This document shows, piece by piece, positions 1 to 64,000 of a DNA stretch of 64,000 bases. The DNA comes from Balanoglossus misakiensis (taxonomy: Eukaryota; Animalia; Hemichordata). Position 1 is the first letter of the stretch, and each line of letters starts with the position of its first letter. The stretch covers positions 6,150,202-6,214,201 of the forward strand of contig CM082588.2 of the NCBI GenBank assembly GCA_040954595.2, read 5' to 3'. The notes below the pieces were generated by a model that saw nothing but the letters and a program-made list of their open reading frames with translations, had not been told where the DNA came from and made no database searches. A program made the position numbers and the translations under genes.

Positions 1-43
1 ACCTCTGACTTCATTTTACATGAAAATCATTTCTATTAGTTAC

Positions 44-589
44 CTTCACAGGGAAATAATCCGAATACGCCATTTCGTTGTGAGGTTCGATGGTGAATTC
101 GGGCGGGTCGTTGCTGGCCGTCAGGACATCTTGGGCCACATGGTGTCTGACGGCTGTTCCCCCTTCATATCCGAGCTGTGTATAGCCAAGGCCTTGCATG
201 AACTGTGAGAATTCGCTGCCATTACTTTGTAGTGGTACACCACGGAATAGCAGGGCGCCGTAGACGTGCAACTCGCGGTCGATGATTTCCCGAGCTTCTT
301 TTGCGTACTCACTGATTGATGTTGCGCCTTTCGCGGGAGAAATTGCGCTGTACATCGCCGGGGCGTTGTCGGTCGGACTGGCTATGTATTCAGGAAACTT
401 ACTTCCCGGAGATAACGCCCCGGGGAGCCACTTTCGCCCCAATAACAGCGCCGATGTCTGGGCTGGTATCTCAACTCTGAGCTTGTAGTTGAATTTCGTT
501 CCGTGCCTTGTGCTGGTAGAAAACGAAGTGGCTCTTTCTACCGATGGCATCATCACAGCCCTCCGGAGGATGACCGAAACAAATCGCAT
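44..589 (-). CDS. First coding exon of a TauD/TfdA-family Fe(II)/2-oxoglutarate dioxygenase (DdaC/SyrP-like); the gene continues beyond the left edge
   Basis: Within ORF 11..778, the likely start is ATG at 589 (MRFVSVILRRAVMMPSVERATSFSTSTRHG..., Arg/Ser-rich, transit-peptide-like). It contains the family-typical 'YGALLFRG' and 'LTASNDPPEFTIEPHNEMAY' (HxE iron-ligand motif). The exon ends at AAG|GTAACT, phase 0 (182 codons). Confidence 0.85.
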
Positions 590-1747
590 TGCGTCACTGG
601 AAGATGAGGGAAACAAAACAACAGTCACAAAAAGAGCAAGACTTTTTTTTGGGGGGGGGGGGTTACGTGTTCGTCGTAAGCCGTCCCGTGATCGACTGAC
701 ACAGCCTTCTTCGTCAATACTGGATAAAGTACGGTAGCGATGACGTAGGCCTATGTACGCCCAATGGCATTGCATCACCTAGCTGTGAAGTCGCAGCTCA
801 GAGGCGGCGTGTTAGGCCTATATTCCTATCATTCTGATTATCATCATAAATTTGCATCTAGCATTTCTTCTAGCGGCCCAATAGGCTTAATAAGGGACCC
901 ACACCGACTCGGCGGTGACCGTGCTTTCAAGGGAACGAATCCAAAGGTTCTATTTGAATTATCTATCGTGCCATTCACGATTATCGTGTTTCACGTCGAC
1001 CGAGATTCAACAACAAAAAGGCTGTGACGGTTACCAAGGCCACGTTGATTACAGAGTAAATGTATTTGAGAATTTGTCAAAGTATTTGCCATTCTAGGTA
1101 TAGGCGCACGCGTACGACGAGATCTTCGAATTTGCGCGTTGTCATCTTCCCAATTACGATTGCACTGAGAAATGATATATTTTGCGAAACAGCAAACGAA
1201 CCGCGTATGTTTGGATTCTCATTTTTTGTAAGTGCTATACAAATTCCTGGTGTATAAAGACCGTGGATGATACATATTTTTTAAACCTGATGATTCATCA
1301 GTTTTGAGTCGCCGGACGGGCATAAGTCAATGTTAGCAAACACTTTCAGAGACGTTTATAAAGCATAGTGGCCACTCAATTTTATTCTACCATTCATGGA
1401 TTTAGTTTCTTTTGAATGACTTTATAACGTGCCAAATCTCATACAAATGACAACAGCAAAAGTGGATTTTCTCATGGAAAAAAAAGATAAGTGCTGGATA
1501 AACGGGATAAGTGGAAGAAGGGAAGCGCCCTCAGACGTTTTACAGCCTCTTTCGCTAACTAACATTTCAACACTTTGTGAAATAAAGAAAGGGTCGTTAT
1601 ATACGTTATTTAAGCGGAAATTCATACAAATCCTGGCAAGAAACAGAACATTTTGACGAGAACTGTGTTTATTTTTGTTTTGTGCTGAAATATACGAGTT
1701 ATGTTTATACCATACTTTGGCCAGTCTGTCCTGATACAAAATCCAAG

Positions 1748-4022
1748 ATGGCGGTCGAGCAGAACAGGACGAAGAAGATCTGGGTCGTATCAAATCGACT
1801 CGATCTAGGAGGTAAAACCCCTGCAAATCTCGATTTTAAGATCTTCATTGTGTGTAATAACATTCCAGTGGCATTTCTATGCAGCAAAGGTTGAAACAGT
1901 TTACATGTAGAACGTGTAAACAGCTGGAGTGGACGTCGTGCACGGTTGGATCAAAACATAAACAAACCAGTGGGCAAAAATGTACTAATCTATTACATGT
2001 ACTGTCAGTGAGAATTCACCAGCCCTCAGCCTCATCAGTCGCATAGACAGGCAAAGGCTTGAGCATACCACAACGAAATAAACCATTATGGTGTCGCCTA
2101 TGTATACGTTAACATCAATAGAGAATGAAAAGGCACCCCATGGAGACCAGGAGAACATTATACATAGCGATGTCTCTTTTCATGGGAAATGGACATCATG
2201 TCATGTACATAATGATACAGATGTGTTAAGAAAGTCGAGGCAGGGCAACCCTACCTTGGCTGTCATTTTAAGAATAAGATCATTGTCTTTCACAATTGAC
2301 AAAGCAATATACAGTCGTTTTGATAACGTCCAGTTTGAACTGGCCTGATAGATCATAATATTGACATATATATTCAGTAGTCAAGTGATATTTACAAAGC
2401 AAATCTTTCTATTGTTGCAGAAAAAGCAGACCCAGAACACACACCACCAATTTCGATGACAATAGAAGAAGATTTAGAATCTGACAGTGTCCAACAAGTC
2501 TTCAGAGACACCTTGGCCCTTACAGATGACACCTTGATACTTAAAGTGAGTACACAGACTGTTATTAATTATTACGACACAATATATAAACATGTTTACC
2601 AAATCAGGAAGTAAAAGAAAGTGTAAAAACCAGCAATGTTTATTAATATGCAGATTAGTAATAACGCTGTCATAGGTTCCAGCAATGAATTTAGCAATGA
2701 AAGAGTTTTATTTTCCTTTGACGACAAACTGATTGTGTATTGGGGAAGGGGAGAGAATTCTTTTTTATATGGTCTAATGTATTCCTGTCTTTACTCTCAA
2801 CAGCTTCGAAACAACAGAGGTTCCCTGATCCCGATCAATTGTCATATACAAGCTAACTCCAAACTAGTGTAAGTAAACAATGTTGATGTTCTGTATTTTA
2901 TTTCATAACTACATGTAGTTCATCTCTTGAATACATGCACTTGACATTCACGTTTGAACAGACATATTTATTGCTTCTGTGATTTTTTATGACAGACCTT
3001 ACATCATTGAAGTTGTCAAGAGATATCAAAATGGTATGTACCGGTACCACATGTATGTTTACTCTCATAGGAATTCAGTGACACTGTTATCAGTTGAAAT
3101 TAATATGTTTACACCATTTTTAGCTAAACTTTTGGGGGAAAGAAAGTTCTTGTTGATGAGGTCAGAGTGTAGGACATATTTGACGAATGAAAACATGACC
3201 AACACAATCAATAAAAGTTTAATTACCGTTTGTCTCTTCCAGTCAAACCACAACCCAAAACAGTACAGATGCCCAACTACAACGAAACCATGTCTAGCAA
3301 ACTTTCCAACATCATGAAAAGGGTAAGTTGCATTTTCCTACTATTATATGTGTTGTGGTTTCAGAGTTTTTATGTTTGTGATCAGACACTATGATGTAGA
3401 TACTGATTGCTCACGTCAAAATGCCCATCTGATCTCAGCATGTGACTGTGTATATTGTTTCTAAATGCCATTGACATTTGGGTATTTCTCTCACAGATTG
3501 ATAAAATGGAGGAGATGTGCCCACAGCTGCGCAACAAGAGAAATGATAAAATCAAACAGGTAGGATATGAGAGTAAAAATTCCACCAAAATGAATAAATG
3601 GTAGAGACCGTTTATTAATTTTGGCGAGTTTTTTTCACTCTTTTGTGTTTACAAGTGGGATGGAAGTTGTGTGTGGTCGAATGTTGATTCACTATATATC
3701 CACATATGTAGAATAACAAAAACAGTGTCTTGTATCAAACATAATTACATGTAATGGAAAAAGGGCAGAAAGAGCGAGAGACTTTGTCCCTTTAAGTTAT
3801 AGGGCACGGGTTGGGTTGGGTTGGGGTAAAGATACGTGTATGGAAGTCCCCTACTCGTATATGCAGGTATGCTTGGCACCAATTGACACTTTGTTGTGGT
3901 TCCTTCCACCCCCACAGGAAATGGAAGAACTCACGGAGAAAATGCGGTTTATGAACCAACGAATGCAGCAGGCTGAAGCGCAGAAATGGAAAGGAATGTT
4001 CAAAAAACACCCGCTATGGTGA
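1748..4022 (+). CDS. Uncharacterised 179-aa protein, 7 coding exons, predicted C-terminal coiled coil ending in WKGMFKKHPLW
   Basis: Exons 1748-1811, 2421-2545, 2804-2868, 2996-3033, 3243-3322, 3497-3559, 3918-4022. All introns are GT-AG and the phases chain without stops (540 nt including TGA). Start context CAAGATGGCG. Protein: MAVEQNRTKKIWVVSNRLDLGEKADPEHTPPISMTIEEDLESDSVQQVFRDTLALTDDTLILKLRNNRGSLIPINCHIQANSKLVPYIIEVVKRYQNVKPQPKTVQMPNYNETMSSKLSNIMKRIDKMEEMCPQLRNKRNDKIKQEMEELTEKMRFMNQRMQQAEAQKWKGMFKKHPLW. Confidence 0.85.
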
Positions 4023-5043
4023 CAGCGTTTTGAATCAACAGACGAAGGAATTTCCTCAATCACGTGAAAATTATAACCTTCTACAGTGGCTTGTTTGTGT
4101 CAAAGCTCTTACTGTTTTCTTTTGAAAGTCTAACATTCGCTGAAATATGAAATAATTTTGTCACCAATAAGTTCTCCGGAGAGTGGCTTAAGAATTTGTC
4201 TCTGTTAAATTGTACCTGTCTGAACGAAATGTCCAAGTACATTGAAGAAAAGGAGCATAAAATATAGCTATGTTCAAATATTTTCAAATAATTTAATGTA
4301 AAAATGACAATCATTTCAATGGAGTGAAAAAAGTATGGACTCACAGTATAGTTTTTTTTTTTTTTTGGGGGGGGGTCATCATAAGTGTAATATATTAATC
4401 ACTGGAGTTGAAATGTATCTACAGACATGATGAGTTGTAATTGGGAAGATGAGAGGGGTGTCTTTGATGTTCACTTACCTATTCAGAAGTACCCTCCATC
4501 ACGGCAGTATATTGATCCAGCCCATTTCTGTTCCATTGGGCACTTGGATCCTTGTACTGTGAATTAGGGGTGAGAGAGTGGCATGTACCAATCATTGTAC
4601 ACCACACTTGTGAGACTGTGCAATACATACTGGATATAATCTGTGTTTTATTTAATATGTGTATATTTGATGTGAGTTAAATTGTGAATTAACACAGGAA
4701 AGACTGGAAAATTTATTTAATTTCAATTTATTATATTTTTAATAGACATTAGAAAGTTATTTATATATAATGTTTTTAGTGCTTTGTGCTCTGACCCCTA
4801 GTGATCTTTGTAATCTAAAGTATTACGCTGTTAGAGTGGTCTAGCTTACACTCGCTGTGTGTGTAGAAATAGTGCAAGTAAACCGTCCAACACTCTTGAA
4901 GAAATACCATACTTTATGTAAAGCCGCGAGACATGTTTTAGTGAAAGAAAAGTGTATGTATGTCAATTTTCGAATTTTGTTTTCTTTTTGTTATATCTTA
5001 GCCAATTATTTATGTGTACATTTATTTGTGGACTTAAAAATAT

Positions 5044-5049
5044 AATAAA
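5044..5049 (+). terminator. Candidate polyadenylation signal of the 179-aa gene
   Basis: AATAAA ends an ~1 kb AT-rich 3'UTR-like stretch. TGTA elements lie upstream and a GT-rich tract (gttgttggtattcttgtcagttgt) ~20-45 nt downstream. Confidence 0.6.
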
Positions 5050-5371
5050 AATCGTAATGACTCAATCCCGTTGTTGGTATTCTTGTCAGTTGTAAACCAT
5101 AAGACAATGTATACACATTTATGACCTAAAATTCATTTCATATCTGCATTTGTTTTGGAAGACATATTGTCACGCACTGTCACGTTTTTGCCCATTATCA
5201 CCCATGAGGGCGCGATGCATGACCCCTGACCCCAAAATTCCGTAGTCCAACGTGCACGAGATTCGGTGATGAAGGTTCCCCAAGAATACTGGAAAACCAG
5301 GAGGAGAATTGACAGCAAAGTGCGGATATATTGAACATCGACCATTTTCATGATCAAAAGAGGGGGAAATT

Positions 5372-8300
5372 ATGCGGAAAGGCCGGACGAGCAGGCACAG
5401 ACGGAGGAAATCCGACGACGTTGCCCGTAAGTAAACAAGTGTCATGGCGGCCAGCACGTGTTATTGATATGGAAATGATGGAGCAGGTATCTGATCTATA
5501 GATGAACCCAGCCTCATCTCCGGTCGGGTGGCAGGCAGTGCGATGATGCCGATATCTGCACCTACAACTACAAAGCAGTCCTGTCATGTGTGTGTTGGGA
5601 TTTGGACGGCAAAACCGGTGTTTTGACGTCCAACCTTAGCAAGTTTGATGCAAACATACTTGATGAAGTTGATCTAACGCTTGTTCGTTTCACATAGACG
5701 ACAATGGTAACGTTGAGCTAAATACCCCCATTTTATAACGTTCAGAGAGCCAAATCGCACTAAATGGAGTCAGACAGCCTCTGTTTGTATACAGGCAGAA
5801 TTTTCGTGGAGTAAAGGCCATTGATTTTGGGGGGAGAGGTCAAAATAGCGCCCCCAGTGGGCTATGATAAAATTCATGCCACACAGTGTACATGTACATT
5901 GCATTACTCGGCTGTGTACAAAAGTTTTTTAAACATTACATCACAACCTTGATCCGAGCTGGTTAACTTATGAAATGAAAATGCCCCACCAATACCAAGT
6001 ACAAAGATTCTTACCTTAATTTCCTTTCACAGGATCTCTTGGTAGTGATGCTGAGTTCATCAATCTGTTGAAATGGATGAAGAACAATGGTTTCAAGGGT
6101 ACTTTTCTTACTCCAGCAAATTTCAAAGGTTAGTAGATATCTCATGATGTTTGCACTTTTAACTTTTTGACATTAGAACAATCAGTGCCTATTTAATACT
6201 GCCAATCATGTCATGTTGCAGGCAATGATGTAGATTGTAGATGTCATTCTGTATAACAGTAGGAATACTGAAGCACAAAGTGAATAAATCCTCTACATGT
6301 AGGTTTCGTTTATAAAGGTACATGTACATGAACATGATTATACATGACCAGTATTCCAAATCAAGGTATTCATAAAGCTATGCAGAGTAGAACAAGAAAC
6401 TTGAGTTGATTTGTGAGAAAAATAACCCCTCCCCAAGTAGCCAAAAGTTTGCTTTTATTGGTGCTTCATGTTATATTGAAACAGATATTTCTCTGTTATT
6501 TTAAACAGAAACTGGACGAGGTCTGATGGCCACAAATTCAGTCAAGGTATGTATAGAACTTGTCTCATTCGTTACACTGATTTTGATAATACATTTGATC
6601 TTGAGAAACAGTTGTATACTGTATATTAGGTTTCCTTCTTTGTAGATTCTTTGTTAGTTGTATAAACATTAATGACACAGCAAGATATCTACCAGTGTTA
6701 CTATGGAAACTGATAGCTGCTGATAGGAATGAGAATAGTAGATAATATCGGTTTCCGGGTAAATTTGTCATTCAATTATCTAATTTGATGAGATTACTCC
6801 ATTTCTTTCAGAAAGGAGATCAGCTGATTGCCATCCCAGAGAATTTACTGATCACAACACAGACAGTTTTGAATAGTTACCTGGCACCCGTCATCAGAAG
6901 GTGAGTGACTTCTACCTTTTATTGGTTATATGAGAGACACCCCCACAGTTACAGAATAACCAGTGATGTCTAATACCAACTGAAACAGTGGTAATCCTGG
7001 GGTTGTGACACTTGAAATTGTATCTGTTCCTCGGTATCATGCAGTTGTAGTGTGTGTACCCGAAACATTAAAACAAGACACAACCCCAGATTAAGAGCTG
7101 AGAAGCCAGTCTTGATATTAGATTAATATTCAAAGCCTTGTATACAGAAAGACACTATAATACATCAATAACACAAAACTAACTCATTGGTAGAGTACTG
7201 CTTGTTGTTGAAGTAAAAATGTGTTTTATGCTTTTTTTTCTTCACAGGCAGTCTCTGCGATTGTCTCCTGCTCAAGTGTTATGCACATTTCTCATTTGTG
7301 AGCGTCACAGACAACATCTGTCCTTCTGGCACCGTTACATACTCACCCTTCCCAAAGACTTCACAACTCCTGTGTACTTCGAAGACGAAGACCTGCAATT
7401 GCTGCCACACGCGATACAGACTAGAGCGTTCCACGAGAAAGAAAAAGTGATCCAGGCGTACAGAGAGATGGAAGCTTTCTTAGTGAATGTGCAGACTCGC
7501 TTTACAGAATTCAAAGGGATATTTACATTTGAGGCGTTCCGCTGGGCCTGGTGTGTTGTCAATACACGCACTGTTTACATGGAGCAGAAAAAGTCGCTGT
7601 GTCTGTCGGAAGATGTTGACCACTATGCTTTGGCGCCAATGTTGGACATGTTGAACCACACGTACTCAGTGGAGGTAAGAAGTAATTCACAATCTGTAGT
7701 ATTTGACAAGAGCATTCTGGGAACAATTTAAGTTTCTTACTCTAATATTTCCTGTGTGTCGTCTTTTCTCAATCTGTTTTTATCATAAATTGTAGTTCCT
7801 TTGTCTACAGCAAGTCAATTTGTATTCAGAAGGTCACATTCTCGAACTCGGGGAAAATCTGCAATTTTGTAAACACCCTTTGTGCATTTTCTTATAATAT
7901 GTCATTTTATGAATTTCAGGTCCACGCCGGCTTCGACACAATCACAAGATGCTATGAAATTTACACTCGGAGTCCATGTAAGAAGTATGATCAGGTCTTC
8001 ATTCATTACGGTCCCCATGACAACATCAAGCTCTTTCTGGAGTATGGCTTTCTGCTGCCTAAGAATGACCAGAACTATGTTGATATACAACTTGGTGAGT
8101 GTACATGCAGTTACATGTATAGAATTGACAGTATTAGAAATCAGTTTTCAGTCTTTTGTGATATACATGTAGTTTATTCGGTTCACAATTATGTGACTTT
8201 GTTCATAGCATTATAGAATGTACATGTACCTCAGCTATTGTCATAGACAATATTTTGCATCAGTGCTGTACTAGATTGGCTTAGAGGGTGAACTAGCCAA

Positions 8301-8797
8301 AATATTGGATTATTGTAGCGAGCTATTCACATTGATTCTTTTGTTGAGGGCAAAACACAGGAAAGGCTGTTTATTTTCAGCATACAAATTAACAACTGTC
8401 ACACTTGAAAGTTGATTGTGTGCACTGATATTATGAAAACTGCATTTTCATGACAGAACCCCTGTTTAGGTCTCAATCAAGCTCCTCCAGCACTTCCCCC
8501 AGACTTACCTTTTTTCGGCGCGATAGTTCTGCCAAGTACTATACCGTACTTGACCATGATGTTTTCTTCACAGGTCCAATTCTGGACTGCGTGACTTACC
8601 TGCACCGTACCAAACAAGACAGATATTTTCTTGACTGGAAGATTTCGGTTTTGAAGTCCAATGACAGTTTCACCAATTTGACCTGCAGCTTGGACGGGGT
8701 GTCATGGAAACTGATGACAGTGATGCAGATTTTATGCTTGCAACAGGAAGAAAAGTGAGTGTCCTTTGTAGTTATGTTTTTGCAATCTGTATTTACA

Positions 8798-8834
<37 letters not shown>

Positions 8835-9459
8835 ATGTATGTATGTATGTATGTGTGTATGTATGTATGTATGTATGTATGTATGTATGTATGGCAGAAT
8901 TTTGTTCAAGACAAGAACACATAATTCATTCTCAGCATTAATATTTAATATTTCAGATCCAACTGGAAGTCCATCCTTCTCGGTCAGTTTCCTTGCAGCA
9001 GAAGTTGTGCAAAGATGGCCGTTCATTTATTGAAGAGAATTCTGACGAATGAAGTGCAGAGCATGGAATCCTTGTGTAAGGTGTGTATCACAATCCACGC
9101 ATTAGTTGTCTCAGTGCACTGGGGCCTTCTACTGCTGTTTAGACCATGTCAGTTTTTGTAAGCTTTATTTCTCAGTAGATTCATAGCATTATTACAACTT
9201 ACATACTGTAGGCCATTAAAAAGAAGTGGTCATATTGATGGCAAAGTACTGGTACTAATTTCAGCGACTACAATATAGTTCTACGTGGACGCGTTCCTGC
9301 ATGGTTGTCTTCAAATCCTGACGTCTTATTCAAACCACTGTGTATTTCCAGGTCCCGGAATCTCTCTTGGCAACATTCCATGGGCACATCATCCAACAGA
9401 TTCGGAATGAAGCGCAGGAGATTCTGGAAAGGAGTCTGGCATTGTTGGAGTCCGGATGA
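5372..9459 (+). CDS. SETD4: SET domain-containing protein 4 (protein-lysine methyltransferase), 9 coding exons, 430 aa
   Basis: Exons 5372-5426, 6033-6128, 6509-6546, 6812-6900, 7248-7674, 7920-8094, 8574-8754, 8957-9080, 9352-9459 (1293 nt, all GT-AG, frame intact). The motifs [63 protein letters not shown] and DGVSWKLMT match human SETD4 as recalled (MQKGKGRTSRIRRRK, GTGRGLMS, WAWCTVNTRAVY, ALAPYLDLLNH, YGPHDNQRLFLEYGF, DGPSWRLLT). Confidence 0.95.
8797..8892. repeat. Compound microsatellite (GT)n-(GTAT)n in SETD4 intron 7
   Basis: Directly visible tgtgtg...gtatgtatgtat run. It explains the low-complexity ORFs 8596-9033. Confidence 0.95.
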
Positions 9460-9548
9460 AGAACCCTGTTGTCTCCGGAGTTAACCTGATGCCATTAAAA
9501 GATGCCATTACCTCCAGATCATGGTGAAACCAGCCTATTGCTCAGATG

Positions 9549-9800
9549 ATGGTTTAAAGAATGCAAGACTGCTGTCCAGGTACGACAGAATCAATCTCAA
9601 TCTGACACACGCAAACACACACACACAAACACTGCCTCCCACATCCCTTCCTTTATTTCGCTATCATTAACACAACTGGCGTCGGCCCGATGCTTTGACG
9701 ATGGTTTATGGAATGCAAGACTGCTGTTCAGGTAAGACTGCATCAATCGACACACACACACACACACATACTGGCTCCCACATCCCTTTCTTTTCTTCAT
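9549..9800. repeat. Diverged ~150-bp-period direct duplication downstream of the SETD4 stop
   Basis: gatggttt..gaatgcaagactgctgt.caggta.gac...(CA)n...ctcccacatccctt occurs at ~9549 and ~9700. Confidence 0.8.
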
Positions 9801-10061
9801 CTCTTCTGTCTGTTTTCCACTATATGCCCAGGATATTCAGTTGCCCATGTGTTCGTTTTGGGATAAGCCCTTTTGTTCATTTTTGGATGAATGTGTAAGA
9901 GTAGTACATTGTCAGTAAAACTCGAATGAAATTGTTCATAGTAACCACACAGGGATATTTGTTCATAATCACAAGATAGGCATTCTATTAATGAAGTTAT
10001 ATAATAATTAGCGGTGAAAGTTCAATTCAAATAATACAGTAGAAAGGGGGCCTGTGTTTAT

Positions 10062-10470
10062 CAGATCAGATTTTTAAGTAGTTTTATGATTCACACAGAT
10101 GTCATTCATTTGTGGCTGTTCGATAACCTAGTAAACAAAACGGCCATGTGGTGGTGCTCTTTTTTGCATGGCCATCACTTGAAAATCTGTGATTGGCTGG
10201 ATCTCAATTTTTCATGGTAACCAGGGCTAATTTGCATTGGCGACCATACCAAAGTTCACAGTGGAGCAGATCAGATTTTTAAGTAGTTTTATGATTCACA
10301 CAGATGTCATTCATTTGTGGCTGTTCGATAACCTAGTAAACAAAACGGCCATGTGGTGGTGCTCTTTTTTGCATGGCCATCACTTGAAAATCTGTGATTG
10401 GCTGGATCTCAATTTTTCATGGTAACCAGGGCTAATTTGCATTGGCGACCATACCAAAGTTCACAGTGGA
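10062..10470. repeat. Perfect tandem duplication, 205-bp period
   Basis: cagatcagatttttaag...caaagttcacagtgga at 10062-10265 and 10267-10470, with no differences seen by eye. Confidence 0.95.
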
Positions 10471-10725
10471 CCTCATTCATTTTGGTGTTAAGTCCTGGTA
10501 GACGTTTTGCACTGGGGAGAGATTTGTGAAATGTTTTGAGTAGTCATGTGAAACTGAAACAATCGATGATGGATTTGCTCCTGCACTCTGGGTCTTGTGC
10601 AGTCGTGTAAAGGTGTGTCACCTTGTGATCGTATACTTACCACAGCGGGTACACTTTTACATGGGTGTAAATGATCTAATTATCAACAGAAACCGATACC
10701 TGGCCGTATGCCCAGAAGAGGCAAC

Positions 10726-11167
10726 GAAAAATATTCCAAGTTTTTTTTTCTGATTGCAAGTATAGAGTAGATCTTGAAAAATATTCTAAGTTTTTTTTTG
10801 AATGTATATATAGAGTAGATCTTGAAAAATATTCCAAGTTTTTTTTTCTGATTGCAAGTATAGAGTAGATCTTGAAAAATATTCTAAGTTTTTTTTTGAA
10901 TGTATATATAGAGTAGATCTTGAAAAATATTCCAAGTTTTTTTTTCTGATTGCAAGTATAGAGTAGATCTTGAAAAATATTCTAAGTTTTTTTTGAATGT
11001 ATATATAGAGTAGATCTTGAAAAATATTCCAAGTTTTTTTTCTGATTGCAAGTATAGAGTAGATCTTGAAAAATATTCTAAGTTATTTTTCTGATTGCAA
11101 GTATAGAGTAGATCTTGAAAAATATTCTAAGTTTTTTTTCTGATTGCAAGAAAAGAGTAGATCTCGA
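10726..11167. repeat. ~49-bp minisatellite array (~9 units, alternating A/B variants)
   Basis: Unit gaaaaatattc(c/t)aagttttttt(ctgattgcaag|gaatgtata)tatagagtagatctt. The array is flanked by a 48-bp direct repeat (10678-10725 and 11168-11215). Confidence 0.95.
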
Positions 11168-11629
11168 AATTATCAACAGAAACTGATACCTGGCCGTATG
11201 CCCAGAAGAGGCAACACTTCATTGTTACGAATACCAGAAGGCTATCTTACTGCCCTTTCCATGTTTCACAAATTTATCAATTCTTGGAAATTCATGAAAT
11301 GTTGAGAAAATTAACCTCCGCCAACTGTCAAAGAGATCAGCTGTTCTACTTAGTCTATGTACACCACTCATGCCATTGGTAACTTATGGGTCAGTCAGTG
11401 TTTGCCCGTTGATCTCTCTGTGTGTGTGTCTGTATGTATGAATTCCGGTTTAAACCTTTTCCTGTGTAATCCCTAAATTGGACCGGTGTCCCCGATTTAT
11501 GTTTGCATTCGGTTATAAAAAATGCTGCAATATGACGTCTTGCCAGTTGCAACTGTTGGGCCTTCTCTTATACATCGTACTCATCTTCACTCCAAACATA
11601 ACACCAAACACCATACTTTTCATTTTGTG

Positions 11630-11885
11630 AGTGTTTTCTTAATGAAATTAGAGTAATTCCTGAAAATGTTTTTTTAATGTGAGTATAGAGTAGATCCTGA
11701 AAAATGAGTATAGAGATAATCCTGAAATATATTCAAAGTTTTTCTAATGCGAGTATAGACTAAATCTCGAAAAATATTCTAAATTTTTTTTAATGCAAGT
11801 ATAGAGGAAAGCTTAAAAAAAAATTCCAAGTTTTTTTTTTTAAATGCAAGTATAGAGTAAATCTCGAAAAATATTCTAAGTGTTT
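11630..11885. repeat. Degenerate copies of the 47-49-bp satellite
   Basis: Recurring ...aatgc(a/g)agtatagagtaaatctcgaaaaatattctaa... units. Confidence 0.8.
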
Positions 11886-11903
11886 AATTTAACCCTGTAA
11901 AAC

Positions 11904-12745
11904 AATCGAAATTCGTCAAGTCGAGAATTGGTTGTTTTGATAAATATCATGATGTATAACCCATGAAAAATGTTCAAAAAGGCCCCAAAAGTCGAAATTC
12001 GGCAAGTCGAGAATTTGGTCATTTTTTTGATGAAAATCATGATGTATAACCCATGAAAAATGTTCAAAAAGGCCCCAAAAATCGAAATTCGGCAATTCGA
12101 GAATTGGTCATTTTTTGATAAAAATCATGATGTATAACCCATGAAAAATGTTCAAAAAGGCCCCAAAAGTCGAAATTCGGCAAGTCGAGAATTTGGTCAT
12201 TTTTTTGATGAAAATCATGATGTATAACCCATGAAAAATGTTCAAAAAGGCCCCAAAAATCGAAATTCGGCAATTCGAGAATTGGTCATTTTTTGATAAA
12301 AATCATGATGTATAACCCATGAAAAAAGGCCCAAAAAATCGATATTCGTCAAGTCGAGAATTGGTCATGTTTTGATAAAAATCATGATGTATAACCCATG
12401 AAAAATGTTCAAAAAGGCCCCAAAAATCGAAATTCAGCAATTCGAGAATTGGTCATTTTTTGATAAAAATCATGATGTATAACCCATGAAAAAAGGCCCA
12501 AAAAATCGAAATTCGTCAAGTCGAGAATTGGTCATGTTTTGATAAAAATCATGATGTATAACCCATGAAAAATGTTCAAAAAGGCCCCAAAAGTCGAAAT
12601 TCGGCAAGTCGAGAATTTGGTCATTTTTTGAAAAAATCATGATGTATAACCCATGAGAATTGTTCAAAAAGGCCCCAAAAATCGAAATTCGGCAAGTCGA
12701 GAATTTGGTCATTTTTTGAAAAAAAATAATGATGTATATAACCCA
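11904..12745. repeat. ~88-bp satellite array (~10 units)
   Basis: Unit tcgaaattcggcaagtcgagaat(t)tggtcattttttgataaaaatcatgatgtataacccatgaaaaatgttcaaaaaggccccaaaa(a/g). Two units lack the internal tgttcaaaa segment. Confidence 0.95.
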
Positions 12746-12751
12746 AATCAA

Positions 12752-13490
12752 AATTTTTCTGAATGCTCGTATAGAGTAAATCTTGAAAACTATTCTAAGT
12801 TTTATTCTGAATGCTAGTGTAGGGTTAACCCTGAAAATATTCTAAGTCTTTTTCTGAATGCAAGTATAGAGTAAATTCTGAAAAATATCCTAAGTTTTTT
12901 TTTAATGCAAGTATAGAGTAAAGCCTGAAAAATTTCTAAGTGTTTTTAAAAAGTATAGAGTAAATTCTGAGAAATATTCTAAGTTTTTTTTAATGTCAAA
13001 GTATAGAGTAAAGCCTGAAAAATTTCTAAGTGTTTTTAATGTCAAAGTATAGAGTAAAGCCTGAAAAATTTCTAAGTGTTTTTAATAAGTATAGAGTGAA
13101 GCCTGAAAAAATTCTAAGTTTTTTTAATGTTTAAGTATAGAGTGAAGCCTGAAAAAATTCTAAGTGTTTTTAATGTCTAAGTATAGAGTAAAGCCTGAAA
13201 AATTTCTAAGTGTTTTTAATGTTTAAGTATAGAGTGAAGCCTGAAAAATTTCTAAGTGTTTTTAATGTTTAAGTATAGAGTGAAGCCTGAAAAATTTCTA
13301 AGTGTTTTTAATGTCTAAGTATAGAGTAAAGCCTGAAAAATTTCTAAGTGTTTTTAATGTTTAAGTATAGAGTGAAGCCTGAAAAATTTCTATGTGTTTT
13401 TAATGTCAACGTATAGAGTAAAGCTTGAAAAATTTCTAAGTGTTTTTAATAAGTATAGAGTAAAGCCTGAAAATTTCTAAGTGTTTTTTT
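12752..13490. repeat. ~47-bp satellite array (same family as 10726-11167)
   Basis: Unit aagtatagagt(a/g)aagcctgaaaaatttctaagtgtttttaatgt(c/t)(t/a), about 15 copies. Confidence 0.95.
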
Positions 13491-13698
13491 TTTACAAAAA
13501 AGCAGACACCAAGGATGAAATTTATTGTATTTTATTTCATTTTCATATTTCATATTCATATTTCATATTGAAATTTAACTCGTATTCACTTGTCGTTTCA
13601 GGTCTATCTGTTGAATGGTTGATGACCAATCGAAAGAAGTGGAGTCCAGCCGGGATCTGAAAAGACAAGGCAAGTGTTAGAAAATGCAAGTTATGTAC

Positions 13699-13772
13699 GG
13701 GGCATACACAAGTTTCAAAAATTTTCTAAGTCAAAGAAAACTTAGAAAATTTTTGAAACTTGTATATGCCCC
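13699..13772. repeat. Hairpin: 33-bp inverted arms, 8-nt loop
   Basis: ggggcatacacaagtttcaaaaattttctaagt / acttagaaaatttttgaaacttgtatatgcccc, 1 mismatch. Confidence 0.9.
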
Positions 13773-13912
13773 AACGTGGAGGTATAGACAAATTTCAAAT
13801 TTTTAGCGTTTCTGACTTAGTTTTTTTTTTTGGCTTTTTATATGCCATCCCTAGCCCCCACCCTAACCTCCCCATGAGTGTACAGCAAAGACTAATAAAT
13901 CTCAAGCACAAC

Positions 13913-14072
13913 TCTTACTTCGGTTGAGCTAAGGTAAAAAATTTTTTTTACAAGTGCATTATGGGCATCATAATCTATGCAAAATCTTTTCAGATGCAAA
14001 AGATCTTGCATAGATTATGATGCCCATAATGCACTTGTAAAAAAAAATTAACTTAGATCAACCGAAGTAAGA
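13913..14072. repeat. 160-bp near-perfect palindrome (foldback/MITE-like)
   Basis: tcttacttcggttga...tacaagtgcattatgggcatcataatctatgcaa-atctttt-cagatgc-aaaagat-ttgcatagattatgatgcccataatgcacttgta...tcaaccgaagtaaga. Confidence 0.9.
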
Positions 14073-15271
14073 CACACACAATTACATTGCTAAGTTATCC
14101 CTCATATTAATTTTAATGTTACGTTATTCTCCTAATCAAATTTTATTTTCATCCTTAGGTGCAGGGAGGTTGTACACACCAATTAAGATTTAATGCAGTT
14201 TTGGAATCTATCAAGCATACAATATTTCTAAATTTTAAATCTGTGGATTATACATGCACACATTCTAGACTGCCTATTTCTATTATTGTCATTTCATTAA
14301 ATTTTGAATGTAGTTAAATAGGCAATGACTTATTAATTAAAATTACATTCGTAAGAGAGAGTGTGTTTTAACTGAAGTTATTTCAAGCAAGACTGTTGGA
14401 AGTCCGAAATTACGGAACTCTGTTCTGTTCTAATCTGCTACTTCAATTGGATCTTTTCAAACTTTCCTTTTAATCGATTTTTACCTGTCGTATTACCCTA
14501 ATTTTTATACAAGTTTTTGTAAAGCTCATTATTACTGAATTTCATGAGTTTAGACAGGGAATACCTGCTAATTGCCACTGTATTAAAGTTTCTAATTTAT
14601 AATACATGTACAATATTCTGCTTGTTTAAAATGACCTATGACCCGAGCACCAAATTTTCAGTGTAAGAATCACAGCTACCTGACCTGAAAATTTATTCAA
14701 TCTGTTTGCATATGCTGTGCAAAGGCACTGCAGTGTACAATCTATTTTTATACTGTTTCCTTCTGTGTATTCCCTACAACCCTACAATTACACATATTGG
14801 AGGTTTATAGTAATTATGCATGTGACCTATGACATCATTCAGGGATTAAAGAAGCTAGTTTATTAAAGATGTGAAAAGCTTAAATTATTACGGTAGTTTA
14901 AATTTATTTTTTATGCAAACAAAATTTATGAATGTTTTGATTTCAAACTCACCTCATTTTATATGAATAAAGAAAACTTGAAAAAAAAATCAATGCAAAT
15001 CAATGAAAATCTTTAAGATGACTAGTCTCAAATTTGAAATTCAAAATGGCCGCCAAATTTGAGAAAAATTACATATTATGAAAAAAGACAGTGAGCACCC
15101 TGTTCATTACTTTCTACATTTATGGGACTTGCTTGAGTTATTTTCTAGAATTGTCAATCACTACAATTTGCAAATTAAATGCATATTGAATTCTATTTAG
15201 GAGTATAAATCTGAGGTTTATAAGTTTTACCACTATCAGTTTAACAGAGTACAACTACATTACACATCTGT

Positions 15272-15441
15272 GGTTGGTCCAATATGAGATGACCACTGTT
15301 ACTTCATTTAGCTATCCAGACAACCCTCGCAACAGCCACAGAGATCAGTACACCCGACCTCTGGGGATGGTCCAATATAGGACCATACACCAAGACTGTT
15401 ACTTCATATAGTTATCCAGACAACCTCGCAACAGCCACAGA
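15272..15441. repeat. ~100-bp-period diverged direct repeat
   Basis: tggtccaatat...ctgttacttcat.tag.tatccagacaacc(c)tcgcaacagccacaga is present twice. Confidence 0.75.
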
Positions 15442-16453
15442 TGGAGCTAAAAATTCCTGATACAAATTTATAAATATGTACATATAGGGACTGATGCAGG
15501 GGGGCAAAGTGACCCTAACCCTACCTAACCTGTTAAAAATAAACAAACGAGACCATATTTGAAAACAAACAAGCAAGCAAGCAAACATTCTGTTTATTTT
15601 ATTAATCAATAACAACACACACACACACACACACTACCGACGAGGAGGACAAGCTCCATGTCCTTGGATGAACAAATCAACTGATAAACTGCAACGGACT
15701 AACCAGCACTAGCTACTCTTATGGCAAGACAATTATAGATTTCTCGAAGTCATCTGCGTACTTGGTGACGAGTCAAGAGCATCTCCATAGGTCACTTTCA
15801 TGACCCCTATATGACTTTACTTTGTTGGAATTTTGGAACAAGAAAGGTGTGAATTGATGCTTGAAATAGAATCGCATTTGTAATTCAGTAAATATTTTAT
15901 TTACTATTGCAATGCTAGAGTTTTTGCAGTTTTTCATCACAATGATGGATTTGTACCAACAGAAGTGTAGGGATGTAAAGTTATGTTGGGGTCACGAAAA
16001 TGGCCAATTACTTGAAAGGGCTTGTCCTGTGCAACTTTTTTGATGTTGCACTGAATAAATTGATGGACAACTGCCCCCAACGAACATCATAAAATATCTA
16101 ACGAGTCAACATGAACGCGATTGTCCGCCATCAATGCATCTGACTGACTGAATCTTATTGGACGGTGAAATGAGTGACGTACCTTCACTTCCATTGAAGA
16201 CTGCCCTCATTGGTAGCGTTGCATCATGGACCCCTCGTGGGTAATGGTTGCATCCAGAACGTTCTAGTTCAGAAAAGAAAAGAAAAGTAAGTTTCAGGCT
16301 GCCAAAAACAATTACACATGGCCACAAAATGACAGAAATGAATTTTCACAAGATGGATTTGTGAATTTGTGACACATAACACAAGGAAGTTTTGAAATTT
16401 GATGATTCTTGGAAAAGGCGTTTAGCCACTGGCACAAGATTAGACGTACTACG

Positions 16454-16836
16454 CACTGTAAACGGAGACATTTTCGCGAACGATAAATTTTCACGAACTT
16501 CCGAGAGCCAGAAACAAATGCGAAAATAGTCGCGAATAAACAATATGCCACTCGGCTCTGTTCACACTCGGGCAAACAGAGTAACACGCGCACCCATTAA
16601 AATATAATGGTTGCGGTTTCATGATTTTGCTACACATTGCGCAATTTGTTTGAACATGATGGTTTGTGGCCAAGAATCTTGCTACAAATGCGACATATAA
16701 GCGTACAATTGAATGATTTTTGGAGATAACGGATGCAGTTAGTGAAATACGAGAACGCGAAAATTAATCGTCGCATAACAGTCCGGCTTTTGATATTGCG
16801 AAAATTTCGTGACGAAAAAAATTCTGGTTCAAAGTA
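16454..16836. mobile_element. Degenerate non-autonomous DNA transposon (MITE-like), ~380 bp
   Basis: The left end cactgtaaacggagacattttcgcg and right end cgaaaaaaattctggttcaaagta are imperfect inverted termini. The interior is CpG-rich with repeated ttcgcg/gcgaaaat motifs and has no credible ORF. Confidence 0.55.
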
Positions 16837-17645
16837 ACTCCATGCTTGCGTGAATGCCCCCCCCCCCCCCCGAACACATTGTGCGAGCTTACAAAATGTT
16901 CAGACAACTCCGTCGAACTTCCAGACATCACAATTTTCTGCTCAAAAAAGAAAAAAATAAGCCAAAACTTACCTCAAATACAATGTAGTAACTTCCTCAC
17001 AGAATGGTGAATTTGAGTGTGGAAAATGGGAAGGTAAAATGGATTTTTTTCACTGGGAAAGTCAGAGCAAACGTGGACATGAAACACGTGGCCGCTTCTG
17101 AAGGTCTGAATTTGAAAATTATTCATAATCCGTTGAGCTGCTATTGATAAACAAATTTTGCCTGGACAGACTGACCATTCACAGACTACTGATAGGAAAT
17201 AGCATAGGTAATGATTTGAATATATTAACATGCATAAGCCCGCAGTTCAGCTGTGTTCAGGCAGGAGACAGCCAATCAGGGACTTGCGCTTGTAAACAAA
17301 TGTTGAAACGACCCAAACGACCATAAACCGGCTGAAACGAGCCATTTCATCAAGTAAACGACCTAAAACAATCACTTTGGGTATTCAGGAGTTAAATAAA
17401 ATCCCAAATTCTTTTTTGCACGGGCTTGCAAAACCTTATTGGGGTCGAGTATATCTTGTATAATCAAAATAAAACTATTTGTATGCCCAGTGGCTTTAAA
17501 CTTTTTAATATGCCCGACATTCATCTTAGTGGAATAACTGTTTCAGAAGGCTTTTAATCTTTCCAGGCTATGTAGTATTATTATGTTTTCGGCCTGAATC
17601 GAATATTAGGTGTGTCCTGAAATGATGGAGACAACACCATACAGA

Positions 17646-17677
17646 TTTATTATCCAAGTATAAGTGTCAGTTTTATT
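17646..17677 (-). terminator. Candidate dystrophin polyadenylation signals (two AATAAA)
   Basis: The minus strand reads gtatgtatgtAATAAAactgacacttatacttggatAATAAAtc. This would give an ~1.8-kb AT-rich 3'UTR after the stop at 19485. Confidence 0.45.
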
Positions 17678-19484
17678 ACATACATACTGGAAGGTTGTAC
17701 AAAGCTAACAAGTTACCCTTACAATAGAGATTGAGTATAGGAAACCTGGTAGGAAAGTTACACTTTTCACCCCTATTTCTCTGCATAATGGTGTAACCCA
17801 GAAATAAAAAAACAACTAGGTGGTTCCAACATACAGTACATTCCAGGGGTTGGGAGGTTTAGAGAATATATAAAATAATTTCAAAAAAAAAATTAATTAG
17901 TTCGAAGAGTAAATATATAAAATTAGAACAGTAACATATATTTGACATGATTTGGTTGTTTTTCCTCACGCTATATTTTTTTAATACTGTTAACTACTTG
18001 TACGTAACACATGGACTAGCACAAAATAAAACATATAAACCAACATAAATGGGGAAAACACCAAGCTAGAAAAAAGTTTAAATCAACGCGTAGACATTAC
18101 AGATGACAAACATCCTTTTTCTTTCCACGTGGTAAAATGAAAAAAAAAACCCAGCAAGGTAGATTACAGCAGAACCAGTACACATAAAATGGTCACAACA
18201 TGGTTGGGAATTTCTGTTCTGTTCAGTTTTCTGCAAACTTTTCACATTATTTCGACACGATGAAATTTGAGTAAAAAAGACAATGCACCACTTTGCAGAA
18301 TTTACAGCTTTTTGCCTGAAATCCGTCCTTTTTTGGCAATAAAACAGAGATTCCATTTTTTTTGTCTTTGCCAAAGTAAAATGTCTCTTCTTTCACTGTA
18401 CAGTATCAACTTAAAGGAGTCTTTTTTTCTCTTAACTGTACAGGGATATTACAAAAGTTCTGATTTGTTCAGTGATGACTTTTTAGAGGTAATCAGCCAA
18501 TCAAAACGACTCTACTGGATCTACGTTGGAAGGAATGTCAGGGTGAGAAGAGTCTCTTTACAAACTATAGCAGCATATTGACCGTAATCTCAACACCAAT
18601 TTTTTTTGATGGATGCTTTGTTAGACGATTCAAAAGACATGAATGGTTTGTTCAATAAATATATGTTCCACTTGAGTTGTGAAAACAGGGTTAATTTTTC
18701 GAGTAAATAAATTTTTTTTCTCTCGCAATATTTGGCTTGGAGGTAGAAAATAATAAAATCGGTGAGCTGATATCTGAGCTCTAGGTCTCGCTAATGTACT
18801 TGATCCATTAATAAGTCAGCTAAATCTTTGGTGTGTTAGAATTAGAATGTACATAAAAAATTAGTATAAGTTAAACCAACATATCGCCCCCTAGTGTCCA
18901 AAATCACTATGGTCTTTTGTTTTTATGTAAATCACTATCCATAATGCTTGCTGGTACAAATACTCTGCTATGTCCCCCTAAGATACCGTCTAAAAATATC
19001 TCGCAGTCTACACCTCTCAACAAAATAATGCGTTTTCGCATCAAGTAAGCTACTTTTGGAAGATTACATTTGTCAGGATCATATCAACCACAATATTTAA
19101 GTCATGGTAGTAGTAATCATTGATTTACATAACAAAAATGATTATTTTTTATTTCTAGAATGGCAAATTTAACTCATATCATTGCATATTGTGAGATACT
19201 CATCATTAAAATATAAAATCCAGGACGTTCTCCATGTCTGATAAAAATGAACTATCATCTAAAATGCCTGGAGAACTCCAATAGCAGCTACGTTCTAATC
19301 TGACCCATAGACTTTATGTCTACGTCCATGTCTACCCATGCATTCAAACTTACGCACATTCCATCATGCAGTTTAAATAACTTTTAGTATTTCAGATACC
19401 ATCTTTACATTTTTGGCTCATTTTTTTTTGAAAAGTACAAAACTTTTTTTATTTTTCGATTTTTTGTGTCCTTTTTCTTATTGC

Positions 19485-22400
19485 TCATTCCTCACTGTCA
19501 CTTCTCTCTTCATCTGTCATAACAGTTACAAGGTTTCCGACAGCCTTCCCAACATTGTCAGCCATGTGGAAGAGATTGCCAACACTATTATTGCCTGAAA
19601 AAAATAAAAAATTGTGATATGTGAGTAAAAACAATTCTCTGTGCTGCACACAAAACAGTCTTGTTATCAGATTATTATGTTTACTTTCTACATGTAGTTC
19701 AAGATCAGAAAAGGGATTCGACAAACAGCACATTCAAGATGGCCGACTCTTCAGCAAATAGTATTTCCTGATTGGTCAGATGGCATCACATGATATGCAA
19801 ATACACAATAGGGGAAAGGGTTGTTCAGTGGACATTGAAACCATTGGTGGACATGACCCAGACCATTCTATTACACCAAAAGGGAATGTAGGGTACAAAG
19901 CAGGGGGCATCACGAGACCGTTCCCACACACAGGGGGTGACACATGAAGCACTATTCTGAGGGGTGGGAGGGGGAGGGGTTTACTGACCTGAGGTGGTCT
20001 TATCTGATGGGAATGAATCGTTAATTTCTCTCATGACATCTTGCAGGTCAGTAGTGGCAGCTGTCTTATTGTTAAAGTAATACTGTGAGTCGTCTTTTAG
20101 TGGTGGTGGGGTTTGAGCCGAGTATTCATCGCCTGGTGGTAAGATACATGAATGGGGTTGGAGAGTTAATCAATGGTATGGGAGGGTGGGGGAGGGGGAG
20201 GGGGGTTGGGGGTTTTGTTCATTCAAAATGGAGGGAGAGCAGCTGTAATTTTTTATGTTTCTTGTCTGGTGTGCTTGTTTGGCATAATGTCTACAGATGT
20301 CAGAGTTCTAGACCACAGAGCACACAAATACGAATTATCGGCTTGTCAACACAGCCTGTACGTGTGTACCTGGTCATTTGTTTGAATGTAATTCCTCATC
20401 ACACAGACAACTGCAAATAAAAACCATCAAAATTTACAGCTACTGGCCCAGTCAGGAATCGTCAATAATTCAAGCAAATCAGAGAAAGGGACGACCAGAA
20501 TATTAACTTAGAATGTTGAGTTGGCAAATCATTAAAGGAAAGTTTTTTTTTACAGGAATGAGGGATGAAACTGAACATACTGATGGGTTTAATGAATAAA
20601 CTTGATCAACGAAATAGAAACTTAGTTTGAGACGGAGCAAACGTGTGCGAGAAAATATCATGTTAACATGATTGAATGCTTATGGAAATATGGTAAACAT
20701 GGCTGAGCAAAAGCAATTTTTACTGTCGAACAGCCCTGTTGTTTCACTACACCAAAAATCTTATATCGCTAGACACATCACATATGAATCACTCGTCCAC
20801 ATGACTGAAATGCTTGTTTCAAATGCACAGGAATTTCTACATGTCTAATCCCCACAGCGGAAGAAAAATTTGAATGTTTATGCTATAAACCAGGGAGAAA
20901 AACTATTGTTTATCTGACTAAAGCAGCACTTAATTCTAGAACTGGTAACTTACCTTGGTTATCACTATCACCATCACTGGTTGAGGCACCGTTGGCCATT
21001 TTGGGCGCATCCAGTCTCGTGAGACGCGACCTTGACGGGTGAGTGCCAGTACCTCCGCCAGGGAGTGACCCGACTGATGATGTTGGTGTCACGGCAGGTG
21101 ATGTCTGTTGCGATGATGCCTGAGATCTATCCTGTGGCTAAAGAAAAAACAAACAAGAAGACAGTCAGACCAGTGTTATCAACCACCTCTATACTGTGGC
21201 CAATGTGTTACACTTCCTGTGCAATTTACATATGCCTATTGACCTGTCTATAAAAGCCAATTTAGGAAAGTCCCTAAACTGGCCACTATACACAGGTTTA
21301 AATTTGACTACGAGTATATACCGCTCAAACAAAGTAACCATGATGTTACTAACAAGAGGGCGCTGTTTACCAAGAACCTGCCGGGTTTCGACTTGACTTC
21401 TCACTCATAGCAAGAGTTCTCTGATTATCAGATCTGAGAATATAATTTTCTAAACCAGACTCAACATTATCCAGACCAATCAAAAGACTGATCAATTGTA
21501 ATCAACCAATAGGAATGACTGTTACATCATGTGCCCACCTGTTCCAAGAGCTGCCGTAACCTCTGTAACTGAGCTTCGAGCTGTCGGTTGTGGTCCTCCA
21601 AGATCTGCATCCTGGCTTCCAGGCGTCCCTTGTGTTGCCGCAGCAACTTGGCCTCGGCAACCAGCTCTGCGTCCCGGGTCGGCGAGGAAGGCTCCATGTC
21701 GAGTGCCGAGAAGTCCATCCGGTTTTCCAACTGCTCCCGTCGCAGTATTTTCAGTCTTTCATATTCAGCTTGCAGTTGTCTGCATGAGGATAGAAATCCC
21801 TTGATTTAATAAAGGTCTCTGCCTCAAAAATATAAAAGCTGAACACTGTCTCTCTCTTTCCCCATTCACACTAAACTTTGATTTATTTTCCTTTCTTTAC
21901 TTTTCACATCGACAATTTCTCAAAATCTGGGATTATGATTAGAAGAAGATAAAGCTTTGACATATTTTCACATGACTGTCTTGGACTGGCCTTTGTACTT
22001 AGGTCACTATGACCTTCGACTCATTTACCTGTTTTCTTCTTCAAGGTCAGTGATTGACGTTTCAAGTTCACTTCTTTGTTCCGCATCAATGGTGCACACA
22101 ATCTGTGCAGGACTTTTTGGCTGAAGGAGAAAATTGGAGAGAAAAAGTTGAATAAAAATAATAAGGAAATCTTCGCTGCTAAAATAAGGTGCCTAAGGGT
22201 AATGTCTTTGTCACTACTGTACATTATGAGTTGGCCAGTTTTGAGTTTTGACTCCCTTGGCAAAACAAATTTACACTATCAGAACATTGTTTGTAGCTTA
22301 CCACGGCAGAAGCATCTCCTCCCAGACTCTGGCAGTATTGGGCTATTAGCTGATGTTCGTCTTCACTGCAAGAAAGAAATAGCAAACAGATCGTGAATTT

Positions 22401-23018
22401 TCATTGCTGACGTGGTGTGAATTCAGCTCAACAATGCTTTCAAAGCATGACTGGTAGACAGGTGTGAATCTCATAGTTACTTCTCATTAATGCCAGGCAC
22501 ACAAAAACATTGACCACTTTTTGTAGTCAACTTCTATGCTATTGTGACTGCACAACACTCATTAACTTGGTAAAATATAGTCAATATGTGTACATATATG
22601 TGAGGCAGTGCCCTGTGGTGTTCAGTTTTGTCTAGACAAGATAACTTTCATTCAGCCAAATTCATTGCAATACTTACAGGTCTGATGGTGTGGTGTTCAG
22701 TGTGGTCTGAGTTTGTTCAACTTCTGCCAACCTGGAAGAAAATTTTGAGAAAATATTATTCCACTGATATTCAACATATAATTGTTGAACTAAAAGACAG
22801 TTAATTGTTTACAATGTTTGTAGTAAGTTCTTCAACTAAATTAAGAAATAATGTGACTATAGCTATCTCACCAGAATTCTGAAATTTAAATGTGTCAGCA
22901 GTCTTGATTGGTTGAGAGTCGGATCACATGATTAGTGACAGCCACTCACCTGGAGGCATAAAGTTCTAATCTTGTGTGCATATCCTGAGATACAACTTGT
23001 TGAGGTGAAGGCGCAGGC
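19485..23018 (-). CDS. DMD: Dystrophin C-terminal exons: syntrophin-binding helices, coiled coils and terminal exon
   Basis: [84 protein letters not shown]. Confidence 0.93.
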
Positions 23019-26000
23019 CTGTAGTGAGAAAACAGTAATGCAATGTCAAAGTTCAATACAAGAGTCATTGCCATGGAAATGGGGTCATCTGAGGAAAGTC
23101 CGAAGAAAAACTCTGACATAAAGTGTATGTCAAGCGATTTCTGTGGTTCTTATCGTACACTTTCAAAGATTTCGTTTGTGAGAAAAGTTGGAAATTTTTG
23201 CAGAGCGACGGGAGAAAAAATGAAATCCACTCACGTTTCGAGGTCATCTCCTTCCAAGACGGTCTGTACAGGAAGATATCCTATCCTTGGGTGTTTCTGT
23301 AAGTGTCGCTTTGATTTGAATTTATTGCGTACAACCTTGGCAAAGTCTCTCACATCCTCACCTGAGGTGGCCTGTAAGACAAGACACATGGCTTGGTCAG
23401 CTCTGGTTACATACTCAACTGTTATCAACCCTTCCACCCCAGGTCTCTGTATAGAGGTCCAGCTTCACCATAGAAAACAATGGATTTGGACCAAACCATG
23501 GTGGTGAACAGTGTTAAAGTTCTTGTGAAAATTAGTAAGGGAGCAGTGAGATCTATGGAATTATGATGGACATTTGATCGCGACTTTGAATACAATGTGA
23601 GAGATACACTCGCTCAAGTTTAAGATACAATGTTTTTTTTATGTTCTTGATGCCAAGACGATGACATCTGGAGACTGGTACAAAGAGATACAACACTTGT
23701 GACTTACAGCTGAACAGTATTCCTGCATTGGATGTGACAGTCTGTGTCCCTTTCCTTTGCGACCGGAAAAGAAGCAACTCTGTGAGGACGGAAAAAGATG
23801 GAGTGATGTCTGTCAATACACTTGCCTTTTGTGTTTACAGTCAAGCCTTTATTGAGTGATATCTGCACAATAATGTGCTCACATTTGTAACTTTGGGTCT
23901 AAACGACAAATACTGAGTGTGTCGCTTACCTGACACATGTCAAAATTGAAGCATTTCAGACATCGGTAGCGGAAGCCCACGATGGGGCACTCTTTACAGA
24001 TATTGCACTTGGATTGGTGCTTGGCAGTTTCAGCAGCCGCCAGTCGGTGCAAGACGGGCATCCACACCAATGACTGCGGTTCTTTCTTCATCCAGTCCAG
24101 GAAGTGCGGCGAGGAGATCTCTGGCTTGCCATTGGCCTGTAAGAAGAACATTCATAGAGAGATTAACGATATGAAAATGTCAATCACATACAAAACCCAA
24201 GCTGAGCAGTATTTTGCTTACGTTTTGCAAGGATATCTTGGAGGAGAAACCAGACCAAGTATCATCATGCAAGTTTTTCAATTACAGAAGCACGTTGCCT
24301 CAAATTTACTGTTTGATAACGTTTTCTGACAAATGTGAAAGCTTGATGACCATTGGATATATTTTGTGAAAACGGCCAATCAAAATAAGTGTCTTATGTG
24401 GACCACCTATCAACACAAGTGTCTTATGTGGACTCACCATTTGGAAGCAGCTTCTGACACTCGGCTCAATGTTGCTGCCACCAAACGAGGCAACCTCTCC
24501 CAGCTGTTTCGGTATTTGTATCGTGTCGTGCAGAAGCAGGCCAAGCCCTCTCTGATCCACATAATTGTTAGCACCAGCAACTAAACGGAACAAATCTAGA
24601 CAGGAAAAAGACGGCACACATTCCATTATTTATGTAAGTGAACTACATTTATTGAAGGTGTTGTACATGTAGGTGGGGGTACGTGACTCCAGTAGACAAG
24701 CATTGCATCAAAAACTGCACTAAGCACACCAGCGAAATAAGTCCAATTTGAGGGCAGTGTTTCCAGTAGAACAATCAAATTAACTTACATCTATATTTGT
24801 CTTCTAAGTGTGCCTTGCACATTGCGATAATTGCAACTTTGAAAGACAGCACACGAATTTTGCCACTTCGAACACTGCAAGAGAAAGAGCACAGATAAGT
24901 TAGTCCAGCATTATTTCATCACAAGAATTCACTCCATAACCATAACACAATTCAAGGTTTTGCATATGCTTCTAAAAGGTTGTCTCGATGGCTATACAGC
25001 CTACAAAACCAACAGGAGTAGCCAACTCACCTGTCGTAGACATTGAGAAGCCAGTTCAGACACATATCCACACACAGTGGCACGTTGACCAGTTGCGGAT
25101 TGTCTACGGCTAAATTGTCGTACATACTTGTCAGGATATTGATCATCTCCATCACATCCATCAGTTTATCATTCTGTGTTCGGAGGCCGTGTTGATCAAA
25201 GGCATCGATTGCGTTGTTCATATTCAGTAAATCCACTGTGGGATGAAAAATATGAGATGATATAGCAGTCTTAGTAAATTAACTTGGTACAATGAGGCTG
25301 GGTTCAGTTGTACATTAACCCTTTCACCCCCAGTTCCCTCTATAGAGGTCCAACCTTGCCATAGAAAACAGTGGGTTTGGACTGAACCATGGCGGTGAAA
25401 GGGTTAAGACATTAACACCAAAGACAGAGCATTGATAAAACATGAGATTGTCGTCAGGCAATGGCTCAAAACACAGCACTGCATGATGGCTACAAGGCAC
25501 TCTGTTGAAACCGCGAACTTTGCGTACTTGTCCCTTGGAACAAAAGTTATACATATTGCAGTTGCAGGTGATATATTAATCAAACAATACTGATATTTGA
25601 CAAAATTAAATCACCAATAAACTCTAAACCAAAATCTTGACCAAAGTGATTACTCACTACACAGAGCCTTTTGGAGTCGCCTGATTTTCATGGCCGTCCT
25701 GTAGGCTGAGAAGCGGACATCGTTGAGGTCGGCCATGTTCTTGTACAGGTCTGTCATACTGGGGTGGTCCCAGTGGGTTGTCTCTGTTGTATGGCTGCAA
25801 AGTACAATCAAACACCCCTCTTGTTAGTGAGTGAATGGACTTTCCCACCAGTGGAAACAATGGGAAAACTTTAAGTTCGATGGAGATAGAGGATGGCTGA
25901 GAGTTAGTCATTTATGTTTTTAAATTCTCAGTTCTCTTAAATCAGGGATTAGCCAAGATCACTAATCAGAAAATCCACATTTTGCCATGAAAAAGACTTG

Positions 26001-27104
26001 AAAGTGAGCAACATTGGTAACCAATGTGGTCTTTGGTAAATACAGCTGGCACAGCTGTTACAAAGATTCCAATAAACCTGGTGTGGATTCATATCAATTA
26101 AAATACCAGAATGTATAATGTAAGTTGAAGTAGAGGTCACGGCTAAATGACAAGACTTACTGGATGTAATACGGGACTTTGTTCCCCGCCACAGCTCTCT
26201 CCCACGGCTGTTTGACCGAAGCTGGTGAGGAAAACACAAGATTTATCAGGATTAGACATGAGTGTAAACAAAGGGGCAGATATCAAGTGAAAGCAACCTA
26301 CTGTGAACTCTCACAGTTTGTGAATAGCAAAAATCTCATTGTTTGAATGTGTTGAGAGACCGTTACTTGATATGTGAGGGATACTGGAAAGGTCAAGAGT
26401 CTATAGTATAGGGACAAGGTTACTCACTTCTGACATTATTTTGGTTGCTTCAACTCGATTTGATAGATTGTGTATTGTCTACGTTGTTCTACTTCACTGA
26501 AATCACTGGGTTGTTAAGCTCAACTCAGATACATGTACATGTATATAAGAATATTTCCACTACACAATTTTTGGTATTGACTGAAGATTCATGCGTTTTC
26601 TCGAGGGTGTGGATTGAGCTGAGACAACCAGTCATTGAGCACGATTCAGTAAGCATTTTCATGTAAGGGAAGCATCATTATCTAATGAGTGGGAGGGGAA
26701 TGTCTTGCTAGTTAAGGGAGGCAACATTATGTTTTTGGGGTGGGTGGACGTCTCGAATGACAAACCTGATAAGAAATGCTGCGAGTTGGGTCCAAAATCC
26801 CTCTGGGCATCTTGAAGATGCCTGATTCTCTCTTCAACGGACACTTGAAGCAACTTCCACCTCAAGTTCAGATCCTCCAGACGGTTTTTGTTGATGTTGC
26901 TCAGTGTTACATTCATTGGTGGGAATTGCTGGGCCAGTTCATTCACATGATCTACGTTACCCTGAAGGGGTGCGATCTGGTCTTGGTAACGCTGGTGGTG
27001 TAAGAATGTCAACATTAGTTCAAAATAAAATCCAGTTACACAAGATATTGGATTCCTGTAAATGTACTTAATATTTTATTGTTGTGAACAATGTATGTTG
27101 TCAT

Positions 27105-27140
<36 letters not shown>

Positions 27141-30100
27141 CAGACAGACAGATAGACAGACAGAGATATGTAGACAGCAACAGACAATCAGAGAGACACG
27201 CACAAACATAGAGATGGTACATACTTTGACTTCTTCTATGTGTTGAGGTAAGCTGTCAATGATGATATCTCCTACAGCTTGCCAGTGTAACTTCTGGGCT
27301 TCAGATTCATGTAATTTCACACTCAGGTCATCCATCGCATGATGGAAAGTGACCATTTTCTGCAACAAGAAAAACGTGATACTGTTGTTTCTTTTTCATT
27401 TATGACTATTAATACAGTCCTTATGAATGATATTACCCATTAAATGTTTTATAAAGATGCAATCTTCACACCAAATGCAATTCTTACCATGTCAGTATTA
27501 CAGGGCATACTTACATTCATAACTTCGTTGATTCGTTTGTGCCATTCATCTGATCGGTTGTTGAGGTGATTCCATCGGTCGGACAACAGGTCAAGTTGGT
27601 TCTTAAGATTCCTGAGTGAGTCGGGAGAGGCATCTGTTTTCTCTCCTTTTCAACAAGCGAGGGAAAAAAGAAAGAGAATCAATATTAGATACACCCTACA
27701 GTCAGAGGAAACTGATATGCAACACTGGGGTATAAAACGATCAATAGAACAGGTCAGATGTCCAACTGTAAGGTCACGCATCAAGTCTGCCAAGTTCAAT
27801 GTCAGCAATCACATGACTCTACATGTAGGGAGGTCATGGTCAAGTCATCTCACCTTGGGTAGTGTCTGTGCCATCGCCTTGCTCGGTCAAAACTCCCTGC
27901 CCGGTGGCCAGCGTGTTCTCCACAACCGGCTGCTTGTTCTCCAGCAGGTTGACGAACACTTTGTGGTCGTCGCTCTGCTGCTGCACCGTGTTGAGGTCGC
28001 CGCCCACCGGCTGCTGCTGCGTCAGCTCCTCGTCTTTCCGCGCCACCCAGTCCAGTAGTTCCTGGATGGACAGGATCTGGCCACTCCAGTCTTCTGCATT
28101 GCACTCTAGTCTGGTCCTGTGTTTAGAAGGGAGAGATTTGAATGAGATACAGTGTAACTAACCGTCAGTGTTACTAACATCATAACAGTGCACTAAACCA
28201 AACTTAAATTATAGGGGCCAATAATTTCCTAGCTGAAAAAGAGAGAGAGAGATTTGAATGAGGTAACTAACACTTACATGTAGTTCATGCTAAAAATACT
28301 ACTGAGATGTGTTACTATCTTTATAACAGTGCACTGGGCCAAACTGAAATTATACTGGCCAATAATTTCCAGGGCTGAAAAGCCATCATGGTGTAGGATT
28401 GACAGTGTTCTTTGGATTTTTTGTCACCCTTGCCTATGAACAAACTTACATGGTCAACGTGTTACCCTTTATTCCTGCACATGTTCATAACTTTATCACC
28501 GAAAACAGCTGAGAATTTTCCCTCTATGAGTCATTCACCTCAACATATGTGGTGGTTTCCCTTGATTTAACTACTGGGTACAGACTTTTGTGAGCACTAG
28601 GTGGTCAAGGTGTGACATTGCAGACATTTCCTGAAAACTTTCCTTTTGTTTAAGCCTTCCTTTTCTACACTAGAATTCAAACACTTCTGTTGAAAGCAAC
28701 ACAAGCGCAAAGACACACCCACTTCTGCAAATGCTCGAACGGGCAAATCACATACCTGATGTCTATGGATTTCATTCTCGCATTGGTCCACCTCTCGTTC
28801 ATGTCATCCAGTCGCCGTTGCAGCATGGTGGCGTCTTCGTGAATTTCAATACTGCGTAGGATTCTCGTGCCGGTTTCATTGAGCGCTGAGTAAGACTTCT
28901 GGTGGGCATCAATTTCAGCCTGCAGATCCTGGAAGACAAAATAAAATTCGTCAGAAACAAAACTTCCAAGGCGGCCCCAAAAAATGGTTGTCGTTCTACA
29001 AAGAAGATACGTTCAATGGTGTCCATCTGCTGAATTTTAAAGTTTGATAAAGGACGTAAAAATGGGTCACTTTCTGTATGGGACACACATGAAATCCCCA
29101 TACAGATTTATCAGAGAAACACAAATGCACCTCTATACCATAGGACTTTCAACCCAGAATGTTCCGTTAGGATGTATTACGCATGTTTGGCAAAGATGAA
29201 GGAAACTTGCTAGACTCTCAAGAATTAAATTTTATTAATGGTGTTCTCAAACACTGTGGGAAGACCTGTGGTCAAGGTTTATGTACACATCAAAGAGGCT
29301 TTGTAACAGTCACGTTAATGCGATCAATGGTCAGCCCTTCTTGGCTTTTCTGAAGTCAGAAAGGGCATGTCGTACACTTCGCTAGTCAAAGATCACCAGA
29401 CATTTCAAGATTTTAACTCTAGTCAAAATAAACAGAGTTCTGTTTCATCAAGTACTAGGATGCACCTCGGTTCTGTATTTGGTTCGCAGCCTTGACATAG
29501 TTTCTAAGAGATAGTGGGTTTCTGCCTCCCTCAAATCCAAGTTTTTCATACCAGATGGCGGCATGGGCCACTTAAGATTCTTGGTCTATTTTTATTCCAT
29601 TGCATGTTTTATCTCCAGTAGCCAGGAAATGATTTTACACCTCGGCCTAGATTGTTGAGAATTGATTAATTTTCAGAGATACGCTCCATTTGCTGCCTAC
29701 TTCTACTTCACTTAAACTTGTACCCTCTTCCAAGGGCGAAAATTCAGGGCACTTTCATAACCTCTTCCAAGGGTGAAAATTCAGGACAAAATTTTATGAG
29801 ACACTGGTGTCCTCTCGCAGAACAGCCGTTTGATTCACACCCTCTTCCAAGGACAAACATTTCCTGTTTTATTTGCACCCCTCTCCCATGAGAATAAAAC
29901 ACAGACTTCATTCACAGACAGTTTCCGCTCCCAAAACTATCGACAATAGTTTCAATATTTTGAAAATCCCACAGCGTAGTTGCTGTACGCAAGTAGCCAA
30001 AATAACAGTTTATTTTGAATAAGAAATGACGACAAGCGAGTCCACGACCCCATCCATTCATCAGATTATAACCCTTTCTTTCGGGGAACAAACGGTCGCA

Positions 30101-33100
30101 ATACAGCCACAACTTCCACAGTCATTGAAGATATACTAGTCTAGTAAAACCCACATCTGTTTTGGACATAAACCAGGTCTAAAAATATCCCTGTCTTGCA
30201 TAACTGTTGAACGTCCAAATCACAAGATTCAAGAATGTGGGTCTGTCGGTCGGGACATTCTTTCACTGGCCAGATATGGTGGTACTGATAGCACACAAAT
30301 CAGGGCCATGTCATCCACAGGGTATAGAATCATCGCACTTTCTCTCAGTCCGATCTCAAACAGAACCCATTAAGCTGAAGCTGGAACTCTAAACTGAAGG
30401 TGGTATGAAGAAACCATCTGTACAATGACATACTTATTATCAAAGAATGTCTCGAACTTTGTTACTTCGAATTTGTTTATAACTATCGTGCAAGATATCT
30501 GGGGCATGTTTTGACGGAAAATACACAACATAAGCTGCATGATCTTTGCAATTTATATTTACTTAATATTGTTTTGCATCCCAAAAGTCTTGCAATAGGA
30601 CAGTGGATGTCATCTGCGTAAGCTATGTTTTGTTGACAGTGGATGTATATACTGATAAACTACTCTGGCTGTTAATTTCTCTAAGACACAGCAGGGATTT
30701 TTATACATTAAATCATGGGGTGAAACTGTTTCTCTTTCTAATTTGGCGAAATGTAAATGTTTGTAAATGAAGCCTTCAGACAGACATTACTTCTTTGTGA
30801 GAACTATGCAACAAGTGACAAAACTGATTTAGTTGTTGAATGGGAGTGTAACAACTCATGGTATTGGTTGAATGATAATCTAACAAGCAACGGCATTGGT
30901 TGACTGACAATGCAACAAGTAATGCTATTGGCTAAGATACAAAAAATTGTGTGTGTAACAATTATTAACCAACTGGATTAGATTGAATGAAGCAACAGGA
31001 AAGAGGTAATTTAATACTTGAATGAAAAATCGGAAGAAATCAATGCAAGCACATTTGTAGTATTATTTTCAGATTGAATGAAACTTGAGTTCAGATTATC
31101 TCATGGGTACTCAGGACTGCTAAACTTCATTCTGGCAACCAGAAGGTGATTTAGGATTACATGTGTTAAAATGTACACATGCAGATTGCCAAGGGATGCT
31201 AGGTATTTCTGATTGCTCGTGAATTCGCTAACACACCAAGATTGATTTCGACTCTTTAAATCACCGCTTTTCCCCTGATAAACATAGATATGGTAAACCT
31301 ATCTTGTTTTAATGACTGCTACATGCCACATCATCTCTGTTGATAAGTTACATGACTCCAAAACCACGCAAATTCATTCACTTTTTGGGGGGTTGCGTGA
31401 CCTATATTTTTTGTGTTGGACTGAGAGCTGGATTAGACCAAACATCGGTATCCTGGTCCACATACTTGGAGAGAAAACATGGTTTAGGGTGGTAACTATG
31501 CAGCCTGGCGGAAATGATACGGAAAAAAAGGAATGAACACACACACACATGTAACAGAGATAAGTTTATCACTTCGAGAACAGCAAATGATACGACAAAA
31601 ACTCCTTTTAAGGTTGTATAATACACAGTGAATTATGAATTGGGGAAATTAGAGACTTGAAAACTTCCAATGCAATGAGCTACAAGTACATATGAAACTT
31701 CCATTCCAAAATTGCTTTTTGACTAATTGAAATGACCGTTCAGACTATCATTACCACTGACACTTAGAGCAGAAGTACTGTGAGAATGGAACAAAATGAC
31801 ATCTTGAAGATGACTCAAGTGACAGAGACATCGAGCCGACACTTCCTGGTCATTGGCGTAAATCCCATCGCTGTCGGCCAGCACTCTCAGAAGACAATAC
31901 AGAATCAGCAACCCTTTTGAAGAGCCTAACAGCTATTATTCAATCGCCCCCTCCCAATCAATGAAGTGTCCTTCGCTGTCACAGATCACTCAACAACAAG
32001 AGGAAGGATGCACAACCAGGCAAGCTGTGGCCGACACTCAAAGACGCAGTCAACCAGACATGAGGCCCACTCGAACTGCATCTGGATCAGTGATTTGTAA
32101 ATACACTAGACTGTAGCTCATAACTTTAGATGTGTGTGTTACACTGGACAGAGTACCAACAAATATCTGTCTGGACAAAAGTCTAGCCATCAGCGTTCTG
32201 ACATGATTTCAAACACAATCTCTTCAATGTACTTGTTCGAGAATATGTTACTGGAGTACGATGAGTTCTTTATGTGTGTGTTGCAAACTTGTTTACGGTA
32301 AAATCTAAACCATACAACTGAGCTGATTTACAGGGTGGAGTATACAGTATACAGAATGCAAACTGAATTGAAGTGATCAATTGGTGTTATGGAAGAGTCA
32401 TTACACTCAGACTGGATTGCTAGCATTTGGATATAATACAGGATTCAATCCAGACAACCTAAGTCTAGTACTAAATCCAGTCAAATGTTACGTTTTACTT
32501 CCAAGAAATCCGAGTTTGGCAAGACAATTTGTATGAAAACCCTTTCCCAATAGCCTTTTGTTTTATCACATCCACTAGAGTACCACATGCGTGGGTTGAA
32601 ATCCATTTACTTCAAGGCTGTGTTTTACTAATCAAGGACAAACACAGCTTGCATTTTAGGCTTGTTGTGTTAATAGACTACACAAAGAAGCGTGGATTTA
32701 GGGAAAGTAACTTTTCAATGACAAAAGTTGTTCTTACAGGAAATCCGGAACCTTGTCTTTAGGTATGTGTATCCACGTTTACATGTACATGTAAGTTGAT
32801 GTCCAAACATAGCATTTGTAGTAGAACCTTGACAACCATTCATTAAACAGGGATTAACAGCACTAAAAGAAATGGTCTAAAAATCTCTCTTTTGGTCTTT
32901 CAAACCAAAACCTTCATCTGTCCTAGAAATAGAGAACGGCAGTAGGACATTCAGGCATACAGAAGTTTAAAAGTGAATAAAAACTGACAGGAGGCAGGTC
33001 GGTAATAAAATACCTGAACTTATAACAAGTCTCCTTTAAAGAGATTGCACTGGAGTGTTACATGCACACAAGGCATCCACTGCAAACAGTCAATCACATT

Positions 33101-36100
33101 AAAAAAAGCCTTCAGCTTGTACCAGACGTGGCACGACATGCCAATAAAGATTTCATGAGGTTGCTACTTGGGCCGAGACAGTGAACAGGGCCCGTCCACA
33201 AAGCATGTCCACGTAACTTCACCTACAGAGAGGTTCTGTAAACAGTATACAATGTATGTAGCGTTTGATTACACACACACATCATTGAAGATGACACTTA
33301 GAACCTCAGCCCACTCAATCTTCAGACAAACTACATCTGGAACTCACAAAACTAAGAAACCGTGTCACAGACCGAGCCCTGCAACCAAAGTCAACCAGTT
33401 TTTGTTACGTGTAAATAAACTATATTTTTCAACAGAATTCAAGACTTTAATTTGGTCAGGCCGTATCTCCACAACGCTACAATATGTCTCTTCTGGCTCA
33501 GCGGTCAGCCGGCAGCAAGATCCGCACCACTTCACATGCACAAGTGTCTGATAATGATGTTTGCTAATTTCTGGGAATGCCGCATTGAATCTTGTACGGC
33601 ACAATTGAAGGTTTTGGAGCTATTGACACAAACTGTTGACGGGAAGTCACCACTTTGTTACAAATCACCTTGAAAGTAAATCAGAACATACCCAGTTGTC
33701 GTTCAGAGGCTTCCATTCCAACAACTCAACCATGCTGACAGTTCCACACTTATTGAAAATAAACTTCAACTTAAAGATGATTCACGGATGATTCCCAAGT
33801 TGACACGAGCAGTTTTGAAGTTTCGCAGCATAAAATAATCCTAGGCAGTCCTTGAAAATCCAGGCAATGCTGATTCCTGAGCCAGACTCTACAGAAAGCA
33901 CAGCGCCTTAGAAGCAACCCCCGGAGCACTGACACAGCAAAGTTGGACCAAACTCTGTCTGGCTGAAGCAACAGCTAGGCACGCCGAGCGACTCCAGCAT
34001 CCATCTGCGAAAGTTTTTTATCCGACCCAACTAAACAATCAGAGGTATCATATTCCCTTCCAGTTGTCAGGGGCGACCTCTTAATCCAAATAATTTACAG
34101 GCAGGCTGCTGACTGGGCCCTACATACTAATGCCGGTGCTATCAATGGCTTGAAGTGGACTATGGGAGAGGAAACATCTCCACCGACTGCAGTTTGGGGG
34201 CAAATTTAAGTATCTGCTTTAATTAAACACCGACAGGAAACCGCTGAATTCAAAAGACTGAGAGGATTGGTCCTTGAGAGCAACATCCTGCAGTATGTCC
34301 ATCGCGCATGCTGTCATCTAACCTGACAACCCTCCAACACAATGGAAGAGTCCAACCAGCCACTCTAGATGCAAAGACTGTACCACATTATGCTGAGTAA
34401 AGAGGGGCGAGTGGATGAATCCATCCCGATGCCTGCATGGGGGCATCTTCCTACAATGCAGGCAGAAATTAAATTTAATCTTCTCACCCCGGTTTCTGAA
34501 TGTAGAGGTCTACATTCACCACACAAAACAATACATTTGGACCAAACCATGGTAGTGAAGGGGTTAACCATACTGTCAGTGAACAGCGAATGAAATCTAG
34601 CTCTCAATACACAGCTTCTGAATTTCTCCTGTAGATTACTTACATGGATGATGTATGCTGCATGAAGCGTACAAGTATACAAAACAGAAGCTCTCAGATT
34701 TCACGTTTTATTAATCAACACAGTTCTATGACTTCAGTCTGAGCCTGGAAGGCAAACTGCGAATACACTACAGGTTGTATTACATCTTACTGACAAAAAT
34801 TTATAACAAGTGCGCACAGTCATGACTTGCTAGATGCTTTGGACTATTTGACTTTTATATAATGAGTGGATGCTATTCAAAAGGTATGTTCTTGAATTTA
34901 ATTTTGTGATTTTTAGTCCTAAAAACCTCCAAATAGTATATCTCAGCAGAGCTGTCCTTAGACTAATCAGGGTACAGACCTACTCTTTTTTATGAGGTAG
35001 TTACAAAATATAATGTAAATATGTACTGAAGAACTGATGTGTGGCAACCATTGATGTAATTTATGTCATATCAGGCAAATCTTAAGTACTACAAGTACGA
35101 GATGTACACAAAAGGTCCTACTTGAAGTATCGTAATTTTGTTATGTAAAAGATAGACCCTATAGTCTATGTGTAAAACTGAGTCATTTATATTGGAATTG
35201 TATAAAAAAACAGATAGCATTTTTACCACTTCAAGTATAAAAATCGATATTCCCAACTTTCCTTATTCTTGCATGTTTTTTTTTTCTGTAAATAAATTCC
35301 GATGTCCATCTAGTACCTACTCCATAATAACACGAGTTGGACACGTTTTCAAAACACTGAAATCCTAGTTTGTTTTTTCATGGCTGAACGCTCGACTGCA
35401 AACCCAAGTAACGGGTCACCCGAGTTGAATAAAATCCATTGAAATCAAAGCTAGAAATAACAGGAAGGAGGACAGTCAGAGAAGAATTTGGCAAACACAA
35501 CATGCCACCGCAGACTTTTGAGGTCAACTTCCTGCTGTAAACACAGGTCATAAAGGGACAATACTGGCTGGGGATTTGTTGGCTAAATAGATGTCATTTA
35601 CTTTGAATTTCAAGACATTGACGGGACCTTAGGGACTGACTTTAACATAGTTAAGTTGTCCAGGTTTTTTTTTGCTCTTTTGATACTGTTGTATTTAGTC
35701 TGCACCGAGTTATTTAAAAGAAGGGGATTGCTTCTTTTCACATTTTAAAGAGACCATAACAAGTCTGGCAACCATTTTGAATTGCCAATATTGGTAAAGT
35801 TTTGATGTTTTTACCCTACCAAGTATTTAGTATTTTGAGTTTTCAGGAGTAAAGTTCATTTTACAGGACTTTCCAAAGAGTATTTTAAAATTCCAAACTT
35901 TTCTAGAATTTTTTTCAGGAATGTACAAACCGTGTCCTCATATCAAAATCCCTAAGGTGACTTTCCCTCTTCCTTATGTCACTTCTTACATCAAAGAAGT
36001 TGGGATTTAGATAAATCTCTTTGTAGGATTTTGATGAAGTGTCAAACATTATCAGCAACACTAAACACCAGAGACCATTTTCATAAATCCCTACTTGGTG

Positions 36101-38453
36101 ATTATGTATTGTTAAAGCATGTGCTTGTCTACACATTGTCAAGACAGAAGCTGTGTTATATTATCTCAATTAAGGGTATTATCGCTGAGGCAAGAGAGAC
36201 TGGGTATTGTAACAGGGAGATGCACCAGGAAGCCCTAAACATCCAGCGGAAGTTGATAGGAAATTGATAATAACCACACTGCTTCCCTTTTCGACTTGAA
36301 TTACAATTTTAGAGATAAGGGATCAGTCAGTATTCTGGAAGCGGTTTATTTTTGTTCGGTTTGGCCCTGCGGACTTGGCAGTTTCTATGGCAGCAGTCTG
36401 CTGGCCTTGAAGTTGGTCAGCATTTACTTCCAGCTGAGCGGTAATGGGGAGGAAGTCTACTCGAAAATCCATCCTGTGCAGATCATTAGACTGTCTCACG
36501 CCAATCTGACAAGCTACTGTTTATAGTTTTTGCCTGAATGCTCCGCTTGATTCCAGACTTCTACAGGCTGAAGATGATATGGTCTAACAACACTGGGATT
36601 TTGTGTTGCCGGTGCTTTCAAATTTACTACTATAAATGGCCCCTTTCTCAATCTGAAAGTGCGCCCTCTATACCAGAGAGTTGCCCAAACAGGGAGTGCA
36701 GACTACATATGTCCTGTTCTGATCTAACAATGTATGTGTGAGGGAGAGATCCCAGCTAATTTAATCAGTTAATGTTTGCAGATCTAAAATAGAAATGGTA
36801 ACTATTCATGGCAGTAACAAGCTTGGAAAGCAACATGCCCCCTGTTGGTGCAAACAAACAGTTTGATCATACATGTAGATGGACCGAGTGGAACCCACAA
36901 AGCAAGTTCATGAACTTTTGTATTAAACTGGCCTACACTGCAATCTCCTGGCCCCAGACAACACATCATCTTTGAACGAGACTTCCACCGACCGCAGACC
37001 ACACAGACTTCAACACAAGCTACTGACACCTACCCTATACTGTTTCAACCACAGCTTCAGCATATCCTGGTCTTCCAGCGCCACCTCGTTCTCCGTTTCC
37101 TGCTCCAGACGCTCGATCCCCGTCTCCACTTCCGTCAGCCAGGCCAGGAAAGCGCTCAGCTCCCGGTCGAACTCCTGCAGGGCCTCCAGCGCGTGGACAA
37201 TGCCTCTCTGTCTCTCATTGGACCTGCAAGTACAAAGAAGACGGAAAGTTTAGTCTCAGACACTGTGAATCTACCAAAATATCTTATACTTACTTTCTAT
37301 CCAAATCACCATCTGATCATGCAACGTGCTGGCAAAAAAAATTACTGATAAAATTGCCATCAGACTGATCTATTCAATTTAGCATTGATATGAAGATGAA
37401 CTGACACAATCTGAATATTATTCCATACAAAATTAAGAAGATTTCTCATTGATGAAGGGGTCAGAGTGCTGAGTTCATGTTTCACTGTATTGAGACAGCC
37501 AAGGACAGACACCACCAGTTCAACATATAACCTGTTTCAAATCAGGCCGAGAGGTGCTTAGTGAAAACGACAGATGTAATTCAGCTCAGGGTATCTTTGC
37601 AGTATAACTGCACCATGGACAACACAGAAGACTGACCCTTGCGTCTTATCATGGACATGGTAGCTGCCCCTGGAAAACACCACACCCATTGCAAAGAGAG
37701 ACAATATTGCCCTGTTGTCTGCAGACGAAAAGATTGGACCCAAATGCTACCCACATGTTCAGTGCCTGCATGCGTGTGTGTGTGTCCATGCTAAAAAAGG
37801 AAAAGGCCAAAATTTTGCTTATGGGCAAATTTGGCAGTCTGATTATCAACCAGATTATGCTGTTTACATTTCACAGATTGTTGGAAGATGTTATAATTGG
37901 ATTAGATGCTTGTGGCATCAACAACTGCAAATTAACATTCCACGCTCATTACTGACGGACACTGGCAGGCCCCACAAACTCTTAACATTATAAGAACACT
38001 CACTTGTTGACTAAGTGACTCCATCTTTGATCCAGATTTTCCAGGATCTGTTTGATCTTACTGGTGTCATCACTGCTGTATTCCGTGATCAGCTTGTGTC
38101 CGGAATCGCTGACTTTGTCCACACATGGCTTCCACTGTTCCACTTCTTCCATGAACGCCTTTGGGGAAAATAAACACCCAAAATGAAATAAGTGACCCCC
38201 TCCTCGTAATCAACCAAATTGGCAAGGCGTGTGTCTATCGCCCCTGTGTGGTCTGCTAAAATTAGACTCCTTACATCATCACAGAACCATCTGCTGGTTT
38301 TCAGTCCAAAAAAGAAACACAAGTTTGAGTTTACCATATTGTTTTAAAGAAAACTGACCATTCAAATTTTCTAGATTTAAAGTGTGAATAAATTAGAGAT
38401 TACTTGTTTCTAACCTATCAATGTTTACAGTCAGACTTGTGTCATTATTTGTG

Positions 38454-38488
<35 letters not shown>

Positions 38489-41400
38489 GGGGGATCAAAT
38501 TTTAGCGTTCACAACTAAAATATGGTTAAACCCTCACTGTTCCCTGTGGCATGGCTGAACCATTTTGCAGTAAAGAGGGGTAAAGATTGGTTAAAATACC
38601 CATTTCAGCCCTGCTATGTTTCAAAGAACATTCCTTACCCGATGTCTACTGAGCTGAACTTCCAAGACATCAACGGTCTGTCCCACATCGTCAACATGTT
38701 CCATAGTCTCTTCCATCTTGACCAGCCAGTTGAAGAGTTCGTCCTTCCACTCGTGGAACTGATGCGAGTCCTCCAGCATGCTGTCCAGCTGATTCTTCCG
38801 ACTGGTCACCTTGGAAACCGCATCATTCCAGTGCTCCTTCAATCTATTCACTGCACCACAAAACACAAAGAAATTTAATCTAACTTGATAGAACTAAAGT
38901 CACACAGAACTATTTGAAATTGATCATGCAAAGTAGCCTTTTTCTGACAAAAATATTAGTGATCATTTTCAAGAGATTTATTTTTCTGTCTCATGTTTCA
39001 ATTTCTATCAGTGAACTGAACAAACACTTTTAGGAATTACACACAGACGAAAGAAGTACATATTTTCAGTACTTGGTGGCGCTATACAGGACTATCCCGA
39101 GCCAACCCTCACCTTTCTCTTCCAGAACTCTCTTGTCACTCTCGTTCTGCGACTCCGCTTTCAGATTCTCTCCTTTATTGATGAGTTCGTCCAGATGTGG
39201 CTGTTTGGCTTCAAGGTCATTCAGAACACCCTGCATAAAGTAAACAGTAGCTTTCACATGAATAATTAAGACCGGAGCAAATTAACCTAATTCAAAACTG
39301 CACCAGATTTCATATTTCTTATCTTTCATATGGATTTGTGGCTGGAGACTGAATGAAAGAAAACTATGTTCATTGTGAGCCAACTTCATTTACAATCAAT
39401 AAACCCTAAACACCAAAGACTTCACTGTAACATTCCACCCATCCTTCAGGCAAACAACCAAAAACACACCAAAAACGATTTTACCACACACATGTTAAGA
39501 TCAATAAAATGGGAATTAAAGCAAAACAAACAGTGATGAATATAAAGAAATAAAGTGAAGAAAGAAATTTGTTAAGGATGACAGGTTGGGAGTTTAATAT
39601 TTTGCTTAAAAGTTAAAATATTCAGTGCTGAAAGTTCAACGGTATAATTTCAGTTTCCTTCCCTCCCTTTACGTTTTTACAGTTACAGTGTTGCCTTTTA
39701 AACCTTATTTCCCCCAAAGCCACGTCAGCGACAACAAGGGACCGACGCACACAGACCTCCAACTGCCGCATTCCTAGTGCAACATCGGTAACCAAAGCCT
39801 TAATTTCTTCCAAGTCGGTCGAAGCTATCTGACACAAGCCCTGCTCAACATAATTCAACCATCCGTGTTTCTGCACAGTGAATCAAGAGTGGGGCAGAGT
39901 CAGTGTCAAATGCTGCACCGGCCAATGTTGATGTGTTGCCATTTTTGCTTGGCGTGCACAAAGATAATGGTCATTTTCAGGCCAAAAATTCAGGCAACTT
40001 TTTTCATTTTTAATAACAATTCGACATCAATTTGGTACAAGGCTAAACAATTTGTACTCAATAGCAAACCCTGATGAGACATGACACGATAATAAGTCTA
40101 AGTAAGGCAAAATGATGGAAGCCAGCGCTATTGTAATTTTGGTAAATTTGGAATGATATACTGAGATGATATGTTTTTGAATGTATCTTGGCTGAATAAA
40201 ATACCATATTACCCATTGAAGACTAAACTACCTCCGTCTTAATCAGAAAATAATTATAACATTTCCACAAATGTTTTGAAGAGTAAAATAGACCTTTCCC
40301 ATAAAAGCAACCAGCGATTGCATCGAAAATAATTGTCATTTTTCCTACTGCATCATTTGGGGATTCTGTGGCTTTTTATTTTGAAATCATGCAAACTTGA
40401 TCACATTTATGTAAAACGTTGAATGGATGGAAAACGCACAGTTGGTCACAAATGAGCATGCAGGGTGAACTGATGCACGCAAGCAGGACAAATAATAACA
40501 TGCAGAAGAAGACCTTTGCAGGGATGCATTGAGGGTTGCGTATCACATGAATGGGAGGCATATGTACTGGGTAATTTACGATGAAGTTAGTATTTATCGA
40601 AACACCACTAAAATCACAATCATTCAGTCAAAAAATTTCAACCAAAAATACCTTCTGTTTGATAATTATCTCCTCAATTTCTTCAACGTCTCCCACGGTT
40701 ACGATCTGCGACTTCAGCATGTGGTCAAGCAACGTCAACCAGTCGCGCAGTTCAGCCACTGCTTTGTCGAAGTCCGGCCAGGGTGACGGCGATTCGATGG
40801 GTCTTGCAGGAGCCGAGTCGACCTGGTCTGGGGCGGCCGCGTGAGTGGTGGTGGTCACCATGGTTTGGGTTATTATCACTGGAGGAAAGAAAACATGTGC
40901 ACTTCAAAAACGAAGTATCAAATTCTCACATATGGATCCAACTACAGCACCCTGGGAAGCATGTACTGTTTGTGTTTTTAAACATACCATGTAGATTTTT
41001 TTAATATAACCACCTATCATACAATCTATCCAACAAAAGTGCAACAATTAACCAAAAAGGGAAAAAAATATATTTACCCGTTTGCTCTCTAAAGACCTTG
41101 GACTCAATATCGGCGTCGGAAATCGGCCGAAGATGAGTGGCCATGTGTTTTATCTTGGCCCAGTCCATGTTCAGTTTGTCCACCTTTTCCCGGATGTGGT
41201 CCGGCAGGGTGGCTCCCATGCTGGCTGCTTCCATTGTCAAGGCTTTGAAGGTGTTGCTGACGCTGTCGATGTTGGCTTGTCTGGCTCGTAGGGCCTCCTG
41301 CATTGTCTGCAACAAGAAACATGCGTTTAGTACCATCTGACTCAAATGTGAAAATAACGTTTATCGGAGCATACTAGTATACCCTTTCATCCTTATTTCC

Positions 41401-44400
41401 CTCTGTAGAGGTCCATCATTCCCATAGCAAACAATGAGGTTGGACCAAACCATAGTAGCGGTGGTGGACACACATGCTCACACACACATGCACGCACACA
41501 TGAACACACATGTACAACATCTGCCATCTGTAATTCAACTGCTAACCTCCATCATACATGTGTACGGACTTGCGTGTGATCACAACCACAAAACGGTACA
41601 AAATTTTGTCATCTGCTTCATTCAATTTTCAATCACCTTTGGATCAACAACAAATGAATCATTCACACACACACATTGAACAACATCTACCATCAGTATT
41701 TCAACTGTTCGCCTCCATCATACACAGGGGCTTGGGTGTGTGATCATGTCCACAAGACGGTACCATATTACGAAATTAAGTTCTGTCCTTCATTCAATTT
41801 ACCTTTGGATCAACCACCAACGAATCGTGTTCCTCGTTTGAAGTCGCCGACCCAACAGGTCCCTGCTGCGTCTCCAGTAACTCCATGGTTGCGTTCATCC
41901 ACACGCCCAACTCCTCCAACTCTTCAATGAAAGTCCGCACTATGTGCAGCTTGTCCTCTAGCATGTGACGGAATTTCGGTAAAGTGGAAGACACATATTC
42001 CCATCTTGTGTTGAGGTTGTGTAATTCTCGCTGTATTTCTACAGTCTTGGCACTGGGCTCACCAGCCTGTACAACTAGTTTCTCACCCTTTTGATTTGCA
42101 GACGTCAAGGAATCTTGACGTTTTGGAAGCTCATCCTCTCTATCCTGTAAACAATAAAATATAAAATAGGGGATTGAGAAAAGCAAATAAATCTTGAGTT
42201 GACATCATTATCATCTTGACAACACCTACATACAACCACAATCTATTTCGTAAGTCTGATGTATGGGTCCAGAAAATCTCATACATTTCTTGTTTATTTC
42301 CACATTGATTAGCATTCTTTTTCTTTCTTTTTACGTATCATTGATGTATTTTAGCTGGCAAGGAATGTTAAAATTCACTGGGGCATGTCAGTTTATTATT
42401 CAGATTGTCCTGAACAGTAAACCTTTAGTGTCACCATTTCACACTCAAAACAATTTTGACACAGATTGTATCTCTTGTGATAAACCGTTTAAGCACGGTC
42501 GTTTTTTCAGTCAGACATTTCTTTTATTGAAATCTCCCAGATTTTACTAAGCAGTGTGAATGAGATTGGTTTTCACTCTAAGAGGTTGCGACTATAGCTA
42601 CAAAGACCAACATCAAACCTCACTCCATCCACGCTGCAGACAATCATGGACCTCCGTGATTTTTCTTGACTCACCCTGACTTTGTCAAGTAAATCGTGAA
42701 GCGACTCATCGTCGGCCGGGATGGGCAAGGGCTTCTTCATCATCCCCTCGCACTCATCCAACCAAAACAACAAATCGTCTAAATCTTCCTGGAAGTCCTC
42801 GTGTTCAACTATCTCTGCATCAAACCTTTGAAAGACAAAAAAAGAAAACAGATCAAGATATTTTTTTCTTTTTTAACCACAAACATGGTCATTAACAATT
42901 CCCACCAGGATCTTCCCCTCCCCAATATCACAAGTCCTCCCCTTACAATCTCAGCTGCTGAGTGGCAAGGTACAGTTACTCACAAACCACCCACTCACCT
43001 TTCTCTCCTGTCCGACACCTCCGCGCACACATTCCTCCAGCGGATATTGAGTCCTTCGAGTTTTTCTCGGAGCAGGTTGGCATCCACGGCATTGCACTGC
43101 CTGATGATGTCCTCTCCAGATGCATTCAGTGAAGACACTGTCTTCTGGTACGTTGCTATGCCATCAAGTAAGACCTGCAAGAACACAACACAAAATCACT
43201 ACAATCAATACTGTTCTTTGGTGTTGATTGTTAATGTGGATAAGAACAAACACCTCAAAATGTCATTATGATGGTTAGCTAAGACATTTCATCGTCTAGA
43301 TATATACAGCAAGCATACACAAAATATAAACAGCGCCATCGTGTGGCATAAACGAGCAAGCATCTTAGTGGTAGGGTTCCTTGTTCAATGCGACCCAAGG
43401 CCGTATTTCTAATTCACTGACATCTGAGTCAGTACGACCTCAGACTTCAGACAGAAGGAGCACAGGGTTGACGTACAACTTCCACAACCTGCGGCTACCA
43501 GGTGGCAATGTACCACATCATTCAAGTCCCCATTTTATCAAGTCCATTAAAAACATCCAACTCTTGACACTGCCAAACCAGAAATGTCAGCCACAAAGTT
43601 CACACACCTGCCGGCTTTCTCAGGTTTTTATCGCTTTAATTCCCGTCATTTCCGTTCAGGTTGATTGAACCTCGAGGAAATGCAGGGAGAATTTATTATC
43701 CGGCTGTATTTGATGAATGTCCGGAGAAACCATAAAACTACCGTGTTGTTTGGCATTTCCTGTCTGTCAGATTAAAACCGGAAACCAATGCACAGAAACC
43801 ATACCAATGTGACAAGCAATTTCATAGCCAGTTCACCAAACTAAAACCTTCATTCGTGTTTATCAGATTATGTGCCATGAGAGTGATATTTTGTTTTTTT
43901 GAAAGGATGAAAAAAGTAACCCAAACGACGATAGACTACACAAGTTTGAATTTCATTAAAGTTCATCAGCATGATTAGCAAGACAGTGACACAACCACAC
44001 ATCGTAGACACACATGTCTTCATAGACTGAGTTCCACGTGCAAATTAGTATGCGTTCCACAAGCTACACTTTCAGAGTGCAAAGAGCCGTGAGTTGACAC
44101 AGTTCATTTGAGGAAATACACTTTGTAAGCCGAGCACACAAGTATATCCGAATGAATGGTGTCCAAACTCCGCGTCTCAGCTGTTCAATTTACAGACTCT
44201 GTATGTCTGTGATAAAGAGCCATGTCAGCAGAGTGGACACTTCAAGTGGCACTCAAAAGATGAACCCTCCCTACTTCAAATCTTCCCAGTTTATTGAGTG
44301 CATGGAAGTTATTTTTCAGTTGTCTGAGTAGGAATGCTAATTTTTGACAAAACTAGTCAAAGCCATCTACTAGTATTACACTCAGCTTTTTTACATGTGG

Positions 44401-47400
44401 GTCACTTTATGTTAATGTTATTTTAATTATTTTAAAGTATTTATTCAAATCATTGAAATCTTTTTAAGGATGAATTGACTTTGAGCAAAATAAAACTCAA
44501 ATTCAAACTTTCTAATGAGGAAAATTACATGTAAATTTGCCTAACAACCAAGCAAGCAGTGGCAATCAAATGGAGTGCAGTCCACACTACCGGTATGTGG
44601 TAATGTTGTAAACAGTGGTTGCTGTCGAAAATGGCATATATACGCAGTCATAGAAATGCACGTTTACTGGGGCTGAATTAAAGTTTCAGGGCTTTCAAGA
44701 ACTTTAGAAAAACCCTACATTTAAAGTAATTTCTTCCTCGACCTGTTAAACAGGATCAGAGAACTCCAATATTGTACCGATCGACAGGATTGCCAGACGG
44801 CATAATGGGGTTGAGACAGAGTAATTGGATGTTAAGTGAATGGCAGAATTGTCCTGTAAAATATGGATCAATCATTCTCACAGGCTGAAGTTGGCTGCGT
44901 GAATGATCAAACGCAGAATTCACCATCAATCAGACCGAAGCTCTCTCCCTCTCTGGTGAAGTCAGCCACCAATAACCCCGCTGGGAACCGTGATGAAACG
45001 CAATCCATCAATTTCTCTGCCGGCTGCTCTTTTCAAGAGAAACCTCATCAGAAATGTCGAAATTTTAATTTCTCAATGTCTTTGAAATATCCCGTGATTA
45101 AGTTTCTTGTTGAGCACAGTTTACGAGAGGAAAGGCAAAAGTCAAAAGGGACTCCTTTTCCAAATTGGATTAGTATTTCCTTTAATGTTTTAAATGATAC
45201 CTGTGGCTGTAGAAAAATTACAGCTGGCTGTCGGCTCAAGAAAATTTCTCATGTGTGAAAAGTGAGGATTTAGAAGCCATGGCAACCGTCTCCCTCAGGA
45301 AAATTGACTGTGTTGCTTGCAATTTTTATTATCTTCATGTCCTATGTCAGTCTGCTTGGGTATCTGATACTACTGAAAACATATATGCAGGCTTGCACGC
45401 TTCAGATAACTGAATTCATAGAATGTGATCTCGGGTTCACACATTTAAATATTCATGTTATGCAAATTATCAAATTTAAATTTGAATATTAATAAAGAAC
45501 TTATCAATTATGCTAACAACCACCAGGAAAATTAACAGTGTTTTAATTTTTGAAAAATGCTAAATCTTAGAGATATTATTTCCCTTGATGCTTATGTCAT
45601 AGACGTGTTAAATTCTAAATCTAGGCCACTGCTGATTTCACGACATGACCAGAATATTCATATGCTACCTGTCAGTCAGACCTCATTAGCATACCACTAT
45701 ACATAAGGAAAAGAAACAGCAAGATAGCAATTACTGTCACTGGCGTCTCCACAATCAAGCCTGATTTGATTAATGCTGGTCTACCAGTGGCTGATTGCAG
45801 ACATTTGACGGCACAAACTGCGTACACGGACATTTTATAATCAACGCAGAAGGGAAAATGGACTTCAGATGAAATGTGAATGCAATTGGGATGCTAGAAA
45901 TCAACATGTCACGACTTCATTTCGGTTTCAAGGTAACTTCTCAAGTAGACCTACCATATATGGGCATCCTTCAACTGGCAACTGAGAAGTGGTGATAAAG
46001 AGTTATGTTCCAAATCGATGTGAAATATCGCAGATGACATTTAGCTAAACTGCAGTAAAATTTGAATTGGAAATTTAAAACAAATCTTTACTATATTATC
46101 TTACTCGGTAAAATGTTAACAAAATTGAATAGAATTTTAGTGCCAAACGCCATCATCGGAGGTGCAATAAAGATATGCATTGAAAATTTCCACCAATTAC
46201 CCAAGCTGATAACTTGCATCGGGGGTTCATAAAAAATAGTGACGGGCCAATTCTAATTTCATCATAAAAACTGAATGTCACCTTCTGTCTAGCCTTGGCT
46301 CTGTCGTAGTCCAGTTCTCCAGAGTGAGTTGTTGTCTCTCGGATAATGTCTTCGGCTTCTGACAGCCAGGAGGCAAGGTCTTTCAGGTCACAGTGGAACT
46401 GTCGCCACTGCTCCAGGGACTTCTTGAAACGCCTGGAACATAAACAGAAGAATATTCAATGATTGGATGCATTCACTAAGGCAGTAATTTTGTATTTGCA
46501 AAAAAAAATCATCCAATTGCATTTAGTAATCCTTTCAAAACACCGTTCAGCCTAAGTTTTAATTGAGGGCACACAGACCCATATTCTGGATTGTTTGAAC
46601 CCTAGACTGAAGTAGCCTGATACAAAGCTTTTATGTTATAAGAAAGTGTTTTTTTTAATGTAGTCAGCGTTTTCAAAGTTATAGCTGGAGCCATGCTACA
46701 CCACTTTCCTGATTTCAAAAGAATACAACCAATTTCTTTGCTATGAGCGAAGTACAGACATATCTTATACATTGCGTTTTCCATTACATTAAAAGGTAAA
46801 CTGAACTTCCACTAACTGAGGCAACTATATAGTGCAATAGTATATGATAAATTATTCACACTACATTTTAGTGGAATTAACGTCTTAAATGTCATCACTG
46901 CCTCCATTATAGGGAACATCTGTGAATGTTATTCAGCGCAAAAACTGCTGAAACACCTTTCAGATGTTGCAGACTATGAATTGGTCAGTTACGGAGATTT
47001 CTAACAGTGTTTTACTGACGCCTCAGTGGCGACACGCCAAACAACAATGCGCACTTCTCAGCTCGATGCAGCTGTTGAGAAGTCAGTACAGACGCTCTCC
47101 AGTCCTTCAAACAGTATTAAAACATCTTCTGCGTTTCCACACGGAAACTTCGAGTTTCTCTTTTTACATTCATGGAACAGCCCTTCAGATCAGCTCTTTG
47201 CCGTGAACTGTCTCTCTCGAGGCCAAACCAGTGAATTAAAAGGATTTCGCTGGAGTAAATAATGCAGGCTTTATCATTAAGCGAGACTGTCACGTAGGGT
47301 GGATGGCACCACACGCACACTGCCAACATAGACATTGTATCTAGGGGGCATCAAGAGTTAGTTCTGAGATTACAACAGACATTTCGCTGCTCGCAAAGTC

Positions 47401-47937
47401 GTCGATATCACTGAACTCAATTGCCCCTGCTGGGGTTCATGTATGGCTTTATGAAACTAGATGCCCGTATGTTAAAACCTCTGATTCATAACAGTTATAA
47501 GTTGAGCATCAAGTCAGTGTTGATAAAATACGCAGCCATTCTCACTCTAATATTGTCAAGATACATGTACTGTGTCCTGTAGGGTTTTTCGGACATACTA
47601 TAAAGGATGATACTTCGGTACATACCAATGAGTGATGCCTGATATGATAAACATTCATTCAAAATACTGGGACTTTCACAAACTCTCGAGGAACATATGG
47701 ATAGCTGTGAGCTCATCTCCGAACACGTCTGGAGATGTAACTGAATGAAAGAAAGACGTCTTACCCATGCCTGTCGTTGTACTCCCTGTTGACTTTCTCC
47801 CATTCTCCCCGTAATTTATCCATCACCTTCTCAATGTTGGTCTTCTCTGCAGGATCGGCCTGTGAGATGACAACATCTTGCTGTTTGTTGGCCGCGTCAA
47901 CACTGGGGTTGATCGTGTCCAGGGCTTCCTTGATAGC
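19485..47937 (-). CDS. DMD: Dystrophin, 3' half (32 exons, 1690 aa; distal spectrin repeats, hinge 3, WW, EF-hand, ZZ and coiled-coil domains); upstream exons lie beyond the right edge
   Basis: Exons in transcript order: 47765-47937, 46282-46432, 42999-43174, 42675-42825, 41803-42144, 41078-41306, 40652-40878, 39113-39230, 38639-38850, 38004-38158, 37034-37223, 28756-28928, 27854-28116, 27515-27645, 27225-27359, 26766-26991, 26161-26221, 25658-25794, 25031-25235, 24789-24874, 24438-24595, 23930-24136, 23708-23779, 23235-23371, 22950-23018, 22678-22731, 22302-22365, 22029-22120, 21539-21779, 20954-21137, 19989-20132, 19485-19594. Total 5073 nt, all GT-AG, one continuous frame. Diagnostic peptides: [126 protein letters not shown]. 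Confidence 0.97.
23235..26221 (-). CDS. DMD: Dystrophin cysteine-rich region exons: WW, EF-hand and ZZ (homologues of DMD exons 62-70)
   Basis: WW ([27 protein letters not shown]), EF region ([26 protein letters not shown]) and ZZ ([34 protein letters not shown]...HPMQEYC). Confidence 0.97.
23425..23517. mobile_element. piggyBac-type MITE copy
   Basis: tcaacccttccacccc...tagaggtcc...ccatagaaaacaatggatttggaccaaaccatggtggtgaacagtgttaa, collinear with the 25315 copy. Confidence 0.75.
25315..25407. mobile_element. ~93-bp piggyBac-type MITE (best-preserved copy)
   Basis: Perfect 14-bp inverted ends TTAACCCTTTCACC...GGTGAAAGGGTTAA. A TTAA target site with CCC/GGG termini is the piggyBac hallmark. 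Confidence 0.8.
26766..47937 (-). CDS. DMD: Dystrophin rod-domain exons (homologues of DMD exons 43-61)
   Basis: Spectrin-repeat signatures such as [69 protein letters not shown] and [22 protein letters not shown]. Confidence 0.93.
27105..27166. repeat. (AG)n/(AGAC)n microsatellite
   Basis: Directly visible in a dystrophin intron. Confidence 0.9.
28131..28381. repeat. Diverged direct duplication (~110-135 bp)
   Basis: gagagatttgaatgag..gtaactaac..tgttacta..ataacagtgcact..ccaaact.aaattata..ggccaataatttcc..gctgaaaa occurs twice. Confidence 0.8.
29723..29855. repeat. Short dispersed direct repeats (cctcttccaagg x3)
   Basis: ccctcttccaagggcgaaaattcagg, cctcttccaagggtgaaaattcagg and ccctcttccaaggac. 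Confidence 0.7.
34475..34567. mobile_element. piggyBac-type MITE copy
   Basis: ttaatcttctcacccc...tagaggtc...aaaacaatacatttggaccaaaccatggtagtgaaggggttaa. Confidence 0.75.
38456..38486. repeat. (GT)n microsatellite
   Basis: Directly visible. Confidence 0.95.
39673..39870 (-). CDS. Candidate dystrophin cassette exon between the exon-51 and exon-52 homologues
   Basis: Acceptor CTGAC-tctgccccactcttgattcactgtgCAG, open phase-0 frame, and phase-0 donors after 39757 (GAG|GTCTGT) or 39673 (AAC|GTAAAG). Confidence 0.4.
41381..41465. mobile_element. piggyBac-type MITE copy (right end lost)
   Basis: accctttcatcc...ctgtagaggtcc...ccatagcaaacaatgaggttggaccaaaccatagtagcg. Confidence 0.7.
41514..41826. 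repeat. 166-bp-period duplication that includes a dystrophin exon end and 5' splice site
   Basis: acaacatct.ccatc...cctccatcatac...tgtgatca...cttcattcaatt...acctttggatcaac.a..aa.gaatc at 41514-41660 and 41680-41826. Confidence 0.8.
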
Positions 47938-50900
47938 CTGCAATGTCAGCAGAAAGGGGACGAGATAATAAGCTCACTGCAGATACGACTGATGGCATCC
48001 CCACGAAAAGAATACTCATTAAAACCAACTTTTTGCGATTGCGACGGCAATATTGTATGTAAAGGTTATTAATCTGGGCTAGCGAGTTCCATCTCATCAC
48101 TGTGAACAAGAACTAGCCTGACATACAATCTCGCGGTCATTTAGATGAAAATTGTATGCTTTTTTGATTAAGCCTATATATCGTGCTCATGCATCCCTGA
48201 GTAAATGTGAAACGTCTGCTCAGCCAATGCAGGTAACTTTAATCAGGTACTTGACAGTGTAATGGAACCTTTTCAGAGATCAAATTGTGATGAACTGAAA
48301 TGCCGTCTCTGATTTCAATCTCATGGATGTTGGATCCACAGACTCTTGGTGGCTTTCAAACACCACAAACAGACAATACCATAGAAAATGTAAATATCAC
48401 ACACTTATACAGTAATACAAACATTCTTTGGACACTTTCCATATATACGTATTTTCAGACAAAACCATTCACACAGAAGGATTACGATTATGATGTCCAA
48501 AACACAAATGAAAGGCATAACTTTTACTCTATAGACAGAAAAAACAGATGTACACACACATACACTGCGTGCTGAATTCACTTTCACTTCTGAATTTGTA
48601 CATCACATCATACATGAACAGGATATCAGGTCATTTGCATACTCACTCATATACAGACAAAGGTAAGTCAGTTTAGAGACAAAACAGTGTATACTGATCC
48701 TGTCCAGATGGTCAATATCAGTAATTCTTCCACACGAGAGGAAAACAACCATGAAAACTTCGGCCTGTGTTTAACTGGTGATGAAGTAGTTCACACTCAC
48801 AGCGAAGGTGATGCTAAAATCTAGCCGTACATTGCAAACCGTGTGACTGTTACCCAGTCCTACCCAGATGGTACTGAGACACATCAGGCAGGCATACAAA
48901 TATATATGTATCCATCCATGTACAAAACGTACTAAATATGCGATATCAATCACATATATTTCACACATCATGACTCTCATAATTGATGTCAGAATAATAA
49001 ACAAGTTCAGGAAATCCTAAGAAGGCAATTTCTGTGATTTATGGCGTCAAAGCAGACATTCAACAAATGGGTGATCTATAATCGGAAATAATGATTCCTC
49101 CTGATAGCGAAGTTTGTCCTCTCTTGTATGATGTCACTGGTGATATGAGGATTTACTGTGTCAAAAAAAACTTTGATGAGGTGCCGGAGTTGTCAGATGG
49201 AGCAAACGCAACGATCCGGGAAAAGCTCTCGCGAACCACTGACTATCCATTTGGAGAGGCAATTACCCTTTTGGAAACCATTCAGTGATGGTTTCCCTGT
49301 TGTGGGAATATAGTGTGCCACCTGAGTTTTTAAAAGTGCCACAGAACGTAATGATCTTGGTTTGACACCCTTACTTTTTATTTCAGCAAAGCCATCAGAT
49401 ATAAAATGGTGCTTACGCATCCACTGGGAGATATTTATCAAAGAAACACAGCATGACGCAAGATTATGTTCTACCATCCATGGCGAGACTGCAGTTTACT
49501 TTCCATGGCTAGATGTTTCAACTCATGATATCATAAACTCAGAGAGTGACTTTTCAATAACTAGTTATTCATTTTAAAAACTGCAATTTATCCAACTTAT
49601 GCCATATGTCTAAATTAAAATAAGGTGACAGGATCAGGTGTTTAAGTGTTATCTATACAAATCCACATCCCTAATTAGTTATACATTGCCCTTTATTTTT
49701 GCTGCTCTCTTTTTCGCAATCTAGCATTCAAGAATTCACTTCTAACCGACTAGAATTTGATTAGTTTCAGCATGAGGATTTGGGTTTCTTAGAGTGTTAA
49801 GCTCACAGTTTACTTGAGAGAAAATCATGGTGCTTTCATCAACTCCACACATGACTGCTCACAGCACTGACGAATGGTTTTGCCTTACGTGGGGGATTAA
49901 CACAGATTGTTTCAATCTCGCAACTAGAATATGTGCCCATGTTGAGTTTATTGAATACAAGAATGAATGTGCCCTGAGGTGGTAAACAGACTAAGGGTGA
50001 TCATTTATCAGTATGGGGGCAACCACAAATTAAATCTGTTTTCCCTCTTGGGAGCGATGTGGCTATATACAGTTTATATTTGCATTTTTAAATTTTTGAC
50101 AGAAACAAATGGCGGCTAAGTGACTGAACAAACCAGACCACGTCATCACCGCAACACGCAAAATAGCTGTAGGACTCTATTCATAACACATGTATTTGGA
50201 GATTTATGGAGCCATTATAGGCTTATCTTGGTGTTTCATCGTTTTCAGTAAATCAGTCCGGAGTAAGACACATTCACCTTCTAATGACTAGGACAAGTAC
50301 TGTTGAAATCACTCTTCTCCGCCATGAAAGCATTTAGAAACATAGCCTGTCGACAGAAGAAGTGATTAACATCGCATCAAGTCAGAGAAAATATTTGCGG
50401 GATGGGGCTCTTAATTTATCCAGGAAGATTCATGGTCCGAATATAGCATCGGTATGTATATTCCTGTGGTGTATGAGAAGCATATATCAGTCTAAGCACA
50501 TTGTGTCTTGGACATCTAATTGAATTACAAATTACAGGCTGCTGTGCATTGGGACAGCGTTTATCACTCGTGCATGTTCCATCAAATACCTCTTCCCTAG
50601 CAAAACTCTGTCCCGAGTGGCGTTAGGCGCAAAGTAAGATCTAAAAAAAATTCCCTATTTCACACCTGGGTGTATTGACGCTATGATATCCGACACTTCA
50701 CTTTTTTCCCTAGTTTAAGAATGACGAAAAAGCTGAATCCAGAAATGACACACAACGGAAACTTCTGTCTTTCATAGAAAAAAACTTACGGCATCCAAAA
50801 GACAAAACTTCAGCCTTCAACTGAATGCATTCATCCTATTGTTATCAGAGCCGATAGACGATGAATGAATTATCACCACATTAATAAAAACACCTACACT

Positions 50901-53900
50901 TTTGAAACTAGAAAGATTACTTGCATTTAATAATTGCTTGCAGACAAAGACTTGATTGAAAGCACTCTGGAAGTAATTAATAATCAGTGGAACAAAGGTC
51001 ACGTTATTAGATGCTCAGGCAGGATAGTAACGAGCCAGTTTCCAATGTATGGTGATCAAATTCCAGCTCATGCCCACAACGACAATACACTGATAATCCG
51101 TCAAGAAAGATGTCAGTGCACACAATATCTGTGATTAAAATCTGATGCGTTGAGATTAACATCAGAGGTCTCCCTACACTGCAAAGCCTGGCTTCGTTTT
51201 ATGACCGTAATCCCTACACGCAATGAAATTCTGAAATATTATTCTGTTGACTTTGATTGAAAATTGATTTTGCGATGCGACGTGACTCTCCCTGTAAGCT
51301 GAACACACAAAAACCCAAGGCTCCTAAAAAACAAGAAGAAACCAGACACACTGACTGTAAAATCGGTACGTGACTGTGTGTATCTCTCTTGTGTTCTTAT
51401 TAAAACCAATGAAACTACCTCGTTCGATCACAGGTTGCAGGGCTGTACGCGAGCGAGAGTAATCAGCTTCCAGATTCACTGTCATCCTCTGGGAAAGTCA
51501 GATACTTGGCCAATAACGCTGCTTGCATGACAAACAGTGCAGCCCTCTATATTTACACTCCAGAGGGTCCAGCAATGCCGACATGCGGACAGAACAGCCA
51601 ACCAGGGTATCGTAATTGTGTCTGAGTTTACATGTTACTGACACGAGAAGACAAAGTCCGGCTCCTTGTCTTGAGATAATTACAAGTGCTAATAAGTCTG
51701 TCGGACAGACTCCTGTTTTCCCTCTGCAGGTTTTGAAACATAGGCAATAGTGGTGTACGTGTCTGACCACTCAAACTGTCATCCTCTTTGACAAAACTGT
51801 CATGTCCGCCACTAGCCATCTTTGACCTATGTTAAAAACCTTCAGCAATTACTTCCATCTCCAAATATAAACAGCGAGAGAATGACACAGGAAGCAAACG
51901 TGCGAATCAGTAAAATTTAACAGTAGAATATTGCAATTTTATCAAATCATCCAGAAAACTGCAAGTTCTGTCTGTGATAAAAATGATGGACGTTATTACC
52001 AGTGTGAGGTAGAATATTTTTTATCAAAAAACTGCAATTATTTGCGTTGTCAATAGCAGAGGCGATATTGCTCACAGTGGCTGCACTTGTCACTGGCAAT
52101 TTCCTCTTCTGACACTCGGATGAAAAGAACACAATGGTGTGTACATGTTAGCGGAGACAGAATGACATTTGTCTGTTGGCTATATGCAATTACTGGGGTA
52201 TCTGCAGCAATGATGGGGCAGGAATGAATAGGGCTGAATGGCTGATGCTGGCTCAAAGTTTTCTTATAATGAGATTAATTTAAGAACAGACCACCCCTTT
52301 GCACAATACCACATACAGTGTGGTACGTGTGATCTGCGAGTTGCCATTTTGTTACAACTAACTCTACTTTCCAGAGGAATACAATCGTCAGTACAAACTT
52401 CAAACTTCACTTGCATCACTGGAGTCTACAAGACTGCACATGAATCCTGTAAACCACAACTGACTGAACACAGCATCATGCATCAACCATTAGCACGAGC
52501 ATTGAAAAATCAAATAAACACCTCTGCGGTAACCAAGGAAACTTGAAATGGATCGCATTCTGATTCTTTCAAATTTGCGCCGAGATCACATTCACACTGG
52601 GAAAATGTGTCATAGTGCCATTTTGCATTTTTCTTTCTTATCCCTTGATGGAAACTTATTGTGTGTTAACACTTGGTGTACATGTACCAGTAGCCTGTCT
52701 AGTTTGCAATATTTCACACTGATCTACGGTATAACTTCATGCACCATCTAGATCACTATGAATTTCATTTCACATATCATCTGGTTCTGTTGGATATTAC
52801 AGGATACATAGTACACACATCAGCCTTGTGCAGTATGTAGTGCCTCACTGAATACCCATACTTAATATTTTGCAGAATCAAATTTTCAGAAGGCATATTT
52901 ATTTTTAGCTGCACATTCTGTGTAACCAAATTACATCGGGGTGTGAATAATACAGGATTGGCAAATTCCTTTATAAGATTAACACCCCGTGTTTGCGCTG
53001 ACAATGTCCCCTGAGCTGTTAAGCCATCACCGGATAATGAGCCGAGGCCGGGCCCGCGCTAATGCGCCGGTCGGATTTGACGAGGAGTCGAGTAATGAAA
53101 GAGCAAATCATTTGGGCCGGCTTAACACTCGGACGCAGGGAAATGACTGATGCTATAACCTGCCCTCCAGGTGGAGAGGCCATGGCAAGAGCAGACAGTA
53201 CACAGCATGTAGCCAATGCTACCGGCACTTATTTTCAAGTGCCGTGTTATCCCTGTGTTTATGGGTCGGCATAAATTTTGATCTATGTGGTGCTGTTGGA
53301 TCCTATCATAAATCATGGAATCATTACATGCTTATTATGATTCAGCACACTTTAGTATGGGTTGAAAAGCTATTATTTTACATGACTATTAGGGAAATCT
53401 AGTCCAAAGGCTTCCCAATTCCTCAATTGTTTACAGTATTGAGGATTTATTACAAGAGCTAGAGGACTGTTTGGGAGTTTTCTAAATTACAATTATGACA
53501 TATTTTTCTCTATATTTCCAAAATGCCAATAATAATAATGATATAATGATATTGACCTTCAGTTTTAAAAAACACAATCGCAGTACAGTACTTCCGAAAG
53601 AAAGCGAATATTGTATGTATACTCAATGTACATACTACATGCCATTACAAAATTTTGCTCTACCCTGTTGGGGAACCTATTTCAAAACAACAGAGATGAT
53701 ATATGTCAATTAGTTTCCTCCAAGATCCTTCGGGACGACGACTGCAAAGACAACAAATGACTGATGTTCTAGACTGAAAACCCGAAAAAGCCCAAATGAT
53801 TTCCACTAGTCAATATTAAAAGAGGATGGAATAGAAATTGCACAATAAAACATGTAATTTATAGAATGGAAGTCATAGAACACCGCTGATGAACTGCCTG

Positions 53901-54779
53901 ATCATATTTTATTTACTGGGGTAAAGTGTCCTGAATAAAAGCTACAGTACAAAGGGAACACTTAAGATATCACTTCCTTCTGTTACAGTGTTCAGTATCA
54001 AGTCAACCACTCTCAAATGACACTATAATTTCAATGTCACGCTCTTTTATATCAGTCTTTTCTCTCACAGTTCGACATATCAGAATAATCGTGTCTAGTC
54101 TGAAATTACTGTTCAAACACAAGATCCTCAGTAACATACATGTACAGCCCTCGGTGATATTTCACCGGAATGGCCATGAACTAGCCTTAATAATTTATGC
54201 AAGTTTCCATTTCAAGGCCACGTTCATGGGGGTGCTGTCTTGTAAAGAAGGCACAAGAATAAGATTCGTCAACAAAGTCATGATCACAGCTGTAAATACT
54301 GAAACTGAGGATAACAGGAATAGAAGAAGGTCACCAAACCATTCACTGGCTTTCAATGTGCGGTTACGGTTGTATATCGCATAATAGATGGGTTTGATGA
54401 AGTGATTAAGTCGTCAGGAAAACATTCTAGTTTCCTCCAGCCATCAAGGACAAATAAAAACAGAGAAGCTCAAACATCAATTATTTGTAATGACTAGTCA
54501 ATGCATATTAAACAGCAATTGGACTTAGAATCCCTCGGCAAGTCCCCATTTCTGGTGGAGATGTTTATGTTTGATGGCTCAGATGAACTAACCACTACAA
54601 GCTGTAATCAGACACTAAAAGGCATTTCTTGATAATGTTTGCTGCTAAATGTTGTCAAGATATTCCTACACATGTCTTGCCATCGTATATAAACAATACA
54701 AGGAACGATAGCTATCGACAGATAAATGTTTTGAGGAGTTCGCAATGTATATGCAATTAGAGAAAATATGTAGACATCG

Positions 54780-54801
54780 CTCTCTCTCTCTCTCTCTCTC
54801 T
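54780..54801. repeat. (CT)n microsatellite
   Basis: Directly visible. Confidence 0.9.
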
Positions 54802-55677
54802 TTTAAGTGGTCACATTTAATGGCTTGGATGAGCTATGCCGTGAACACACAAGTGAAATGTGTTTTTCCATTTTTCTCTCCCTACTGACTTTCCAGGATG
54901 ACACAGTCCATCAGTTCTCATAACAACATCACAGCTTCCAAAGTGAGTCATCCATGCAAGACTATATTTGACATTCAAAACAAGTTTTAAATGTTCATTT
55001 TCCTGAGTGTGTCCCCACGAGAGGAAGGCGACCTTATAATAGCACGATCAGGAACACCCGGGCTGACAGAATCCACACCAGATGGTCATTCATTCATTCT
55101 TACATATTCACTGCACCGTGCAAATTATTGCGCGCACACGTCCGAGTGCATATCATCAAATGGTGACATCACCAACTGACATTAATGCACGCTGATGTCT
55201 TTGCCTGTCAAGTTGAAATACACACCTTACAAGTAAGTAATGAAGAAATCGCCATCACACGATTGTCTATCATCTACGATCAAACAGCCCCCTTAACAAG
55301 CCTTGGACAGACCTCACAACTTCACTCATTATATCATCACAAAATTCTTGTCTGATTCTCTCGCTGATGTCTGATTATGCAAATTGTTAACACCCCAAAA
55401 CTACTCTAAGCAGTGGGGTCTGTTTGCTTGACAATTTCAGAAGAAGATGACATTAATGAAATTAGTACATATGTCTCTTTGGTAATCTGATTACAAGGAG
55501 CTTCAAATCGTGTGTTTGTCCAAGTGGTAAATTAGCAAACCCATGGGTGAGTAACGCTTCCTGGTAAGATATCCCCTAATCAGGAAAGGACGGATTTCTA
55601 AATTGAGATTTTCTGGCACAAGACACAATAAACCAAACATTCTGGACAGAAAAACGTCCACGTTCACAGAGACTTAC

Positions 55678-55734
55678 AGCATAGTTGTCCGACTGCTTGT
55701 TGTCGCGGCACTGTTCGAACATCGTGGAAGTCAT
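55678..55734 (-). CDS. Candidate alternative first coding exon of dystrophin (MTSTMFEQCRDNKQSDNYA)
   Basis: ggcATG...GCT|GTAAGT, 19 codons, phase 0, in frame with the exon starting at 47937. A CpG-rich leader lies upstream (~55735-56460). Confidence 0.5.
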
Positions 55735-57613
55735 GCCTGCTCCTTCCTTCCTGCCTTCGCCGTTTCTTAAGACGCAGAGAGAGAGTGGAAACCCGGACAA
55801 GGAAGGGAATATACTCAGATCCTCTGCGGACTTTGGGAATGCAAATGTCCGCAACACATCAGCGATGAAGCGGTGTCCGAGCTGAATACTAAGTACCTCA
55901 CCCGTTGCGCGAATGGAATCTTCCACAGCCAAGAGCGCTGCTGCATTGAAATGCTGGGAACTTCACCGCTCAGTCACGGGTGACAACAGTCCATGTGCTC
56001 TAAGCGGACATCTTAGGACATACAGCATAAGTAATATCTCAACACCATATTTTTATAAATCAGGCTGAACCAAAGACTTGACAGTATTTGTCCGCAGTCA
56101 GGCGCGAAACGCTTGTGTATCTTAATTGTCAGTGACAGATGGCCAAGCGAAGAAAAAAAACTGGAATCTTGATAACCTTACGTGAGACGGAATATTAACA
56201 GAGTGGTTGTTACAGCCTTTCTGAAGAAAAGCCAGCGGTTGATCCGCAATAAAGATACACTTTGAGAATTGGCTCCAAATGCACCCTGAAGAACGTTCGC
56301 AATAGCACGACTTTATTACCCGGCTTTATTGGTATTCAAGTGGGATACAATGCACCGGGCAGTTACGTGGATTTCCGAAACGGCCACAAATTACAGTTTA
56401 TGCAATGCGCCTGCCTGAAATATGCAATTTCTATGGTAATGACCAATCGCGTGAAAGAGGCCAACTCAGCAGTGTGTGATCAGATGCGTGTCACAATTTG
56501 TATCTCTTGTTTTGTACATTGTTAGCTCGACAAACCAGAAGTGTCCAAATGTAAATGTCTTCTGATATTCAGGCATAGTCAATCTGATATTCATGATTTT
56601 TAAGGTATTACCCAATCGGGTGAAAAATCTATGTAGCCTACAATCAAAAGCAAATTAAAGTCTTACAGAACTGGCATGTCCTTCATTCACTGATAGTGTC
56701 ACTGAAAAATAGGTTAGTCAAATATTCAATCTGAGCTCTGCATACCAAACCTAATTTTGGTAGAAGAACTTTCCTGTTTGCAAGGTCAATTCTTATGGAC
56801 ATAATCCTCGAATGACGGCAAGAATAAATTTGTTCCACTGGAAATTAAGTGGATACATGCAAACAGCGATTTCATTATCAACTACTATGTTACTGGTTGT
56901 CCTTCAAAATCTTTCTTCATGGTGATATATTTACTCATCTTGAAGTGATATCACTAGTTGTACGGTATATTTCAAGCCTACAATCTGAAACCATGTCAGT
57001 TTAACTTTAATTAGTTACCTTGCCAACTAAGTCACCGACAAACTACAAAACTACCAGTGAGTTATAACCACAACTGCAGCTAATGACGTACATACACACA
57101 AAAAATTCTTGACATTTCGTAAATCCAATCAGCATTTAACTGCACTTTTTGCCCCGTTAAACCAAACATTGATATTTGACTGGCCAACTTGGTACCGCAA
57201 GCACCTGGGACTGTATTGACTTTTCCAAGTACCTCCTTTTAAGAAATTACTGTCTGCAAGTTTATAAGACTTGAGAATTTGCAATCAAACCGCACATCGC
57301 CTCGGGCGGGTTTTCCGTAAAACACTCTAATCAGAGAACACCGCCATAAAGAAGACACACAACGAAGGGTAACCATGACGACTGGTGTAGTGAAACTGCT
57401 ATGGGTGTGATGTACCTCAGATTTTAAAAGTGAAGAACGTGACTGGATTTCACGCACGGAGTTTAATGACCTCAAGGAACATCTGTATGCCTGACAATGA
57501 TGATGTCACAGGAAAAGTCTTTCCAGCAAAAGATCTCTTATCGACTATTAATATATAAATCTAAATCCATGGAAACCTGCCACTTTCATTGTTAGAATTC
57601 ACCCACTACTTAC

Positions 57614-57664
57614 AGCACGGAATGATATTTGCTTTTGCTTGAACCATCGATACAATTCGTACAT
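57614..57664 (-). CDS. Candidate alternative first coding exon of dystrophin (MYELYRWFKQKQISFRA)
   Basis: gacATG...GCT|GTAAGT, 17 codons, phase 0. Confidence 0.45.
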
Positions 57665-60600
57665 GTCCTGCGCTTTTTTCGATCATTGATTTACGAACTA
57701 AATCAATGTAAGTTTGCCTATAATTCAGTTTTCTGTATAAAAGCTTCCTCTAGTGAAAACGCAAACTCCTACAGCACGAGTCAAGACACACACAAGTCGA
57801 TGGCAGATTTCCTTTGGGGGAACATGGCATCCATTCTCTCAACCACTAAAGGTAGAAACCAATTTCCTCAACACGTGCTTAATATTCCCCCTGTGCAAAT
57901 GAACAAATGATTCTCTAAGCCTGGCAACTGCAGGAATTTTAAGCCGCGATTCAAGAAGTAATAAATTTTGCTATGAAGCTCTCGCACTTTCAATCTCAGA
58001 GCAAATAATCTTGCGCTGACATTCTAAACAGTAATGGATGATAATTCTGAACAAAAATGAATGCTATCTTGATTCGAGTGCCATCTACACAAAACAAAAG
58101 GCCACAGCTGCAAGGGCCATCGCTACTTATAAAAGATAATTTGAATTTAAGCTGTCTCCGATATCGCAACCCCAGAACAAGCTCTCCTGAATTCACCATC
58201 GATCGAACCATAATCCTGAACGCCACTACCAAACCGAAAGAGATAAACTCGTGACATACGAGGTTTATCAGTCAGTGAACAGCCGGCATTTACAGCCACT
58301 CTGTATGTAAGAGACGTCTCTCACTGAGGAAAACCTAGGGAGAATCCATCTGATATTTTGGGAGGGGGCACTGGAGGAAAGGCATCAAAGGGACTCAACT
58401 GCAGAGACAAGTATTATTTTTGACATCTGGTAAAATTTTTCATATCCTTAAATTTATGCTTGTTTTATTTCATCATGTCAATTCGCGATGGACAGATTTT
58501 CTTTCTTTGTAAGCTTGCACGCATTTGACTACGAAAGAGTGACATAAGTTATTACGCAAACCACACACCCCATCTCATTTAATGCAAACCGCGTTTCATT
58601 GTGAAGTGCTATTTTAAACCACCCCCTTGGAATAATCAACCATCTTCTACGGTTTGCTTTGTGTCGAAGAGGTGTCAAAAACAGCATCTATGTGTTAGTT
58701 GATTCCCAGGGCAGGCATGTTGCTCGCATGTACGTCATGGCACCAGGTATCAATTCTCTTTATGTTTTTTTTAACAGCCTATTGCATTTACTCAAACGCA
58801 AAACATGTCATTATTAAATGAGCTTTCATCAAACTTTGGGTTTGAGATCGTATATACTGAATGCACTGTCATGTTGAATTCATAAAATCTGTCGATAACA
58901 AGCGATGTCTTTGTCTTCTAGTGCAACCTCTATTTGCCAATAAGATGTTCAGTCTATATAGTGGAAATTGAAACAATATTTGGAAAATTCACAGCAGAGA
59001 AAAATGTTATCCTGTAAATCTTTGAACTTAGCTGACAGGTTGTCACTTTTCTGAATGATAGCAATGACGCGATTGTGCAAATATTAAGAAACTGAACCGT
59101 CTCAAATGTGTTTTGAAAAATTAATCAGCACCGGAGTTCAGTCAGAATATTATGTTGACAGCTAATTTATCAAACAAGTAATGAAAATTCAAATCTAGAT
59201 GCTTCAGATGGTTGACTGATCCACAATTTGCATACGGATTAATTCAATGCATATCAAGTCTCTGAAACAATACCGAAATAGTTCACCGAAATGCTGAACA
59301 AAATTGCAACTGAAGTATTATTGACCAAACCAGGAAACTCGCATCAGGATCAAAAAGCACAAAAGGGCAGGTAATTAATTATACGCAGGCAACTGGTCTG
59401 ATGAAGTAATGTATTTGCACACAGACACAATAAATTTGTAGAAGCAGATTGCATGGTCACACTCCAGTGACTACCCACTCCCAGGCAGAGACAGACAGAC
59501 CCATGGCAAATTGTCTGACAGCATTATTAGTTAAAAAAGACTCCACTGGTCGATTATTTTTTGATGGGCTGATCCCTACTGGGACTGCTAGTCCACCCAG
59601 ATTCCTTTTAAAATAACTCTTTTTGTTGAAGATTACTGGCGAGTAAATTAACTCATTACATGTGTACTCTGTGACCCACTGGCTTCAGCTACTAAGCTAG
59701 GCTTATGTGTACAACCAGTATGGACAGCAGGAAGGCTAACCATGACAACAAGGGCACTATATAGTCCTGTGAAAAAGACTGACTTTTTGTAGTCTGCAGA
59801 AATTCGGGCTATGGTATAGAATTCCACAGGGAAACTAGAACCCCTTGTTGAGGGAAATGAACAAGCCAGATTGATCTGGCAAGTAATTTACTGCAACATC
59901 CTGATATAAAGTTCAAATGGACATCGGTGGGGGCGACTGATTTACAAGAAAATTACCCACTTTCAGAGTAATTTTGAAACTCCTTATTTACATTATACTG
60001 CTAAACTTCAGGGGAGTATATACAGTCTCGTTTTCATGATAACGAAGGAATACAAGTCATTGTCAATGACTTAGTCCAAATTGAATTAAAGGTTTACAGT
60101 CACCTCTAATTTACATACTGTATATGCCTATACATGTATATGGTCCATAGGGTGGGTCTAACTGTTAGAATGACTATGTGGGGACACGCTTTTTTGTGTG
60201 TGTCACCCACTGAAAATCAATGATTGGCTAGATATGAATTTTCCATGGCAACAGTGGCTAAATTTAAAGCCAAAACTATAGTAAAAGTCCCTTGGACTTT
60301 GTCCACAGGGACTAAGTACTGTTCCCTAATGGTCTTTTAACTAAGTGATCAAATTTCCTGATCGTCGTGGAAATTTTTCCAGACATGCTGGCCATGATAA
60401 ATATCACGCGTTGATGTAATCCACCACATTGCCATGACAACCTGGCATCATTAAAGTTTCGGTGTATTTCACAGGCTGGTACTACCGGCAGCGTTGCCAA
60501 CAGCACGTTGTTAGAAATGCTTCAGCAAGAAAAGAGAAGATTTTCAGGTGCTGGTGTGTGGATTTTCCCGGAGGACAACACATGCTTTGGACACATCTGC

Positions 60601-62525
60601 GTGGGTCGCATAAGTCCACAACAAAGCCGGTTTGATTGGGACAGATATCGGCACCAGACACTCACAAAGAAGCGTAATGGAAGGATTCTTTGCGACGCTA
60701 CGAGCAAAACACGCCACAAAGACAAACTGCTGCCAAACAGAACCTTTTCACACATTTCTTTCGAAAACAGAATTTTTCCTATTTATGGACGATGATAATC
60801 CTGCATAGTCAGTGAGATTATATTTGTTGAAAACCATTTCATTCAAAGATGTATCATCAATATATTCTCTATCTGTAAACACAGACACTCTGATTTTAAG
60901 TCAATTCACTTCAATGTCACACGAAACCGCACAGAGACTAAAAACGCACCATTAAAATTCATGACAAACTGCACAGAAATCACATTTCAAAATTCTCCGT
61001 GAACTTTAATGCTATCCAATTTTGATGGGTTGACTCTGCCTGACACAGGGATCCAGAAAGCAATTAACTAAACTTCCCCTCATTAATTATTCATTACCGT
61101 AAATTCAATTTATATCCAGATCGACTACAGCACCGACTGATTGCGTTATTGGGATACAGTTTCCACTTCATCGGGGTGAGAAGTGTCTCAAAAAGTTGCG
61201 CGGTTTCTCAAATTTCAGCACCTGGGGTTCAGCTTAGGTTAGTTGCCTATCTGAAGTGGTCGTATAAGGTCTGACACAATCGATCTGGCTCACTCTGAAG
61301 AACCTCTGAAAGTATCCCTGTGTGCATCGATCAATCAGTAAAACTACGGTAAAATTTTGAAGCAGCAGAAAGCCAAATGAAAGACATAATTTTTTCATTT
61401 TATACAAGAAATAGAATCCCTTCCACATAATATGAATCCTTGCAGTGGAAAGGTTGCATGTTTTATTTTATTTTAAAACATGCCTACAAAACAGAGGCTA
61501 TCAAATTTGATTGTTTTCTTTTAAATAACAACTTTTTATTTCGTGTTTGTCAAATAAAAGACCACATCTCTATTATTGAGATGAGGTTCCCAATTGACAC
61601 ACCTCACAACAGCCTCAAACAAAGCAGAGTCATATTTCATGCAATTTCATGAAGAGTGACAAAAGTCGCCAGGCACTGTTTAATTTCCTATCTAATAATC
61701 ATGTCGGGCCTTTTCATTTCGCAGGGGACACACACAAAAGGGAATTTCATTGTCCCCGCGACAATGGCTTTTATCGATACCAGAGTGTGTCACGCTAGTT
61801 GATTCAGTGTAGCTGTCGCACAATAGGGAAAATTGTGCAAACACGTGGCTCCATTGAAGTCAATTTTTTTTTATGCAACACGCATTTACACACCAGAACT
61901 CGAGAAAATTGCAATTCCCAACGCTGGATGATTTAACGAACAGTGGTTGAACACAGTGTTCCGTGCCAATTTCAAAGCAGAATTTGATGTAATTTGAAAC
62001 TACTAACAGTCTTCCGCCCCAACTAAACAGCTTTTTTTTCGCCAGCAAACTAAGTTGAGTGGAAAACTGCAATTACACTGTGCATGGTTAAGCATTCTAA
62101 TTTCACCGTTTTTTTAACAATTGTACAATTGTTAGTTTTCACTTGAAACATTTCGTGCTATTTTCAGGCAATCCACCTGGGAAAGTCTTTCATATTTTGT
62201 ACCCAAACATACTCAGAACATGGAATTTAATGCAATTCAACCAAAAAACCATTTCAAGCCGAGAAAAAGTCTAAAATTTAAAATTACCAGCAATAAAACT
62301 GCCACTTTACAAACATACATACGCACATGATCTGAAAAATCCATCAGTTACGTCAATATCATCAGAGTTACGTGCCCCCTATGAAAATATTTTTGGAATG
62401 TAGTAAGTACCTAACGCAATATTCATACTACAAAATGTGTTTTATGTTAATCCCAAGTTAAAAACCAACACATCGGGATTAAGTTTACTGCAAAAATGCA
62501 AGCAAACTCACTGTGCTGAAAGAGT

Positions 62526-62618
62526 TCGACCCTTCCACCCCAATTTTATATTACTCTGGTCCAATTTACCACAGGAAACAATGGGATGAGACAAAACAAT
62601 GATGATGAAAGGGGTTAA
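62526..62618. mobile_element. piggyBac-type MITE copy (diverged)
   Basis: tcgacccttccacccc...ggtcca...ccacaggaaacaatggga...tgatgaaaggggttaa. Confidence 0.6.
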
Positions 62619-62679
62619 AGATACAAATGTGCCTGTCCGCACGTGGGGATGTCTACTGATCTTACTGCAGTAGCGTTAT

Positions 62680-62682
<3 letters not shown>

Positions 62683-62710
<28 letters not shown>
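62683..62710. repeat. (CA)n microsatellite
   Basis: Directly visible. Confidence 0.95.
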
Positions 62711-62713
<3 letters not shown>

Positions 62714-62845
62714 AGCACAACAATAGGACTGTAGCCCTGCACAGCAAAAATTGATCCGGTTTTGCTGTATTCAGGGTCTGAAGACAAAGTATATGCTATG
62801 AAATTTCAACACACAAAAAGGCACAGAAAAATATGAAATACTAAC

Positions 62846-62887
62846 TGGGAGCTTGATGAAGTAACCGCCAAGACTTCTGACGCTCAT
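62846..62887 (-). CDS. Candidate alternative first coding exon of dystrophin (MSVRSLGGYFIKLP)
   Basis: aacATG...CCA|GTTAGT, 14 codons, phase 0. It follows a ~270-nt CpG- and pyrimidine-rich leader with an Inr-like TTAGTC near 63160. Confidence 0.4.
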
Positions 62888-63866
62888 GTTAATTAACACC
62901 TGTGGCCGTGGCAACAAAGAGAGAGAAACTCCGAGAGAGGGATGCTGATGAGCGGAGGAGATATCGATGCCGGATCCGAAACGAGATTATTCCAGAGATA
63001 TTCCGGAGAGATACTTTTCCACAGGCAAAACAAAAGCCACTGGATGTGGCTCCCAATAAACACACGAGATCAATCCAGGGTATACTAGTAGTCCCTTGGT
63101 TGTCCGCTGTACTCAACTCAGTGACTGTGTTTCCCCTTCATTCATTAGTTCCTGGCGACTAATTGTAATGTGGTGATAGTACGGGGGAGGCATGGGGAGG
63201 GCCGTTCCATTCCGACGGCAGGGGTATCACTGAAAACCTACCCGCTGTCATAACTATATGTCTATAATCGGCCCCCTGATGATGTGCGAATTAAATGTTG
63301 ATTACTGCCCGGTGGGACGAGATCAGAGGTGGATTGCGTGTCATGTGACAGGTCAGCTGACTTGGAGTAATGAGTCTACAGTCTATGGTTTCAATTCCAT
63401 TCACGGATGTGGATGCACCCCTCCTCACACACACACATGAAATATGGCAAAATAAACATTACAAAATAGAAAATTCCATCTAAACTCTAAGATTCACACA
63501 TGGGTTAGAAAACACCAACATGAATCCAACCTCATTATACATTCATACGATCATTAGACGGTGTAATAATTTTTCTTTGTTAATCCCAATCTATCAAGCT
63601 TCATTTCAGCCAGCTATGCAGTCAAAGCAATTTCCCCCTCTTAAATCCACCCAGCATTTGTAAGCTCACCTACAGCAGAAAAAAAAATATTTTTTTTCCA
63701 AACCGCACCATTTAAGGCTAATCCAGTTCTACTAATTCCTATCACTGCCCTGACAACATCTGTCTGCTTTGAGGGACGTTGATCTTTCGGAGTTCCTATT
63801 TATTTCATCACTATCTAACCGATGGCGATAAGGATGAGGTTTACTCTCTGGCGGTTCTACATCATT

Positions 63867-63880
63867 GTAACCATGGTAAC
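63867..63880. promoter_or_regulatory. RFX X-box consensus match
   Basis: GTAACCATGGTAAC fits GTNRCC-N(0-3)-RGYAAC. Motif match only. Confidence 0.4.
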
Positions 63881-64000
63881 AGGGCAATTTAGAAAGCCAA
63901 TGCAAACCTGGAGAACTGCGACCAACTGAGACTGTCAAACACGATGAAACCTCATCACCAGTGAAACACTGATACTGATGTTGCCCTGATAAACGAGGAC

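What the first reader, a model, noticed from the sequence alone, without database searches (positions are those of the whole stretch)
47938..64000. Possible array of alternative first exons in the dystrophin intron upstream of the exon-43 homologue
Seen: this >16 kb stretch has no spectrin-repeat exon but contains several minus-strand ATG-to-donor cassettes, all ending in phase 0, the phase of the acceptor at 47938. They are 62846-62887 (MSVRSLGGYFIKLP), 60666-60755, 57614-57664 (MYELYRWFKQKQISFRA), 55678-55734 (MTSTMFEQCRDNKQSDNYA), 51643-51819 (MASGGHDS...) and 48801-48884. By manual count, 4 of 7 perfect GTRAGT hexamers have an open in-frame ATG, and three of these end GCT|GTRAGT. Established: dystrophin genes use internal promoters (human Dp260/Dp140/Dp116/Dp71, Drosophila Dp186/Dp205/Dp117), and I know of none in human intron 42. 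Inference: a multi-promoter cassette making ~1,700-aa isoforms that lack the N-terminal actin-binding domain and differ only in a short leader. One or two cassettes would be expected by chance.
Basis: partly seen in the sequence, partly recalled or inferred. Interest (0 to 1): 0.8.

Follow-up and report, generated by a model that had tools for sequence, protein, structure and literature searches.

The report
Candidate start-exon cluster inside dystrophin intron
An unusually long intron in the dystrophin gene of an invertebrate relative of sea urchins holds more start-codon-to-splice-site cassettes than chance gives, which likely mark several internal promoters that would make half-length dystrophins with different short tips, but no transcript or cross-species evidence was found.

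Summary
The cassettes, the exon-43 homologue and its phase-0 acceptor are as described, and no upstream dystrophin exon lies in 47938-64000. The body from exon 43 on is 1,672 aa. Two of the six cassettes end in GTTAGT or GTCAGT.

For: 9 of 19 GTNAGT sites close an in-phase ATG frame of 14+ codons (controls 13 of 92). Eight of those ATGs have a purine at -3 (1.2 expected; 0 of 3,000 simulations). The intron exceeds 16 kb against a 380-bp median, and gene models of five related species begin at this exon.

Against: no cassette donor has G at -1 (22 of 30 real donors do). AG|GT donors and a trained donor matrix show no excess. No leader resembles any of 182 fetched N-termini. No RNA could be examined.

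Verdict: about even odds that several cassettes are real alternative first exons; 55678-55734 is best supported. All six being real is unlikely. Internal-promoter dystrophins are well known, and sea-urchin gene models show several alternative leaders at intron 55. If real, this is a new position for a known device.

The parts
47938..64000 (-). 3' part of the intron upstream of the exon-43 homologue (intron 42 by human numbering); over 16 kb, runs off the window
   Evidence: No upstream dystrophin exon by HMM; other 30 introns median 380 bp, longest 8,105 bp; CpG observed/expected 0.63 against 0.45 in the other introns
47765..47937 (-). Exon-43 homologue, 173 nt, phase-0 acceptor; second half of a spectrin repeat; the shared exon that leaders would join
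47821..47823 (-). In-frame Met (residue 39 of exon 43) with G at -3 and +4; possible start for transcripts with non-coding first exons
   Evidence: Lytechinus variegatus and Patiria RefSeq models begin at this residue
55678..55734 (-). Best candidate first exon, 19 codons, donor GCT|GTAAGT
   Evidence: Donor 9-mer identical to the real donor at 23708; donor plus codon score 11.6, above all 173 controls; local CpG count in the 99th percentile; 125 nt free of ATG upstream; G at -3
57614..57664 (-). Candidate first exon, 17 codons, donor GCT|GTAAGT
   Evidence: G at -3; neutral codon score, total 5.9; another ATG, out of frame, 22 nt upstream
48801..48980 (-).
   Evidence: (score 9.7)
62846..62887 (-). 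Candidate first exon, 14 codons, weaker donor CCA|GTTAGT; could also be a 54-nt internal exon from a weak acceptor at 62899
   Evidence: A at -3; 254 nt free of ATG upstream (1.2% of gaps); score 7.8; acceptor score 4.6
49863..49940 (-).
   Evidence: the myristoylation pattern is recalled, and 2 of 222 background peptides match it; negative codon score
60666..60755 (-). Weak candidate, 30 codons, donor TTT|GTGAGT
   Evidence: G at -3 and high local CpG, but lowest total score, -1.0
51643..51819 (-). Weak candidate, 59 codons, donor CGT|GTCAGT; an 81-nt in-frame internal exon from an acceptor at 51723 is also possible
   Evidence: A at -3 and G at +4; score 1.3; acceptor score 6.6
19487..46432 (-). 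Remaining 30 dystrophin exons (exon-44 homologue to the stop): further spectrin repeats and the conserved C-terminal region with EF-hand and ZZ domains
   Evidence: One open frame of 1,672 aa from exon 43; Pfam Spectrin, EF-hand_3 and ZZ in 4 exons tested

Best explanation
The long intron before the exon-43 homologue likely holds several internal promoters, each with a short coding first exon that would splice in frame to exon 43 and give dystrophins of about 1,690-1,730 residues without the actin-binding front end. Shown: the intron, the cassettes, their phase, the 1,672-aa shared body, and a statistical excess of in-phase cassettes with good start context. Inferred: transcription starts upstream of each cassette, its donor joins the acceptor at 47938, and full-length transcripts skip the cassettes because most lack a good acceptor. 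Probably three to five are real (55678 first, then 48801, 57614, 62846, 49863) and the rest are background. The products would begin in the middle of a spectrin repeat, keep the later repeats and the C-terminal binding region, and serve mainly to express a short scaffold in different tissues or stages. A targeting role for the leaders is untested.
For: GTNAGT sites closing a phase-0 ATG frame of 14+ codons: 9 of 19, against 13 of 92 in the five other strand and phase sets (p = 0.003); 2.55 expected, P = 0.002 in 4,000 simulations. Purine at -3, which was not used to pick the set: 8 of 9 against 20 of 51 controls (p = 0.007; 52% background). Combined: 8 seen, 1.17 expected, 0 of 3,000 simulations; GTRAGT alone 4 against 0.53, p = 0.001. 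All 4 GCT|GTRAG sites in this intron close such a frame, and the only other minus-strand copy in the window is a real donor. Seven of the 8 real donors lacking -1 G are GTRAGT, one of them GCT|GTAAGT. The intron is over 40 times the median, while the same intron is about 0.55 and 1.5 kb in L001 and L003; PMC1790709 (passage) cites Neuman et al. for a link between intragenic promoters and large dystrophin introns. Gene models of three echinoderms and two amphioxus species begin at or just before exon 43. Sea-urchin RefSeq models show several different leaders on exon 56.
Against: No cassette donor has G at -1, whereas 22 of 30 real donors do. AG|GTR cassettes with a -3 purine: 0 seen, 1.0 expected; G|GTR 4 against 5.0. 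A donor matrix trained on the 30 real donors shows no phase-0 excess (score 5 or more: 10 of 51 against 9 of 51, 7 of 51, 5 of 39, 10 of 39, 4 of 39), and the six cassette donors score 3.6-5.7 against a leave-one-out median of 8. The plain 4-of-7 count is not significant without a length cut (p = 0.19; P = 0.23). Thirty donor and length definitions were tried, so the corrected P is 0.01 or less, and this window was itself chosen from a very large scan. No cassette peptide resembles any of 182 fetched N-termini, and none of the 120 listed of 678 short dystrophins has a unique leader joined at exon 43. The related models that begin at exon 43 may only reflect genes split at a long intron or an assembly fault. 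Codon usage is negative for 60666, 51643 and 49863.
Confidence: 0.5

Rival explanations
1. The cassettes are chance ATG-to-GT runs in a long intron that is spliced only from exon 42; the excess is a look-elsewhere effect.
For: Donors unlike the gene's real ones: 0 with -1 G against 22 of 30; no excess for AG|GT or matrix-scored donors; GTRAGT density equal on both strands; no conserved leader among fetched proteins; 1-3 cassettes expected anyway.
Against: Phase, strand and start context agree more than 3,000 simulations ever gave; shared GCT has P = 0.003; local CpG is raised at the four GTRAGT cassettes (P = 0.02; P = 0.07 for all six).
Confidence: 0.27
2. The intron holds an internal promoter, but only one cassette (most likely 55678) or a non-coding first exon is used; a non-coding exon would start translation at the Met inside exon 43, as Dp140 starts at an internal Met.
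For: Good context at the exon-43 Met; Lytechinus variegatus and Patiria models begin exactly there; only 55678 outscores all 173 controls; Dp140 precedent (PMC1790709, passage).
Against: One real exon does not account for 8 seen against 1.2 expected. The echinoderm starts may be fragments of split models.
Confidence: 0.15
3. Some cassettes are internal, alternatively spliced exons inserted in frame between exons 42 and 43 of the full-length protein, and their ATGs are incidental.
For: In-frame open acceptors exist for 62846 (54 nt, score 4.6) and 51643 (81 nt, score 6.6); the exon 42/43 junction is phase 0.
Against: The four GTRAGT cassettes have no good in-frame acceptor (best 2.2 or lower; real acceptors have a median near 10), and internal exons would not need a purine at -3.
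Confidence: 0.08

Closest known systems
Vertebrate internal-promoter dystrophins Dp260, Dp140, Dp116, Dp71 and G-utrophin
   Same: A first exon inside a large intron splices to a rod exon and drops the actin-binding domain (PMC11967788 and PMC1790709, passages read).
   Different: Human first exons join exons 30, 45, 56 and 63 (PMC11967788), none joins exon 43, and each is a single exon. Here several candidates would share one acceptor, and none is shown to be used.
Sea-urchin short dystrophins from the intron-55 orthologue (SuDp98; RefSeq models P0186, P0051, P0196, P0200, P0202)
   Same: Several different short leaders joined to one phase-0 rod exon in a sister group. This is the nearest precedent for an array.
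   Different: A different intron (55, not 42), products of about 1,000 aa, and two of the leaders recur between urchin species, whereas no match exists for the window's leaders.
Drosophila Dp186, Dp205, Dp117
   Same: Invertebrate short isoforms with unique N-termini and no actin-binding domain (PMC2840664, passages).
   Different: They keep 4, 2 and 0 spectrin repeats by that review; the predicted products here would keep about eight and a half (human repeat numbering recalled).
Utrophin first exons 1C, 1D and 1F
   Same: Several alternative first exons splice to one shared exon, exon 3 (PMC6032923, passage).
   Different: They sit at the 5' end of the gene, not in mid-rod.
Variable-first-exon clusters such as protocadherins and UGT1A (recalled)
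   Same: Many promoters feeding one constant body.
   Different: Those are tandem duplicates encoding whole domains; these cassettes share no repeat and encode 14-60 residues.

Membership tests
Dystrophin gene | Spectrin repeats followed by the conserved EF-hand and ZZ region, with conserved exon order | tested here: met
Internal-promoter short dystrophin isoforms | Unusually large rod-domain intron | tested here: met
   Over 16 kb against a 380-bp median; no upstream exon inside
Internal-promoter short dystrophin isoforms | First exon able to join the next exon in frame | tested here: met
   Phase-0 cassettes and phase-0 acceptor; excess over chance
Internal-promoter short dystrophin isoforms | Splice donor like the gene's working donors | tested here: inconclusive
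   GCT|GTAAGT equals a real donor, but no cassette has -1 G and matrix scores are low
Internal-promoter short dystrophin isoforms | Transcription start in the intron and splicing to the shared exon | not testable with these tools
   No RNA holder was listed, so no reads could be laid
Internal-promoter short dystrophin isoforms | Leader peptide conserved between species | tested here: inconclusive
   No match among 182 N-termini, but no close relative's intron or transcript was available
Tandem variable-first-exon cluster (protocadherin or UGT1A type) | First exons are duplicated paralogues encoding a domain | tested here: not met
   No shared repeat among cassettes; no Pfam family

The most novel reading that the evidence does not exclude
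Intron 42 is an undescribed promoter hub of invertebrate deuterostome dystrophins. Five to eight unrelated, independently born first exons, all with donors lacking -1 G (perhaps so that read-through transcripts skip them), each cap the same 1,672-aa body with its own tip, some carrying lipid-anchor signals, and so give cell-type-specific membrane scaffolds.
Probability: 0.22. Interest if true: 0.6.

Novelty: new variant of a known kind. Interest (0 to 1): 0.4.

Why it matters
If true, it adds a dystrophin isoform class of about 195 kDa that starts in mid-rod at a position not reported in the papers searched. It would also show that internal dystrophin promoters can come as arrays of unrelated first exons. 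That bears on how the Dp-series isoforms arose and which rod repeats a short dystrophin needs. One 5'RACE from exon 43 would settle it. The principle itself, internal promoters in large dystrophin introns, is long established, which caps the interest.

Tried and rejected
No whole genome is held for this window. The search for sequencing runs on 38500-48400 gave no RNA holder listed; this is no evidence either way, and no reads could be laid. Exon 43 against longer proteins: 25 candidates, none passed. HMMER over cluster representatives: 25 hits, best 58% identity, none from this species. Searches with the Antedon protein gave 4 hits and 678 hits with 120 listed; none listed has a unique leader joined at exon 43. 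The metagenome scan gave 3 distant loci with no intron conservation to the window. No Rfam match, no Pfam match in the intron, no duplication between cassettes. No TATA pattern shared by the cassettes and no unusual amphipathic helix. Sea-urchin intron-55 and amphioxus leaders do not match the window by tblastn. The family-wise figure of 0.0 printed is an artefact of simulation resolution and was replaced by a Bonferroni bound of 0.01. Earlier findings by place and by sequence were blank. The clade could not be narrowed beyond a non-echinoderm invertebrate deuterostome.
Full report
Gene and organism. The minus strand carries the 3' half of a dystrophin gene. Thirty-one exons from 47937 to the stop near 19487 give one open frame of 1,672 aa. 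In a tree of the last 900 residues (18 rows, no amphioxus or acorn worm among them) the window is sister to five echinoderms with support 97/96. A 167-residue tree that included amphioxus was unresolved. So this is a non-echinoderm invertebrate deuterostome, an acorn worm or an amphioxus. Exon 47765-47937 matches the exon-43 position in Antedon and other dystrophins and covers Spectrin profile positions 46-99 of 105, so anything joined to it starts in the middle of a repeat.

Observation. All six cassettes read as stated and end in phase 0. Profiles of the exon 41-42 region and of the N-terminal 2,300 residues find nothing in 47938-64000. Eighteen long ORFs and two cassette peptides there have no Pfam hit, and Rfam finds nothing. 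The minus strand has 7 GTRAGT, 4 with an open in-frame ATG and 3 ending GCT. Two listed cassettes use GTTAGT (62846) and GTCAGT (51643). The hexamer is not enriched: 7 sense and 7 antisense here, 8 and 8 in 22.8 kb of the other introns. The cassettes are not duplicates of one another.

Is it more than chance? Order-4 Markov simulations expect 1.16 such cassettes (P = 0.035), or 2.42 of any length (P = 0.23). Counting every GTNAGT site gives 9 of 19 against 13 of 92 controls (p = 0.003), with 2.55 expected (P = 0.002). A feature not used to pick that set then agrees: 8 of the 9 first in-frame ATGs have a purine at -3, against 20 of 51 control cassettes (p = 0.007) and 52% of all ATGs in the intron. 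Cassettes with all three features number 8, against 2, 0, 1, 0 and 1 in the control sets and 1.17 expected; none of 3,000 simulations reached 8. With 30 definitions tried, the corrected bound is 0.01. Three GTRAGT cassettes sharing their last codon has P = 0.003. GCTGTRAG occurs five times on the minus strand of the window: four times in this intron, each closing a phase-0 ATG frame, and once as the real donor at 23708.

Results against. The excess lies only in donors that lack G at -1. In this gene 22 of 30 real donors have it. An array of ordinary first exons should also raise the AG|GT class, which shows 0 cassettes against 1.0 expected; G|GTR shows 4 against 5.0. A position matrix trained on the real donors shows no phase-0 excess at any threshold, and scores the six cassette donors 3.6-5.7 against a leave-one-out median of 8. 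The matrix does undervalue this class, since 7 of the 8 real donors without -1 G are GTRAGT. By my estimate this point cancels much of the statistical excess if first-exon donors must resemble internal ones, and less of it if they arose anew from intron sequence. That question could not be tested here.

Ranking. Donor plus synonymous-codon score: 55678 11.6 (above all 173 controls, best 11.2), 48801 9.7, 62846 7.8, 57614 5.9, 51643 1.3, 60666 -1.0. An unlisted cassette ending at 55902 scores 10.4 but has a poor start context. Local CpG is raised around the four GTRAGT cassettes (P = 0.02) and less so for all six (P = 0.07). 62846 and 55678 have 254 and 125 nt free of ATG upstream, while 57614 has another ATG 22 nt upstream. 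The unlisted 49863-49940 cassette has A at -3, G at +4 and a Met-Gly-x-x-x-Ser start (pattern recalled; 2 of 222 background peptides match).

Context from relatives. The intron exceeds 16 kb, whereas the other 30 have a median of 380 bp and the next largest, 8.1 kb, is the intron-55 orthologue. In two distant loci the same intron is about 0.55 and 1.5 kb (L001, L003). RefSeq models of Strongylocentrotus (P0189, P0191) begin three residues before exon 43. Those of Lytechinus variegatus (P0038) and Patiria (P0046, P0166) begin at its internal Met. Two amphioxus hypothetical proteins (P0002, P0003) put unrelated leaders before it. This suggests a long intron, or starts at this point, across these groups, but split models explain it equally well; full-length Strongylocentrotus and Antedon proteins run through the junction. 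No cassette peptide matches any of 182 fetched N-termini. Only 120 of 678 hits were listed, so relevant isoforms may have been missed. No RNA could be examined.

Mechanism. Best reading, at 0.5: several internal promoters, each with a short coding first exon, splice to exon 43 and yield proteins of about 1,690-1,730 aa. These would lack the actin-binding domain, keep the later repeats and the C-terminal region, and differ by 14-60 residues. The cassettes, phase and body are shown; transcription, splicing and any role of the leaders are inferred. Rivals: chance (0.27); one real or a non-coding first exon using the exon-43 Met at 47821-47823 (0.15); internal cassette exons (0.08).

What is known. 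Human short isoforms join exons 30, 45, 56 and 63 (PMC11967788, passages; its one mention of intron 42 is the mdx2cv mutation). SuDp98 and fly Dp205 arise in the intron-55 orthologue, and promoters are said to correlate with large introns (PMC1790709, 12 of 17 passages read; Neuman 2001 and 2005 seen only as cited). Fly Dp186, Dp205 and Dp117 keep 4, 2 and 0 repeats (PMC2840664, passages). [quoted passage not shown] PMC10293626 (passages) leaves isoforms aside. Sea-urchin RefSeq models already show several leaders on exon 56, and cephalopod transcript-type proteins have unique leaders at neighbouring exons (P0048, P0173). Six literature searches (listings, at most 20 rows each) showed no report of a promoter upstream of exon 43. 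The library lacks most subscription papers, and no supplements were read.

Verdict. If real, it is a new variant of a known kind. Interest 0.4.

Noticed in passing
window 33692-33733, minus strand (intron-55 orthologue): A 14-codon ATG cassette with A at -3, G at +4 and donor TGG|GTATGT, in phase with the exon-56 homologue. It ends in Trp and has a Glu-Trp pair like a leader shared by two sea urchins; a possible Dp116-type first exon, but tblastn gave no match.
   Followed up: partly
   Followed up: partly
P0186, P0051, P0196, P0198, P0200, P0202, P0054: Sea-urchin RefSeq models carry several different leaders on exon 56, two of them recurring between species and one hydrophobic; I did not find this array described in the papers read.
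   Followed up: partly
P0048, P0173, P0053, P0056, P0124: Cephalopod, bird and fish proteins with unique leaders joined near exons 41, 42 or 44, suggesting repeated internal starts around this part of the rod.
   Followed up: no
window 19600-47764: CpG observed/expected falls from about 0.6 in introns 42-44 to 0.2-0.4 in most 3' introns, which could reflect lower methylation near internal starts.
   Followed up: no
window 1-778 (minus) and about 7200-8800 (plus): Neighbouring genes: a TauD/TfdA-family dioxygenase exon (Pfam) and exons that look like a SET-domain methyltransferase (by eye; no Pfam hit).
   Followed up: partly
window 10062-13488: Several AT-rich tandem arrays with periods of 46-205 bp, downstream of the dystrophin gene.
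   Followed up: no
window 16001-17000: The highest CpG observed/expected values in 14001-64000 (0.87-1.29), possibly a promoter.
   Followed up: no
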